From Candidatus Porisulfidus sp. TsSOB (GTDB taxonomy: Bacteria; Pseudomonadota; Gammaproteobacteria; Poriferisulfidales; Poriferisulfidaceae), in contig MRSX01000003.1 in NCBI GenBank assembly GCA_002631715.1, positions 361,286-425,285 on the forward strand: a stretch of 64,000 nt of DNA. Reading direction: 5' to 3'. Below the pieces are notes generated by a model. That model was given only the letters and a program-made list of their open reading frames with translations, had not been told where the DNA came from and did no database searches. Positions 1 through 64,000 of this stretch are shown here, in pieces (the stretch's first letter is position 1; each line of letters begins with the position of its first letter). Both the position numbers and the translations under genes were made by a program.

Positions 1-1
1 C

Positions 2-358
2 CAGGCGATGGATCATGGTGCCAGCCTGCTGATGGCGGCGCGCCAGCCTGCGGAAAATGTGTCGGTGGAATTGCCCGACCTGCGTTCCCGGCTCCGCGGT
101 GCCGTCTCGTTTCCGCTACAGCCTCTGGATGACGAACGGCAATCCGAAGCGTTGCGCCGCCGCGCGCACAGCCAAGGGTACGACCTGCCGGAGGATGCGG
201 TGCGCTACATGCAGCGCCATGTAGTCCGCGGTCTGGGACAACTCTGTCAGTTGCTGGATCAGTTGGAACAGGCCTCGCTAAGCCAGCAGCGGCGAATTAC
301 CGTACCGTTTGTGCGCGAGGTGTTGGCTCAGCCGCCGACTTCGGAGAGCCGGCTCTGA
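2..358 (+). CDS. hda: DnaA-homolog Hda (DnaA regulatory inactivator), 5'-truncated at window edge
   Basis: C-terminal region LPDLRSRL...RITVPFVREVL matches Hda/DnaA domain IV-like tail. Frame is open from the window start. Confidence 0.6.
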   Translation, partial: QAMDHGASLLMAARQPAENVSVELPDLRSRLRGAVSFPLQPLDDERQSEALRRRAHSQGYDLPEDAVRYMQRHVVRGLGQLCQLLDQLEQASLSQQRRITVPFVREVLAQPPTSESRL

Positions 359-360
359 AT

Positions 361-1319
<959 letters not shown>

Positions 1320-1332
1320 GCGCGTGTGGGAC

Positions 1333-2070
1333 TTAAGGGATGGGCAGCATGATGACGGCACCCATCGTTCTCACTGCGGCCTGGTGGGCGCGATCCCGCC
1401 AACCGCTCGTGATGGTCACCAGTACCCGCTGATGTCCGACGAGTTGATCCAGGATCTGTTCGGGGGTCGGCTTGGGAAGTCCGGATTCCAGGAGCTGGGC
1501 ATCGCCCTCGTGCCGTATGATCGGCTGGCCATCCGATCCGGTCCGACGTTTCAGGCTGACGCGAACGATTTCCAGGTTGTTGGCGAAGTTTTCGAGATTC
1601 TCGGAATCCAACCGGTTCAGGGCGAAAAATTCCAGCTTGTCGTTATACGCAATCCGCATCTGGCTGACGATGCCAACCATCAGTGCGAAGACCCGGTCGC
1701 CGATGAAGCGGGGCTCGAATGCCAACTGCATCGCCTCGGTGCCGCGGTGGCTGTTCAGCTCCCCGAATCGTAGTTCGTCGTACGTGCGGTCCGGCAGCAC
1801 CAGGGCGACTCGCTCGTCGACCGTGGCGCCCGGCATTTTCTCCAGTTCTTCAGGATTGAGCCGGTACAACTCCCGCATCAGTTCTTCAAGCCCCTCGGTG
1901 GTCGCGTTCAGGTGCGCGTCCAAGGCGTAGTCCACGCTGGTTTTGGCAATTCCCTTGACTTCTTCGGGGATGTCTTGGGTGCTGAAGAGGTCGGTTTTGC
2001 AGCCAGCCAGCGCCAGCACCAGTGTCAGCGCCAGGCCAACACGGATTCCATGGGGGTAAATAGTGTTCAT
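1333..2070 (-). CDS. Lipoprotein of unknown function
   Basis: Starts MNTIYPHGIRVGLALTLVLALAGC (lipobox LAGC). Its ATG overlaps the TGA of the upstream VWA gene (ATGA). Only the last 246 codons of the 527-aa ORF-track entry are plausible. Confidence 0.55.
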   Translation of the reverse strand: MNTIYPHGIRVGLALTLVLALAGCKTDLFSTQDIPEEVKGIAKTSVDYALDAHLNATTEGLEELMRELYRLNPEELEKMPGATVDERVALVLPDRTYDELRFGELNSHRGTEAMQLAFEPRFIGDRVFALMVGIVSQMRIAYNDKLEFFALNRLDSENLENFANNLEIVRVSLKRRTGSDGQPIIRHEGDAQLLESGLPKPTPEQILDQLVGHQRVLVTITSGWRDRAHQAAVRTMGAVIMLPIP

Positions 2071-4301
2071 AGAGTGATGCGGCGGTAGATGTCGGACACC
2101 TTGGTCGGGAGTTTCTCGATGTGGCTGACCACGGCGAAGTTGGAGGCTCCGTACATGTGCGGGAGGTACTCCATGCCCTCTTTGTCTATGGTAATGCAAT
2201 ACGGATGGATTCCCAAATGTCGGGCCTCGTTCAGCGCTTGGCGGGTATCCTCGATGCCGTAAGTGCCCCGGTAGCCGTCCTGGTCGTCCGGCTTGCCGTC
2301 GGACAGCGTGATCAGCAAGCGGGTGCGGGCTTCCGTGTCCTTCAGCAGTTGCGTGAGATGGCGGATCATCACGCCCATGCGGGTGTAGTTCCGTGGCGTA
2401 ATCCCGCTGATGCGACAGCGGACGTCGCCACCATAGGGTTCGTCCAGGTTCTTGATCGGATACAACTCGCAATTGCGATGAGTGCGCCCGGAAAATCCGT
2501 AGATCGCATAGCGGTCTCCCAGCGCTTCCAGTGCACCGCACAGCAGCACCAGCGCCTCGCGCATCAGGTCGTTGATCCAGCCGGACGTGGAGCTGCTCAT
2601 GTCGATCAGGAACATCACGGCGATGTCGCGATCCAGTTTCTTCATGCGGGTGAATAAACGTTCGTCCAGTTCCGAGCCGTTGACATAGTCGCTGTAAGCG
2701 TTGATGAAACTGTCCAGGTCTACTTCGTCGCCGTGCATTTCCCGACGGACGCGTTTTTCCTCGTCGCGCAGGGCCTCGAATGTGCGCCGGAGCCCGGCGA
2801 GCAGGCGGCGGTGCCGGTCCATCGTGTCCTGTGCGAATTGTTCGCTGGTGCCGGTGATCGGGCGTTCGTACAGCTGGCACCAATCGGGCCGGTACTTCTG
2901 GCGGGAATGATCCCATTCCGGGTAGACGTAATCAGCGTCTCCGTTCGCGGGCGAAGAAGCATCCTCCGGCTCTTCCGAAGCCGGGGGATAGGCGCCGGCG
3001 CTGGCCAGCTCAAGATACTCGTCGGGGATTTCCCCGAGATCCTGAATGATGGACTCGAGCAGTTGCTGGATATCTTCGGACGGAGTGACGGTTTCGTCGC
3101 CGAGTTCCAGGGAAAACGCAAATTCGTCGGTCACCTGATTCTGTTCCCTGCGTACGGTGAAACGTTCGTTTTGTTCCTTCTCGGACTGGAAAGGGGACAG
3201 TTCCTTCTTTAGGCTGAGCAGGGCATTCGCCAGTTGATGCTGCTCTTCGTCCACCCGTTTGACCAGGATCTCGGATGCAAGTTCTGGGCGTAGCACGCCT
3301 TGGTACGGAACCTCCGGGAGCGTTACTGCAGTCGGGTAGAGCCCTTCAAGCAGGCGCAGGGAGTCTTCGACCGTGGCTTTCGGGTCCGAGATTTCCGCGA
3401 CAGCGGCCGTCCATGCGTCGGGTAGCTCTGTCCATGCGTCGGGCGGATTGTGGCGCTTGAGGATGCGGCCGATGCCGGGCATGTCGCGTTGGATCCGGGC
3501 ATCCAAACGGAACATTTCCAGTGCATGGAAGTAGTGGCGGGCGCGGGCGCGGTCCGAATAGCTGGCGAAGGCGTCAGCGGGTGCCCGGTACGTCCCGTAT
3601 CGGGTTTGCGCCCACAGGTACGCGGCGGTAGCCTTGAGCAGGTCGAAGTTTTCTTCCCGGGTACCACAGGCGTCCATCAGTTCGGGCAGATAGACGGTTT
3701 CCGTGTCGGTGTACGGTTCCGCGGCAGTTCCGACTTTGAGCGGCCGTCCACCGAAGCCGACCAATAGTGATTCGACCAGTCGCTCCACGTCGCTGAGACG
3801 GACGCTACGGGCACCACCGAGGATTTTCTGCAGGTAACCTTCGACTTCGTGCATGGCTTGCACGGCGGCATCGACCCCGATCTGGTCGTAGCAGGCGCGC
3901 AGATGGTCGAGCCAGCCATCCCAGTGCTCTTCGTCGATCAGCCGAAGTGACGGGATGCCGAAGTGGAAGAATTGGTAGGCAAGTTCGACGTCGCGATCGG
4001 CTAGGGCTTGACCGGAATCTAGGAAGCGGCGTTGCTCGAAGTGGTTGAAGGGGGCCAGTTGTTTTGCGGGTTCGTGCACGCGGCGCCGAGTGGAAAGGAT
4101 GCGCTCGATGATCTGCTCCATGCGCAGTTCCAGTTCGCGTTCGCCCATTCCGCCATATTGGGCACTGGCTTGGATGCGGGGACCTTGTTCGATCAGTTCT
4201 TCCGGTAGCCGGGCCGAGCCTTGGCGGACGTTTCGGTACAGCTGAATCCACGGTGCGGCAAGCTTGCCGAGAACCAATTTCAGGAATGACTGAGCTGGCA
4301 T
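2067..4301 (-). CDS. NorD/CbbO-like von Willebrand factor A (VWA) domain protein
   Basis: 744 aa with a C-terminal VWA domain and MIDAS motif DMSSSTS. The overall architecture is that of NorD/CbbO activase partners. Confidence 0.65.
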   Translation of the reverse strand: MPAQSFLKLVLGKLAAPWIQLYRNVRQGSARLPEELIEQGPRIQASAQYGGMGERELELRMEQIIERILSTRRRVHEPAKQLAPFNHFEQRRFLDSGQALADRDVELAYQFFHFGIPSLRLIDEEHWDGWLDHLRACYDQIGVDAAVQAMHEVEGYLQKILGGARSVRLSDVERLVESLLVGFGGRPLKVGTAAEPYTDTETVYLPELMDACGTREENFDLLKATAAYLWAQTRYGTYRAPADAFASYSDRARARHYFHALEMFRLDARIQRDMPGIGRILKRHNPPDAWTELPDAWTAAVAEISDPKATVEDSLRLLEGLYPTAVTLPEVPYQGVLRPELASEILVKRVDEEQHQLANALLSLKKELSPFQSEKEQNERFTVRREQNQVTDEFAFSLELGDETVTPSEDIQQLLESIIQDLGEIPDEYLELASAGAYPPASEEPEDASSPANGDADYVYPEWDHSRQKYRPDWCQLYERPITGTSEQFAQDTMDRHRRLLAGLRRTFEALRDEEKRVRREMHGDEVDLDSFINAYSDYVNGSELDERLFTRMKKLDRDIAVMFLIDMSSSTSGWINDLMREALVLLCGALEALGDRYAIYGFSGRTHRNCELYPIKNLDEPYGGDVRCRISGITPRNYTRMGVMIRHLTQLLKDTEARTRLLITLSDGKPDDQDGYRGTYGIEDTRQALNEARHLGIHPYCITIDKEGMEYLPHMYGASNFAVVSHIEKLPTKVSDIYRRITL

Positions 4302-4335
4302 CGCGATCTACCCGCAGGTGCCGGATTCGGCAGAG

Positions 4336-6939
4336 TCAGTCGTCATCTGCGGGAGAATCCAGTTTCCGCAATTCATAAATCAGGTCTAGAGCCTCCTTCG
4401 GCGACAACTGGTCGGGCTTCACCTGTCGGAGACGTTCCAGAGCGGCCGGGACGGATGGGGGATCGGAGGGCGGCACGAACAGATCTTTTTGCGGATTGCT
4501 GCGTGCCCAGCGCTGGGTGCTGTCGTCCTCAAGTTCCAGCAGGTATGCTTGGGCCCGTTCCAGCACCGGCGCAGGAATGCCCGCGAGGCGCGCGACCTGC
4601 AGGCCGTAGCTCTGGCTGGCGGGCCCTTCCTTGACGGCGTGCAGGAAGACGATCTGTTGGCCATGCATCGTGGCGTCTAGGTGCAGGTTGACGATCCCGG
4701 GATGGATCTCGGCCAGCTGGGTCAACTCGAAGTAGTGCGTGGAGAAAAGGGTGAATGCCCGGTTTCGGGTGGCCAGATATTCGGCACAGCCCAGTGCCAG
4801 CGCCATCCCGTCGAAAGTGCTGGTGCCGCGACCGATCTCGTCCATCAACACCAAGCTGTATTCAGAGGCGTGGTGCAGGATGTTGGCGGCTTCCGTCATC
4901 TCAACCATGAATGTGGAACGGCCAGAAGTCAGGTCATCGGAGGCTCCGATTCGGGTGAAGATGCGATCGATGGGGCCGATCCGGGCCTGCTTGGCTGGCA
5001 CGTGACTGCCGATGCAGGCCATCAGTACGATCAGTGCGGTCTGCCTCATATAGGTGGATTTGCCGCCCATATTCGGACCGGTGACGAGGAGCAAGCGGCG
5101 TTGCTCGGAGAGCAGCGTGTCGTTTGGCACGAATGGTTCGTTCCAAGTCAGTTCGATTACCGGATGGCGACCGGCTTCAATCTCGACGCCAGGTTCGTCG
5201 ACCAGCTCGGGGCAACAGTAATGGTGCGCTTTGGCCTGCTCGGCGAAGCTACAGAGTACGTCCAGTTCGGACAGCGCGTCTGCGCATTGCTTGAAATGGT
5301 TCAGGTGTGGTGTCAGGCTTTCCAGAAGATTCTGGTAAACCTGTTTCTCCCGCTCCAGCGCCCGGCTGCGTGCACTCAGGACGCGGTCCTCGAATTCCTT
5401 CAGTTCCGATGTCAGGTAACGCTCGTAGTTCTTGAGCGTCTGCCGCCGCCGGTAGTGATCGGGCACCCGCGCGGCTTGACTGCGCGGGACCTCGATGTAG
5501 TAGCCGTGAACCCGGTTGTAGGCGACTTTGAGCTGGGCAATGCCGGTGCTCTCCCGTTCGGTTGCTTCCATCTCCAAAAGAAAATCGTCGGCTCCGCGCG
5601 ACAGTTCGCGCAATTCATCCAATTCGGAATCGAATCCCGCCGCAATGGCGCCGCCTTCACGAATGGTCGGAGGAGGATTATCCGCGAGTGCTGAGGCCAG
5701 ATGTACGGCCAGTTCCGGATCCGATTGCAGATGGGCGCGATAGGAATCGAATTCTGCTGCGTCGATGTTCTCCAGCAAGCGGCGCAAGTCCGGCAGGCGC
5801 TGCAGGGTCTGAGCCAGGCCGCACAGGTCCCGCGGAGAAGCGGTGTATAGCGCAAGGCGGGCAATGACGCGCTCGATGTCAGAGACTTTCTTTAATTGTT
5901 CGCGAATCGGGGCGCGGTGAGTGTTGTCCAGCAGGTGGGAAACGATTTGGTGGCGTGTCGCCAGCATTTCCCGGTTGCGAAGGGGAGACTGGATCCATCG
6001 GTTGAGGCAACGACGGCCCATGGCCGTGACGGTTTTGTCCAATACACCGAGCAAGCTGTGGCGGGAATCGCCGGAGATGGTCTGCTCCAACTCGAGATTG
6101 CGTCGGCTGGTGGCATCCAGGTAGATATGAGTGTCGCGCCGCTCCCGTTGCAGGCTCGTGATATGCGGCAGGGCCGCTCGTTGCGTCTCTTGAGCGTAGT
6201 AGAGCAGGGCTCCGGCAGCTCCGGTGGCGGAGGGTGCGTCTTGGCAGTCGAAGGCGGACAGGTCATGAACCCCGAGTTGTTGGCACAAGAGCCGTGTGGC
6301 GGTCTCAACGTCGAAGTGCCAGTCCGAAAGAGGCTGCCAGTGCGTGTCTTCCCAGTCCGGAGGGGTGTTCGATTCCGGGTACAGGATTTCTGCCGGACGG
6401 AGACGTTCCAGTTCCGCGTACAGGTCTTCGATGGATGGAAGCTCCATTACATTGAAGCGTCCCGAACTCAAGTTCAGGCTGGCCAGCCCGATCGGATCCC
6501 CCGGCCACAGCGCAAGCAGCAACGTGTCGCGTCCGGCGTCCAGCAGTTCATCCTCGATCAGGGTTCCGGGCGTGACGATGCGCGAGATCTGGCGTTCCAT
6601 CGGCCCCCGGCCGGACGGGCTGTCGCCAACCTGTTCGCAAACCACCGCGGATTCCCCGAGGTCGACGAGTTTTGCGAGATAGGAATCAAGCGAAACGACC
6701 GGGATGCCCGCCATCGGGATGGGTTGACCCTTGGAGCGCCCCCGTTCGGTCAGCACGATATCCAGCAATTCGGAGCCGCGTTTGGCGTCCTCGAAGAACA
6801 ACTCGTAGAAGTCTCCCATTCTGTAGAGCAGCAGGTGCTGAGGATATTGCGCCTTGAACTCAAGGTACTGGCGCATGCTGGGAGTGTGCTGCTGCTGCGG
6901 CGTGGGTGAAGTCAACAGTGGAGCCGGTTGCAGTGCCAT
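4336..6939 (-). CDS. mutS: DNA mismatch repair protein MutS
   Basis: N-terminus [34 protein letters not shown] and Walker [14 protein letters not shown]. 867 aa. Confidence 0.95.
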
Positions 6940-7256
6940 GATGCTGCTATTGTGACAAATTTTCGATGCTCTCAGGAAAATTTTTAGCGGAACCTGCGGT
7001 GAACCTGAAGGAGTTTATTTCGCTGAAGCCAGCCGCACATTTTGTCGCGATGGATTTTGAGTCTCTGGTGTTTCCTCGCCGGAGAACATATCGTACAATG
7101 CAAGAAAGGTTCCCCTTTCGCGGTACGCTTTGCGAGGTGTTTGTGTACCATGAATTTTCCAAGTGCTTTGATTACGCTGAAGTTTACGGGACTTCTGATT
7201 TTGTCAGGTCCAGTACATTATCCCCAGTTTTTTCCGAAATCCAGCCCGCGTAACTC

Positions 7257-8792
7257 GTGAAATTTCTCAACAACTTCCTATCCAGAAACCGCGGGCTCGT
7301 CATCGCCGGTTTTGTGGTTCCCGCCAGTTTCGTCTACCACAATGTCGAGAATCTTCGAAAACGGATTCATCGGATGTTGAGGAACACCAGCGCTGAACAC
7401 GACAAAGCCGTCCAGACGATCCAAGCTCATGTGCAGGCTTGCCATGCCACTGGAAAATCAATGTGCACCGCGCGCAAGCCATGGCGAACGATGTCGGTGC
7501 GCAGCGCCGAGTTCAAGAAAGACATGCAGCAGGTTTCCATCAACCTTTGCAATGTCCTTGAGGTCGACGAGAAACGTTTAATCGTTCGCACAGAGCCGAT
7601 GGTCACCGTGGGAGATATTACTTCCTTTCTTGTTCCCAGGGGATTCGCGCTCGCTGTCCAGCCCGAGATGGAAGATCTTACCCTTGGAGGTCTGTGCATG
7701 GGCATCGGCATTGCAACAGGCAGTCACCGAGAGGGCTGCCTGTTCGAGTCGGTCGAGGCCTTCGAGATCGTTACCGCTACCGGAGAGTTTGTTCGCGCCA
7801 CGCGTGACCAGAATGCCGACCTTTTCCACGCTCTGCCCTGTTCCCACGGCACCCTAGGCTTTCTCGTAAGTATTGAGTTTCGCATTGTCCCGATTCAGTC
7901 GCACGTCAAACTCGACTACGAACCATTCCACTCGATCGACGCCTTCTGTGCACGCCTTGAGGAGCTTACCGCTTCCTCCGACGCCCCGCGTTTCGTAGAA
8001 GGACTCGTCTTCTCCAAGGAATCCGGCGTCATACTCGTTGGCGACTACGCGACACCCCCGCCCGGCGCACGCATCAATCGTATCAATGATTACTATAAGC
8101 CATGGTTTTACAGCCATGTTGGCCAGTGTCTGAAGACCGGGGCTGCCAGCGAATACATTCCTGCCCGTCATTATTTCCACCGCCACACGCCTTCCGTGTA
8201 CTTCCAACTGAAGGACCTCATTCCTTTTGCCAACACATCTTGGTATCGCTATTTGTGGGCTTGGATGGGTGCGCCGAAGGTCTCTCTGTTGAAACTGACG
8301 GTAACCCGGGAGCTCCGGCGCCAAGCTTTTGAAAACCGCGTCGTGCAGGACATCATGGTACCGATTGAGAACCTTGCTGAGTCTGTCCGCCTTAGCGACG
8401 AACTGTTCGATATCTACCCACTTTGGGTTGGGCCGGTGCGCCTCTTTGACCACGGTGCGAACGAGGGTTTTTTGCGGAATCCGGCCAACGGCGGCAGTAG
8501 CCAGATGTACGTCGACCTTGGCATTTTCGGTATCCCGCCGAATGCCAAAGCCGGCAACTACGACCAGGTGCCAACCATGCGCCGCCTAGAGAAGTTCGTC
8601 CGTGAGCGTGGCGGTTACCAGATGCTCTATACCGACATCTATATGACTCGCACCGAATTCGAGCACATGTTTGAGCACCGGCTCTACCGGAATATGCGTA
8701 ACAAGTACGCTGTCGAAAACGCCTTCCCCGAGGTCTACGACAAAGTAATACCGGAGAGTTGGCTCATTGATCTGCGAAGCACATCACCATGA
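7257..8792 (+). CDS. FAD-linked oxidoreductase, DHCR24/DWF1-like (delta-24 sterol reductase family)
   Basis: 511 aa. N-terminal TM helix followed by a PCMH-type FAD-binding domain. Same length and architecture as DHCR24. Sits in the sterol cluster. GTG start. Confidence 0.55.
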   Translation: MKFLNNFLSRNRGLVIAGFVVPASFVYHNVENLRKRIHRMLRNTSAEHDKAVQTIQAHVQACHATGKSMCTARKPWRTMSVRSAEFKKDMQQVSINLCNVLEVDEKRLIVRTEPMVTVGDITSFLVPRGFALAVQPEMEDLTLGGLCMGIGIATGSHREGCLFESVEAFEIVTATGEFVRATRDQNADLFHALPCSHGTLGFLVSIEFRIVPIQSHVKLDYEPFHSIDAFCARLEELTASSDAPRFVEGLVFSKESGVILVGDYATPPPGARINRINDYYKPWFYSHVGQCLKTGAASEYIPARHYFHRHTPSVYFQLKDLIPFANTSWYRYLWAWMGAPKVSLLKLTVTRELRRQAFENRVVQDIMVPIENLAESVRLSDELFDIYPLWVGPVRLFDHGANEGFLRNPANGGSSQMYVDLGIFGIPPNAKAGNYDQVPTMRRLEKFVRERGGYQMLYTDIYMTRTEFEHMFEHRLYRNMRNKYAVENAFPEVYDKVIPESWLIDLRSTSP

Positions 8793-8883
8793 CGGAGCTG
8801 CAACATTGAACTCGGTTTCCCTGCATTCTCTTCCGCTCAGCTTTCACGCTCGCCTTCTTGTTGCGCTGCGAAGATTTCTTGGC

Positions 8884-10221
8884 ATGCTGCTAGCGTTGAA
8901 TTTTGTGGCGCTGTGGGCAATACCCATCGTGGCTCAGGGCCGATTGTTTCGCGCCGGGTTACACCGTTTTCTGCGGCCCATCCACCGCCTCCTTGACCAT
9001 TCGGTTCTGTTGCGACACGTTGCCACAAAATACGTCTACCGGCGATCTGTGCATGCGGACTACTTTGCATCCGCAATATTTCTCATGATTGGTCTTGCGC
9101 TATCTCTCGCTGTACTTTTTACCTGGCAAATCTTGTTCGGAGAACTGCCATGGTGGCTCTTAGCGGCATACTATTTTGCATGGGTGGGATTTGGTGGCCG
9201 TGGTATGGGGACGGCATACACCTTGGCCCATCGCGAGGGCCATGTTGCAGGAGGCCGCATGTACCGGCCATGGATCGCCAAACACATTGGAAATATTTTT
9301 GAGAACCGCATCGGTCTATGGTACGGCCTCGTTCCGCACACGTTTTCGACATCGCATATTCTTCTTCATCACCGGCTGAATGCCGGCAAGGCAGACCCGC
9401 TTTACGTGTGGGATCTCGACCGCACCAAATTTAGCGACATGCTTTTGTATCAATGGCGGGCATTCGTGTACGTGACCGGCCTTGGCAGCATTCGAGAATT
9501 CCGCAGACAACAAGGCGTAAATCCGGCGATCCGAAAGGCGCATGCCAAGCTGTCGCGCGGCATGCGGATCTATTGGGTGTATGTGCCGGTGGCACTTGTT
9601 GCACTACTGGTGGCCACGGGCTCGAGTGTTTTATCGTCGCTCATGTTTCTGTTTTTTGTCTACATCCAACCGCTTTTTGCAATGTCGACGTTCATCGCAC
9701 TTGTGACTCTATCGCAGCATGGATTTCTTGAACATGACGAAAAAGGACGAAACCTGAAACACGTGGCTGCGATTACTATTTTAGGTGGTCATGACGATTC
9801 CTTCGGAGAAGACGATCATTTCTCACACCATTATTCTCCTGCTGTTATGCACGACAAACTGGCAGTGGCGCAATCCCTTGAAGAAAGCGAATGGGCTCGT
9901 TGTCACGGTTCCGTCTTCAAGGACACTTCCATAATCGAGATTGCGATTTTTTTGCTGCTTGGGCGGATTGACCGGCTGATTGATCGTCACTACGTAGATT
10001 ACTCAGGAGCACTGGGGAGAGATCAAATCGTCGAGCTGTTTACCCGCCGTGCAAAACGTAAGGAAATGAGCTATGAGGAATATGAATTTCGGTATCTTCC
10101 GGCACTAAGGGACAGCGTTCGCGATCACGTGAAACAAGGCCTCTTCAATAACGAAAACCATGCGTATATTTTCCAGGCCCATCACGAGATTGGTCCCGAG
10201 TTCAGGATGAGCCGAACTTGA
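8884..10221 (+). CDS. Membrane-bound His-box di-iron oxygenase (fatty-acid desaturase/hydroxylase superfamily), putative sterol desaturase/oxidase
   Basis: Multiple TM helices and three histidine boxes: HREGH, HILLHH, HDDSFGEDDHFSHHY. First ATG after the stop of the upstream gene taken as start; a TTG at 8806 is also possible. Confidence 0.5.
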   Translation: MLLALNFVALWAIPIVAQGRLFRAGLHRFLRPIHRLLDHSVLLRHVATKYVYRRSVHADYFASAIFLMIGLALSLAVLFTWQILFGELPWWLLAAYYFAWVGFGGRGMGTAYTLAHREGHVAGGRMYRPWIAKHIGNIFENRIGLWYGLVPHTFSTSHILLHHRLNAGKADPLYVWDLDRTKFSDMLLYQWRAFVYVTGLGSIREFRRQQGVNPAIRKAHAKLSRGMRIYWVYVPVALVALLVATGSSVLSSLMFLFFVYIQPLFAMSTFIALVTLSQHGFLEHDEKGRNLKHVAAITILGGHDDSFGEDDHFSHHYSPAVMHDKLAVAQSLEESEWARCHGSVFKDTSIIEIAIFLLLGRIDRLIDRHYVDYSGALGRDQIVELFTRRAKRKEMSYEEYEFRYLPALRDSVRDHVKQGLFNNENHAYIFQAHHEIGPEFRMSRT

Positions 10222-10233
10222 ACGAGCGGCGAC

Positions 10234-11301
10234 TTATTCAGTTCCTCGATTCTCGGGTTTGCGGGCCAGGAAGAAAAATGCCGGGGTAAAGAGACCGGAT
10301 TCGCCCCCTGCGACCAGTGCGTCCGCCCCCCTGTTCAGCAATGTGCTGACCATGGTGGAGCCTTTCGGAACGACCCGCAGCGTCTCCCCGACCCTTAAGG
10401 TCAAATTGGTCAGGGCGCGCCCGATGGGTGTGCGCGGAATGCTCGCGAGACTAAGGTCGCGACCCTGCAGGGCGCGATACCAAGGCATATCCGGATCCGC
10501 TTCGGGGGCGAGGTCGCGGGCTTCCAAAAACTCGAACCCAGCCGCGCTCAATGCGGGGCCGATTTCCGATGTGATGGTGATATCCGGTAGCCCATTCCCT
10601 TTCTCGATATCTTTCTTGATCCGAAGGTGCCGGGCATTCTCCGGATCGAAGTCCTCGGTGAGGCACCACTCGTAGCCCGCGAAGCAGGCTCCTGGGCGCA
10701 GGATGCGGAAGACCTCCCGGAACGCTGCGATCTTGTCCGGCGCGTGGGGCATGGACTCGATCGCGATGGCGGCGTCGTAGGAGTTGTCGTCCTCGGGAAT
10801 CTGCATGAAATCACCGTGGATGAAGCGGCACAGCGACTGGATGTCTTGGCTTTGTGCTTCGGCACGCTTGATCTGGTAGGCATTATTGTTGAGACCGACG
10901 AAACTGGCCCCGGAATAACGGGCCAGCGTGCGCATTGGTCCCCCGATCCCGCAGCCCAGGTCAATGACCTGCATCCCGGGTTTCAGTGACAGCTGATCAG
11001 CTAGGAAATGCTCGTGCCTGAGCAGTGACTCCTTGAAGCTTTCGCCTCGAAGCCGGGGCGCGAAGTGAAAGGACTGACCCCAGCCGAATTCGTAAAAGTC
11101 GGTCGCCAGGTCGTAGTAGTGATTGACGAGTATCTGGTAGTCCTCTTTCCTGTTCTCCAGGTCGTCATCGTGGAGCCCGGTGTACTGATCGACCGCCTGG
11201 GTCACTTCATCCGGAGTGAGATCCGAGAAGGAACGGGAACTCGATTGTTTGGTGGAGGTGCGGCTCATTCGGTTATCCTGCCAGTTCGCGCTCTTCTTCA
11301 A
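10234..11301 (-). CDS. Sterol C-24 methyltransferase (ERG6/SMT family)
   Basis: Signature YYDLATDFYEFGWGQSFHFA (SMT region I) and SAM motif VIDLGCGIGGP. ATG overlaps the stop of the upstream SQMO-OSC ORF (ATGA). Confidence 0.8.
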   Translation of the reverse strand: MKKSANWQDNRMSRTSTKQSSSRSFSDLTPDEVTQAVDQYTGLHDDDLENRKEDYQILVNHYYDLATDFYEFGWGQSFHFAPRLRGESFKESLLRHEHFLADQLSLKPGMQVIDLGCGIGGPMRTLARYSGASFVGLNNNAYQIKRAEAQSQDIQSLCRFIHGDFMQIPEDDNSYDAAIAIESMPHAPDKIAAFREVFRILRPGACFAGYEWCLTEDFDPENARHLRIKKDIEKGNGLPDITITSEIGPALSAAGFEFLEARDLAPEADPDMPWYRALQGRDLSLASIPRTPIGRALTNLTLRVGETLRVVPKGSTMVSTLLNRGADALVAGGESGLFTPAFFFLARKPENRGTE

Positions 11302-14300
11302 GAAGCGGCAGATACGCTGTGCGGCTCTTCCAGGGCCGCTGCCGCCAAAGGCACCGTGTCGCTCTCAATTGCGTCGGTAGCAAGGGAATCGGCAGTTGCC
11401 AGTTCCAGCCGGGCCCGGCGCCGTTGCTCATAGAGGCCAAGCGCGCGTAGGGGGAAATACTGCCGATACAGAACGTAGTCCAGCAGGGCCGTACGGAAAA
11501 AGACCCCGGCCATGTCTTGCTTGGGCCATGCGCCATCCGCGTTTTGGGTGTCGAGCAGGAACCGGGCACCCCGCGAGATCGCGGCCCAGTTGGGATCGTC
11601 CGCCTCAAGGAGCGCAATCAATGCCCATGCGGTCTGGATAATCTGGCTTTCGTCGTGTGCAACGTATTGGCCGGTGAAGCAACCGCTGTAGTGCTCACCC
11701 CATCCTCCGTCTCCGCGCTGACGGTCCAGCAGCCATTGGCAGGCCAAGCGTAGTACCGGATCGCCGGGGCGGGCCCCGGCTGCAAGCAGGCCCCTGATTC
11801 CGAAGGAAGTACCGTAGATGAACTGAACCCCCCATACGCCGCGCCACGATCCATTGCTTGCCTGAGTCCGGCGAAGCCAGGCGCCGGCTTGCGACATGGC
11901 ATCCGTCACTGCTTGGTCCGTGGTGTCCGGAAAGTGCTTCTTGCAGGCTGCGAGTGCCGCAAGGCAAGAAGCGGTGCACTCGACATAGGAATGTTCAGTC
12001 ATCGACTCGCCGAACATCTCGGCCGGATTCAGCCATTCAAGCCCGATTACGGAGCGTTGCGCTTCATAGCTGCCGAAACCGCCATCGCGGTTCTGGCCCC
12101 GCAGCATGAACTGGATCGCGTCTTTGAGCATGGTTGTGTTCGTCGCCTCGCGGTGGGCAGCGATAATTCCGAGCACTGCTTCCGCAGTGCAGTCGGTGAC
12201 CGGCCAGCCATGCCACTGTCCGGCAAAGCACCAGCCACCCTTGGGGTCGTTTCGAAAAGCCTCACGAAATCCTTCGAAACTGGTCTTGATTTGTTGCGTT
12301 TCCAGGAAATCGGCCCCGCGTTGGAGGGAATTTCGAACTTCAGGGGCCAGATCGAGTCTGGACATTGTTTCCAATGCTTGCAGGGCGAAGCCGGTATCCC
12401 ACGAAATGCTTCTCGCCCCGGTGACTCGTGCCCCGTATTCCTCGTCTTCCCAGATCCAGTCGTCCAATTTCTCGAGTGCTTGGCGACTGTCGGGGTCGTT
12501 CGGGTTGCGCAGCCATAAGGCCAGGATGTTGAGGAGCCCGCTGACCGGGGAGATGCTCGTGTGATTGGTCGTTCGCAGTTCCCATTGGATTCGCTCGGTG
12601 ATCGTGTCCATGCATCGAGCGCGCAGGTGTTTACTATGGAATCGTTCAAATAACTGCGAAAACCCATACCCGACCCGGAGCCATACACTGGGCCGCGCAT
12701 GGAGGTCGGCGCTTCGCAGACGATTGCGGCCCGCGGAAAAGCCGACGTTGGCAAAACCCTCGGGATATAGCTCTTCTCGCAGTGATGCGATCAAAGGCGT
12801 GACAGGTGCCTGAAACCGATATGAGTAGACAGCCGACATCGCCATGTAGATGAGCCGGGTATGGCAATACCAGTTGGAGGGGTGCAGCGGAATCCAACGC
12901 GGCAGGCTCCACAGTTCCGGCAGGATGGCGTTGATTCCGCGCCAGTCGTAGAGGTTGAGGAGCGCCAGCCAGAATTTTCCCCAACTCGGAATGCCGAGGA
13001 CTCCTTCGGTCTGCAGGAATTCCTGGGCCGGCTTCAGCAGTGGATCATCCCGCTCGACGCCAAGCAGCCTCGCCGCGACGTAAACCAGCGTGGTGACAAA
13101 CAAGTTGGGAGGCGGGTGCTCGTGCAGGCCCCATGCGCCTCCTTCTAGGCGAGTCTGTTCGAAAGACCGCAGCACGCGTCGGCGTCGGTCGGGATCGAGC
13201 GGCTGCTCCATGATGTAGTGCAGCAGTACGTACTGCGCGGTGAGCATGGGGCACCAAACCATCTCGCCTTCCCAGGCGCCATCCCCATCCTGGAGATCCA
13301 GCAGGCGCTCGCTCGCGCTCTTCAATGCCGGGCCGGCATCGGGCGATTCGACCGTCCACGGGCGGGCGGGTTGAGAGTCGTCGGCCTTCGACGGGATGGA
13401 GACCAGGAACGTGTGGGACCAAGTGGCCCGGATTTGCTCGTCCTCTCCTTCGCCCGTGTTTCTCGCCCGGTGCAACATCCGAGCACCCCGCAGCAACCAT
13501 TTGAGACGGCCCGAGAGTGAATTGAAGGTATCCCGGGCACGGCGCCAGGCAAGTTTGTCGAAGGATCGCGGCATTTCTCTGGCAATCGCCCGGACCATCG
13601 TCGTGAAAAACGCGGAACTCAGGTGGATAACCGATGTGTCTTCACAGGCGAGTAAACGCATGGTCCGGTCGCGCATCGTAGAATTTGCCCGCCAGCCTCG
13701 GTAGGTTGCATGTCGGAGAGCCACCACCTCGGCCCGATGATCGGCAAAGACCTCGTAGAGTCCTATGGCAAGGAACTCCGGAGTACGGATCGCCCGGAAA
13801 CGCTTCTTGGTGAAGTCGCGAAAGTCCCCGTTCTCGGCGAGTGCAAGCGCATCACCGAAACCGAGGGTGATTCCAACCGCCGACATGGGATGGTAGTGCC
13901 CGGCCGCATCGCCGATCAGCACTCGATTCGGACTCCCGTAGCTAACACGCGGCCTCAGCTTATTACTGGCAGTGCGAAACCGCCCCGCCCGCAGCGCTTC
14001 AACAAACGCGGGTCGGACTGATTCCGGCAACCAACCGGTGTACGAGTCCAACAGGAACCCAATCCGATCCCGGGGTGTCCAGCGATCCGCCGGAACATCT
14101 ACGACGATGCGCACGCCGCGCTCTCCGAGGCGGTACATGAGGATCGGCCCGGGTCCACCCCCCAACACGTACCCATAACCCTCCAACGGCAACGTCACGT
14201 CATCGACCAAAACTCCTACCATCCACGAGCAAGTTTTATGGTTCGTCGGCAAGCCCAGTGATCGACGCACGACCGAACCCCGACCGTCGGCACCGACGAT

Positions 14301-14759
14301 CCGCGCAGCCGCGACAGACTCATCGGTCCCGTTGCGAGTAAAAGTGATTCGTCCGTCTACGACCTCACGAACCTGTGCATTGAGAATGAAATCAATACTC
14401 GATTTGCTCTCGATCGCTTCGTGCAGATGCGAGACGAGCACCGCATGCTCGCAGGCCAACCCGTGAGCGCCGTCCGGATAGGGAAGTATGATCGGTTCCG
14501 AGTCGTCTTCCGGGCACACCACGAACCCGTTGCCTGCCCCGATGGGAGGCTGCGTGTCGAGCCCGATCCCGATCTCGCGCAGTATCCGCACGGCGGGGGG
14601 GTGCAGCCATTCTCCCGCTAGTCGCTTGGAAGCCTCGGGGCTCGCTTCGAGCAGGACAACCCGGGCGCCTTTTCGCGCGTAGGCGAGCGCACACACACTG
14701 CCGACTGGCCCCCCGCCGACAATCGCGACATCGTAATGCCGGGTGGGGGGGATGCTCAC
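11298..14759 (-). CDS. Fused squalene monooxygenase (N-terminal) and oxidosqualene cyclase (C-terminal)
   Basis: N-terminal half has the FAD motifs DVAIVGGGPVGS and LIGDAAGHYHP of squalene epoxidases. C-terminal half has QW repeats and VTDCTAEAV (OSC-type DCTAE, not SHC DxDDTA). One uninterrupted frame. Start taken at a GTG (14759) overlapping the CYP51 TGA; the ORF-track TTG at 14828 is the alternative. Confidence 0.8.
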   Translation of the reverse strand: MSIPPTRHYDVAIVGGGPVGSVCALAYARKGARVVLLEASPEASKRLAGEWLHPPAVRILREIGIGLDTQPPIGAGNGFVVCPEDDSEPIILPYPDGAHGLACEHAVLVSHLHEAIESKSSIDFILNAQVREVVDGRITFTRNGTDESVAAARIVGADGRGSVVRRSLGLPTNHKTCSWMVGVLVDDVTLPLEGYGYVLGGGPGPILMYRLGERGVRIVVDVPADRWTPRDRIGFLLDSYTGWLPESVRPAFVEALRAGRFRTASNKLRPRVSYGSPNRVLIGDAAGHYHPMSAVGITLGFGDALALAENGDFRDFTKKRFRAIRTPEFLAIGLYEVFADHRAEVVALRHATYRGWRANSTMRDRTMRLLACEDTSVIHLSSAFFTTMVRAIAREMPRSFDKLAWRRARDTFNSLSGRLKWLLRGARMLHRARNTGEGEDEQIRATWSHTFLVSIPSKADDSQPARPWTVESPDAGPALKSASERLLDLQDGDGAWEGEMVWCPMLTAQYVLLHYIMEQPLDPDRRRRVLRSFEQTRLEGGAWGLHEHPPPNLFVTTLVYVAARLLGVERDDPLLKPAQEFLQTEGVLGIPSWGKFWLALLNLYDWRGINAILPELWSLPRWIPLHPSNWYCHTRLIYMAMSAVYSYRFQAPVTPLIASLREELYPEGFANVGFSAGRNRLRSADLHARPSVWLRVGYGFSQLFERFHSKHLRARCMDTITERIQWELRTTNHTSISPVSGLLNILALWLRNPNDPDSRQALEKLDDWIWEDEEYGARVTGARSISWDTGFALQALETMSRLDLAPEVRNSLQRGADFLETQQIKTSFEGFREAFRNDPKGGWCFAGQWHGWPVTDCTAEAVLGIIAAHREATNTTMLKDAIQFMLRGQNRDGGFGSYEAQRSVIGLEWLNPAEMFGESMTEHSYVECTASCLAALAACKKHFPDTTDQAVTDAMSQAGAWLRRTQASNGSWRGVWGVQFIYGTSFGIRGLLAAGARPGDPVLRLACQWLLDRQRGDGGWGEHYSGCFTGQYVAHDESQIIQTAWALIALLEADDPNWAAISRGARFLLDTQNADGAWPKQDMAGVFFRTALLDYVLYRQYFPLRALGLYEQRRRARLELATADSLATDAIESDTVPLAAAALEEPHSVSAAS

Positions 14760-16144
14760 TGGAAAATGCTGGCCTGCGGGCGGCGGCGGTAACGGATTCG
14801 GCAGGGTTCCCTGGGGCCTGTCACCCAACTGCCGTAATTCGGTTCGGGAAACTCGGTGACGGGCTGAAAATCAAAGCGATCAAACAGCACGGTCCAGATT
14901 GCTTTCAGTTGCATGTAAGCAAAATGTTCACCGATGCACCGGTGTTTGCCGCCGCCAAAACTGATCAAGGCATAGTGGTGCTGTTTGCCCTCGGATGCAG
15001 GTGGGGCGAAACGGTCTGGGTTGAAGCGGTTCGGATCGGCAAACAGGTGGGGCAACCGTTGGGAGACCGCCGGCGACACCATGGCCAAGGCACCGGCTGG
15101 CACGACATGATCCTTGTAGTGCAAGGGCCTGAGTACCTTGCGGATTAGCATGATCAACGGCGGGTGCATCCGCTCGCATTCGCGAATGGCGTGCTCTAGT
15201 GTGACTTGGTGCCTGAGGCTCTCGTAGCTCACGGTTCCTGCCTCGCGGTAGGTGTCTTGCACCTCGTCTTTCACCCGCGCCAGGTACGACGGGGCCCTCA
15301 TGAGTTCCAGAAGGGTCCAGGTTGCGAGCACCGCGCTGGTGTGCTGGCCCGCGAACAGCACCGTCAGCAGGATTCCGGTAATCTCGTCATCGCTTGGGGC
15401 GTGGCCATCCTTGTACCGAGCGTTCATGAGGGTCTGCATGAAATCTTCAGGCTGGGCATCGGTTCGCCGACGTTCCGCCATGATCTGGCCGAAGAGCTTG
15501 GCGACTTTTCGGCGGGCCCGGTCGCGGCTCCGATGTGCCGGGATTGGGAGATAAGGGAAAAAGAACCCCAGGGTGTTGATGCCGTTTTGCAGTTCGTGGT
15601 ATGCCTCGGCGAATCCTGCGTCCAGCTGGGCCCGGACTTCCTCTCCAATGAGGCAACGGCTGGCGATCTTGACGGTGAGTTCGTTCATAGCGTGGGGCAG
15701 GTCGACTTCCCCATGCTCGCCGAGATCCTCGGCGAACTGCCAAGTCTCCTCGAACATGATGCGGGCGAACCGGCGCATCGCGGCTTCATTGAGCGCCGGA
15801 TACAGAAATCCCAATTGCTCGAGCATCAGTTCAGGCGTAGTGTCGTAAGCCACGCCACGCCCGAAGATGGGCACCGTGAACTGGTAGACCTCTTTGGCGC
15901 TGAGCTGGTCTTCGGGTGCGTGGAAGTAGAAGTCGTGAGCTTCGGGCCCGGTGAAGAGGAAGAATTCGCGCGGGCCGAGCCGGAACCGGATGAGCTCGCC
16001 CTGCTCGCGCCAGCCGCGCTGCAGCATCGCGATCGGGTCCTTCTGGAAATCCAGCAGATGGCCGATCAACGGCCACCTGCCCGCGACCTCGGGAATGGCC
16101 CGGGACTCCTGCGGCGAAAGTGGGGTGGAACGTACGGTGGTCAT
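14756..16144 (-). CDS. Sterol 14-alpha demethylase (cytochrome P450 CYP51)
   Basis: Heme loop FGGGKHRCIGEHFA, I-helix AGQHTSA and B' region YQFTVPIFGRGVAYD are CYP51 signatures. Start at MTTVRS, 14 nt after the reductase stop. Confidence 0.8.
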   Translation of the reverse strand: MTTVRSTPLSPQESRAIPEVAGRWPLIGHLLDFQKDPIAMLQRGWREQGELIRFRLGPREFFLFTGPEAHDFYFHAPEDQLSAKEVYQFTVPIFGRGVAYDTTPELMLEQLGFLYPALNEAAMRRFARIMFEETWQFAEDLGEHGEVDLPHAMNELTVKIASRCLIGEEVRAQLDAGFAEAYHELQNGINTLGFFFPYLPIPAHRSRDRARRKVAKLFGQIMAERRRTDAQPEDFMQTLMNARYKDGHAPSDDEITGILLTVLFAGQHTSAVLATWTLLELMRAPSYLARVKDEVQDTYREAGTVSYESLRHQVTLEHAIRECERMHPPLIMLIRKVLRPLHYKDHVVPAGALAMVSPAVSQRLPHLFADPNRFNPDRFAPPASEGKQHHYALISFGGGKHRCIGEHFAYMQLKAIWTVLFDRFDFQPVTEFPEPNYGSWVTGPREPCRIRYRRRPQASIFQ

Positions 16145-16158
16145 GTCGTCAGGTTGCT

Positions 16159-17253
16159 TCAATAGACGAATGGCAGCATCGCGAAACGCACTCGCTTCGT
16201 ATACCGCTCCCACAGTTCGCCGTACTTGGCGCGGCAGCGACGGTCGTCGCGTCTTGAGCGATGCGACAACAGACCCACCAACCACGCGGGCAGCAGGTAG
16301 GGCACCCAGGATGCGAATCCGGTGGTCAGGGCGAACGAAAAGTAAATGCAGATCTCGCCGGTATAGTTGAGATGCCGCCCGACTCCCCAGAACCCGGAGA
16401 CCAGCAGGCGCCCGTCCAGGGACTCGGCGGGCTTCCCCCAGATCTTGGCGTGGGAGTCACGCTTGAAACGGTGCTTTTGCCCGTTGGCGCCGCGGAAGAG
16501 CCAGAAGCCGAAGACAAACAGCAGGGTGATTGCGACGGCAGCGACGGGGGACAGGGGCTCGGTTGCATGGACCAGCCACCAGCCGGCAAGGCAATAGAAG
16601 AACGGCACCAGCACGTAGTCTCCCCAGACCAGCATCCATCCGAAGCGCTCGCTGACGATGTCCCAGGTGTGAACCATTCCGTATTCGAAGTGGAAGTAGT
16701 TGAGGACGTACAGGAAGGTGAAGGCCTGGTAAAGCATCATGGCCAAGGTCAGTTCGCCGTAGGTTTCGTATTGCACGGCGGCGAACGAGACGTTGAACAA
16801 CGCGAGGCCGATGAGGGAAGGGCGGTAACTGAAAAACTTCAGATCCACCCCAAACCAGGTCGGATGGCCTTCCACGCCATAGAAGAAGCCCTCCAGTCCT
16901 CTTGGGGAATCGCCCTGGGCTCGGGTGCCTTGGTAGTACAGCAAGGCGGAAAAAGCAAACGCGAATACGTTCGCCACCACGAACAGGGCGAGAAAGTGGG
17001 TATACAGCACCGAAAGAGAGAACCAGCCGGAGACTTGGGCAAGCCCTCCCACGACCATGGTCAGCAGGAACAGGGCAAGCCCATTGCTCCTGTAGATCCT
17101 TGATTTTCCATCGTAATCTGGACCCGTAATCCGGCGTCCGGGCAACAGCATCGAACCCAGGAACAGAAAGCCGAAGAATGCCAGCATCATGGCTGCCGCG
17201 TCGAGCAGGGTGCTGCCGGACAGCGCAATCAGCGAGAAGGGCAGTTCAGGCAT
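16159..17253 (-). CDS. Sterol reductase, ERG4/ERG24 family (C-14 or delta-24(28)/delta-7 reductase)
   Basis: Polytopic membrane protein with the C-terminal signature LLVSGFWGVGRHLNYTGEICIYFSFAL. Confidence 0.8.
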   Translation of the reverse strand: MPELPFSLIALSGSTLLDAAAMMLAFFGFLFLGSMLLPGRRITGPDYDGKSRIYRSNGLALFLLTMVVGGLAQVSGWFSLSVLYTHFLALFVVANVFAFAFSALLYYQGTRAQGDSPRGLEGFFYGVEGHPTWFGVDLKFFSYRPSLIGLALFNVSFAAVQYETYGELTLAMMLYQAFTFLYVLNYFHFEYGMVHTWDIVSERFGWMLVWGDYVLVPFFYCLAGWWLVHATEPLSPVAAVAITLLFVFGFWLFRGANGQKHRFKRDSHAKIWGKPAESLDGRLLVSGFWGVGRHLNYTGEICIYFSFALTTGFASWVPYLLPAWLVGLLSHRSRRDDRRCRAKYGELWERYTKRVRFAMLPFVY

Positions 17254-18343
17254 AGGTGTTGCCGTTCTCCGCTTTGCGTGCCAGGTATTCCCGCCACTTG
17301 CGCACGGTCACGTCCTGGAAAGCCTCGACCACGGGGTTGAACTCGACGGTCGGAGCGTCCCAATGTTTTTCGTAACCTTCCTGTTCTCCTTCGAGCGCGT
17401 ATTGATCCTGGGTGAGCAACGGGCCGATGAGGATGCGGTTCGAGATCTTTAGAACAAAGGTCATGGCGAAACGGGGAATGTGGACCGGCAGAAAGGGTAT
17501 CTTCAGCGACTTGAAATAGAACAAAAAGAAGGTCCGGGTGGTCCGCTCGTCGATGGGCAGCACGAAAAGCCAGTGTTTGATCCAGTCATCGGTGTTCGAC
17601 CATTGGTAAGGGTATTGGAAGCAGAGATCCATGTGATTGGTGTCGAGTTTTTTGTGGTCGACGAATAGCCCGGAGATACGCCCGCGTCCGACCTGAGTCT
17701 CGTAGGAGAGGTGCACGTCATCGCCGATGGTCTCGCAGCGGGTGAGGGTGGCGCCGACGAAAGGCCGGTATTCACGGTGCAGATGGGCATGAGAGAAGTC
17801 GCTCACGTTGTCGATCACCATAGAGTGGTGGGCCGACCAGGTGAAAGTGAGCGGGACACAGGCCCATCGGCCGCGTCCCTCGAGTTCGGGGATGTCCGGG
17901 ATCTGCCGCGATTCCGCCTTCTCCGGGTCTCCGGGAAACAACCAGACCAGGCCGTAACGGACTTTTACGGGGTAGGATCGGATCGAGACGTTCTGACAAC
18001 TTTCCCCGAGGTGCTCGCGAGGCCCTCCGGCACGTTGCCCCTCTCCGTCGTATTGCCAGCCATGGTAGGCGCAGACCAGCCGACAGTCCTCGACATGGCC
18101 GAGGGAAAGCTTGAGCTGGCGGTGGGCGCAACGATCCTCGACCGCATGGAACGAGCCGTCCTTCGCCCGGAACAGTGCGATGGCATGCTTCCAGAAAACG
18201 ACTTCAGTCACGCTTCCCGGCTTGACGCGACGTACTTCTTCGACCGCGTACCAATAATCCGGGTCCATGCCCGCGGCGCGTGCTTTCTGGCGTAAATTGC
18301 TGGCTTCATCGAAGCCAGGAGGCGGGCTTGTCATTGAGTCCAT
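17246..18343 (-). CDS. Rieske [2Fe-2S] non-heme iron oxygenase, SdmA-like (bacterial sterol C-4 demethylase oxygenase)
   Basis: Rieske motif CAHRQLKLSLGH...CAYHGWQY. Location between a sterol reductase and an NAD-dependent reductase mirrors sdmA-sdmB. Confidence 0.65.
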   Translation of the reverse strand: MDSMTSPPPGFDEASNLRQKARAAGMDPDYWYAVEEVRRVKPGSVTEVVFWKHAIALFRAKDGSFHAVEDRCAHRQLKLSLGHVEDCRLVCAYHGWQYDGEGQRAGGPREHLGESCQNVSIRSYPVKVRYGLVWLFPGDPEKAESRQIPDIPELEGRGRWACVPLTFTWSAHHSMVIDNVSDFSHAHLHREYRPFVGATLTRCETIGDDVHLSYETQVGRGRISGLFVDHKKLDTNHMDLCFQYPYQWSNTDDWIKHWLFVLPIDERTTRTFFLFYFKSLKIPFLPVHIPRFAMTFVLKISNRILIGPLLTQDQYALEGEQEGYEKHWDAPTVEFNPVVEAFQDVTVRKWREYLARKAENGNTYA

Positions 18344-18344
18344 T

Positions 18345-19487
18345 TCAGCCTCCGTCCGAAGTGATGGGTGTGCCTTGATCCGGCATGAGTTCTTCTACTT
18401 GTCCCGCGCCGTCCGTGCATGGGGGTTTCGCGTCCGGGTTCGTGATCGCCTTGCGCTGGTGGTAGTGAAAGGCGTAGGCTTCGTGGACCGCGGCGCGGAT
18501 GCTGGTCGGTCGGTAGCCGAGTTCCTCTTTCGCCTTGCTGTTGTTGGCATGGCGGCACTTTTGCAGCAGGCGGATGGCGCCGGGAGTGAAGCGCTGGGGG
18601 AAGCTCGGATGGAACCGGCTCAGGTAAAAACTGGCCACTTCCGAGAAAGCGAGCATCGCGCGGACTGGAATCCGCCGGTGCGGGCGCGGGATGCCGGAGA
18701 CTTCCTCGTACAGGTCGATGATGTCGGAGATGGTTTTGTACTCGGAACTGAAGATATATTTCTCGCCCGAGCGTCCTCGGTCCATGCACAACCGGTGTCC
18801 TTCAACGATGTCCCGTGCCGCGACAAACTCGAAGCCGCCATCGACGTAGGCATGGAGTTTGCCGTTCGTGTAATCGCACAGGGTTCTACCCAATCGCGAG
18901 GGGAAGAAATCGCTGCCCCCCACAACCGCGCAGCACGTCGCGACCAAGACGTCCTGTCCGGCTGACGCGGCGCGCCAGCACTCGTGTTCGACGAGTGTCT
19001 TGCTGCGCTCGTAGGGCATCGTACGTTCCATGGGATAGAAAAGCATCGTCTCGTCGCTGGGGGCGGAAGGGTCATCCAGGTTGTACCCGACCGCGCTGAA
19101 GGAGCCCGTCACGACCACCCGGCCGGCTTCCGTCTCCCGTGCCGCCTGCAGCATGTTGCGGGTGCCGAGAACGTTGCATTCGTATATTTCCCGACGGTGG
19201 GCGTGGTTTCCTTCGATGGTCGAAACCTTGGCTGCACAGTGATAGACGCCCTGGCAGCCCTCGACCGCACGCCTGACGGAATTCAAGTCCCGGAGGTCGC
19301 CGAACACGCGTTCGACCTCGAGGCCTTCCAGCGCCTCGTTGTTCTCTTCGTGTCTTAGCAGCACCCGGACCCGGGTGCCTTCGTCGAGTAGCCGGCGCAC
19401 GAGATTGGCGCCCACGTGTCCAGCCGCACCGGTAACGAAAACGGGTGCAGCCGATGAATTGCCGGGTGTGCTCGATCCTGAAGTCAT
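18345..19487 (-). CDS. NAD(P)-dependent epimerase/dehydratase (3-beta-HSD-like) family reductase, SdmB-like
   Basis: Rossmann motif VFVTGAAGHVGANLVRRL and catalytic YERSK. First gene of the minus-strand sterol operon. Confidence 0.65.
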   Translation of the reverse strand: MTSGSSTPGNSSAAPVFVTGAAGHVGANLVRRLLDEGTRVRVLLRHEENNEALEGLEVERVFGDLRDLNSVRRAVEGCQGVYHCAAKVSTIEGNHAHRREIYECNVLGTRNMLQAARETEAGRVVVTGSFSAVGYNLDDPSAPSDETMLFYPMERTMPYERSKTLVEHECWRAASAGQDVLVATCCAVVGGSDFFPSRLGRTLCDYTNGKLHAYVDGGFEFVAARDIVEGHRLCMDRGRSGEKYIFSSEYKTISDIIDLYEEVSGIPRPHRRIPVRAMLAFSEVASFYLSRFHPSFPQRFTPGAIRLLQKCRHANNSKAKEELGYRPTSIRAAVHEAYAFHYHQRKAITNPDAKPPCTDGAGQVEELMPDQGTPITSDGG

Positions 19488-19747
19488 CTTGGCCCTGATT
19501 CCGAAACTCTGGTTATTTCCGTCCGTTGTTCGGCGTCATCGAGGGCGCACGCAGGCGAATACGTTTGATGGACAAGCGCGTCACGGAATTAGCCGCTCCA
19601 CGATATTTTCTTCAAGCCCATCGGGTAGCTGGGCACCGATCTGCCTGCCAGTCATCCCTCGCATATGACTGATGACATAATTCTAACAAACTTATAGTTT
19701 GGCACCGAAGTGCGCAGACCTGCAGAATTTTTTGAGAGTGAGGGTGC

Positions 19748-20077
19748 CTATTTCGCAGGAGCGAAGAGGATTACTAGGGTGAGAATGCCGGTTATGGTTC
19801 CGGTTGCCCCGCCCGCGACGGCCAGGATGTGCCAAGAGAGTTTATTGAACCTTGCTTCCATCTCCCCACGCAGTCTAAATTCCATCTCCGCCAAGTCAGC
19901 CTTCGTCGCTAACTCGCTTTGCGCATCCTGAAGGGTCTCGACCAAGGTCACGGCCTGTTTGTCTCCGAATTCTGCTTTCTTCAGATTCTTGACAGCCCGC
20001 AGTGTATCAAAGTTCGGCGGGGTGACCTTTTTGCGCGCATCGGTTGTGGCTTCGGACCTTTTTGCGCTCGGGTTCAT
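19748..20077 (-). CDS. DUF1640-like coiled-coil protein with C-terminal TM helix
   Basis: LATKADLAEMEFRLRGEMEARFNKL... followed by a hydrophobic tail. Start at MNPSAKR with a strong SD (AAGGAGA). Confidence 0.45.
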   Translation of the reverse strand: MNPSAKRSEATTDARKKVTPPNFDTLRAVKNLKKAEFGDKQAVTLVETLQDAQSELATKADLAEMEFRLRGEMEARFNKLSWHILAVAGGATGTITGILTLVILFAPAK

Positions 20078-20389
20078 ATCGGTTCTCCTTGACGGGGGCG
20101 GGATGAATGTGGGGAGACTCTTTCTATTGAGGGTCTCCATGGCTAGGTTCGGGATGATGCCATGAGATCGGTGAAAATCAAGGAAAAATGGTCGGAATTT
20201 TTAGACCGTTTTTTCTAAATTAGAATCAAACGGTTAGAGATCAAACTGAATGCCTGTGAGTCGGATTTTCGAGAGTTTTTCGTGTTTTTAGTTTCGTGGG
20301 CTCGTCGATTCCTGCAGAGTGCGGATTTTTCGACTCGGCCGGATGGATCAGACCCGGATAACCATACTAAGGGCTTCCGGAGAAGGGAT

Positions 20390-20779
20390 TCACGGAACTG
20401 AGAGCCAGCCGCGGATTTCGGCTTGGATGCTTCTTATCTGCCTGAGCGCAGCTTGAATTTCGGAAGGCTCAGGAGGTCTTGGAAATTCGCCTTCGGCATC
20501 CGGATAACGCCAGGCGGTTGCTGCCCCGGTGAGGCTGTCGAGTTTGACGAGGCTTTTCCTGAGAGGGTGTTCTTGGGCTAGTTGTTCGGTAATTCGGGTG
20601 ATGTCGTGGGTACGAAGATCCGGGAGCCCTTCGTGCAGGCACACGGCACGCGCGAGTTTTTCTGCAGCCTGCTGGGCGTGGAATGCCGCCAGGTCCGGGA
20701 GGTCTGGAAGGAGAAGATCGACGCCAGCGATATCCCGTTCGGCGGTCTTCAGGAATCCTAGGACAAGCGGAGAGGTCAT
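20390..20779 (-). CDS. HEPN domain protein (toxin component of a HEPN/MNT pair)
   Basis: AAFHAQQAAEKLARA-type HEPN helix. ATGA overlap with the upstream MNT gene. Confidence 0.6.
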   Translation of the reverse strand: MTSPLVLGFLKTAERDIAGVDLLLPDLPDLAAFHAQQAAEKLARAVCLHEGLPDLRTHDITRITEQLAQEHPLRKSLVKLDSLTGAATAWRYPDAEGEFPRPPEPSEIQAALRQIRSIQAEIRGWLSVP

Positions 20780-21308
20780 CGCAGGGGGAATGTCTCGCGA
20801 TAGCGTTTCCAGAACGGACCATCAACGCGCGCATCCAGCAATTTTCCCTCCCGGTCGACCGCGTAAGGGAGCATGCCGGGCACTTTCCGATTCTTCTCGA
20901 ACGCAGAATACTGGCAAGGAACTACGTCCACCGGGACACCACACCCGGAAATGGGTTTCCGAGCCGTCAGGTAATCGAGAGGTTGGTCGTCCGGGGTGAT
21001 CACCATCAGGTCGAAGTCACTGTCCGAGCGCGCGGTGCCGCACGCGCGGCTGCCGAACAGGAAAATGGCATCCGGATTGAATGCGATAGCCAGATTCATG
21101 GTCAGAACGGAAAGAGCGACTTCCGCGTTGCGGAATGGGCCAAGACTCTCATCTGCCGCTGCGGCCTCGTGCCTTGGCTGAGGCGCATTGCGAACGTATT
21201 CCAGGACTAGGCCAATCAATTCCGGGTCATCTTTGATGGAATTAACCAATTCGCGCACATCGGCTTGCTGATCTTGGCGTACGCGGAAACTGATGATGGG
21301 GGTATTCA
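20776..21308 (-). CDS. Minimal nucleotidyltransferase (MNT) antitoxin with N-terminal extension
   Basis: LFGSRACGTARSDSDFDLMV nucleotidyltransferase motif. Start at MNTPIISFRV with an AGGAGG SD. The N-terminal ~50 aa may form a ribbon-helix-helix. Confidence 0.6.
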
Positions 21309-21397
21309 TGGAATCCTCCTGTGTATTACACTCTGTAATACACATTTGAGAAATGTAAAGCATGCGGGAGTGTCTGTCAAACAGGTATGATTGAAGC

Positions 21398-21886
21398 ATG
21401 AATGATTCAACGCTATTGGAAGCGACAAAAATGCTGGCCGACCGCTGTCTGACGCAAGGCTTGCGCATGGCGGTAGCCGAATCCTGTACCGGGGGCTGGC
21501 TAGCCAAATGCTGCACCGACCTACCGGGCAGTTCTGACTGGTTCGAATGCGGGTGGGTGACCTACAGCAACGAGGCGAAAAGCCAATCGCTGGGTGTAGA
21601 TCCAGAACTGATCCGCCAAGAGGGCGCAGTTTCCCAAGCCGTGGTCGAGGCGATGGTGGTAGGAGCCCTGGAGCGTGCGCAGTGCGATCTGGCCTGCGCG
21701 GTCAGCGGTGTGGCCGGGCCATCCGGTGGGACGGAACGTGCGCCGGTCGGTTGCGTGTGGTTTGCGTTCCTGCGTGCGGGCAGGGAGGTGTGCAGCGAAC
21801 GGCGGGATTTCTCTGGGGGTCGCGACGCGGCCCGGCGGGCATCCGTGCTGCATGCACTGCGTCGGCTGGCAGAGGAGATTTCCTAG
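21398..21886 (+). CDS. pncC: Nicotinamide-nucleotide amidohydrolase PncC (CinA C-terminal domain)
   Basis: AESCTGG motif. Conserved position upstream of recA. Confidence 0.8.
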   Translation: MNDSTLLEATKMLADRCLTQGLRMAVAESCTGGWLAKCCTDLPGSSDWFECGWVTYSNEAKSQSLGVDPELIRQEGAVSQAVVEAMVVGALERAQCDLACAVSGVAGPSGGTERAPVGCVWFAFLRAGREVCSERRDFSGGRDAARRASVLHALRRLAEEIS

Positions 21887-21992
21887 TAGTTTCAGGGCCG
21901 TTTGGGTTCGAATTATTTCAGGGTTTCCCCTGTGGAATAATACGCTTGCTGCGTAACCGGACCGCCCAAGAAACAGGGAGGTTGAGATACCC

Positions 21993-23022
<1,030 letters not shown>

Positions 23023-23042
<20 letters not shown>

Positions 23043-23469
23043 CGCCGTGCAGCAGGCGGTCAGTCTTCTGGCGCGACGCGAACATTCGAGCCGGGAGTTA
23101 CGAGACAAGCTGCAGGCGCGAAATTTTTCTGCCGAGGCAGTGGAAGCGGCACTCGCAACCTTGCGCGAGCAGGATCTGCAAAGTGACCAGCGTTTTGCGG
23201 AAGCCTGCGCCCGTTCCTTGATGGATCGCGGCTACGGCAGCCTTCGCGTGGCAAATGAATTACGCGAGCGCGGCGTGTCGGGCGACATTGCGCAGGAGTT
23301 CGAGTCTTTGGCTAGGAAAGGGGAGTTCGAACGCGCCTGCGAAGCCTTGCGCCGAAAGACGGGAACACGGCAGCAACAGTTGCGTTTCCTGAGCCAGCGG
23401 GGGTATCCAGGCGAGGTCGCGAGACAGGCGGTTGATACGGCACTTCGGGAGAGTCGAGATGACGAGTAG
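23023..23469 (+). CDS. recX: RecA regulator RecX
   Basis: About 148 aa immediately after recA, of the RecX family. Confidence 0.85.
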
Positions 23470-26059
23470 GCAAAGCGACGAAATTCGCCAAGCTTTCTTG
23501 GATTATTTCGCGAATCACGATCATCAGGTCGTGCCTTCCAGTTCATTGGTTCCGGCGAATGACCCAAGCCTGTTGTTCGCCAATGCCGGTATGGTGCAGT
23601 TCAAGGACGTATTCCTCGGGCACGAAACCCGCACGCCGCCCCGGGCGGTCAGCGCGCAGCGCTGCGTCCGTGCCGGTGGGAAGCACAATGACTTGGAGAA
23701 CGTCGGCTATACCGCCCGGCATCACACGTTCTTCGAGATGCTGGGAAATTTCAGTTTCGGCGACTATTTCAAGGAAGAGGCGATCCAGTATTGCTGGGAG
23801 TTCCTGACCGATACTCTGGCGTTGCCGCCGGACCGGCTCTGGGTCTCGGTGTATCAGGATGACGCCGATGCGGAGCGGATCTGGCTTGAAGAGGTCGGGG
23901 TGAGTCCGGATCGGCTGGCTCGGCTCGGCGAAGAAGAGAACTTCTGGTCGATGGGCGACACCGGGCCGTGCGGGCCCTGTACCGAGGTCTACTACGATCA
24001 CGGAGAGGGGATTCCCGGAAAGCCGCCGGGGCAGGGCGATGACAGCGACCGTTTCGTGGAGATCTGGAACCTGGTCTTCATGCAGTACCGGCGTGAAGCG
24101 GACGGGAGCATGGAGCCGTTGCCGAGCCCGTCGGTGGATACCGGCATGGGACTTGAGCGCATCGCGGCCGTCATGCAGGGCGTACACGACAATTACCAGA
24201 CGGATCTGTTCATCCCGTTGCGGCAGGCCGTGTCCGAGATGGTGGATTCGGATACGCCGCATTCGGCGTCGCTCAACGTGATCGCAGACCATATCCGGAC
24301 CAGCGGATTCCTGATCATGGACGGCATGCTGCCGTCCAACGAAAATCGGGGTTATGTGCTGCGTCGGATCATCCGCCGTGCCTTACGTCATGGTAACAAG
24401 ATTGGCCTGACCGAGCCCTTCTTCCACCGTCTCGTAGATCCGTTGGTCGACGTGATGGGGAAGGCCCACCCGGATCTGGCGGAGGCTCGCGACCGGATCG
24501 AGGAGGCCTTGCTGCAGGAGGAGGAGCGCTTCGCGCTGACCCTCCAGACAGGCTTGAAGGTTCTGGACGAGGGGCTGGCTCAGCTTCAGGATAAGACCAT
24601 TCCTGGAGAACTTGCATTCCTGCTTTACGACACGTACGGTTTCCCGATCGACTTGACGCAGGACATCGCCCGGGAGCGCGACCTGACGGTCGATGTGGAA
24701 GATTACGAACGCCGAATGGACGAACAGCGCGATCGTGCCCGGGATACCGCGCAGTTTTCGGTGGATTACTCCCAACTCAAGGATGTGGCGCAGGATGGCC
24801 GCTTCAGCGGCTACGAGCGGGTCAGCCAGGACAGCTCAGTGGTCGCGCTCTACGCCGATGGGCGAAGCGTGCAGGCAATAGAGGCGGGCGACGATGCGGT
24901 GGTGGTATTGGAGGAGACTCCGTTTTATGCCGAATCAGGCGGGCAGGTGGGTGACACCGGCTGGCTGCGCGGCGAGGATACCCGGTTCGAAGTTCGCGAC
25001 ACGCAAAAACATGGGCAGGCCCATTTGCATCTGGGCCGGCTGCGGGAAGGAAACCTGAACGTTGGCGATTCGGTGGCTGCGGAGATCGATGCGGAGCGTC
25101 GTCAGTCGATTGTGCTCAATCATTCCGCCACGCACCTGATGCACGCGGCTCTGCGCGAGGTTCTCGGTTCTCACGTGATGCAGAAAGGTTCGCTGGTCGC
25201 ACCGGACCGGCTGCGTTTCGATTTCTCGCATCCGCAACCGGTGACGGCGGAAGAATTGCACCAGATCGAAGAGATGGTCAATGCGGCTGTTCGCCAGAAC
25301 TACGAAACGGAATCGGCGGTCATGCCGTTCAAGGAAGCAATGGATGCGGGCGCGCTTGCGTTCTTCGGCGACAAGTATGGAGATGAAGTGCGGGTGCTGC
25401 GGATGGGCGACTTTTCGATGGAGCTGTGCGGTGGCACGCATGTTTCGCGGACTGGAGATATCGGATTTTTCTGCATTGTCAGCGAGACGGGCATCGCATC
25501 CGGCGTGCGACGGATCGAAGCCCTCACCGGGGCAGTGGCGAATCGCTGGGCTTGGGAGCAGAAAGAGTTACTGCGCGATACGGCCGAGATGATTCGGGCG
25601 GTGCCGGACAACTTCCGCGAGAAGCTCGAACGTCTGGTCGAACAGAACCAAAGCCTTGAGAAGGAACTGGAGCGGCTCAAGAGCCGGCAGGCACACCAGG
25701 CAGGCGGAGACTTGGCGCAGCAAGCGGTGGAAGTCGAAGGCATCAAGGTGTTGAGTGCCCAGGTGGACGCTGACGCCAAATCCATGCGCAGCATGCTGGA
25801 TCAGCTCAAGGACAAACTTGGCAGTGCCGTGATCGTGCTGGCCTCGGTCAAGAACAAAAAAGTGACATTGGTAGCCGGGGTGACCCCGGACCAGACCGAG
25901 CGAATCAAGGCCGGGGATCTGGTTAATTCCGTGGCCAGCCAGGTTGGCGGGAAGGGCGGGGGTCGCCCGGATATGGCGCAGGCCGGAGGTGACCATCCGG
26001 AGGCGTTGAAGGAGGCATTGGAATCAATCCCGGGATGGGTCCGCGAGCGGCTGCATTGA
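23459..26059 (+). CDS. alaS: Alanine--tRNA ligase
   Basis: N-terminus [28 protein letters not shown] and the class II AlaRS core. About 866 aa. Confidence 0.95.
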
Positions 26060-26060
26060 C

Positions 26061-27281
26061 ATGAGCCTGTGGGTACAGAAATACGGCGGGACCTCGGTGG
26101 CCAGCACCGAGAAGCTCTTGACTATTGCCGAGCGACTTCACGAGCAGCATAGCCAGGGGCACCGCTTGGTGGTGGTGCTGTCCGCGATGGGCGGGGAAAC
26201 CGATCATCTGTTGTCGCTGGCACGCCAGGTGAGTTCGCAGCCGGGAGGTCCTGCGCTGGACTTGTTGCTGTCCTCCGGTGAACGGGTCAGCATTGCATTG
26301 CTGGCATTGGCGCTGCAGGCGCTCGGGTGTCCGGCCACCGCATTGACCGGGCGGCAGGCGGGAATCCTGACGGAAGGGCAAGCCAACAAGGCCCGGATCA
26401 AAAACATCGACAGCGACCGTTTGAATGGCCTTCTCAACGAAGGGCAGGTGGTCGTGGTGGCTGGATTTCAAGGCATGGATGAGTCCGGACGGGTCACGAC
26501 CTTGGGACGGGGCGGGTCGGACACGACCGCGGTTGCACTGGCAGCCTCGCTGAGTGCGGACGAATGCCATATCTATACCGATGTCGAAGGGGTGTACACG
26601 GCGGATCCTCGGCTTGTGCCGGAAGCGCGCAGGCTGGAGCATCTCACCTACGAGGAGATGCTGGAGATGTCCGGGCTGGGCTCCAGGGTGCTGCAACTGC
26701 GCTCGGTGTTGTTTGCGGAAAAGTACAATGTTCCGCTACGGGTTCTTTCCGCGTTCGGATCCGGCCCTGGAACGCTGATCTCAGAGGAGGCTGAAAACAT
26801 GGAACAGGCCACTATCGCGGGCATTGCGCACAACCGCGACGAGGCGCAACTGACTATCTCCGGCGTGAAGGACATGCCGGGTGTTGCGGCGCGTATCCTG
26901 GGGCCGATTGCCGAAGCACAGATCGAAGTGGACATGATCGTGCAGAATGTCGGGCAGGACGGCACGGCGGACTTCACTTTCACGGTGCACCGCAACGATT
27001 ACGCCAAGGCGCTGGAAATTTTGGAGAAGGTCGGCGGCGAACTCGGTGCGCGCGAGACCTGCGGCAACCGGGACATCGTCAAGGTGTCATTGGTCGGAGT
27101 CGGGATGCGCTCGCACGCGGGGATTGCGAGCCGCATGTTCCAGGCTCTGGCTGATGCGGGCGTGAACATCTCCATGATCTCTACTTCGGAGATCAAGATC
27201 TCGGTGGTAATCGACGAGCCGCTGCTTGAAACCTGCGTTCAAGTGCTGCACAAGGAATTTGATTTAGCGGAAAAAGATTAG
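26061..27281 (+). CDS. lysC: Aspartate kinase
   Basis: N-terminus VQKYGGTSV and C-terminal ACT domains. 406 aa. Confidence 0.9.
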   Translation: MSLWVQKYGGTSVASTEKLLTIAERLHEQHSQGHRLVVVLSAMGGETDHLLSLARQVSSQPGGPALDLLLSSGERVSIALLALALQALGCPATALTGRQAGILTEGQANKARIKNIDSDRLNGLLNEGQVVVVAGFQGMDESGRVTTLGRGGSDTTAVALAASLSADECHIYTDVEGVYTADPRLVPEARRLEHLTYEEMLEMSGLGSRVLQLRSVLFAEKYNVPLRVLSAFGSGPGTLISEEAENMEQATIAGIAHNRDEAQLTISGVKDMPGVAARILGPIAEAQIEVDMIVQNVGQDGTADFTFTVHRNDYAKALEILEKVGGELGARETCGNRDIVKVSLVGVGMRSHAGIASRMFQALADAGVNISMISTSEIKISVVIDEPLLETCVQVLHKEFDLAEKD

Positions 27282-27334
27282 TGGTACACTGATTCCGCGT
27301 TTTTGCCTGGGCCGGAAGCCCGGGGTGCGAGGGA

Positions 27335-27523
27335 ATGCTAATACTGACGCGGAAAATCGGGGAATCCCTGATTATCGATGACAAAGTCACGGTGACGGTC
27401 ATGGGGATGAAGGGAAACCAAGTGCGACTTGGCATTGATGCGCCAAGGAATGTTCGTATATATCGCGAAGAGATTTTCCCACGTGATGCGAGCGACAAGG
27501 CTCGAGAGCCTGAGAAAGAGTAG
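27335..27523 (+). CDS. csrA: Carbon storage regulator CsrA
   Basis: [37 protein letters not shown]. Confidence 0.9.
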
Positions 27524-27532
27524 TCGTTGATC

Positions 27533-27623
27533 GGAGAGGTGGCTGAGTGGCTGAAAGCGCTCCCCTGCTAAGGGAGTATGGGCTAATACCCCATCGAGGG
27601 TTCGAATCCCTCCCTCTCCGCCA
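27533..27623 (+). tRNA. tRNA-Ser (anticodon GCU)
   Basis: Cloverleaf with a long variable arm. Acceptor GGAGAGG/CCTCTCC + G + CCA. Anticodon loop CT-GCT-AA. Confidence 0.85.
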
Positions 27624-27770
27624 GTTCCAAATTTAAATCGTTCAGCTTTTCTATAGGAAGGCTTGGGCACCATTTCCGCCAGAGAGGCGGAGTTCAAACC
27701 GCCCATGCTTCCAATCATTTTTCTCACAACGTACCTACCTACGAATAGGGAAAGCATGGGCGTAAGAATT

Positions 27771-28067
27771 TCAAAGCTGAGAAAAAATTCCTCCTCCCAT
27801 GGCGCTATCGTTCTGACGGTATCCAGGACGAGGATACTCGAATCTCTCCTCCAACACTGCTAGTGCATTAATTTGGTCTACCCGAAACAACTTCCAATGC
27901 TGAGGTTTGCCAGATGCGCTTGCACCACTGACTTGGAAAGCCCTGAGCAACTCATTTCCGTTAGAGCCAACTCCATAGGCATGTGGTTCTATAAGCCGTT
28001 CGCCGGGGCCATAGTCGAGCTTTACAAGCCGACGTTCATTGATTGCTATTCTTATGGATTGATTCAT
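27771..28067 (-). CDS. Small WYL-like domain protein
   Basis: RLIEPHAYGV...LLRAFQ...WKLFRVDQI resembles the WYL beta-barrel pattern. Start at MNQSIRI. Confidence 0.4.
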   Translation of the reverse strand: MNQSIRIAINERRLVKLDYGPGERLIEPHAYGVGSNGNELLRAFQVSGASASGKPQHWKLFRVDQINALAVLEERFEYPRPGYRQNDSAMGGGIFSQL

Positions 28068-28336
28068 ATCAATCTCCCTCTTTCTGAAGGACAGGCGCAC
28101 TTACCAAATTTTGGAATCGGTATGATTCCTTAATTCAACGATGTTCCGCGTGCCCGTCTTGGTTTTTGCGGAACCGCTATAACACCTAGGCTGAGTTGCT
28201 ACCCAGCTTCCGTTTGTCTTGCGGCTAGCATCACTCTACACAAAATGAAGTAATTTTTCAAGGTTAAACCACAGGTTCTTGTAGAGCAAGGAAGATTGGG
28301 CAATAAAAGAAGAGGAAGTGATGGATTCTAAAGAGT

Positions 28337-29224
28337 TCAGCCTTTCTTTAGGGAGCGCTGACGCACCATCTTTGCCAAGGCAGCGGAATCCAATTCACCA
28401 TCACCTTGCTCGACCAGTTGCTCCATCAGGTGTAGTGCGTCTTTCGCACCGGACAGGGTCAGGCCGGTTTCTCGGGCCTCTCGCTCCACAATGCGAAGAT
28501 CCTTGAGGTGCAACTCGGCCTTGAAGCCAGGCTGGTAGTCTCCGGTCAGCATGCGCTGGCCGTGGACTTCTAGGATCCGGCTGTAGGCGAATCCACCAAG
28601 CAAGGCATCGCGTACCTGCTCGCGGCTCACTCCACTGGATTCTGCCAAGAGGAACGCCTCTGCCACTGCCGCCATCGTCTGAGCCACAAGCAACTGGTTG
28701 CAGGCTTTGGCTACTTGTCCAGCCCCAGCATCGCCGATCCGGCGTACTTGCTTCCCAAGCACCTCGAGCACTGGGCGGACGCGCTCGAATATTTCTTCCG
28801 GTCCACCGACCATGATCGACAGGGTGCCATCGATGGCTCCGGTCTCGCCTCCAGACACCGGGGCGTCCAGCATGGCAATGCCTTTCACCTTCAGTTGTTT
28901 GGCTACAGTCCGGGTCTCGGTTGGCGAGACAGTACTCATGTCAACCACGATATGGCCGGGCTGGGCACCTTTGTCAATTCCGTTCTCTCCCGTCACCACT
29001 TCCAGCATGTCGGGAGTGTCCGCCACCATGACGATGGTCAGGCCGGTCGCAGCACTGACTTCGGCTGGACTGTCTCCGATCGTCGCCCCGGCTTCGACTA
29101 GGGGCTCTAATTGCTCGGGCCGGCGTGCAAATACCTTGACCGGGTAACCTGCGCGCAGCAGGTTGAGAGCCATCGGGCGGCCCATGATGCCGGGGCCGAC
29201 CCAACCGATGGAAAGATCGCTCAT
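28337..29224 (-). CDS. NAD-binding 3-hydroxyisobutyrate/2-hydroxy-3-oxopropionate (tartronate semialdehyde) reductase family dehydrogenase
   Basis: N-terminal Rossmann IGWVGPGIMGRPMALNLLRAGY and the overall HIBADH/GarR-like pattern. Confidence 0.75.
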   Translation of the reverse strand: MSDLSIGWVGPGIMGRPMALNLLRAGYPVKVFARRPEQLEPLVEAGATIGDSPAEVSAATGLTIVMVADTPDMLEVVTGENGIDKGAQPGHIVVDMSTVSPTETRTVAKQLKVKGIAMLDAPVSGGETGAIDGTLSIMVGGPEEIFERVRPVLEVLGKQVRRIGDAGAGQVAKACNQLLVAQTMAAVAEAFLLAESSGVSREQVRDALLGGFAYSRILEVHGQRMLTGDYQPGFKAELHLKDLRIVEREARETGLTLSGAKDALHLMEQLVEQGDGELDSAALAKMVRQRSLKKG

Positions 29225-29268
29225 GAGGTCTTGTTCCTTATACAATACGAACGCATCATACCTGTACC

Positions 29269-30285
29269 GTGAAAGTCTATTTTCGGAAACTCCGCGAGGT
29301 CCTGGATGGACCGCTCCTGCCGGTGTACTTGATTACCGGAGATGAACCGGTGCAAATGCGGGATGCGGCGCGGATGATCCGCCAGCGGGCGAAGCAGGAA
29401 GGCTTTGATCGTCGAGAATTGCGGATTATCGAGCGGGGTTTTTCTTGGGAGGAATTACCGACGCTGTGCAGCCCGTCCCTGTTCGGGGATCAGGCCATGC
29501 TCGACATGCGGGTACTGAGCGGCAAGCCGGACGCGACGGCGAAAGCCCGGCTCAAGGAGTGGTGCGAACAGGCTCCAGAGGGCAGCTTGATTACCCTGCA
29601 GGTGCCGCGGTTGGACAACCGGGCCCTGAACGAGGCGTGGGTGCGCGCCATCGACAAGATCGGCTTGATTGTGCGAATCATGCCGATGGACGAAAGGGAG
29701 ACCCGGCAGTGGCTGCAGGGGGCGCTTCGGAAGCGTGAGTTGGAGATGGGCAGCTTCGAGATGGATTATTTCCTGTCGTGCGTGGAGGGCAACCTGCTGG
29801 CGGCCGAGCAGGAGTTGCACAAGCTGCATATCCTGAACGGGCCGGGGTCGGTTTCGATGGAGTCCTTGCAGCAGTTCCTGGGGCAGGACGCCCGCTACGA
29901 GGCGATGGATCTGGCCATGGCCATGCTGCAGGGCCGGAGGCGCCGCATCATCAGCGTGGCGCGGAACCTGGAGAGCGAGGGGCACGACCCGGTCACGACG
30001 CATGCCATGCTGATGCGTGAAATCCGCCAGTTGCTGGCCTTGAGCCGCCAGCCGTCCGGGCTGGATTCGATTTTCCCGTTCACTCGCCGCGACCTGCTGA
30101 AAAGAGCCTTGAATCAGCACTCTCAGGAGCATTTTCGCGCTATACTGAAACGTTTCATCCACCTGGAACGGGTGGTCAAGGGACAGGGGCCGGAAAGCTC
30201 GTGGCCCGCCATCCAAAATGCCTGCCTGGCTTTTTCAGGAAAGGATCGATTGCTACCGGTACAGGGAGTCTCCGACCATGCCTGA
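29269..30285 (+). CDS. holA: DNA polymerase III subunit delta
   Basis: LPVYLITGDEPVQ... About 338 aa. Confidence 0.8.
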   Translation: MKVYFRKLREVLDGPLLPVYLITGDEPVQMRDAARMIRQRAKQEGFDRRELRIIERGFSWEELPTLCSPSLFGDQAMLDMRVLSGKPDATAKARLKEWCEQAPEGSLITLQVPRLDNRALNEAWVRAIDKIGLIVRIMPMDERETRQWLQGALRKRELEMGSFEMDYFLSCVEGNLLAAEQELHKLHILNGPGSVSMESLQQFLGQDARYEAMDLAMAMLQGRRRRIISVARNLESEGHDPVTTHAMLMREIRQLLALSRQPSGLDSIFPFTRRDLLKRALNQHSQEHFRAILKRFIHLERVVKGQGPESSWPAIQNACLAFSGKDRLLPVQGVSDHA

Positions 30286-31540
30286 CGAAAATCTGGATGC
30301 CCGGATTGCTGAACTAGGTCAAGCCGCGCGAGCGGCCGGGCGGGTCATTGCGGCCTCCAGCACGGAAGCGCGCAACCGGGCCATGAGAACCACGGCCGGC
30401 CTGATTCGGGAGCGCGCAGGCGCGATCCTCGAAGCCAACACGGAAGATGTGGAAGCAGCGAGGGCGCACCGGGACGATGCGTTCATCGACCGTCTGGCAC
30501 TAAACGAATCACGGATTGAGGCGCTAGCGGTAGAACTTGAACATATTGCCGAGTTGCCGGACCTCTTGGGCCGGATCTCGGACATGCAGGATCGATCCAA
30601 TGGCTTGAAGATCGGACGGATGCGGGTGCCGATCGGCGTCATCGGCATGATTTACGAAGCCCGTCCCGGCGTGACCGTGGAGGCGGGCGGATTGTGCACC
30701 AAGTCCGGCAATGCAGTCATTTTGCGCGGCGGCTCCGAGTCGTACCGCTCCAATCAGGCGCTGGCGGACTGCCTGCAGGAAGGCTTGCGTCAGGCTTCAC
30801 TGCCTCCGGAAGGCGCGCAGTTGCTGCCGACCACGGATCGGGCCGCGATCGACGCGCTGCTTAAGATGGATCAGTGGGTGGATTTGATCATTCCCCGGGG
30901 CGGGACGGAGTTGATTGAGCGGGTTCGCAGCCAGACTCACATTCCGATGCTCAAGCATCTGCATGGCGTGTGCCACGTGTACATCGACGATACCGCAGAC
31001 CGGGATCAGGCGATTCGCATTGCCGTGAACGCCAAGACCCAGCGTTACGGGGTCTGCAATGCAATGGAGACCCTGCTGGTCGCGGAATCCCGGGCCGAAG
31101 AGTTGCTTCCGATCCTGGGCGATGCTTACGCCGAGCACGGGGTGGAGATTCGCGGCTGTCCCCGTACTTGCGAATTGCTGGAGCAGGCTGTCCCGGCGGC
31201 GGAGGAAGACTGGACCGAAGAGTACTTGTCGCCGGTCCTGTCGGTACGGGTGGTCGCAGGCCTCGATGAGGCAATGGATCACATCGCGAAATACGGTTCG
31301 CAACATACCGACGCCATCGTCACTGCGGATGACGAGCGGGCGAAGCGGTTCATGCGCGAGGTGGATTCCAGTTCGGTGATGGTCAATGCTTCGACCCGGT
31401 TCGCGGACGGGTTCGAATACGGGCTGGGTGCGGAGATCGGAATCAGCACGGACAAGCTGCATGCCCGCGGGCCAGTGGGCCTGGAAGGGCTGACCAGCCA
31501 GAAGTTCGTGGTCTACGGCGACGGACAAATCCGCGTATAA
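30278..31540 (+). CDS. proA: Gamma-glutamyl phosphate reductase
   Basis: ProA family. Start MPDENL overlaps the holA stop. Confidence 0.9.
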   Translation: MPDENLDARIAELGQAARAAGRVIAASSTEARNRAMRTTAGLIRERAGAILEANTEDVEAARAHRDDAFIDRLALNESRIEALAVELEHIAELPDLLGRISDMQDRSNGLKIGRMRVPIGVIGMIYEARPGVTVEAGGLCTKSGNAVILRGGSESYRSNQALADCLQEGLRQASLPPEGAQLLPTTDRAAIDALLKMDQWVDLIIPRGGTELIERVRSQTHIPMLKHLHGVCHVYIDDTADRDQAIRIAVNAKTQRYGVCNAMETLLVAESRAEELLPILGDAYAEHGVEIRGCPRTCELLEQAVPAAEEDWTEEYLSPVLSVRVVAGLDEAMDHIAKYGSQHTDAIVTADDERAKRFMREVDSSSVMVNASTRFADGFEYGLGAEIGISTDKLHARGPVGLEGLTSQKFVVYGDGQIRV

Positions 31541-31564
31541 TCCGCGACCTACGAGGCCCTGACC

Positions 31565-32660
31565 ATGGAAGAATTCTCTCTGCCGGAACAGTTGCGCGAC
31601 CTGACACAGCGGGTGGATGCGCTTAGGGGGTATCTTTGACCTCGACGGCAAACGCCGCCAGCTGGACGACATAAAGCAGCAGCTGGAAAACCCCGAAATC
31701 TGGAAGGATCCCGACCAGGCGCGCGAGCTGGGCCAAGCGCGTGCCCGCCTGGAGTCCGTCGTGCTGACGCTCGACGATCTCGGAGGCACCCTGCGCGACA
31801 CCGGGGAGTTGCTGGACATCGCCCTGGAGGAACAGGACGAGGACACGATGGAAGCCTTGGCGTCGGATGTCCGGAATTGCGCGAAGCAGGTGCATGACTT
31901 GGAGTTCCAGCGCATGTTCTCCGGGCGTTTCGACGCCAACGACGCTTTTCTCGACATTCAGGCCGGTTCCGGCGGCACCGAGGCGCAGGACTGGGCCGAG
32001 ATGCTGTTGCGCATGTACCTGCGCTGGGGGGAGAAGCGCGGCTACGGGACTGAGTTGATTGCCGCATCGGCAGGCGAAGTGGCGGGAATCAAGAGCGCGA
32101 CCATCAAGTACACCGGCGATTACTGTTTTGGCTGGTTGCGTACGGAAACCGGCGTACATCGCCTGGTGCGCAAGTCGCCGTTCGACTCCGGCAATCGCCG
32201 GCACACTTCATTCGCGGCGGTGGTGGTCTCGCCGGTGGTCAGCGACGAGATCGAAATCGAGATCGACCCGAGTGACCTGAGAGTCGACGTATACCGGGCC
32301 AGCGGGGCCGGCGGACAGCACGTCAACAAGACCGAATCGGCGGTGCGGCTCACGCATCTTCCAAGCGGCGTGGTCACACAATGTCAGAATAGTCGCTCAC
32401 AGCACAAGAACAAGGAGATGGCGATGCGGCAGTTGCGGGCCAAGCTCTACCAGTTGGAAGAGCAGAAGCGGCGTGAAGCCGAGCAGCAAAGTGCTGGAGA
32501 GAAGGCCGACATCGGTTGGGGCAGCCAGATCCGTTCTTACGTGCTGGACCAGTCGCGGATCAAGGATCTGCGCACCCAGGTCGAGACCGGCACGCCGCAG
32601 GTCGTATTGGACGGCGATCTCGATGCTTTCCTGGAAGCCAGTCTCAAGGCGGGGTTGTAA
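31565..32660 (+). CDS. prfB: Peptide chain release factor 2 (programmed +1 frameshift at 31634-31640)
   Basis: Frame 0 [24 protein letters not shown] ends at the in-frame TGA in CTT-TGA-C. The +1 frame continues DLDGKRRQ... with SPF and GGQ motifs. Confidence 0.9.
31622..31640 (+). promoter_or_regulatory. prfB autoregulatory +1 frameshift site (internal SD-like AGGGGG + CUU UGA C)
   Basis: cttAGGGGGtatCTTTGAC read directly in the sequence. Confidence 0.85.
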
Positions 32661-34153
32661 TGGCGAAGAAGACCGGCGAAGAGCGCCTGCTCGCGCAGCG
32701 TCAGGAGAAACTGCAGGAACTGCGGACGTCCGGCTGGGCGTATCCGAACGATTTCCGGCCCACGCATACGGCGCAGGAGCTGCAAGAGGCCTATGCGGAG
32801 CAGACGGCGGAGGAATTGGCCGACGGCCAAGTGAGCGTGGCCTTGGGCGGCCGGTTGATGAGCCAGCGCGTGATGGGCAAGTCCGCATTCGCGCATGTAC
32901 AGGACCGGACGGGGAGAATTCAGTTGCTGGCACGCCGCGACGGGTTGGGCGAATCAGACTATGCGGACTTCAAGACCTGGGACATCGGCGACATCGTCGG
33001 GGCGCAGGGCGTCCTGATGAAGACCAAGACTGGGGAGTTGTCGGTGGACGTACAGGAAGTGCGGTTGCTGAGCAAGTCCCTGCGGCCGTTGCCGGAGAAA
33101 TACCACGGGCTGACGGACATCGAACAACGTTACCGGCAGCGTCACGTTGACCTGATCATGAACAGCGATGCCCGGGGCGTGTTCCAGAAACGCAGCCAGT
33201 TGCTCAACTGCCTGCGGCAGCAACTGGAACAGCGAGGCTTTTTGGAGGTCGAGACGCCCATGATGCACTCGATCGCAGGAGGCGCGACGGCGCGCCCCTT
33301 CGTGACGCACCACAACGTGTTGCATCAGGACCTGTACCTGCGCGTCGCGCCCGAACTGTATCTCAAGCGCCTGGTGGTGGGTGGATTCGAGAAGGTGTTC
33401 GAAATCAACCGCAGCTTCCGAAACGAAGGGGTGTCGTCGCGACACAACCCGGAATTCACCATGATGGAGCTGTATCAGTCGTTCGCCGATTACCAGGATC
33501 TGATGAACCTTGCGGAAGCATTGATGCGGGAGATGGCGCAGTCCGTGCTGGGCAGCACGACCGTGTCCTATCAAGGTCAAGAATACGACCTGAAACAGCC
33601 TTTCCAGCGAACCACGCTGACCGACGCGGTGCTAGCGCATCATCCGAGCCTGGACCGGTCCGACCTGTCCAATCGGGAACTGCTGGCTGGATTGTGCCGG
33701 GACAATGGTGTAGAAGTCGATAAAAACCGGGGCGAGGGAGGGCTGTTGTTCGACCTTTTCGAGTCGTCGGTGGAAGAGAAGCTGGAGCAGCCGACGTTTG
33801 TGACCGAGTATCCACTCGAAGTCTCGCCGTTGGCGCGGCGTTGCGACCATAACCCTGATTTCGTGGATCGCTTTGAGTTGTTCGTGGCCGGACGGGAGAT
33901 CGCGAACGGATTTTCCGAGTTAAACGATCCGAAGGATCAGGCGGAGCGGTTCAAGGCACAGGTGGAGAAGCGGGATGCGGGCGACCAGGAGGCGATGCAC
34001 TATGACGCCGACTATATCCGTGCCTTGGAATACGGCATGCCGCCGACGGCCGGGATCGGCATCGGCATCGATCGGCTGGTGATGTTCTTCTGCGATGCGC
34101 CGTCGATCCGCGACGTGCTGCTGTTCCCGCACATGCGCCCGGAAGCGGGCTGA
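32660..34153 (+). CDS. lysS: Lysine--tRNA ligase
   Basis: Class II LysRS. ATG overlaps the prfB TAA (taATGg). Confidence 0.92.
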
Positions 34154-34159
34154 TTCGAA

Positions 34160-34315
34160 CTAGATAATTTCCAGGAAACCGATGATCGCCAGCCCGGCGG
34201 CGATCGCGCCGAGAATGTAGAGAAGCATGCCGATGTCGCGCTGGCGGTTGAACAGGATGTAGCCGCCGATCAGCAGCAGGATCGCCACGTACAGAATCAG
34301 CATCATCCGGGACAT
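34160..34315 (-). CDS. Small two-helix membrane protein (51 aa), not in the ORF track
   Basis: MSRMMLILYVAILLLIGGYILFNRQRDIGMLLYILGAIAAGLAIIGFLEII read on the minus strand. Confidence 0.3.
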   Translation of the reverse strand: MSRMMLILYVAILLLIGGYILFNRQRDIGMLLYILGAIAAGLAIIGFLEII

Positions 34316-34325
34316 GTCAGTCGCC

Positions 34326-35267
34326 TCAAGTCAATTGGTAGGGTAGCGGGAGCGGTTCCAGAGACGGGCCGTCTGGACGTTGTGCGCGTAGCGGCTGACT
34401 GGCATCCGCTGCGCGGACGGAGGCCAGCATTTGGCACGGCCCACCGTCGGGCGGGACGCGCGCGTCGACTATTCGTCCGCAGGGGCGGGCATCGGGACCC
34501 TCGCTTAGGTGAATGGGATCACCTGGAACCGGGATCTCATCGAAGTTGCCGCTCAAGCGGTAGGTGCGGAACTTGACTTGGCCACGGTATTTCATGCGTG
34601 CGACGACTTCCTGGCCGGGGTAACATCCCTTGTCGAAACTGATTGCGTCGACCAAGTCGAGGTTCAGGTGCTGTGGGACGAACTGTTCGCGGTTTTCGGC
34701 GCGGACGAACGCAATCCCGTCCTCGATGTCCCAGAGACGCCACAGGTCGGAGCCTGAATCGGGAGCTTTGCCGTCTTCCCACAAGGTGGATGCCGCATCT
34801 CGGGGACTGATTACCAACCATCGGACGCGCTCCCCGGGCCAGGTGATGGCGGTGTATGGGTCGGTCTCCATTTTGCTGAGGGGGGATCGGGGCAATTCAA
34901 CCGGGAATTCGGGGTTTTCTTCGAGATAGGGCCCGGTGACGCCGAACAGGGAAAATGATTCCGCCAGAGATTCGATTTCGACGTCGGAGCGCAGTTTGAA
35001 CAATTGCAAACGTTGCAGCACGGCTTCGTCAAGGCCTGAAGGAAGCACGATCCGGTATTGGTTCTCGCTTCTACGCCAAACTAGGAAGTTGGCGATCATC
35101 TGCCCCTTGGGCATGCAATAGGCGGATAGCTGAGCCCGGTTGTCGGGCAGAGCCAGGAGATCATTGGTGAATTGGCCGTGCAGGAAGTCGGAGGCATCGG
35201 CGCCGGTGACGCCGAGAATGGTCCAGTCGTCAAGTGCGTAAATGCTTGGGTCGGGTTTCCTGGACAT
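34326..35267 (-). CDS. ygfZ: tRNA-modifying folate-binding protein YgfZ
   Basis: KGCYPGQE signature. GcvT-like fold. Confidence 0.75.
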   Translation of the reverse strand: MSRKPDPSIYALDDWTILGVTGADASDFLHGQFTNDLLALPDNRAQLSAYCMPKGQMIANFLVWRRSENQYRIVLPSGLDEAVLQRLQLFKLRSDVEIESLAESFSLFGVTGPYLEENPEFPVELPRSPLSKMETDPYTAITWPGERVRWLVISPRDAASTLWEDGKAPDSGSDLWRLWDIEDGIAFVRAENREQFVPQHLNLDLVDAISFDKGCYPGQEVVARMKYRGQVKFRTYRLSGNFDEIPVPGDPIHLSEGPDARPCGRIVDARVPPDGGPCQMLASVRAADASQPLRAQRPDGPSLEPLPLPYQLT

Positions 35268-35351
35268 GACTAGGCTCAATTCCAAGTTTTCCATTGTAAC
35301 GGGCGCAAGCCCGATGATAAACTAACTGCGATCCAATTTTTTGGGGGGGAT

Positions 35352-35624
35352 ATGGGGAATCAATCAGGCGACGATCAGGTCTTCCCGTTCGAAGAATCCC
35401 TCAAGCAACTTGAGGATTTGGTCGAGCGGCTGGAGGGCGGTGAGGTTTCGCTGGAAGAATCGCTGCAGGATTTCGAGAGTGGCGTCGCCCTAGTGCGCAT
35501 CTTGCGCGAGCGCCTGGACCAGGCGCAGCAGAGAGTCGACAAGATTGTCGAGCAAGAAGGCGGCGAGACAGCCGCACAACCCATGGACCTCATGGACGAT
35601 GACGATGAGGACAAGGATGGCTGA
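35352..35624 (+). CDS. xseB: Exodeoxyribonuclease VII small subunit
   Basis: [26 protein letters not shown]... Confidence 0.85.
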
Positions 35625-35626
35625 TC

Positions 35627-37477
35627 GTGGACGATTTCCCTTTTCTATCGAAGATCGAAAGCCCGGCTGATTTACGCGCGCTGGACCGCGAGAATCTCCC
35701 TGCGGTTGCAGATGAACTTCGCGAATTCCTGATTCAGGGCGTGGCCCGCTGCGGGGGGCATTTCGGGGCCAGCCTCGGTGCGGTCGAATTGACCGTGGCC
35801 TTGCACTACGCGTTCAACACGCCGGAAGATTGGCTGGTCTGGGACGTGGGGCATCAGAGCTATGGCCACAAGATTCTGACGGGGCGTCGCGACCAGTTGG
35901 AGACGATTCGCCGCTGGGGGGGTCTGGCACCATTCCCGGAACGGCATGAGAGCCCTTACGACAGTTTTGGGGTGGGACATTCCAGCACCTCGATTAGCGC
36001 AGCCCTGGGCATGGCGTTGGCCAGCCGCAATGCGGGGAAACCGTGCAAGTCAGTAGCAGTGATCGGAGATGGTGGGCTGACGGCCGGCCTGGCCTACGAA
36101 GCGCTCAACCACTTGGGGGTCTCCGAGGCAGATGTGCTGGTGATACTCAACGACAACGAAATGTCGATTTCTCCGAATGTGGGTGCCATGTCCCGTTACC
36201 TGACCCGCTTGTTGGCGGGGAGCCTGTACTCCTCGGTGCGTGAAACCGGTCAACGTATGCTGAGTTCGGTGCCGAGAGTGAAAAAGTTCGCGATGAGGAT
36301 GGAGGGACAACTCAAGGGAATAATTTTGCCGGCGGGCATGCTGTTCGAGGAATTGGGCGTACAGTATTTTGGGCCGGTTGGCGGCCATAACGTGTTAGGG
36401 CTACTGGATGTCATAGAGCAGATGCGCGACCAGACTGGTCCGCGCCTGTTGCATGTCATCACCCAGAAAGGAAAGGGCTACGAGCCGGCAGAAGGAGACC
36501 CCGTGGGCTATCACGCGGTGCCGATCTTCGATCCGGAAATCGGCGTGGAGAAGAAAGGATCAAGTGGAGGGCCGACCTATACGCAAGTGTTCGGCGAGTG
36601 GCTGTGTGATCAGGCTGCTGCAGACCCCAGGTTGATGGCGATTACTCCGGCGATGCGAGAGGGCAGCGGCCTCGTTCGCTTTGAGAAAGAGTATCCGGAT
36701 CGTTATTTCGACGTCGGGATTGCTGAGCAACATTCGGTTGCCGTGGGCGCGGGCATGGCCTGTGCAGGCGCGAAGCCGGTGGTGGCCATCTACTCGACAT
36801 TCCTGCAGCGTGGATACGACCAGTTGGTCCATGACATCGTGGTCCAGGAACTGGACGTGCTGCTTGCCATCGACCGCGCCGGGATGGTCGGAAACGACGG
36901 GAAGACCCATGTCGGTGCTTTCGACCTGTCTTACTTGCGTTGCCTGCCGGGCATGGTGGTTATGGCGCCATCCGATGAAAACGAATGCCGGAAGATGCTG
37001 ACAACGGGATATCTACATGAAGGTCCGGCGGCGGTGCGCTATCCGCGCGGCAAGGGACCGGGGGCTGAGGTTGAGAAGACTTTGGAGCCGATCCCGATCG
37101 GCAAGGCGCGAAAGGTTCGCGAAGGGAAGGAGATTGCATTTCTGGTGTTTGGCAGCTTGTTGGATCAGGTGGCTCCGATTGCGGAGGAACTGGACGCGAC
37201 GTTGGTTGATATGCGATTCGTCAAACCCCTAGACGTGGAATGCCTGAACGAGGTGGCGGGAGCCCACAGTCTGCTGGTGACTGTCGAGGACAATGTTGTG
37301 GCAGGCGGGGCAGGCAGCGCGGTGAGCGAGGCCTTGGATTTAAATGGCTCTGTGCGATTGTTGCAATTGGGCCTCCCGGATCACTATGTTGAACACGGAA
37401 GCCGCGAGGAGCAGTTGACAGCGGTGGGTTTGGATACAGAAGGGATCAGGAAGTCGGTTACCGAACATCAGGCATAG
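35627..37477 (+). CDS. dxs: 1-deoxy-D-xylulose-5-phosphate synthase
   Basis: Thiamine diphosphate-dependent transketolase-like. 616 aa. Confidence 0.95.
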
Positions 37478-37528
37478 AATGACGCATGACGAATTGGTGG
37501 CCATATTGGTTGAGGAAGGAGCGAGGAA

Positions 37529-37831
37529 GTGAAAACCGAATGGCTGAAACTGATTGATGGTGCAAGCGGACGCATCCTGCGGACGCGACAACTTCCGCAA
37601 GCAGAGGACTTGGATCCGGAGGCCGAGCGAGAGTCACGCCAGACGAAAATTTGGGGTGGACTGCTTGCCGTGTCCATAATTGGGCTAGTGGCGATGCTCG
37701 CGCTGTTCCTCATTGATATTGGCATGGGCGGACTGATCGCGCTGTCGGTTGTTGCGTTCTTCGCTTCGCTTTGGTATGGGCAATTCTGGTTGGCCGTGCT
37801 GATCTTCCTGTGGTGGCTCTGGATGAGTTGA
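37529..37831 (+). CDS. Hypothetical membrane protein
   Basis: Two predicted TM helices. No recognisable motif. Confidence 0.35.
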   Translation: MKTEWLKLIDGASGRILRTRQLPQAEDLDPEAERESRQTKIWGGLLAVSIIGLVAMLALFLIDIGMGGLIALSVVAFFASLWYGQFWLAVLIFLWWLWMS

Positions 37832-37936
37832 AGCATCCGTAATGGTTATTCTGGATCGGCAAGGTGGGAACAGTCACTTCATCTGTCCCTTTACTTTTCA
37901 CTCCATTTAGGACTTGCCGGTTCAGTCCGGAAAATC

Positions 37937-38221
37937 GTGCCTAAGCCTCAAAACTTGAGACCTCAGGAGCTTTCGGCGTTAGGGCTTAAGCTTTTAGAAG
38001 AAGCGGTCATTCGAGTTTTGCTGGATGCCAGGGAAAATGGAGAACATGCAGTCGGAGCGACCGAGATCGCCAGACGCGCCGGTATTCCGGTTGAACAGGA
38101 AGGCCCTGTTTTTTCAGGAGCTATTGGCACGGGGGTTCTATGCCGACTGTTAGAACAAGGTTATGTTGAGCAATTGAAAGAAGGTAAGGGTGGCTGGAAG
38201 CTTTGCGACACATTCCAGTAA
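37937..38221 (+). CDS. Hypothetical protein (possible wHTH)
   Basis: ORF only. Confidence 0.3.
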   Translation: MPKPQNLRPQELSALGLKLLEEAVIRVLLDARENGEHAVGATEIARRAGIPVEQEGPVFSGAIGTGVLCRLLEQGYVEQLKEGKGGWKLCDTFQ

Positions 38222-38225
38222 CTAG

Positions 38226-39029
38226 TCAGACAGGCTGATTCAGGATTATTTCCAGAACCAGCTTAGTGCCGAGAAAACCAAGAATCAAGAAAGCGAGACC
38301 CGCTAGCGTCATGCCGGCGGCCAGCCGTCCTCGCCAGCCGAATTGCCAATGTCCCCACAGAAGCGCGACAAGCGTAATCCACGCTAAGGCGGAAAACGTC
38401 ATCTTGTGCAACATGCCGGGGCTGAATGGCTCGGTCAGTGCGCTGCCGCCGACAGCGAGACCGATTGAAAGCAAGATCAGGCCCAGCGCAATGATTTTGA
38501 TCAGCAAGGACTCCATCCGGTCCAGCGGAGGCAATCGTCCGGAAATCCGGTCGGCCAGATGGCGAGAGCTAAGTTGATGTTCCTTCAGGAGCAGCATCAG
38601 GGCTTGGGCCCCGGCCAGCATCAGCGTGCCGTAGGCCAGAAGCGAAACCATGATGTGCGTATTGACGCTCCACGGAAGGATTGCGGCCTGCGAACCTGTG
38701 GCAGGTTCAATCCAGATGGCGGCCAGAGCGCAGGGAAGAGTAATCAGGCCCAAATGCCAAGTCGGCTGAAACACGGCCCAGGCCAGGACCAGTGCGTTGA
38801 TAAGCAAGGCGGTCAACGCCATGGCATTGAAGAAGCTAAACGTGAAGCTTCCTCCAGCCCCGGTCGGGTCGAACAGGACCCAGGCGTGCAGTGCGCAACC
38901 CGCTGCCCAGGCTACGGCCGTGGAATTGCGGCTCAATTTGTCCGACAGGATGCCTGCCAGGGCAACCAGGTATAGGGCAAACGCGATGACGGGCAGCAGC
39001 GGGGACATGGAAAAGCCTGAAAAACTCAC
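38226..39029 (-). CDS. Cytochrome c assembly family inner-membrane protein (YpjD/CcsA-like)
   Basis: Polytopic membrane protein with conserved Trp/His typical of the CcsA/YpjD family. Confidence 0.6.
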   Translation of the reverse strand: MSFSGFSMSPLLPVIAFALYLVALAGILSDKLSRNSTAVAWAAGCALHAWVLFDPTGAGGSFTFSFFNAMALTALLINALVLAWAVFQPTWHLGLITLPCALAAIWIEPATGSQAAILPWSVNTHIMVSLLAYGTLMLAGAQALMLLLKEHQLSSRHLADRISGRLPPLDRMESLLIKIIALGLILLSIGLAVGGSALTEPFSPGMLHKMTFSALAWITLVALLWGHWQFGWRGRLAAGMTLAGLAFLILGFLGTKLVLEIILNQPV

Positions 39030-39098
39030 CTATTCTATATACTGATAGGCTGATTCATGCAGGAGAGGCGGTTTTGGCCAGCATCGAGGATTGACAAC

Positions 39099-40373
39099 AT
39101 GAAGATGGAAACCTTGGCCGTGCACGGCGGTTACGAACCGGAAGCCACCACCAAAGCGGTGGCCGTGCCGGTCTACCAGACCACGTCGTACGCTTTCGAC
39201 GATACACAGCACGGGGCAGACCTGTTCGACCTCAAGGTCGAGGGCAACATCTATACCCGCATCATGAACCCGACTACGGCGGTGCTGGAGAAGCGCGTTG
39301 CCGAAATGGAAGGTGGGGTCGGGGCGCTGGGGCTGTCCTCCGGAATGGCGGCCATTACCGATGCGATCTTCACCATCGCGGGTAGTGGCGACAACATCAT
39401 CTCCACGCATACCTTGTACGGTGGTACCTACAACCTGTTTGCGCATGCCTTGCCACGGCTAGGCATCGAAGTTCGCTTCGTCGACCCGGATGATCTGGAG
39501 GCCATGGAGGCAAGCATTGATGACCATACGCGGCTAGTTTTTTGCGAGACCATCGGGAATCCGCTTGGCAATGTCGCGGACCTGGCGGCATTGGCCGATT
39601 TGTCGCATGCGCACGGGTTGCCTCTGGTAGTGGACAACACTGTCCCGACCCCGGTGCTGTGCCGGCCTGTCGAGTTCGGAGCCGATATCGTGATTCATTC
39701 CCTGACCAAGTACATGGGAGGGCACGGCACGTCGATCGGCGGCGTCGTGGTGGATTCTGGGAAATTCCCGTGGCTCGATCACGCGGACCGTTTCCCCATG
39801 ATGAGCGAGCCGGATGCTTCCTACCATGGCGTGGTCTACACTGATCTGGGTGCGGCAGCCTACATCACACGAGTCCGGCTGATTCCGCTACGCAACATGG
39901 GTGCGGCGCTGTCGCCGTTCAATAGCTTCCTGGTTCTGCAAGGAATCGAAAGCCTGCCGTTGCGCATGGAACGGCATTGTGAGAACGCGCAAAAGGTTGC
40001 GGAGTTCCTGCAGGGGCACGATCAGGTGGGTTGGGTACAGTTCGCGGGACTAGAGGATCATCCGCATCACGACCGGGTGCAGCGTTACATGGGCGGACGG
40101 GCCTCGTCCATCCTGAGTTTCGGAATCAAAGGCGGCACGGAAGCGGGCGGACGGTTCATCGACGCTTTGAACCTGATCGTCCGGCTGGTCAACATCGGGG
40201 ATGCCAAATCGTTGGCCTGTCATCCGGCGACCACTACTCACCGTCAGTTGGACGAGGCTTCCATGAAGGCGGCCGGGGTAAGTCCGGACATGGTGCGCTT
40301 GTCGATCGGCATCGAACACATCGACGACATTCTCGAAGATCTCGACCAAGCCTTGCTAGCAGCAAAAGCCTGA
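39099..40373 (+). CDS. metY: O-acetylhomoserine aminocarboxypropyltransferase (sulfhydrylase)
   Basis: MKMETLAVHGGYEP...TTSYAFDD. PLP-dependent Cys/Met metabolism family. SD GAGGA 8 nt upstream. Confidence 0.85.
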   Translation: MKMETLAVHGGYEPEATTKAVAVPVYQTTSYAFDDTQHGADLFDLKVEGNIYTRIMNPTTAVLEKRVAEMEGGVGALGLSSGMAAITDAIFTIAGSGDNIISTHTLYGGTYNLFAHALPRLGIEVRFVDPDDLEAMEASIDDHTRLVFCETIGNPLGNVADLAALADLSHAHGLPLVVDNTVPTPVLCRPVEFGADIVIHSLTKYMGGHGTSIGGVVVDSGKFPWLDHADRFPMMSEPDASYHGVVYTDLGAAAYITRVRLIPLRNMGAALSPFNSFLVLQGIESLPLRMERHCENAQKVAEFLQGHDQVGWVQFAGLEDHPHHDRVQRYMGGRASSILSFGIKGGTEAGGRFIDALNLIVRLVNIGDAKSLACHPATTTHRQLDEASMKAAGVSPDMVRLSIGIEHIDDILEDLDQALLAAKA

Positions 40374-40394
40374 TCATAGCCCGCGTACGGGCCG

Positions 40395-42368
40395 TCAGGG
40401 TCGGATCGGTTGGATCTGCGGCCAGATCGGAGAGGTTGGTCGACCTGCCTGCCACTGGTAGATCGCAGCGTATTCCAGAACGATGCGGACGTATTTCCGG
40501 GTCTCTTCGAACGGGATGGTGTCGATCCAGATATCCGCATCCGTCTCGAAATTGGGACGCCAGCGGTCGACGGCTCCGGGGCCGGCGTTGTAGGCGGCCA
40601 GGGCCATGGCGGGGTTGCCGTTGTAGCGTTTGAGCATGTCGGCAATGTAGCGGCTGCCCAGGCGGATATTCAAGGAAGGCTTTTTGAGGGACTGGGTTCG
40701 GGGGGGCTTGAGTTTGAGGGACCGGGCGACCTGCCGTGCAGTTCCCGGCATCAATTGCATCAGGCCGACGGCTCCGGCTCGGGAGCGCGTGTCGGCTGCG
40801 AAGGCGCTCTCGCGTCGAGAGATGGCGAACAGCAGGGAAGAGTCGACCTTGTTGCGGAGGGCCTCTTTTTCGAACAGGTCGGCGTGAGCCCGCGGGAAGC
40901 GGCGTTTTAGGTCATCGAAGTAGCGGCTTTTCCCGAAGGCACGGATCGTGCCTTCATGCCAACCCCAGTTGCTGGCGGCGATCGCTGCGCGATTGAGTTG
41001 CTCCGCGCTGCCTTGATTCATCAGGTCATACCATTCTTCACGCGCATTCATGATGCTCCCTTGGTGGAGGAACTCGCGGGCACGCTTCAGAGCGGGCAGC
41101 TCTTCCTCGGAAACTTTGTCCGAAGGAGTGGGGGCGTTGTTCAAGGAGTGCGGCCGGTTGAGCCGTTCAGCCGCGAGGAACCCGTAGTAACTGCGGTGAT
41201 TAGCGACTTCCTCGAACAGTTTGACGCTTTCGGCGGTACGGCCAAGCCGCTTCAGCGCACGGGCCTGCCAGTACGGGCCCATCTGGTTGTATGGATAGGC
41301 GTCCGGCAGTTCTTGAGCAGCTTCCAGGATCTTCTGCCAGTCCCTTTCATGCAGAGCCAGGCGTAGGCGCATGTGCCGGAACGTATCATCACGCAAGTAA
41401 TTGGGCGTGGCTTCCATCAATGAATGAGCCAACGGCAACCCGTCGCTGGCGGCCTCTAGGGCAATGCGGTAGCGCAGGTCCTGGATCTGCTTGAGGCTGA
41501 GCACCTTGGCCTTACGGAATCCTTCATACCATTCGTAGGCGGCTTCGGGGTCTTTTCGTGCGCGGCGCGTGATGCCGTGCGCGACGATCCGGCGTGCGTG
41601 GGGGTTGGCGGATTTCAGGCGGCGATCCCTCAGGTAGCGCTTGGGGTTTCGATGAACCTGAATCAAAAGATCAACCCAGGCACGCTCCTTTTTCGGCAGA
41701 AAACGCTTGAGATAGCGTGCCAGCCGGGTGTTGCGTTTCTCCATGCTTAGTTGGATGCGTTGCCAGACTAGGTCATCGGTCAGTCCGTTTTTGTTGAACC
41801 ACTTGAACAGGGGGTCACAGATCTTGGGCCGGGACTTGCCGTGAAGCCAGATGGAATGAATCAGCGGCTCAAGCTCTTTGGTGGATCTTTTGAGGCGGAT
41901 ATGGGAGCGGACGTACAGGCACTGGAGGCTGACATCGCCGTATTCCTGGTAAGAGTTGATTAGCTTGGTGTAATGGCGACGCTTGAACAGGGAGCGCAAC
42001 CAGGCATTGTGCAGCCGACGGCTTAGATGAGAGTCCTTGTGCTCGACGATGAATTTCGCGATCTGCTTGTCATGTGATCCGCCGCGGCGTACGACCAGAT
42101 AGCGGTAGTCGAGGTAGGAAACCAGGGGATAGTCGCCGAGTTGCTTGCGCAGGCGGTGAAAGCGTTTAGTTTGGCCTTTCTTCAGAGCTTTCAGGGCCTG
42201 GCTGTAGACCGCGCGCTGAGCTGTCAGTTCACTGTCACTGGATTTGGCTGCTGTAGCGAGAGTGGGTAGGGCAGCCAGAAGGCTAAACGCCAGCAGCCAG
42301 CACGTATACTGTCGGCGCGAGTGAGGCGTATGGAGCCGCCGAATGTTTGAGTGGGACTGGATCATCAA
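40395..42368 (-). CDS. slt: Soluble lytic murein transglycosylase
   Basis: Signal peptide, superhelical repeats, and the C-terminal SLT domain with GLMQLMPGTA. Confidence 0.85.
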   Translation of the reverse strand: MMIQSHSNIRRLHTPHSRRQYTCWLLAFSLLAALPTLATAAKSSDSELTAQRAVYSQALKALKKGQTKRFHRLRKQLGDYPLVSYLDYRYLVVRRGGSHDKQIAKFIVEHKDSHLSRRLHNAWLRSLFKRRHYTKLINSYQEYGDVSLQCLYVRSHIRLKRSTKELEPLIHSIWLHGKSRPKICDPLFKWFNKNGLTDDLVWQRIQLSMEKRNTRLARYLKRFLPKKERAWVDLLIQVHRNPKRYLRDRRLKSANPHARRIVAHGITRRARKDPEAAYEWYEGFRKAKVLSLKQIQDLRYRIALEAASDGLPLAHSLMEATPNYLRDDTFRHMRLRLALHERDWQKILEAAQELPDAYPYNQMGPYWQARALKRLGRTAESVKLFEEVANHRSYYGFLAAERLNRPHSLNNAPTPSDKVSEEELPALKRAREFLHQGSIMNAREEWYDLMNQGSAEQLNRAAIAASNWGWHEGTIRAFGKSRYFDDLKRRFPRAHADLFEKEALRNKVDSSLLFAISRRESAFAADTRSRAGAVGLMQLMPGTARQVARSLKLKPPRTQSLKKPSLNIRLGSRYIADMLKRYNGNPAMALAAYNAGPGAVDRWRPNFETDADIWIDTIPFEETRKYVRIVLEYAAIYQWQAGRPTSPIWPQIQPIRP

Positions 42369-42573
42369 TCTACCGCACTATCGCTACGGCATAACGCTGT
42401 TCGGCGTGCTGGCGATTCTTCCAGCACTGGTCAGCGGGAACATGCTGATCCACGAGGTTGGTCGATTCCGGCAGGGAAAGAAGGACGCGGACGGGAAGGC
42501 CGTGTTGTTCAATGCGGTAGCCCTGATCGTCAGTGTGGCGTTCATCGTGGGAGCAATTTACCAGTGGCTCTAA
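42343..42573 (+). CDS. Small membrane protein (hypothetical)
   Basis: Two hydrophobic helices. Overlaps the slt start. Confidence 0.3.
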   Translation: MFEWDWIINLPHYRYGITLFGVLAILPALVSGNMLIHEVGRFRQGKKDADGKAVLFNAVALIVSVAFIVGAIYQWL

Positions 42574-43703
42574 GCCTTGCTCAGAACCATGAAGGCGCTT
42601 TGATGTGATTCGGTTTGCTGGGCGATTTCTTCCTCGATTCGTTCGGAATAATGATAAATCGGGATGCTGGGGTGAAGGCGTTGCGCGACTGTGTCCGAAT
42701 AGTATTCCGGTTCCTTGAATCCTGAACCCAGTTCCGGGTTCGATGCAGCACATTCCGGTGTCAGGATGAGTGTGCCTCCTTTAGCAAGTTGACGCGCAGC
42801 CGCATTCGAGTCCAAGGTCGCAGAATCGGTGATGCACAGCACATCTCGCAGATTTTCGGTGTCAGAGGGTTCGGAACATTCAAGCGGACCATGCTCTTGA
42901 GTCGAGCAGGCTTGATCCAGGGCCTGCAGGGCATCAGGAGATTCCTTGGAACCGTGAGCATCGGCTCGGGTGACACGAGTATAGGGGCTGTAAAGGCATT
43001 CAAGCGCGATTAGGCCTGCATCCTCACCGATGGCGGCCAAGCGCACGGGTCGGCGCGGGCCGTATTGGTTGCGGATGATTTGTTCAATGACGGCGTGATA
43101 GCGACCGAGACGCCATAAGCGTTGGACTTCGGATTGCCAGAATTTCTGGATCGCTTCGGTATTGTCTTCCAACCCCAAAGCTACCGCATGCCGAGGAGTC
43201 TGTTCGAACAGCCACCGGGCCGTACTCGGGATGATAGGCGGCCAGCGTCGACCAACCCGCATCGACATGACGCCGTCGTTTTCCGCCCAGATGTTGCTGA
43301 TGCCGATGTAGCGTGAACGGCTCCGGAAGACATTTTCAAGAGAACTGCGGCACCACAGACCTTGGTCGCGTGCCTGGATTTCCGGATAGACCGGGAGGAT
43401 TACAGCCCCTTTGGGTTTTATCAATCCTAGTAGGTGGCGCAGGAACGCCGCCCCCCAATTGTTGGAGAACAGCGGGAAACTGATGCCGATGAAGATTCGA
43501 TCCAGCGAAAATGGTGCAAAGGGATGGAATACGTTGCCTATCCCGTCTTCGCCGGGGTCTTCCGTGAAATTTGCAGCATCCGTGGTGAAACTCCGGATAT
43601 CGTCCGACGGGCGAATTTGGTTGTGCTTGTCGCGCTGTTCGCTGAAGTAGTACTCCAGGTCTTCCTCAATATCGGAGGCTGAACGATGCAGGGCAATGTC
43701 CAT
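42570..43703 (-). CDS. Hypothetical protein, possibly tandem degenerate class-I methyltransferase-like folds
   Basis: LIKPKGAVIL and LAKGGTLILT resemble SAM-methyltransferase post-I/III strands. No clear glycine-rich motif I. Confidence 0.3.
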   Translation of the reverse strand: MDIALHRSASDIEEDLEYYFSEQRDKHNQIRPSDDIRSFTTDAANFTEDPGEDGIGNVFHPFAPFSLDRIFIGISFPLFSNNWGAAFLRHLLGLIKPKGAVILPVYPEIQARDQGLWCRSSLENVFRSRSRYIGISNIWAENDGVMSMRVGRRWPPIIPSTARWLFEQTPRHAVALGLEDNTEAIQKFWQSEVQRLWRLGRYHAVIEQIIRNQYGPRRPVRLAAIGEDAGLIALECLYSPYTRVTRADAHGSKESPDALQALDQACSTQEHGPLECSEPSDTENLRDVLCITDSATLDSNAAARQLAKGGTLILTPECAASNPELGSGFKEPEYYSDTVAQRLHPSIPIYHYSERIEEEIAQQTESHQSAFMVLSKA

Positions 43704-43714
43704 GGATCAGAAAT

Positions 43715-44167
43715 TCAGAGCACCAGGATGTCGGGACGTTCGTAGTTTTTCTGGATGTAGTCGTTCAGGTCGCTCACCCAGTTTGGATCTGGAATTTCCG
43801 GCGGCAGTTCTCCGATGCTGGCGCGCGCTCGGGACAGTTCGGACTGGGAATCTTCCAGGAGCTTGTCGCACTGCGTGAGGACGGTGGTTGCTTCGCGACG
43901 ATAGATTTCTTCGAACACAGTGGCGGTTACACGGTGGACGAGTGCTTGCCGGACGACGCCAAAGTGGGTGCAGACACGTTCGGTCAGACCGATCAAGGCG
44001 CCGTTGATGTGGGGGTCCTGCTGCATTGAGACCGGAACGTTTCCAAGGTCATCCTGAACGGGTGTGAGGCAGGGCAGGAGCAGGGCGAGGGTTTTCTGGC
44101 GGGCCTTGAGCGTGCGGGGTTTTAGGAACTCCATGGGGATGTGTGGCCGGATAACGCATTTTAGCAA
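43715..44167 (-). CDS. Hypothetical protein
   Basis: ORF only. Confidence 0.3.
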   Translation of the reverse strand: MLKCVIRPHIPMEFLKPRTLKARQKTLALLLPCLTPVQDDLGNVPVSMQQDPHINGALIGLTERVCTHFGVVRQALVHRVTATVFEEIYRREATTVLTQCDKLLEDSQSELSRARASIGELPPEIPDPNWVSDLNDYIQKNYERPDILVL

Positions 44168-44243
44168 GGATGCGCTGGCGATTCGGGAAACCTATAATCA
44201 CACATCAGCGCACACGGGCTATTGATTCCTTGAGCGGTGAACC

Positions 44244-45845
44244 TTGACTTTCATGTCTGAACAGATGGCAGATTTTTTGACTTTACGCGGTCGCGTAATT
44301 AGTGGGCGTGGAACCGCCTCAAAGATCAAAAGCTTTTCTGCCGAAATCGTAAATTTTTTCGGAGAGCCCCCAGTTCGCGGATCGCTGAATTTGGCGCTAG
44401 ACAAGCCAATCCGATTTGATCCAGAACAGGTTGAGCTTGAGGGAGGGAGACGCTCCTTTTTCTGGGCTGGTGAAATTGATGGAATGCGTTGCTTGATTAC
44501 GCGGGCAAAGGGTCACCCGCTGCATATTATTGAAATCGTTGCCCCGTGCAAGTTGCGAGATAAATTCCAGTTACGCGATGGGGACTGGATGGAATTGAAG
44601 GTGTCGCGAGACATCGTTTTGGAAGATTTGCCATGGGGCACCAAAGCAGCCTGGAATTTCTTTTGGCGTTTTCGGGAGTGCTGGTATGTATCCAAAGTCT
44701 ACCGCGCGCTGATCGGGCCTTTCTGGCTGATTCGCAGGATGGCGACGCAATCTCCCCAGTACCACGCCAAATTGTGGGGCCGAAGGAAACTCCGGAACGA
44801 TATTTCGGTTTGCCATATCAACTTGGCGCGCAACCCGAAGCTGCGCGGAGGCGAACGACAGACTGAAATCTTGGTCGAAGCACTTGCGGCCGAAGGCGTG
44901 TCCAGGCAGCGTGTCATCGTGCTGCGACAAGGCCCTTTGGCACAGCGCTTTCGTAACCGTCCAAATTTGGAAGTCTGCCGGGTGAGAAACCGGTTGTCGG
45001 CAGTATTTGTTTGCCGGGGCGCATCCTTGTTGCACGCGCATGAGGCGCATGCGGCGCAGGTGGCTTATGCTGCGAGTCTGTTTGGCAAGCAATATCTGAT
45101 TACGCGCCGACTGACAAAGCCCGTACGGTCCAATTCCTACAGTTCGGCCGTATACCGGAATGCACAGACTGTCGTGGCTTTGACAGAAGCGGTGGAAAAC
45201 AGCCTTCAGAACCGTTTCCCGGAGATTTCAATCGACCGCATTCCCGATGCTTGGAACCCGGAGTACCCTGACCCGGATGGGGTGCGGCAGATCAAAGAGG
45301 AGTTTTCGGGCAGGTTCATTGTCGGGCATGCTGCTGCGATGGATGGCCCGGAGAAAGGACATTCCGTATTGCTTCAAGCGGCACGGACCCTGCAGCAGGA
45401 TGCGCCAGATCTCCAGTTTGTTCTGCTGGGGAGTGGCCGCTTGGAGGAAGAATTCCGCCGACAGGCCGAAGGTTTGACCAATGTGTACTTTGCAGGTTGG
45501 GTTGAAGATCCCATCACATGGATTGCCGCTTTTGATCTTTTTGCATTTCCTTCTCTGATCGAGCCGCTGGGGTCCACGCTTCTGGATGTCATGCGTGCGG
45601 GTGTGCCTGTTGTGGCGAGCCGGGTGGATGGGATCCCGGAAACCATCACTGAAGGGTGCGGAATTCTAGTCCCGCCTGGAGATGCAGGCGCACTGGCGGA
45701 GCAATTGCTACTCCTATATCGGTCAGAGGGATTGAGGCGAAGTTTATCGGAGAAGGGACTAGAAAGAGCGAAGGAATACAGTCCGGAATTGATAGCGAGG
45801 AGTCATTTGAAAGTATATCGAACTTTAAAGGCTGAATTCACATGA
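44244..45845 (+). CDS. Bidomain protein: N-terminal DUF120/CTP-dependent riboflavin kinase-like domain fused to a family-4 (GT-B) glycosyltransferase
   Basis: N-terminus GRVISGRGT...PPVRGSLNLALD...HIIEIVAPCKLRDKFQLRDGDWMELKV aligns by eye with the archaeal RibK (PF01982) pattern. C-terminal part shows the GT4 pattern EPLGSTLLDVMRAGVPVVASRVDGIPE. Confidence 0.6.
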   Translation: MTFMSEQMADFLTLRGRVISGRGTASKIKSFSAEIVNFFGEPPVRGSLNLALDKPIRFDPEQVELEGGRRSFFWAGEIDGMRCLITRAKGHPLHIIEIVAPCKLRDKFQLRDGDWMELKVSRDIVLEDLPWGTKAAWNFFWRFRECWYVSKVYRALIGPFWLIRRMATQSPQYHAKLWGRRKLRNDISVCHINLARNPKLRGGERQTEILVEALAAEGVSRQRVIVLRQGPLAQRFRNRPNLEVCRVRNRLSAVFVCRGASLLHAHEAHAAQVAYAASLFGKQYLITRRLTKPVRSNSYSSAVYRNAQTVVALTEAVENSLQNRFPEISIDRIPDAWNPEYPDPDGVRQIKEEFSGRFIVGHAAAMDGPEKGHSVLLQAARTLQQDAPDLQFVLLGSGRLEEEFRRQAEGLTNVYFAGWVEDPITWIAAFDLFAFPSLIEPLGSTLLDVMRAGVPVVASRVDGIPETITEGCGILVPPGDAGALAEQLLLLYRSEGLRRSLSEKGLERAKEYSPELIARSHLKVYRTLKAEFT

Positions 45846-47137
45846 AGCAAGAACTGGATGTCTATCTTCACCGAATCTATGCGGGTCGCTTGACCCGAAT
45901 GGGTTTTGGCGCAATATCTTTCTCGTATGATCCGAGTTATGTAGAGCGAGATCTTCCCACGCTGTCAATCTCAATGCCTCCACGGGAAAAGCCGTATCGT
46001 GAAGGGGTCGTCAAATCGTTCTTTTTTACGCCTCTGCCGGACTTTGTGGTTTGGAAAAAGAGGACCTTTTCCCGTTTACTGCGGAAGTTTCTGTGGAGTT
46101 TCGTTCCGGGATCGCTTGCACGCAATCAGAAGGCTAAGTATTTCTATCTGTCCGAGCGAGAGCGGTTCACTTTTTTGAAAAACAAGGGAATATCAGCAGG
46201 AGCAGTTGATTTGTGTCCGAGCGGAACTTCGCTAGCCGAATCGGATGTAAACGAAGAACAGAATGAAATTCTGAAGGGTGAACTCATTCGGAAAATAATC
46301 GCAGACCCAAAGTCGTCGATAGCCTCCATGGGGGGAAGCAACAAGAAGATTCCCGTATATATCGACAAGGAGAGTGGTGAACTGGTGTGGGTGAAAGGGA
46401 GGAAGGCTACTTCCTCGACTCACATTCTCAAAAATCTCGATGAACGAGAAACTGCCATCAATGAGCTATTCTGTATGCGCCTAGCCCAGTCAGTCGGCTT
46501 GACTGTCCCCGCGGTAGAGAAACGTTCCATTGATGGTATTCCTTGTTTTTTAGTCGCGCGTTACGACCGGGCACAGTCAGACGACGGACAAATCGAGGTT
46601 TTGCATCAGGAAACTTTCTGTCAGGCGTTGGGTGTTCTCCCTGGCGTAGTATCAGAGCGCAGGGGCGGCCCTAGCGTAGAAAAATGTCTTGATTTGCTGG
46701 ATCAGCATTCTACCGCCCCAGAGCGGGACCAAGCGGAATTTCTGATGCAGATCGTTTTTTGTTACCTGATTGGCCGGAACGATTTCAACGGCAGGAATTT
46801 GTCATTGGTATACCGGAATAACCAGCCGGAACTGGCGCCTGCACATGATCTGATGGGGTCTTTTTCTTGGCGTGACAGACTGGACATGACTATAGGCGGG
46901 GTAAGGGATCCATGGAAAGTGGGAACACGGGATTGGCGTCGCGCTGTCGGGGAAGCCAGATTCCCTGTATTGCGCGAGCAATTGACTAGGCTTCCTAAGG
47001 AGTGCCTAGAGAATTCTCGTACATTGTTGCAAGAGTTTAAACGCGAAGATATGTTTTCTGAAAGGATCGAAATTATCTGCTCCAGGATCACACAGCGTGC
47101 TCATATCATTGAACAACAGTTATCGAGCGAATTGTAA
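45842..47137 (+). CDS. HipA-like kinase family protein with divergent catalytic loop
   Basis: HipA N-terminal pattern LDVYLHRIYAGRLTRMGFGAISFSYDPSY. HipA_C pattern IGRNDFNGRNLSLVY...APAHDL, where DFNGRN replaces the canonical DxHxKN. ATGA overlap with the upstream glycosyltransferase. Confidence 0.6.
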   Translation: MKQELDVYLHRIYAGRLTRMGFGAISFSYDPSYVERDLPTLSISMPPREKPYREGVVKSFFFTPLPDFVVWKKRTFSRLLRKFLWSFVPGSLARNQKAKYFYLSERERFTFLKNKGISAGAVDLCPSGTSLAESDVNEEQNEILKGELIRKIIADPKSSIASMGGSNKKIPVYIDKESGELVWVKGRKATSSTHILKNLDERETAINELFCMRLAQSVGLTVPAVEKRSIDGIPCFLVARYDRAQSDDGQIEVLHQETFCQALGVLPGVVSERRGGPSVEKCLDLLDQHSTAPERDQAEFLMQIVFCYLIGRNDFNGRNLSLVYRNNQPELAPAHDLMGSFSWRDRLDMTIGGVRDPWKVGTRDWRRAVGEARFPVLREQLTRLPKECLENSRTLLQEFKREDMFSERIEIICSRITQRAHIIEQQLSSEL

Positions 47138-47266
47138 TTTCCACTAAGTAAAAAATACGATCTACTTTGCGACGAACCAAGCTCTATGGGGGCGTTCTTG
47201 TATACTGGCGTCCGTCAGAATTTAGAGTATTTATACCGTCCGCCTGTTTGGTAGCTGGGACTAAAA

Positions 47267-48121
47267 ATGGATATTGGAATCATCGGCTACGGTGTGGTGG
47301 GCAAGGCTGTGACCGTTGCATTCGAAGGGCAAACCTCGCTCCATATATATGATCCGGCATATTTAGGGTCTTCAAAAGACGAATTTGAGGACTCGCTGGA
47401 TGCCGTTTGGGAAAAAGCTGAATTTACCTTTATCTGTGTGCCTACGCCTCAGCAGGTTGAGCCGGGAGTGTTGGGGGGAGCCTTTGATAGCACCATTATC
47501 GATTCATGCATGAAGTCGCTGGGAGAGCAATCGCGCGATACGTCCAAGATTGCTGTTTTGAGCAGCACGACACTACCATCGCGCATCACTCATTACCAGA
47601 AAAATTGGCCTCACTTGCGTCTAGTTGTCTGCCCCGAATTTCTCAGGGAGAGAACGGCTATCGAAGACTACATTAAGCCGGAGTTCCGCATTTTAGGCGG
47701 TGAGGATAGAGACACAAAAGAAGTGCAGGATCTATTTTCTGAATTCAGCATCTGTACCCCCTGTCCGACCGAGTTCTGTGATGCTGCTGGAGCGGCACTC
47801 ATCAAATATATGAACAACACGTTTTTAGCAACCAAGGTAAGTATATTCAATCAATTCTACGAATTATGGCAGAAGGAGGGCATCCTGACAGACTGGATTA
47901 AACTGATGAAAGCACTGCATCTGGATGGGCGCCTAGGCAATTCTCATTACCAAATTCCTGGCCCGGATGGAGATAGAGGCTGGGGCGGGAAGTGCTACCC
48001 GAAAGATGCGAATGCGCTCCTGCATGAAGCCAAAGAAATGGGAGTGTCGTTGAGTATTCTGGAGGAGGCATGGAAGTATAATCTATCAGTCCGGAAGGAC
48101 ATTGATTGGATGGATGATTAG
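47267..48121 (+). CDS. Nucleotide-sugar (UDP-glucose/GDP-mannose) dehydrogenase family protein, short form
   Basis: N-terminal Rossmann MDIGIIGYGVVGKAV and catalytic GGKCYPKD. Confidence 0.6.
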   Translation: MDIGIIGYGVVGKAVTVAFEGQTSLHIYDPAYLGSSKDEFEDSLDAVWEKAEFTFICVPTPQQVEPGVLGGAFDSTIIDSCMKSLGEQSRDTSKIAVLSSTTLPSRITHYQKNWPHLRLVVCPEFLRERTAIEDYIKPEFRILGGEDRDTKEVQDLFSEFSICTPCPTEFCDAAGAALIKYMNNTFLATKVSIFNQFYELWQKEGILTDWIKLMKALHLDGRLGNSHYQIPGPDGDRGWGGKCYPKDANALLHEAKEMGVSLSILEEAWKYNLSVRKDIDWMDD

Positions 48122-48178
48122 CAGGGTGGATATCATTTATCCCTAAACAATTACACCTTATCCCAACCCGAACAAACC

Positions 48179-49105
48179 ATGAAAATTGGCGTCGCCGTGA
48201 TAACACGGAATAGGCCAAAGTCGCTTCACAGATTGCTAACCTCATACGTGCAACTTGTTCCCCCGGAACATGCATCCCTTCACTTCATCGTAGTGGAAAA
48301 CAATGATGCGCTGACAATGGGGGGGGTAGTTGAAAAATTCAGACAAGCCTTGAAGGGATCAGCAAACGAGACGGCAAGTATCAGTGTCGACATTGAGCAG
48401 ACACAAGGCATACCTTTTGCCCGGAACAAAGCCTTGGACATGGCGATTGAACTGGACTGCGACTTCATGTCTTTTACAGACGATGATTGCGAAGTCTCTC
48501 CGGATTGGCTGGTTGACCTGATCAAGACCCAGAAAGAAAGTGGGGCAGACCTTGTGACAGGCGCGGTCCAGCCTATTCCTGAGTCATCTCCGAAATCTAA
48601 CCAGTTCGTCAGAAATGGATTGATACGCTACTTTGATCGACACAGACAAAAGGAGGATCTTCCTGGAACAAACAACTGGCTTGGTCGCTTGGAATTCATC
48701 AAAGCCAAATCTCTTCGATTTGACGAATCCTACGGTCTTTCTTCAGGCTCGGACTGGAAATTCAAGAAAGACCTGATTGCTGCTGGAGGATACACAGACT
48801 TCACCCGGAATGTCCGTGTACATGAGTTGGTTCCAGTCGACAGGACGACAATCAGATCTCTCTTCGAGAGGAGTCGGGACTTCAAGAAGGCAAACAAAAA
48901 AATTTATCAGGCTTCGCCTTTCTATCTGGTTGCCAGCATCGCCAGTAGGATCCTGTTTCACGTTATTCCACGCTTAGTTTTATCTCCCTTCGATAGGGGC
49001 TATTCTTTTGTTATGGCGATCAAGCAGGCTGGAAAAGTTGCTGGGCAAATTGATGTATTGTTTGGGCGCCGTAGGAGTTTCTACCGCACTACAACGGGAG
49101 AGTAA
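48179..49105 (+). CDS. Family-2 glycosyltransferase
   Basis: GT-A pattern VAVITRNRP...FTDDDCEVSPDWL. Confidence 0.7.
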   Translation: MKIGVAVITRNRPKSLHRLLTSYVQLVPPEHASLHFIVVENNDALTMGGVVEKFRQALKGSANETASISVDIEQTQGIPFARNKALDMAIELDCDFMSFTDDDCEVSPDWLVDLIKTQKESGADLVTGAVQPIPESSPKSNQFVRNGLIRYFDRHRQKEDLPGTNNWLGRLEFIKAKSLRFDESYGLSSGSDWKFKKDLIAAGGYTDFTRNVRVHELVPVDRTTIRSLFERSRDFKKANKKIYQASPFYLVASIASRILFHVIPRLVLSPFDRGYSFVMAIKQAGKVAGQIDVLFGRRRSFYRTTTGE

Positions 49106-49147
49106 GTAGTACCTTTCTGCAAATTGTAAGGTGTCCGCAGGTCCATA

Positions 49148-50290
49148 TTGATGGTTGCTTGGTTAGCACGATGGATGCGAAGGCTTCGGAGAGGCCGGCA
49201 GCAGATCATGCTTTCTCTGGCACGCTGTCTTCTTAATATTAGAACGGCACCTAGGGAGGTCTACAACCCAAGTGCTGTACGGAAAATCTTGATTCTGTTG
49301 CCGGACAGCATTGGGGAGTCCCTGATGGCCACCGTGTTTATAAATTTAGTCAAGGTACAGAGGCCTGATATTGAAATCACTGTGGCCAGTGGCTCAACAA
49401 CTAGAGCTATGCTTGCCGGGTGCGATGCGGTTGATCAGTTTATTTCCACCGATGAGGCGGCAAGACCGAGACGACGTTTGAAATTGCTGGCAGCTGAGAT
49501 CAGAAAACAGAAGGAGGAGTTTTGCCTCATCGTCGAGATGCGGATAAAACTGAATCCTAGGATATTGGCTTGTCTTGCCCGCATTGGAGGGCAGCATTAC
49601 CTTGGATATAACAAGCACGACTACAAAGTTTTTGATTTAAATGTACCGCATAGTCCAACGTTGCATACGTCGGAGCGTTGGCTAGCCGCGGCTGAGATAG
49701 CGGTAGGGCAAAGTTTCCAGAAACCGGATCGCCTCCGCCAGGTCTTTTCTCTTCCTGTCGACGAGGATGTCGAGCTTGAGGTCGATGCGTGGCTGGCCGC
49801 CAATGCAGGATCTGGCCCACGAATCTTGCTCAATTTCTACGCCAAAGCGAGCAATCGCTCGTTTCGCCATGTGGAAGCGATGAAACTTTTGCGATTATGG
49901 CGAACAAAATTTCCGAATCACCTATTGTTACTGCTCCCTGTACCAAGCCACGAATCCGATGTCGAAAAGATGGCTGCGGAGCTAAATGATCCGAAGGTTG
50001 TTGTTGCGCCAAGTCCTCTTCTTCTTGCTACTTCAGTCGCTTTGGCTCGCCGCGTTGACCTGATTTTGACGCCTGATACTGGCATGGTTCACATTGCATC
50101 GGCTCTAAATACTCCCGTGGTTGCGATATACAGAGATAATCCAGAGAACTTTGAACAATGGAAACCTCTCAGTGACCGGCAGGGTGTGATTTATACGCGC
50201 CCGCCAACTTCGCCGCACCATCGTGTCTATGTCCACGAATTTGACAAAGGGGAATTGGTGGCGCATGTGGAGAGGTTATTGCCTGCATGA
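49148..50290 (+). CDS. Family-9 glycosyltransferase (LPS heptosyltransferase-like)
   Basis: TPDTGMVHIASALNTPVVAIY motif. Confidence 0.7.
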   Translation: MMVAWLARWMRRLRRGRQQIMLSLARCLLNIRTAPREVYNPSAVRKILILLPDSIGESLMATVFINLVKVQRPDIEITVASGSTTRAMLAGCDAVDQFISTDEAARPRRRLKLLAAEIRKQKEEFCLIVEMRIKLNPRILACLARIGGQHYLGYNKHDYKVFDLNVPHSPTLHTSERWLAAAEIAVGQSFQKPDRLRQVFSLPVDEDVELEVDAWLAANAGSGPRILLNFYAKASNRSFRHVEAMKLLRLWRTKFPNHLLLLLPVPSHESDVEKMAAELNDPKVVVAPSPLLLATSVALARRVDLILTPDTGMVHIASALNTPVVAIYRDNPENFEQWKPLSDRQGVIYTRPPTSPHHRVYVHEFDKGELVAHVERLLPA

Positions 50291-50365
50291 CAGGGCAATT
50301 TTGTGCACAAACAGGTCATTATCTGCGCCGGATTGTTTCTTGAGGCGTAAATACTGGAATTGATT

Positions 50366-51163
50366 TTATCCTCTTGAGGAGATGCCGAGTTCGCGAATAG
50401 GAGGGCAACTTTTGTGAAGAAATACGAGATTTAGGCCAAGCCAGTTAACTAGCCCATAGTTTTGGCCAATCATGAAAGCATAGAGATCGCTTCGCATTAC
50501 GTCCTCGATTCTTGAGTCCCACGTTTCAACACAAACTACCTTAGGACAGTAGCGGTCAAAATCTAACGATTGCAACACTGCCAGGTTATGGCCTTCTACA
50601 TCTACGCTGAGGAAATCTATGGGACGGTCTCTGTGTGGCGTTTGATCAATCAGGTTCGTTAATGTATCGGTTTTTACTTCAATTTTCCGCCATCCCTTTT
50701 CATTCTCTGCTCGTTCGAGTTTTTCAAGGGAATTTAGGCTAGACCATAGCCCCCTTCTCCAGTATTTTGCTACGCCTGTTTGCCGACTTACGGCACAAGC
50801 GATATTTGTATCCCGAGGGCGACGCAAATTAAATGCATCAATTTTAATTTGATCAATATCTATGTTGATTCCTCGCCAGCCGTGTTGGTAAAGGACGTAA
50901 GTTGTGTTGCCCCGGATTGGGTGGAAGCATCCGACATCAACAAAAAATCCATCTTTGGGAACCACGCCAACATTATTGAGGTGTTTGAGAATTTTCTTGA
51001 TGTATTCGTCAGTGTACGAGAAATAGTGAGTTTTAGTAGTGTGTGCGATCCTACGCAGCACATACAGTTTTCTGAATAATGGATTGCGCTCAAGCCAAAG
51101 GGGTGGGTTAGTGCGTTTGTAATTAGGAAACATCCTCAATGCTCTAGGTGATTTACGAAGCAT
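50366..51163 (-). CDS. FkbM-family methyltransferase
   Basis: FFVDVGCFHP... FkbM domain pattern. Confidence 0.7.
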   Translation of the reverse strand: MLRKSPRALRMFPNYKRTNPPLWLERNPLFRKLYVLRRIAHTTKTHYFSYTDEYIKKILKHLNNVGVVPKDGFFVDVGCFHPIRGNTTYVLYQHGWRGINIDIDQIKIDAFNLRRPRDTNIACAVSRQTGVAKYWRRGLWSSLNSLEKLERAENEKGWRKIEVKTDTLTNLIDQTPHRDRPIDFLSVDVEGHNLAVLQSLDFDRYCPKVVCVETWDSRIEDVMRSDLYAFMIGQNYGLVNWLGLNLVFLHKSCPPIRELGISSRG

Positions 51164-51315
51164 TCTACTGGATATGACTCATGGTGTATGGCAAAAATCC
51201 CCAACAATTTGTTCTTTTCGAGAGGCATAATCTTCTGGAGCAATCCACCTAAAAACTCCCATATGCTAAAGTAATCTCACACTTTTTGGCGGGGTTTAAC
51301 CACGGAATCACCCAC

Positions 51316-53121
51316 ATGAGGAAATTCTGGAAAAAGACCGCCAAAAAAATCCCGAGATACTTAAAAACCCGGTTCCTGCCGTTCCTCGAATGGCTGCCGG
51401 AACTGCGTTCTTCTTCCGTCATAAAGGCGGACCTCATCGCCGGCACCACCGTTGCCTTGGTGATCGTCCCACAATCAATGGCTTATGCTCAGTTGGCAGG
51501 TTTGCCGACTTATTACGGCCTGTACGCCTCGTTTTTGCCGGTCATCGTCTCGGCCGTGTTCGGATCGTCCCGCCAGTTGGCGACCGGCCCGGTAGCCGTG
51601 ATTTCGTTGCTGACCGCATCGGCTCTGGAGCCGATCGCTTCGGCGGGATCGGAAGGCTATATCGCCTACGCGATCATGCTGGCGCTGATGGTCGGCGTAT
51701 TCCAGATTGCTCTGGGGCTTCTGCGTCTCGGAGTGTTGGTGGACTTCCTGTCACACCCGGTGGTTATTGGTTTCACGAATGCGGCGGCACTAATCATCGC
51801 CACATCCCAGTTGGGCAAATTACTGGGGGTGGTTGCCGAGAAAAGCGAGCATCACTACGAGACAGTCTGGAACATACTGGTCGCGGCTTCCGAATTCACA
51901 CACTGGCCGACCGTGGCCATGAGCGTTGCGGCCATCGGCTTGATGTATTTTCTGCCGAAAATTTCGAAAAAAGTACCAGGCATCCTGGTTGCGGCAGTCC
52001 TGACCACGGTAGTTTCGTGGCTGATCGGATTTAAAGAAAATTTTGGTGGTGCCATTGTTGGCGCAATTCCAGAGGGCTTGCCGAATCTCGTATTGCCGAC
52101 TGTTGATTTTGGCTATGTGCTGGATCTGGCCGGCGTTGCAATTGCCATTTCCCTGATTGGCTTCATGGAGGCGTTTTCCGTTGCCAAGTCGATGTCGATG
52201 CGGAAAACTCGCCAGCATCTGGATGCCGACCAGGAATTGTTAGGCCAGGGCTTGGGCAATCTGGCGGCCAGCTTCTTCCAGGGCTATGCGGTTTCCGGCT
52301 CGTTCTCCCGTTCCGCAGTGAACTTGACCGCTGGGGCAGTCACCGGTTTTTCCTCCGTCGTAACCGGCCTGCTCGTGGCTGCGACTCTGCTGTTCTTGAC
52401 CCCGATCCTGTACCACATGCCACAGGCCATGCTGGCTTCGGTCATCATCATTGCCGTAGCGGGTCTGATCCGGGTCAAGCCGGTCATCGATGCCTGGAAG
52501 GTTCAAAAACACGACGCGGTCGTAGCAGTCATCACATTCGTGTTGACGCTGGCGTTCGCACCGCATCTGGAGAACGGGATCATCATCGGGGTACTTTTGG
52601 CGCTCGGGTTGTTCGTCTACCGCATCATGCGTCCGAATATCAGCCTGATTTCACGTGACAGCATGGGCAAGTTTGCCGATGCTCGGCGGCGGATTCTCGA
52701 GACTTGCTGCAGCATCTCAATGCTGCGCTTCGACGGACCACTGTTCTTCGCCAACACAGGTTATTTCAGCGACCAGGTCCTGCGAGCCGCTGCTTCGACC
52801 GAGGGCTTGCGCTACATCATCGTGGATGCGAGCAGCATCACGGAGATCGACTCTACCGGGGAGCATATGTTGCACAGCCTTGCACGGGAGTTGGTGGATT
52901 CCGAGATCACTTTCATCGTGACTCGCGCCAAACCGGAGATCATGGAAATTTTCGAACGTACGGGATTCGCCAGCCCGGAGTGGAGCGAGTATTTCACGGC
53001 AACCCGGGAAGAGGCAATGGATTATGCGATGAAGCAGATGAGGATCTGCGGAGACAAGCCCTGTGGTTGCACGCGGGATAAGTGCCCGATGATGGCTAAG
53101 CCCAAGCCCGGGACGATATAA
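51316..53121 (+). CDS. SulP-family anion (sulfate) permease with C-terminal STAS domain
   Basis: 10-12 TM core plus a STAS domain. First ATG (MRKFW) taken as start. Confidence 0.85.
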   Translation: MRKFWKKTAKKIPRYLKTRFLPFLEWLPELRSSSVIKADLIAGTTVALVIVPQSMAYAQLAGLPTYYGLYASFLPVIVSAVFGSSRQLATGPVAVISLLTASALEPIASAGSEGYIAYAIMLALMVGVFQIALGLLRLGVLVDFLSHPVVIGFTNAAALIIATSQLGKLLGVVAEKSEHHYETVWNILVAASEFTHWPTVAMSVAAIGLMYFLPKISKKVPGILVAAVLTTVVSWLIGFKENFGGAIVGAIPEGLPNLVLPTVDFGYVLDLAGVAIAISLIGFMEAFSVAKSMSMRKTRQHLDADQELLGQGLGNLAASFFQGYAVSGSFSRSAVNLTAGAVTGFSSVVTGLLVAATLLFLTPILYHMPQAMLASVIIIAVAGLIRVKPVIDAWKVQKHDAVVAVITFVLTLAFAPHLENGIIIGVLLALGLFVYRIMRPNISLISRDSMGKFADARRRILETCCSISMLRFDGPLFFANTGYFSDQVLRAAASTEGLRYIIVDASSITEIDSTGEHMLHSLARELVDSEITFIVTRAKPEIMEIFERTGFASPEWSEYFTATREEAMDYAMKQMRICGDKPCGCTRDKCPMMAKPKPGTI

Positions 53122-53189
53122 CCATTGGAATTGCGACTCGCAGCCCATTTTTGGGCACCCATTCGTGCAGTTCGGGGAAGGGCGCGGTG

Positions 53190-53195
53190 TATAAT
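53190..53195 (+). promoter_or_regulatory. Putative -10 element (TATAAT) upstream of the cytochrome c pair
   Basis: Exact TATAAT hexamer 55 nt upstream of the ATG at 53251. No convincing -35 seen. Confidence 0.25.
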
Positions 53196-53250
53196 GGCCG
53201 CCAGACGAGCGATTCTTCGCACATATCTTTCTGGGACTGCATAAAACGTC

Positions 53251-53574
53251 ATGCACGGACGCGGATATCTTCTTGCGGCTTCTCTCGTATTGGGATTAAC
53301 TCCCGCTCTCGCAGCTGCTGACGAAGCGGCAATCGAACGCGGGCGCACTTTGGCAGGAACCTGTCTTGGGTGCCACGGTGTCCCCAGCTACACCAATGTC
53401 TATCCGACCTACCATGTGCCGAAACTAGGTGGGCAGCATGCGGAATACATCGTGGCGGCCCTGAAAGCCTATAAATCCGGTGAACGCAGCCATGTCACCA
53501 TGCGGGCGCATTCGGTGAGGCTTTCGGAAGAGCAGATCCGAGACATTGCGACCTACTTCTCCTCCCTCAAATGA
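53251..53574 (+). CDS. Monoheme class I cytochrome c (c552/c553-like)
   Basis: Signal peptide plus CLGCHG heme-binding site. Confidence 0.75.
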   Translation: MHGRGYLLAASLVLGLTPALAAADEAAIERGRTLAGTCLGCHGVPSYTNVYPTYHVPKLGGQHAEYIVAALKAYKSGERSHVTMRAHSVRLSEEQIRDIATYFSSLK

Positions 53575-53930
53575 ACCGTCTGTCCCGTTCTTTCCTGATT
53601 TCAGCCGCGGTCGCGCTGGGCGTCGGCCTTTCAGGTCCCGTGCTGGCGGGTGATCCGGCAGCGGGCAAAGAGAAGTCCGTGACCTGCCAGGCCTGCCATG
53701 GCCTAGACGGCAACAGCCCGATCCCGACGTTCCCGATCATTGCGGGGCAGCATAAGGATTACCTGGTGTACAGCATGCTGAGCTACAAGACCGGCGAGCG
53801 CACCAATCCGATCATGGTTGCCATCGTGCAACCGCTGTCGGAAGAGGATATTGAAGATCTGGCCGCGTATTACGCGTCCCAGGAAGGCCTGTACCAGATC
53901 GACGCGGGTCTGGGCTCCGGCACTCCCTGA
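53571..53930 (+). CDS. Monoheme class I cytochrome c (c552/c553-like)
   Basis: Own signal peptide plus CQACHG. ATGA overlap with the previous gene. Confidence 0.75.
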   Translation: MNRLSRSFLISAAVALGVGLSGPVLAGDPAAGKEKSVTCQACHGLDGNSPIPTFPIIAGQHKDYLVYSMLSYKTGERTNPIMVAIVQPLSEEDIEDLAAYYASQEGLYQIDAGLGSGTP

Positions 53931-53931
53931 A

Positions 53932-54171
53932 TCAACCGGTTTTCTCGCTTTCTTCCGGCGTCAACGGCCGGATCGTCAAGGCATGCAGTGATCCGTCCGC
54001 GATCTGTTCCCGGACGGTGGCATAGACCAATTGGTGGCGTTTGACGGGCATCAGGCCCTCGAACGCATTGCTGATTACGGTCGCTTCAAACTTCCCTTCA
54101 CCGCCGCTGACGGTGACTTTGGCATCAGGCATGCCCGCCTGGATCAGGTTTTCGATTTGCTGTGCGTCCAC
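53932..54171 (-). CDS. BolA-family protein (IbaG-like)
   Basis: About 79 aa BolA fold pattern. Confidence 0.7.
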   Translation of the reverse strand: MDAQQIENLIQAGMPDAKVTVSGGEGKFEATVISNAFEGLMPVKRHQLVYATVREQIADGSLHALTIRPLTPEESEKTG

Positions 54172-54336
54172 GGGATGCCCTCAGAAAGGTGCGCATTGTA
54201 CTTCCATGATACAGAGAACCATGATTTCATGTCTCTCGCATACGCTAAAATGCCCGCACCAGAAATCGAGGAATTCTTTTCGAGGTTCCCTCTCTAAGGT
54301 ACAGCCCGAGGAATTCACGCAAAGAACGGATTCGCC

Positions 54337-55089
54337 ATGATTTTCAGGCAACTCTTCGAACCGGAATCGTTCACCTACACCTATCTGCTCGGCTGCCCGC
54401 AGACCGGCGAGACCGTGCTCATCGACCCGGTGTTGGAGACGGCGAACCGCGACCTTGAAGTCATGCATGAGATGGGTCTGAAACTCACCTACACCTTGGA
54501 GACACACGTTCATGCCGATCACGTGAGCGGGGCTTTCAAGCTCAAGGCGATCACCGACTGCAAAATCGCCGGCGCCGCGATGGATGACTTGGCGTGCCGG
54601 GACATCGGCGTCCGTGAGGGTGAGACGTTCCGCGTCGGAACCTTGGAGATCCATCCGCTGTTCACGCCGGGGCATACCGACACCCACCATGCTTTCCTGT
54701 TCCACTCCCCGAGTGGCGACTGGCTGTTCACTGGCGATGCGCTGCTGATCGACGCCTGTGGGCGGACCGACTTCCAGATGGGGGATGCTGGCATGCTGTA
54801 CCGCTCGATCCACGACAAATTCTTTTCCCGCCCGAACGACACGCTGGTCTATCCGGCGCACGACTACGAGGGACGTTTCGTCTCTACCATCGGTCAGGAG
54901 AAAGCCCGCAACCCACGCCTCAAGGACAACCGGAGCGAAGAGGACTTCGTGAAGCTGATGAGCGAATTGGACCTGCCGTACCCGAAGAAGATCGATTTCT
55001 CGGTTCCGGCCAACGAGCTGTGCGGGCGCTGCCCCGAAGACCTGCCGCCGGGGGTTCAGGCCCTGTGCAACGTGCACGATCAGGGTTGA
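54337..55089 (+). CDS. MBL-fold metallo-hydrolase, persulfide dioxygenase (ETHE1)/glyoxalase II-like
   Basis: HVHADH metal motif. MIFRQLFEPESFTYTYLL N-terminus is typical of bacterial PDOs. Confidence 0.65.
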   Translation: MIFRQLFEPESFTYTYLLGCPQTGETVLIDPVLETANRDLEVMHEMGLKLTYTLETHVHADHVSGAFKLKAITDCKIAGAAMDDLACRDIGVREGETFRVGTLEIHPLFTPGHTDTHHAFLFHSPSGDWLFTGDALLIDACGRTDFQMGDAGMLYRSIHDKFFSRPNDTLVYPAHDYEGRFVSTIGQEKARNPRLKDNRSEEDFVKLMSELDLPYPKKIDFSVPANELCGRCPEDLPPGVQALCNVHDQG

Positions 55090-55095
55090 GTCAGC

Positions 55096-55566
55096 CTACC
55101 AGCGGAATTTGTTCCAGAGCTGGGGATTGGCCCAGAAGCGGTTGTTCAGCCAGTTTGGCGTTTTCTTGTAGGTCTTCAGGCTGAAATGGTTCAGCCCCCA
55201 GGGCTGTTCGTTTACATTAAAGATTTCTAGGCAGCGCAGCCCCAGCGCGCCCATCCGCCGGGTCTGTTCCATCGAATCGCCGGGGTGCAGGACATACAGT
55301 TCCAGGGACAGGAAGTCGCGCAGATGGGCGATGACCGCATCCAGCTGGTTCTCTTCTACCCACGGGGTCAGGATCAATCCACAGGTATGGCGCGATTCCG
55401 GACGTGGTGTCGCCAAGGCCTCGGTGCTCGACAGTGTTGTGGCGACCCATTCCGGGACGGAAGAGGGCGGCTGGTCTGCGATCAGCAGAATGTCCTGATC
55501 CGGTGAGGTTTCCCGGATCTTTTCCAGGAGAGTATCCGAAGTGATTGCTTCCGATTCAGAGAGCAT
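55096..55566 (-). CDS. Hypothetical protein
   Basis: ORF only. Confidence 0.3.
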   Translation of the reverse strand: MLSESEAITSDTLLEKIRETSPDQDILLIADQPPSSVPEWVATTLSSTEALATPRPESRHTCGLILTPWVEENQLDAVIAHLRDFLSLELYVLHPGDSMEQTRRMGALGLRCLEIFNVNEQPWGLNHFSLKTYKKTPNWLNNRFWANPQLWNKFRW

Positions 55567-56659
55567 CGAGGGCTTGAGTCAAGGCCGGGCCAACCATCTT
55601 GCCACGCCAGCCTTGAAGCAGGATCGGATCCGGATTCTGCCGCACGAGGTCCTCCAGCATGGAACGGGGCGCGAGCAGTTCCGGCGAGACTTCGATTTCC
55701 TCGGCGATTTTGCGGGCAACACCGGCCAGGATCCGGATTTTCCTGCGCATTTCCATGCGCTCGTTCCGATCCATGAGCTTCCGCTGGATGGGAGGGCAGC
55801 GATGGGCTTCTTGAAGCGTCTTCCACAGTCGTTCGTGCAGCTTCCAAGAGACCTTGCCGGCCACGATCTGTTCGAAGCCGTCCCGGTCCTCGGGGGTCGC
55901 ACAGGCGAGAGCCACCAGGATCTCGTCCGAGGCAACCCGACCTCGAGCCTGGTCTTGGCGCCGGGCGACCAGTTCGCGCCAACGCGCCAGCCCTTGCAGC
56001 ACGTGCAGCCGGTCGTTGGGGATCTCGTTGTTGGGGATCTTGACCCGTTTCCACACATGGTTTGAGTTGGGGACCAGGACGGAAGGAGCTAGGTTTCGTT
56101 CCAGTTCTTCCTGGAGCCAGGTCATTCGTCCCTTGGCTTCCAGGTCTTCCGACAGCTGTTGGTAGATGGGGCCGAGATACACGACGTCGTGCAGTGCGTA
56201 CTGGAGCTGGGCGGGCTTGAGCGGTCGGCGGTCCCACCAACTGCGCACCTGGGATTTGTCCAGCGCGATCCCCAGCGTTTCCTCCACCATGGCAGCATAG
56301 CTGACTTGGAAGTCGCGCCCGAGCAAGGCCCAGGCGATCTGGGTGTCGAATAGGTTTTCAGGAATCAGGTCGAAATCGTGGTACATGATCTCGACATCCT
56401 GAAGGCAGGCGTGCAGGACGCTGACTCTGTCGGGTTCGCGCAACAACTCGATGAAACCGGACAGATCGAGTCCAACCTGCGCATCGATCAGGGCATGCTG
56501 AGTGCCGTCCGAAACCTGTATCAAGCAGAGTTTCGGATAGTAGGTATTGATGCGCAGGAACTCCGTGTCCAGCGCAAGCCACGGCGCTTCCTTGATGGAA
56601 TCAATGAATTTCAACAGGGTGTCCTGCCGGGCGACCCATGTCCAACTCGGTACCAACAT
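55556..56659 (-). CDS. rnd: Ribonuclease D
   Basis: DEDDy 3'-5' exonuclease (LALDTEF...HDVVYL) plus an HRDC domain. Confidence 0.8.
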   Translation of the reverse strand: MLVPSWTWVARQDTLLKFIDSIKEAPWLALDTEFLRINTYYPKLCLIQVSDGTQHALIDAQVGLDLSGFIELLREPDRVSVLHACLQDVEIMYHDFDLIPENLFDTQIAWALLGRDFQVSYAAMVEETLGIALDKSQVRSWWDRRPLKPAQLQYALHDVVYLGPIYQQLSEDLEAKGRMTWLQEELERNLAPSVLVPNSNHVWKRVKIPNNEIPNDRLHVLQGLARWRELVARRQDQARGRVASDEILVALACATPEDRDGFEQIVAGKVSWKLHERLWKTLQEAHRCPPIQRKLMDRNERMEMRRKIRILAGVARKIAEEIEVSPELLAPRSMLEDLVRQNPDPILLQGWRGKMVGPALTQALDAL

Positions 56660-56720
56660 CCTCCCCATGGGGGGACAGTATAATGCGCCCAACTGCGAAA
56701 TTCTTCCCGATCCTCAAAAA

Positions 56721-57020
56721 ATGCCTATTTTTCAGGCTTTTCTACTGTTTTTCCTGCTCGTTGGCGTGAGCATTCCGGGACAGGTGCAAGCGCAGGACCC
56801 GGCCGCAAATGACCCGATTCAAGCGGCATCGAATGACGTGCCGGCATCAGCTGGAGAGGAGGTTTCACCTGAGCCGTCTGTTCCACCGGAAGACGAACCT
56901 CTTGCGCCCCCCTCCGACCCCTTGAGCCTGTATTCTCCGGACATCCTGGTCGACATGCCGTATGTCTATCCTTTGTTGCGGATGCGCTTGACCCCGGAAA
57001 TGAGGCAGGAGGCACCATGA
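56721..57020 (+). CDS. Small secreted acidic/proline-rich protein (hypothetical)
   Basis: Signal peptide MPIFQAFLLFFLLVGVSIPGQVQA. Confidence 0.35.
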   Translation: MPIFQAFLLFFLLVGVSIPGQVQAQDPAANDPIQAASNDVPASAGEEVSPEPSVPPEDEPLAPPSDPLSLYSPDILVDMPYVYPLLRMRLTPEMRQEAP

Positions 57021-57613
57021 AGTTCCGCTGGAACTCCCGCCTCGCCAGTCATCTGGCCGTCGTCATCATCGTGATCACGCTGCTGCTGCTCGGATGGCGG
57101 ATGAGCCCGAATGTCACCTGGTTTCCAGACCTGGAGACGGAGCCCTTGTTCGAGCCCGAGGAGTTGCCCTCGCTTCGGGACGTGATCGACCAGCCGGAAG
57201 AGGAAAGCGGGCTAAAACCCGTGCCGGCCGCTCCCCAAGAGGAAAAACCGGATGTCCCGTCCGAACCTGTGCAGGAAGCGGAGGCGGAGGCTCCACAGCC
57301 GGAAGCGACCCCGACACCGCCCCAGCCTCAACTCCGTGATCTGGAAGCGGAAAGGCTCTACGAATCTTGGAGCCGGGCCCGGCAGTTACTGCGACAGCGG
57401 GATTTGGCGGGTGCCGAACAGGCCTACTTGGAATTGACGAACCGCTGGCCGAAGCACCCGGATCTGGTTGGCGAGCTCGGCAACGTCTATGTTTTGCTAG
57501 GAGAGAAGAATTCGGCCCGGACCGCATTCCGGCGATCTCAAAAACTACTGGAGCCGATGGGTCCGTCGCTGCAATTGGAAGCGGTGACGCGCTGGCTGGA
57601 GCGACACCGGTAA
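57017..57613 (+). CDS. Membrane-anchored protein with Pro/Glu-rich linker and C-terminal TPR-like helix pair
   Basis: N-terminal TM helix. ATGA coupling with the upstream ORF. Confidence 0.4.
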   Translation: MKFRWNSRLASHLAVVIIVITLLLLGWRMSPNVTWFPDLETEPLFEPEELPSLRDVIDQPEEESGLKPVPAAPQEEKPDVPSEPVQEAEAEAPQPEATPTPPQPQLRDLEAERLYESWSRARQLLRQRDLAGAEQAYLELTNRWPKHPDLVGELGNVYVLLGEKNSARTAFRRSQKLLEPMGPSLQLEAVTRWLERHR

Positions 57614-57638
57614 CGGGAAGACTTCTCTGACCCCGATC

Positions 57639-58124
57639 TCAGGGCAGCCCGGGTTCTCCCGCCGGAATCTTCTTCATCAGAAAGTATAAGATCGGCCAGA
57701 CCACCATGCTGGTCGGCAGGCTGGCCCAGAAAATCAGGCCGGGGTCGACGTTAGAGAGAAAGATCGAGAGCAGGTGAAGGTAACCCAGGTGCAGCGCCAG
57801 CAGCAGGCCGACCGGGAGGCTTGTCTCCAGGGAGCCGGAGAAATGCAGCGTCCGGTAGAACCGGGCGCATAGATACACGATGATGGAATAACTGACGATG
57901 TGAATGCCAACCCAGTTGCCGACGATGAGGTCGCTGGCTAGGCCTGCCACCCAGGCCATTCCGAAGCCCGCTTTCCCGGTCTGGGTGATGACCCAGAAGA
58001 TCATCACCATTGCGATCCAGTGTGGCTGCCATGGTGCAAACCATTCCGGAAACGGCCAGGCTGAAAGGGTGGCCGCCGCGATCAGGCTCAAGGCCTGATA
58101 GAGTCGCCATCGTTCAATCCGCAT
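57639..58124 (-). CDS. mreD: Rod shape-determining protein MreD
   Basis: Polytopic membrane protein immediately downstream of mreC. Confidence 0.75.
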   Translation of the reverse strand: MRIERWRLYQALSLIAAATLSAWPFPEWFAPWQPHWIAMVMIFWVITQTGKAGFGMAWVAGLASDLIVGNWVGIHIVSYSIIVYLCARFYRTLHFSGSLETSLPVGLLLALHLGYLHLLSIFLSNVDPGLIFWASLPTSMVVWPILYFLMKKIPAGEPGLP

Positions 58125-58932
58125 CGGCGACTTCCTCGGGAGTCTCTCGGTTCCAGACCAGCAGGACTTCCCGGTTCCGGTGCAGTTGCGCCCCGGCCTG
58201 GACATCCGCTTCCAGGAAATCTCGACCGGGCTGGGCGGCGATCTGCGTGACCTTTCCGACCAGGTGTTGCTCGGGGTAGGTCTCGTCGAGGCCCGAGGTC
58301 AGCAGGATATCACCGGACTTGAGGTCGTTGTGGCGCGGGACGAACTTGAGGGTCAGCCCCTGTCCGTTTCCGTGCGCCAGGTAGCGGTCGTCGGTTCGCG
58401 CGTTGCGCACCATCAGGGCGTGGCTGACGTCGGTAACCAGCAAGACGGTGGACTGGAACAGGCTGGTGTTGGAGATCTGACCGACGACGCCGCGTTCATC
58501 CAAAACCGGTTGGCCAACATAGGTGCCGTCCCGGGTGCCGCGATTGATGGTGATGGTCTGGCGGAACGCGTTTGTGTTGCTCTTCGTGACGACCGCGACC
58601 AGTGCCTGTTTCGAATGTTCTTGGACGTCCAGCTGCGCAAGGGTCCGCAGACGGCGGTTCTCGTCTTCCAGTGCTTCGAGAGTCCGCGACGAGAAGACGT
58701 TCTCCAGCAATTGCTGACGGAGTTTCCGATTCTCTTCGGCCAGTGCCTCGACTCCCTGGTAGTGGGTATAGACCGAATCAATGAGCTGCTGGGGCAGGCT
58801 CGCGACGACCATGATCGGCTGGATGATCAGGTCGAGCAGGGGGGTGGCACGGTCGACCACCGCATAGCGATAGTCGACGCTGATCAATGCGATTGCCAGG
58901 ATCAGGCTGCCGGTCAGTTTACGCCAAAGCAT
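58114..58932 (-). CDS. mreC: Rod shape-determining protein MreC
   Basis: N-terminal TM helix, coiled coil, and beta domains. Confidence 0.85.
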   Translation of the reverse strand: MLWRKLTGSLILAIALISVDYRYAVVDRATPLLDLIIQPIMVVASLPQQLIDSVYTHYQGVEALAEENRKLRQQLLENVFSSRTLEALEDENRRLRTLAQLDVQEHSKQALVAVVTKSNTNAFRQTITINRGTRDGTYVGQPVLDERGVVGQISNTSLFQSTVLLVTDVSHALMVRNARTDDRYLAHGNGQGLTLKFVPRHNDLKSGDILLTSGLDETYPEQHLVGKVTQIAAQPGRDFLEADVQAGAQLHRNREVLLVWNRETPEEVADAD

Positions 58933-58982
58933 CTGGGGTCTGACTCAGGAAAGGCGAAGCCGTTCCAACGAATTTCGGTCGG

Positions 58983-60020
58983 TTACCCGAAAAAGGCTTG
59001 CGAATCCTGCTGAAGTTCGATGTTTTCCTCCAAGACCTTGCCGCCGCCGCGTGCGACGCAGTACAAGGGTTCGTTGGCGATGATCACGGAAACCTTGATC
59101 TCCTGCATCAGCAATTCGTCGATGCCCCGCAACATGGCGCCGCCGCCGGTGACAACGATGCCGCGCGCCATGATGTCCGAAGCCAAGTCCGGCGGGGTTT
59201 GCTCCAGAACCGAACGAACCTTGTTCAGAACGACCTGCAGGGGCTCCTGCAGGGCGTCGTTGATCTCGTTGCTGTTGACGGTGATGCTGCGCGGCGTGCC
59301 GTCAGACAGGTCGCGGCCCCGCACTTCCATTTCTTCCACCGTCTGCGGGCGGTAGGCGCTGCCGATAGTGTGCTTGATCGTTTCCGCGGTGGTTTCCCCG
59401 ATCAACAGCCCGCAGTTGCGCCGCACGTACTCGATGACGCTCTGGTTGAAATGATCACCACCGGTTCGGGAGGAGTCGGCATAAACGATGTCGTTGAGCG
59501 ACAGTACCGCGACCTCCGAGGTGCCGCCGCCGATGTCCAGGATGAAGTGGCCACAGGGCTCTTCGATGCTCAGGCCCGCCCCCAGCGCGGCAAGCAATGG
59601 TTCCTCGTACAGGTAGACCTTGCGCGCGCCAGCTGCTTCCGCGGCGGCCCGGATCGCCCGGCGTTCTACCTGGGTGGCGCCGCAGGGCACGCAGATCAGG
59701 ACCCGCGGTCCGATGGAAAACAGCCGCCGCTGGCTCGCTTTCCGAATGAAATACTGCAACATCTTCTCGGCGGTCGCGAAGTCGGCAACCACGCCGTCGC
59801 GCAAAGGACGCACCACCTCGATGTTGGCAGGCGTCCGGCCGATCATGCGCTTGGCCTCGATGCCGACGGCTTCGACCTGCGGTTTGTTCAGGTCCGAATA
59901 CTTGCGGATAGCCACCACCGAAGGCTCATCCAGGACGATTCCTTCACCGGGCACGTAGACGAGGGTATTGGCGGTGCCCAGGTCAATGGACATGTCGTCG
60001 CTGAAAAGACGCCGGAACAT
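58983..60020 (-). CDS. mreB: Rod shape-determining protein MreB
   Basis: [23 protein letters not shown] actin-like fold. Confidence 0.95.
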
Positions 60021-60131
60021 GAAAAACTTCCAGAAAATATTGAAACGCCAATTTAGCATAAATATAGGCTTGGCGACTATACTAGACTGTTAATCTCAGC
60101 TTTTTTCGACCTCCAAGACCCCACTTCGTTC

Positions 60132-60425
60132 ATGGATCTGACCGCCGAGACTGTCCGGGGGATCGCAAAACTCGCCCGACTCCGCCCGAATCCCGATGAA
60201 GAGCAGCGCCTAATCCAGGATCTGGGCGCGATTCTCGAATTTTTCGCCCAGCTCAGCGAAGCGGAAGTCGACGGCATCGAACCGATGGCGCATCCGCTCG
60301 AGGTTGATCAGCGCATGCGCGAGGACGAGGTGACCGAACCCGACCGTCGGGAAGACTACCAGGAGATCGCCCCGGATGCGCGCGAAGGCCTGTACCGGGT
60401 CCCGGCCGTGCTGGATTCTGACTGA
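60132..60425 (+). CDS. gatC: Asp/Glu-tRNA amidotransferase subunit C
   Basis: GatC family. Conserved divergent arrangement with mreB. Confidence 0.85.
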
Positions 60426-61879
60426 TGCATGAGCAAACCCTGCTGGAACAGGCGCAGGCGTTGCAGGACGGGGAAGTGTCCAGCGTCGAGCTGACGCAGT
60501 TCTATCTCAATCGCATCCAGGCGCACGACGAGTCGCTCAACAGCTTCGTCACCGTGACGGGGGCACAGGCCCTGGCGCAGGCTGAGGCGGCAGATCGCGC
60601 CCGGTCTGCCGGAGAAGCCGGGCCGCTGACCGGCGTGCCGCTGGCGCACAAGGATATTTTCTGCACGCGCGGTGTGCGCACCACCTGCGGGTCCCGGATG
60701 CTGGATAACTTCGTTTCACCGTACGATGCCACGGTCGTGGAACGGCTGCAGGCGGCCGGCATGGTCATGCTCGGCAAGACGAACATGGACGAATTTGCGA
60801 TGGGTTCGTCCAACGAAAACAGCTACTATGGCCCGGTTCACAATCCTTGGGATCCGGAGCGGGTCCCGGGCGGCTCCAGCGGCGGTTCTGCTGCTGCCGT
60901 GGCGTCTCGCCTTGCCCCAGCGGCCACCGCGACCGACACCGGCGGTTCCATCCGGCAGCCAGCTACGTTCTGCGGCGTGACCGGCCTGAAGCCGACTTAC
61001 GGCCGGGTCTCTCGGTTTGGCATGGTGGCCTACGCCTCCAGTTTGGACCAGGGCGGGATGCTCGGCGTGAGCGCTGAAGACTGTGCGGCTTTGCTCGGTA
61101 CGATGGCGGGGTTCGACTCCCGCGATTCGACCAGCGTAGACCACCCCGTGCCGGACTACCAAGAAGAACTGAAGCAGCCGGTTGACGGTCTGCGTCTGGG
61201 ACTACCTAAAGAGTTTTTCGATGATCGGCTGGATGCGCGGATCCGGGCGTCCGTGGAAGAAGCGGTTGCGGCCTGGGAGGGGCAGGGCGCGCAGTTGGTC
61301 GAGATCTCATTGCCGAATCTCCCGCTCGCAACGCCGGCCTACTACGTGATCGCCTCGGCCGAGTGCTCGTCCAATCTGGCCCGCTACGACGGGGTGCGCT
61401 ACGGACACCGGTGCGCAGACCCGGAAGACTTGGAGGATCTGTTCTGCCGCTCGCGCGAGGAAGGTTTTGGAGCGGAAGTCCGGCGCCGAATCATGATCGG
61501 AACGTATGCTTTGTCTGCCGGCTATCGCGAGGCATACTACGACCGGGCGCGGCGAGTGCGGCAATTGATCCGGCGGGATTTTCAGCAGGCATTCGAGAAG
61601 GTTGATGCGATCGTAGCCCCGGTCTCTCCGGTGCTGCCGTTTCGGCTCGGCGAAAAGACGCAGGATCCGGTGGCGATGTACCTGATCGACTGCTATACCA
61701 TCCCGGTCAACTTGGCCGGCCTGCCGGGCCTGTCGCTGCCGGCGCGGCCGGTGGATGGGCTGCCGACCGGCGTGCAACTGATTGGGAATTATTTTGACGA
61801 AGCGCGGCTGCTCGGGCTCGGCGCCGCCTGGCAACGGGAGACGGATTGGCACCGGCAGGTGCCGCCGGAGTTCGCATGA
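60425..61879 (+). CDS. gatA: Asp/Glu-tRNA amidotransferase subunit A
   Basis: Amidase signature [12 protein letters not shown]. Confidence 0.95.
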
Positions 61880-63315
61880 GCGAGTGGGAGACCGTGATCG
61901 GGCTGGAGATTCATACCCAGCTCTCGACCCAAAGCAAACTGTTCTCCGCTGCCTCGACGCAGTACGGGGCGGAACCAAATCGTCAGGCCTGCGGCATCGA
62001 CTTGGCGCTGCCGGGCGTGTTGCCAGTGGTTAATCGCGAAGCCATTCGCATGGCGGTCATGTTCGGGCTTGCGGTTGGTGCGAAGATCCGTACGCCCTGC
62101 GTGTTTGCGCGCAAGAATTATTTCTACCCGGATCTCCCTCGCGGTTACCAGATCAGCCAATACGAACTGCCGATCGTCGAGGGTGGCTCGGTCGAGATCG
62201 AACTGCAGGACGGCAGCCATCGGCAGATCGAACTAACCCGGGCGCATCTGGAGGAGGATGCCGGCAAGTTACTGCACGAGGGCTACGCCGGGGAGAGCGC
62301 AGTGGACCTCAACCGCGCTGGCGTGCCGTTGATGGAAATTGTCTCGGAGCCGCAGATGCGAAGCCCCGAGGAAGCTTCCGCCTACATGCGGACTTTGCAC
62401 GGCATCGTCACCTTCTTGGGGATCTGTGACGGCAACATGGAGCAAGGCTCGTTCCGCTGCGACGCGAACATTTCCATGCGGCAGAAGGGCGAAAAAGAGT
62501 TGGGCGTAAAAGTCGAACTGAAAAATATCAACTCGTTCCGCTTCGTGGAGCGTGCCCTGCGCTATGAGCAACAGCGCCAGGTCGATGCGCTGGAGTCCGG
62601 CAAACCGATCATCCAGGAGACCCGGCAGTACGATCCAGGAACCGACCGCACCCGCCCGATGCGGATCAAGGAATACGCAGACGATTACCGGTATTTTCCA
62701 GATCCCGACCTGTTGCCGGTGGTCGTCGACGAATCCGTTCAGGCGGAACTGGCCGAATCGCTTCCGGAACTGCCGCAAGCGCGTAGGACCCGGCTGATCG
62801 AGCAGTACGCGCTGTCCGCCGACCTGGCCGCCGTGCTGGTACAGAGTCGGCAGTGGGCCGATTATTTCGAGGCGACCGTTGAAGCGGGTGCCGGTGCTTC
62901 CACCGCGGCGCGCTGGATCACTGGCGAGGTGTTCGCCTGGATGCACAAGGAGTCGACCGAGTTGATCGAGCCGCCGGTATCGGCGAATTCGCTGGCTCAA
63001 TTGCTGAAGTGCATCGACTCTGGCGTTGTGTCCAACAGTGCGGCGAAGGAAGCGCTGGCCGCGATGTGGAAGGGCGAAGGCGAGGCCGAGGAGATCATCG
63101 AAGCGCGGGGCTTGCGCCAAGTCGGCGCGGGAGCCGACCTGGACCAATGGGTCGATCAGGTCATCGAGGCGCACCCGGACGAGGTGGAACAGTACCGTGG
63201 CGGCAAGGATCGCCTGCTCGGGTTCTTCGTCGGACAGGTGATGAAGGCATCGGGCGGGAAGGCGGACCCAAAACAGGTTAGCGAACAACTGCGCACAAAA
63301 CTTCAGTCCGGTTGA
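61876..63315 (+). CDS. gatB: Asp/Glu-tRNA amidotransferase subunit B
   Basis: [19 protein letters not shown] overlaps the gatA TGA. Confidence 0.95.
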
Positions 63316-63340
63316 GGTTGAGGGCTACAGGGAGGAGATC

Positions 63341-64000
63341 GATGAAAGCCGCTTTTTCACTGATATTGCTGCTGGCCTGCAGTTCGGTCGCAGCCGAAAT
63401 CGTCGAGGAGACAGTCGATTTCGAGTACAACGGCGCTCCACACAAGGGATATCTCTACTACGACGACAGTCACTCGGACAAGCGCCCCGGCATCTTGGTA
63501 GTGCATGAATGGTGGGGATTGAACACCTACGCCCGTGAGCGCGCAAGACAGATGGCTGCCGACGGCTACGTGGCCTTCGCCATGGACATGTATGGCACGG
63601 GCATGGTGACCGAGCACCCCAAGCAGGCTGGCGAATGGATGACGCAGGTCACTAGCAATGTCGCGGACTGGCAGAAGCGTGCGCAGTTGGGAGTCGAGTT
63701 ACTGCGCGACCACGAAATGACGGATAACGACAAAATCGCCGCGATTGGCTACTGCTTCGGTGGGGCGACCGTCATGCAACTCGCCTACAGCGGTGCGGAC
63801 GTCAAGGGCGTGGTCAGCCTGCATGGCTCGCTGCCGCCGGCCTCCGGCGAACAGACGAAAGCGATCCAGGCGGCGATACTGGTCGAACATGGCAACGACG
63901 ACCCCTTCGTGCCGGAGGAGAGAGTCCTCGAGTTTCGCGCGGCGCTGGATGCAGCGGGAATCGAATATACCTTTAATGGCTACGACGGCGTGCGGCATGG
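63341..64000 (+). CDS. Dienelactone hydrolase family protein (3'-truncated at window end)
   Basis: Signal peptide, HEWWGL and GYCFGG nucleophile elbow. Open frame runs to the window edge and is not in the ORF track. Confidence 0.65.

What the first reader, a model, noticed from the sequence alone, without database searches (positions are those of the whole stretch)
17246..19487. Bacterial-type C-4 demethylation pair (Rieske oxygenase + NAD-dependent reductase) leading the operon
The first two genes of the minus-strand operon are a Rieske non-heme oxygenase (CxH...CxxH) and a 3-beta-HSD-like NAD(P) reductase (YERSK). They are separated by a single nucleotide. This matches the SdmA/SdmB system described in Methylococcus as the bacterial alternative to ERG25/26/27. 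The cluster thus combines a bacterial C-4 solution with eukaryote-like CYP51, ERG24-family and SMT enzymes.
Basis: partly seen in the sequence, partly recalled or inferred. Interest (0 to 1): 0.6.

Follow-up and report, generated by a model that had tools for sequence, protein, structure and literature searches.

The report
Bacterial sterol C-4 demethylase gene pair
Two adjacent genes at the head of a bacterial sterol-synthesis operon are clear relatives of SdmB and SdmA, the bacterial enzymes that remove methyl groups from carbon 4 of sterols; the reading is right, but the same operon has already been published from sponge-associated bacteria, so it is a confirmation and not a discovery.

Summary
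ORF 18345-19487(-) is a 380-aa extended short-chain dehydrogenase (SDR) with GAAGHVG, S129 and Y159-ERS-K163. ORF 17246-18343(-) is a 365-aa Rieske oxygenase with C72xH74...C91xxH94 and H185/H189/D313. They are joined as TGA-a-ATG. One correction: the reductase comes first.

Their best family models are NCBIfam SdmB (306 bits) and SdmA (403 bits; next family 40). They are 43% and 45% identical to the authentic Methylococcus pair. The oxygenase groups with that SdmA and away from other Rieske oxygenases (100% bootstrap for the wider clade, 60% for the strict one). In 80 of 97 related loci sdmB sits directly upstream of sdmA.

The operon is sdmB-sdmA-ERG24-CYP51-(fused squalene monooxygenase::oxidosqualene cyclase)-SMT. 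It lies between recA and mutS in an uncultured gammaproteobacterium. Sponge metagenomes carry it at 81-92% protein identity.

Brown et al. 2023 and Kelly et al. 2022 already published this architecture. Brown et al. name sdmAB in it.

Not settled: whether this pair removes one C-4 methyl (methanotroph type), both (Calothrix type), or needs a third enzyme (Enhygromyxa type).

Verdict: interpretation supported, new member of a known kind, low interest.

The parts
18345..19487 (-). sdmB-like gene: NAD(P)-dependent extended SDR of 380 aa, the first gene of the operon. Predicted 3-beta-hydroxysteroid-4-carboxylate dehydrogenase (decarboxylating) and 3-ketosteroid reductase.
   Evidence: Pfam Epimerase, 3Beta_HSD and NAD_binding. 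The top NCBIfam hit is NF052578 SdmB at 306.5 bits over model positions 4-322 of 328; HpnA scores 233. It is 43% identical over 332 aa to the Methylococcus SdmB. GxxGxxG, S129, Y159 and K163 are invariant. About 35 residues at the C-terminus extend beyond the model.
17246..18343 (-). sdmA-like gene: Rieske [2Fe-2S] non-haem iron monooxygenase of 365 aa, the second gene. Predicted sterol C-4 methyl oxidase.
   Evidence: Pfam Rieske plus VanA_C. NF052579 SdmA scores 403.1 bits over positions 4-348 of 351; the next family scores 40. It is 45% identical to Methylococcus SdmA P0333. Ligands C72, H74, C91, H94, H185, H189 and D313 are invariant. The AlphaFold2 model has pLDDT 89, and the nearest solved folds are GxtA, SxtT, DdmC and NdmA.
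18341..18347 (-). sdmB stop / sdmA start junction, TGA-a-ATG, with a 1-nt spacer at 18344.
   Evidence: Read directly. Among relatives the commonest junction is a 4-nt overlap, found in 27 of the 80 adjacent pairs.
19488..19747 (-). 260-nt untranslated region upstream of sdmB, the presumed promoter region.
   Evidence: No consensus sigma-70 site was found on the operon strand. The region is conserved only in contigs of the same sample.
16159..17253 (-). ERG4/ERG24-family sterol C-14 reductase of 364 aa. It overlaps the end of sdmA by 8 nt.
   Evidence: Pfam ERG4_ERG24, 8e-71. The best solved structure is 4quv, a delta(14)-sterol reductase, at 3e-72.
14756..16144 (-). CYP51 sterol 14-alpha-demethylase of 462 aa, without a ferredoxin fusion.
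   Evidence: Pfam p450. The best solved structures are the CYP51 entries 7jj1 and 6mcw at 1.3e-102. Gene call.
11298..14759 (-). Single ORF fusing squalene monooxygenase (N-terminal) to oxidosqualene cyclase (C-terminal), 1153 aa.
   Evidence: Pfam SE and FAD_binding_3 cover residues 32-419 of the 1176-aa ORF; SQHop_cyclase_N and _C cover 503-1134. TIGR03463 (oxidosqualene cyclase) scores 736 bits. The two parts are fused in 27 related loci.
10234..11268 (-). Sterol C-24 methyltransferase (SMT/ERG6-like) of 344 aa, the last gene of the operon.
   Evidence: Pfam Sterol_MT_C plus Methyltransf_11.
9259..10221 (+). FA_desaturase-like membrane protein of 320 aa, convergent on the operon. An accessory gene of unknown role.
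   Evidence: Pfam FA_desaturase, 1.8e-9. No NCBIfam match and no solved relative. Present in L004 and L018, absent in L006.
7461..8792 (+). DHCR24-like FAD-linked oxidoreductase of 443 aa, an accessory gene.
   Evidence: Pfam FAD_binding_4. In Brown et al. Supplementary Data 1, a gene two gene numbers beyond the SMT of the T. swinhoei Chromatiales MAG cluster is 40.8% identical to human DHCR24.

Best explanation
The two genes are sdmB and sdmA. They encode the bacterial, non-eukaryotic C-4 sterol demethylation system, and they are co-transcribed at the head of a six-gene sterol-synthesis operon in an uncultured gammaproteobacterium that is most likely a sponge symbiont.

Proposed mechanism:
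1. SdmA is a Rieske monooxygenase without a beta subunit, probably a trimer. It takes electrons from a redox partner that is not encoded nearby. It uses O2 at a 2-His-1-carboxylate iron site to oxidise a C-4 methyl of the lanosterol- or cycloartenol-derived intermediate stepwise to the carboxylate.
2. SdmB is an NAD(P)-dependent extended SDR with a Ser-Tyr-Lys triad. It oxidises the 3-beta-hydroxyl, which triggers decarboxylation, and then reduces the 3-ketone back to the alcohol.

Shown here: homology, intact cofactor and catalytic residues, conserved pairing, and the sterol-gene context.

Inferred from published work on the Methylococcus, Calothrix and Enhygromyxa homologues: the chemistry.

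Not known: how many methyl groups are removed. I lean towards both. Brown et al. report that sponge-type SdmB proteins are closer to the Calothrix SdmB, which demethylates twice (52-54% identity), than to the Methylococcus one (43-45%). The cluster also carries late-pathway side-chain enzymes, and the bacterial SMTs tested by Brown et al. acted on 4-desmethyl sterols (desmosterol, 24-methylenecholesterol).
For: - **Family models.** SdmB scores 306.5 bits and SdmA 403.1 bits, both full length and both top hits.
- **Authentic reference pair.** P0333 and L164:7107-8093 score 710 and 690 bits and sit beside bstABC, as published. The window proteins are 45% and 43% identical to them.
- **The cut-off is narrow.** sdmB-sdmA pairs from other Methylococcales MAGs score only 375-384 and 302-313 bits, no better than the window pair.
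- **Trees.** The SdmA-like clade has 100% bootstrap against other Rieske oxygenases once two divergent myxobacterial sequences are included. The SdmB ingroup has 89%. The two trees are congruent, each with a 100% sponge clade.
- **Pairing.** sdmB lies immediately upstream of sdmA in 80 of 97 loci. Most of the rest have only CYP51 between them.
- **Residues.** All cofactor and catalytic residues are conserved.
- **Fold.** The model has pLDDT 89 and matches Rieske monooxygenases that lack a beta subunit.
- **Context.** ERG24, CYP51, SQMO::OSC and SMT follow with overlaps or gaps of 30 nt or less.
- **Literature.** The chemistry and the three functional variants are in PMC10202945. The same cluster in sponge metagenomes, with sdmAB named, is in PMC10070321.
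Against: - There is no biochemical test of any sponge-clade pair.
- Both proteins fall below NCBI's equivalog cut-off of 600 bits.
- The margin of SdmB over the HpnA model is modest, 306 against 233 bits.
- The strict ingroup has only 60% bootstrap, because two divergent myxobacterial sequences wander.
- The trees are neighbour-joining, not maximum likelihood. They lack the Calothrix and E. salina reference proteins, which I could not retrieve.
- No ferredoxin or reductase partner is evident among the roughly 40 of 54 window ORFs that were annotated.
- The E. salina SdmAB homologues are insufficient on their own, so homology does not guarantee a complete demethylase.
Confidence: 0.85

Rival explanations
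1. The pair is an incomplete C-4 demethylase of the Enhygromyxa type. [quoted passage not shown] A third SDR (SdmC-like) encoded elsewhere in the genome would then be needed.
For: E. salina SdmAB alone gives only a 4-methylaldehyde and needs SdmC. In Brown et al. Supplementary Data 1, sponge-type SdmB proteins are about equally similar to E. salina SdmB (48-51%) and to SdmC (50-52%).
Against: tblastn finds no second SdmB-like gene in the 64-kb window. SdmC is reported to be restricted to the Nannocystaceae. Sponge-type SdmB is closest to the Calothrix SdmB, which is sufficient with its SdmA. The rest of the genome was not available to search.
Confidence: 0.1
2. The genes are what automatic annotation calls them: an aromatic ring-hydroxylating dioxygenase alpha subunit, and a dihydroflavonol-reductase-, sugar-epimerase- or HpnA-like enzyme. 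On this reading they are unrelated to sterol demethylation and merely lie next to sterol genes.
For: Source names for close homologues read 'aromatic ring-hydroxylating dioxygenase subunit alpha'. The HpnA model scores 233 bits. Solved relatives of the reductase include cinnamoyl-CoA and dihydroflavonol reductases. Kelly et al. list a 'DFR' among the genes that commonly flank the core of these clusters.
Against: The SdmA model scores ten times higher than any aromatic-dioxygenase model. The authentic SdmB itself cross-hits the HpnA model at 274 bits. No beta subunit is present, and the fold is that of the Rieske monooxygenases that lack a beta subunit. The pairing and the linkage to sterol genes hold across at least seven phyla.
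Confidence: 0.02
3. The pair acts in steroid breakdown, as a KshA-like ring hydroxylase with a 3-beta-hydroxysteroid dehydrogenase, rather than in biosynthesis.
For: KshA structures appear among the weak hits (4qdc 5.6e-7, 2zyl 3.3e-6). The reductase carries a 3Beta_HSD domain.
Against: KshA ranks far below DdmC and SxtT, and far below the SdmA model. None of the ORFs annotated here resembles KshB, KstD or a ring-cleavage enzyme. The operon partners are all biosynthetic: OSC, CYP51, ERG24 and SMT.
Confidence: 0.02

Closest known systems
SdmA/SdmB of Methylococcus capsulatus (MCA1016/MCA1017; Lee et al. 2018 PNAS, cited via PMC10202945 and PMC10942540; NCBIfam NF052579 and NF052578)
   Same: Same two protein families, matched over their full length at 45% and 43% identity. 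The same Rieske, iron-site and Ser-Tyr-Lys residues. The genes are adjacent and presumably co-transcribed.
   Different: The gene order is reversed: sdmA then sdmB in Methylococcus, next to the bstABC transporter genes. Here the order is sdmB then sdmA, next to ERG24, CYP51 and OSC. The window proteins score 403 and 306 bits against a cut-off of 600. The Methylococcus pair removes only one C-4 methyl; the number removed here is unknown.
Sterol gene clusters of sponge-associated bacteria (Brown et al. 2023, PMC10070321: A. aerophoba JGIcombinedJ30088_10000835, P. ficiformis LXNJ01003202, T. swinhoei Chromatiales MAG; Kelly et al. 2022, PMC9531527)
   Same: Where the supplement gives numbered gene IDs (the A. 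aerophoba scaffold and the T. swinhoei MAG), they run in the same order: sdmB-sdmA-ERG24-ERG11/CYP51-(one gene hitting both ERG1 and ERG7)-SMT. The T. swinhoei MAG also has a DHCR24 homologue just beyond the SMT. The published P. ficiformis scaffold LXNJ01003202 (L013) is 77% (SdmA) and 81% (SdmB) identical to the window. Other sponge-metagenome contigs (L004, L006) are 81-92% identical across the operon.
   Different: This is a different contig from a different sample (ENA ERZ24894577). The sdmAB genes of these clusters were assigned by BLAST only and never assayed; only the SMTs were tested.
Calothrix sp. NIES-4105 SdmAB (Lee, Wei and Welander 2023, PMC10202945)
   Same: The pair lies inside a sterol gene cluster with OSC and CYP51. 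Brown et al. report 52-54% identity between sponge-type SdmB proteins and the Calothrix SdmB, the highest among the characterised references.
   Different: The Calothrix pair removes both C-4 methyls. I could not retrieve its sequences, so the window pair was not compared with it directly.
Enhygromyxa salina SdmA/SdmB/SdmC (PMC10202945)
   Same: Homologous Rieske and SDR components.
   Different: Complete demethylation there needs a second SDR, SdmC. No SdmB paralogue is present in the window.
Eukaryotic C-4 demethylation complex ERG25/SMO + ERG26/NSDHL + ERG27
   Same: The same overall chemistry: methyl to carboxylate, decarboxylation driven by 3-dehydrogenation, then 3-ketoreduction. SdmB is a distant SDR relative of NSDHL (6jkg, E = 1.6e-9).
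   Different: The oxidase is a soluble Rieske enzyme, not a membrane di-iron fatty-acid-hydroxylase-family protein. One SDR is thought to do the work of both ERG26 and ERG27. From my own recollection of the enzyme nomenclature entry, the Methylococcus enzyme attacks the 4-beta methyl, whereas the eukaryotic enzymes attack the 4-alpha methyl.

Membership tests
SdmA (4beta-methylsterol monooxygenase, NF052579) | N-terminal Rieske [2Fe-2S] domain with CxH...CxxH ligands | tested here: met
   C72, H74, C91 and H94 are invariant in 40 ingroup sequences. Pfam Rieske, 9.8e-21.
SdmA (4beta-methylsterol monooxygenase, NF052579) | VanA_C-type catalytic domain with a 2-His-1-carboxylate iron site, and no beta subunit | tested here: met
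   Pfam VanA_C, 2.5e-13. H185, H189, D313 and the bridging D182 are invariant. The fold matches DdmC, SxtT, GxtA and NdmA. The assignment of D313 as an iron ligand is inferred from invariance, not from geometry.
SdmA (4beta-methylsterol monooxygenase, NF052579) | Best full-length match is the SdmA model, well separated from other Rieske families | tested here: met
   403.1 bits over model positions 4-348 of 351. The next family scores 40.3 bits.
SdmA (4beta-methylsterol monooxygenase, NF052579) | Score at or above NCBI's equivalog cut-off of 600 bits | tested here: not met
   403.1 is below 600. The cut-off is narrow. Methylococcus, Methylotetracoccus and Methyloprofundus proteins score 686-714, but sdmB-sdmA pairs from other Methylococcales MAGs score only 375-384.
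SdmA (4beta-methylsterol monooxygenase, NF052579) | Groups with characterised SdmA and apart from other Rieske oxygenases | tested here: met
   Neighbour-joining, 100 bootstraps. Ingroup plus two divergent myxobacterial sequences against 12 other Rieske proteins: 100. Strict ingroup: 60. Only Methylococcus stands in for the characterised enzymes.
SdmA (4beta-methylsterol monooxygenase, NF052579) | Encoded beside an SdmB partner and linked to sterol-synthesis genes | tested here: met
   1-nt spacing to sdmB. Adjacency in 80 of 97 loci. OSC, CYP51 and ERG24 lie in the same operon.
SdmA (4beta-methylsterol monooxygenase, NF052579) | Oxidises a sterol C-4 methyl group to the carboxylate | not testable with these tools
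   Requires heterologous expression and GC-MS, as in PMC10202945.
SdmB (sterol demethylase protein, NF052578) | Extended SDR with a GxxGxxG dinucleotide fold and a Ser-Tyr-Lys triad | tested here: met
   G20/G23/G26, S129, Y159 and K163 are invariant in 34 homologues.
SdmB (sterol demethylase protein, NF052578) | Best full-length match is the SdmB model rather than HpnA or another SDR | tested here: met
   306.5 bits against HpnA at 233.3. The authentic SdmB also cross-hits HpnA, at 273.7. The margin is modest.
SdmB (sterol demethylase protein, NF052578) | Score at or above the equivalog cut-off of 600 bits | tested here: not met
   306.5 is below 600. The sdmA-adjacent reductases of the Methylococcales MAGs score 302-313.
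SdmB (sterol demethylase protein, NF052578) | Groups with characterised SdmB, and its tree agrees with that of the partner SdmA | tested here: met
   43% identity to Methylococcus SdmB. Ingroup bootstrap 89. The sponge clade has 100 in both trees. No HpnA sequence was available as an outgroup.
SdmB (sterol demethylase protein, NF052578) | Decarboxylating 3-dehydrogenase activity plus 3-ketoreductase activity | not testable with these tools
   Biochemical. Known homologues differ in this respect: the E. salina SdmB is insufficient.
Sponge-symbiont sterol operon (Brown et al. 2023; Kelly et al. 2022) | Gene order sdmB-sdmA-ERG24-CYP51-(ERG1::ERG7)-SMT on one strand | tested here: met
   for the window. 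for the published and related loci.
Eukaryotic ERG25/ERG26/ERG27 system | A membrane FA_hydroxylase-family C-4 methyl oxidase (ERG25/SMO) | tested here: not met
   None of the eight cluster proteins has a FA_hydroxylase domain. The only histidine-box protein belongs to the FA_desaturase family. The rest of the genome was not examined.

The most novel reading that the evidence does not exclude
In this multi-phylum sponge-symbiont clade, the two-gene sdmB-sdmA pair alone removes both C-4 methyl groups. Together with the fused squalene monooxygenase::oxidosqualene cyclase, CYP51, ERG24, SMT and the accessory DHCR24-like and FA_desaturase-like enzymes, it would then give a wholly bacterial route to 24-alkylated 4-desmethyl sterols. 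The uncharacterised FA_desaturase-like protein would supply a nuclear or side-chain desaturation by an enzyme type not used by eukaryotes. That would strengthen the case that bacteria can make sponge-type sterane biomarker precursors without host input.
Probability: 0.3. Interest if true: 0.55.

Novelty: new member of a known kind. Interest (0 to 1): 0.22.

Why it matters
C-4 demethylation is the step where bacterial and eukaryotic sterol synthesis use unrelated oxidases. SdmAB homologues are therefore a marker that a sterol pathway is bacterial in origin rather than copied wholesale from eukaryotes.

In sponge symbionts the matter bears on whether 24-alkylated steranes can be read as animal biomarkers. 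That argument has already been made in print with near-identical clusters, so this window adds one more long, well-assembled example and no new idea.

What remains open, and testable with this sequence, is how many methyl groups the sponge-clade pair removes.

Tried and rejected
- **NCBIfam cut-off as a membership test.** Both proteins fail the 600-bit cut-off. So do sdmB-sdmA pairs from other Methylococcales MAGs, while authentic Methylococcus proteins pass. I treat the cut-off as genus-narrow, not as evidence against homology.
- **Retrieving reference genomes.** I tried to fetch M. capsulatus, Calothrix NIES-4105 and E. salina loci through one genome-contig scan, using an alignment headed by P0126. 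P0126, which I had assumed to be Methylococcales, has a Bacteroidota MAG as its best genome match (48%). Methylococcus was recovered instead through a second protein search and the look-up of encoding contigs. The Calothrix and E. salina sequences were never obtained, so the one-methyl or two-methyl question rests on identities published by Brown et al..
- **Promoter and terminator scan** of 9900-20500: nothing above the shuffle expectation.
- **Lee et al. 2018** (PMC6003346) is not held. Its content is cited second-hand.
- **SdmB/SdmC paralogue in the window:** none found.
- **Redox partner for the Rieske enzyme:** none found among the window genes annotated.
- **Rfam and tRNA scans:** only one tRNA-Ser.
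- **Steroid catabolism (KshA-like) and aromatic dioxygenase readings:** considered and rejected on score gaps and on context.

Full report
**1. Observation**

The minus strand carries two ORFs at exactly the reported coordinates.

ORF 18345-19487 encodes 380 aa. Pfam assigns it the Epimerase, 3Beta_HSD and NAD-binding domains of an extended short-chain dehydrogenase. It has GAAGHVG at residue 20, S129 and Y159-E-R-S-K163.

ORF 17246-18343 encodes 365 aa with a Rieske domain (residues 31-111) and a VanA_C catalytic domain (169-356). The Rieske ligands are C72-A-H74 and C91-A-Y-H94.

The junction reads TGA-a-ATG, so the genes are one nucleotide apart. The order needs correcting: the reductase is the first gene and the oxygenase the second.

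**2. Family assignment**

Against NCBIfam, the reductase hits NF052578 (sterol demethylase protein SdmB) first. The score is 306.5 bits over positions 4-322 of 328. HpnA comes next at 233 bits.

The oxygenase hits NF052579 (4beta-methylsterol monooxygenase, SdmA) at 403.1 bits over positions 4-348 of 351. The next family scores 40 bits.

Both scores are below the 600-bit equivalog cut-offs, so I looked for an authentic reference. Protein P0333 is labelled MULTISPECIES [Methylococcus]. It is followed by a 328-aa SDR and preceded by MMPL, phosphonate-binding-like and TAtT-like genes. That is the bstABC-sdmAB arrangement described for M. capsulatus (PMC10942540). The pair scores 710 and 690 bits.

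The window proteins are 45% (339 aa, E = 4e-106) and 43% (332 aa, E = 1e-83) identical to them. These values match the 44-47% and 43-45% that Brown et al. report for sponge-metagenome homologues against MCA1016 and MCA1017.

sdmB-sdmA pairs in other Methylococcales MAGs score only 375-384 and 302-313 bits. The cut-off therefore delimits a narrow group. Failing it says little about homology.

**3. Phylogeny and synteny**

A metagenome scan and a genome scan gave 160 related loci.

tblastn of the eight cluster proteins against them shows a clear pattern. Nearly every locus whose SdmA homologue is at least 50% identical also has an SdmB homologue directly upstream on the same strand. The count is 80 of 97 loci with enough upstream sequence. 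The commonest junction is a 4-nt overlap, and most exceptions simply have CYP51 between the two genes. Loci at 36% identity or less (cyanobacteria, Streptomyces, Acetobacter and others) have no adjacent SdmB homologue and no sterol genes.

Neighbour-joining trees with 100 bootstraps give these supports:

| Group | Tree | Bootstrap |
|---|---|---|
| SdmA-like clade incl. two divergent myxobacterial sequences, vs other Rieske proteins | SdmA | 100 |
| Strict SdmA ingroup | SdmA | 60 |
| SdmB ingroup | SdmB | 89 |
| Sponge-associated clade of 16 sequences, containing the window | both | 100 |

The sponge clade spans Gammaproteobacteria, Alphaproteobacteria, Chloroflexota and Nitrospirales. That spread fits the horizontal transfer proposed by Kelly et al..

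**4. Residues and fold**

In an alignment of 28 homologues, C72, H74, C91, H94, D182, H185, H189 and D313 are invariant. S129, Y159 and K163 of the reductase are invariant in 34 homologues.

An AlphaFold2 model of the oxygenase has mean pLDDT 89. Its nearest solved folds are Rieske monooxygenases that lack a beta subunit: GxtA, SxtT, dicamba monooxygenase, NdmA and a guaiacol demethylase, all at about 20% identity. No solved SdmA structure appeared among the sequence or fold matches. The reductase is distantly related to human NSDHL (6jkg, E = 1.6e-9).

**5. Context**

The operon runs in this order:
- sdmB
- sdmA
- an ERG24-family reductase (best solved structure 4quv, 3e-72)
- CYP51 (best 6mcw and 7jj1, 1e-102; no ferredoxin fusion)
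- one 1153-aa ORF fusing squalene monooxygenase to oxidosqualene cyclase
- a sterol methyltransferase

Gaps between consecutive genes range from an 8-nt overlap to about 30 nt.

An FA_desaturase-like gene and a DHCR24-like gene converge on the operon from the other strand.

The cluster lies between mutS and a HEPN/nucleotidyltransferase pair followed by recA, recX and alaS. RecA is 74-76% identical to Thioalkalivibrio and Ectothiorhodosinus proteins, so the host is a gammaproteobacterium.

The exact SdmA sequence occurs on two contigs of ENA assembly ERZ24894577. The closest public relatives are contigs from sponge metagenomes, at 81-92% protein identity across the operon: LXNI01001569, and the Aplysina aerophoba scaffold JGIcombinedJ30088_10000241.

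Conservation across more distant relatives starts at sdmB. That is the only support for 'leading the operon', because the promoter scan found nothing.

**6. Mechanism**

Published work supplies the chemistry.
- In Methylococcus, SdmA and SdmB together remove one C-4 methyl using O2.
- Expressed alone, the Calothrix and Enhygromyxa SdmA homologues give a 4-methylaldehyde. The Calothrix SdmB alone gives lanosterone.
- Calothrix SdmAB together remove both methyls.
- Enhygromyxa needs a second SDR, SdmC.

By homology, the window SdmA should oxidise a C-4 methyl stepwise. The window SdmB should then carry out the decarboxylating 3-dehydrogenation and the re-reduction.

The number of methyls removed cannot be read from the sequence. 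I lean towards two, for two reasons. Brown et al. report sponge-type SdmB closest to the Calothrix SdmB. The cluster also carries late-pathway side-chain enzymes, and the bacterial SMTs tested by Brown et al. acted on 4-desmethyl sterols.

No SdmC-like paralogue lies in the window. No redox partner is evident among the window genes annotated.

**7. Comparison with what is known, and novelty**

The architecture is already in the literature. Brown et al. 2023 list sdmB, sdmA, ERG24, ERG11, one gene matching both ERG1 and ERG7, and SMT, with consecutively numbered gene IDs on an Aplysina scaffold and in a Theonella-associated Chromatiales MAG. The latter also has a DHCR24 homologue just beyond the SMT. 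A Nitrospira MAG carries the same gene set on neighbouring genes. For the two Petrosia scaffolds the same homologues are listed without gene numbers.

One of those published scaffolds, LXNJ01003202, is among my loci, at 77% and 81% identity to the window pair.

Kelly et al. 2022 found the ERG24-CYP51-LSS core in 115 of 537 Ircinia MAGs from 10 phyla. They noted that SdmA and SdmB were probably among the unannotated flanking genes.

The window is thus a new, long and well-assembled member of a described kind. Interest is low. The open point is biochemical: one methyl or two.

Noticed in passing
window 11298-14759 (-): Squalene monooxygenase and oxidosqualene cyclase are fused in one 1153-aa ORF. 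The fusion recurs in 27 of 50 related loci with a hit, including nearly all sponge-clade loci that reach that far and three Polyangiaceae MAGs. Brown et al. Supplementary Data 1 gives one gene ID for both ERG1 and ERG7, but neither 'fusion' nor 'fused' occurs in the supplementary files, and 'fusion' does not occur in the main text. Possible substrate channelling of the epoxide has not been studied.
   Followed up: partly
window 7461-10221 (+): A DHCR24-like FAD oxidoreductase and an FA_desaturase-like membrane protein converge on the operon. The FA_desaturase-like protein has no NCBIfam match and no solved relative. The pair is present in L004 and L018. It is absent in L006, where mutS follows the SMT directly, so it is an accessory insertion. 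The desaturase-like protein is a candidate for an unassigned sterol desaturation.
   Followed up: partly
L002:7111-8500 (second contig of the same sample): A strain-variant contig carries the same operon, but a 1-nt insertion splits CYP51 into products of 232 and 227 aa. This is either a real pseudogene or a long-read assembly error.
   Followed up: partly
L164:6001-8093 compared with window 17246-19487; also L103, L106, L107, L109: There are two gene orders. Methylococcus has sdmA then sdmB next to bstABC, and its proteins pass the NCBIfam cut-offs. Several Methylococcales MAGs have sdmB then sdmA, are 50-56% identical to the window pair, and fail the cut-offs. Whether methanotrophs carry two distinct pair types was not resolved.
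   Followed up: partly
L043-L081, L103, L104, L107, L113 (flanks of sdmB-sdmA): About 30 loci, many of them Methylococcales-like or from non-sponge metagenomes, have a DHCR24-like FAD-binding gene (36-43% identical to the window's) within 2-3 kb of sdmB-sdmA, but no OSC or CYP51 nearby.
   Followed up: no
SdmA and SdmB trees; L085-L115: The sponge-associated clade has 100% bootstrap in both trees and mixes Gammaproteobacteria, Alphaproteobacteria, Chloroflexota/Dehalococcoidia and Nitrospirales. This points to transfer of the whole operon between unrelated symbionts. By RecA, the window's host is a gammaproteobacterium near the Ectothiorhodospiraceae.
   Followed up: partly
window 45842-51163: A low-GC stretch (0.44-0.50, against about 0.60 elsewhere). 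It encodes a HipA-family toxin kinase, GT2 and GT9 glycosyltransferases, a short UDP-glucose dehydrogenase-like ORF and an FkbM methyltransferase, with a GT1 glycosyltransferase gene just upstream at 44244-45845. It is probably an acquired surface-polysaccharide island.
   Followed up: partly
window 20390-21516 (-): A HEPN / nucleotidyltransferase (toxin-antitoxin type) pair lies between recA and the operon. It is conserved only in the closest relatives, L003-L006.
   Followed up: no
window 35627-37477 (+): dxs, the first enzyme of the MEP isoprenoid pathway, lies 16 kb from the sterol operon.
   Followed up: no
window 18345-18450 (-), C-terminus of SdmB: The reductase has a tail of about 35 residues, rich in proline, glycine and acidic residues, beyond the 328-position SdmB model. 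Tails of similar length occur in the sponge-clade homologues (about 381-382 aa) but not in Methylococcus (328 aa).
   Followed up: no
P0139 (a representative of the SdmA family): One SdmA-family cluster representative lacks the Rieske ligands (CKDGK... and CSCGRH in place of CxH and CxxH). It may be a degenerate paralogue.
   Followed up: no
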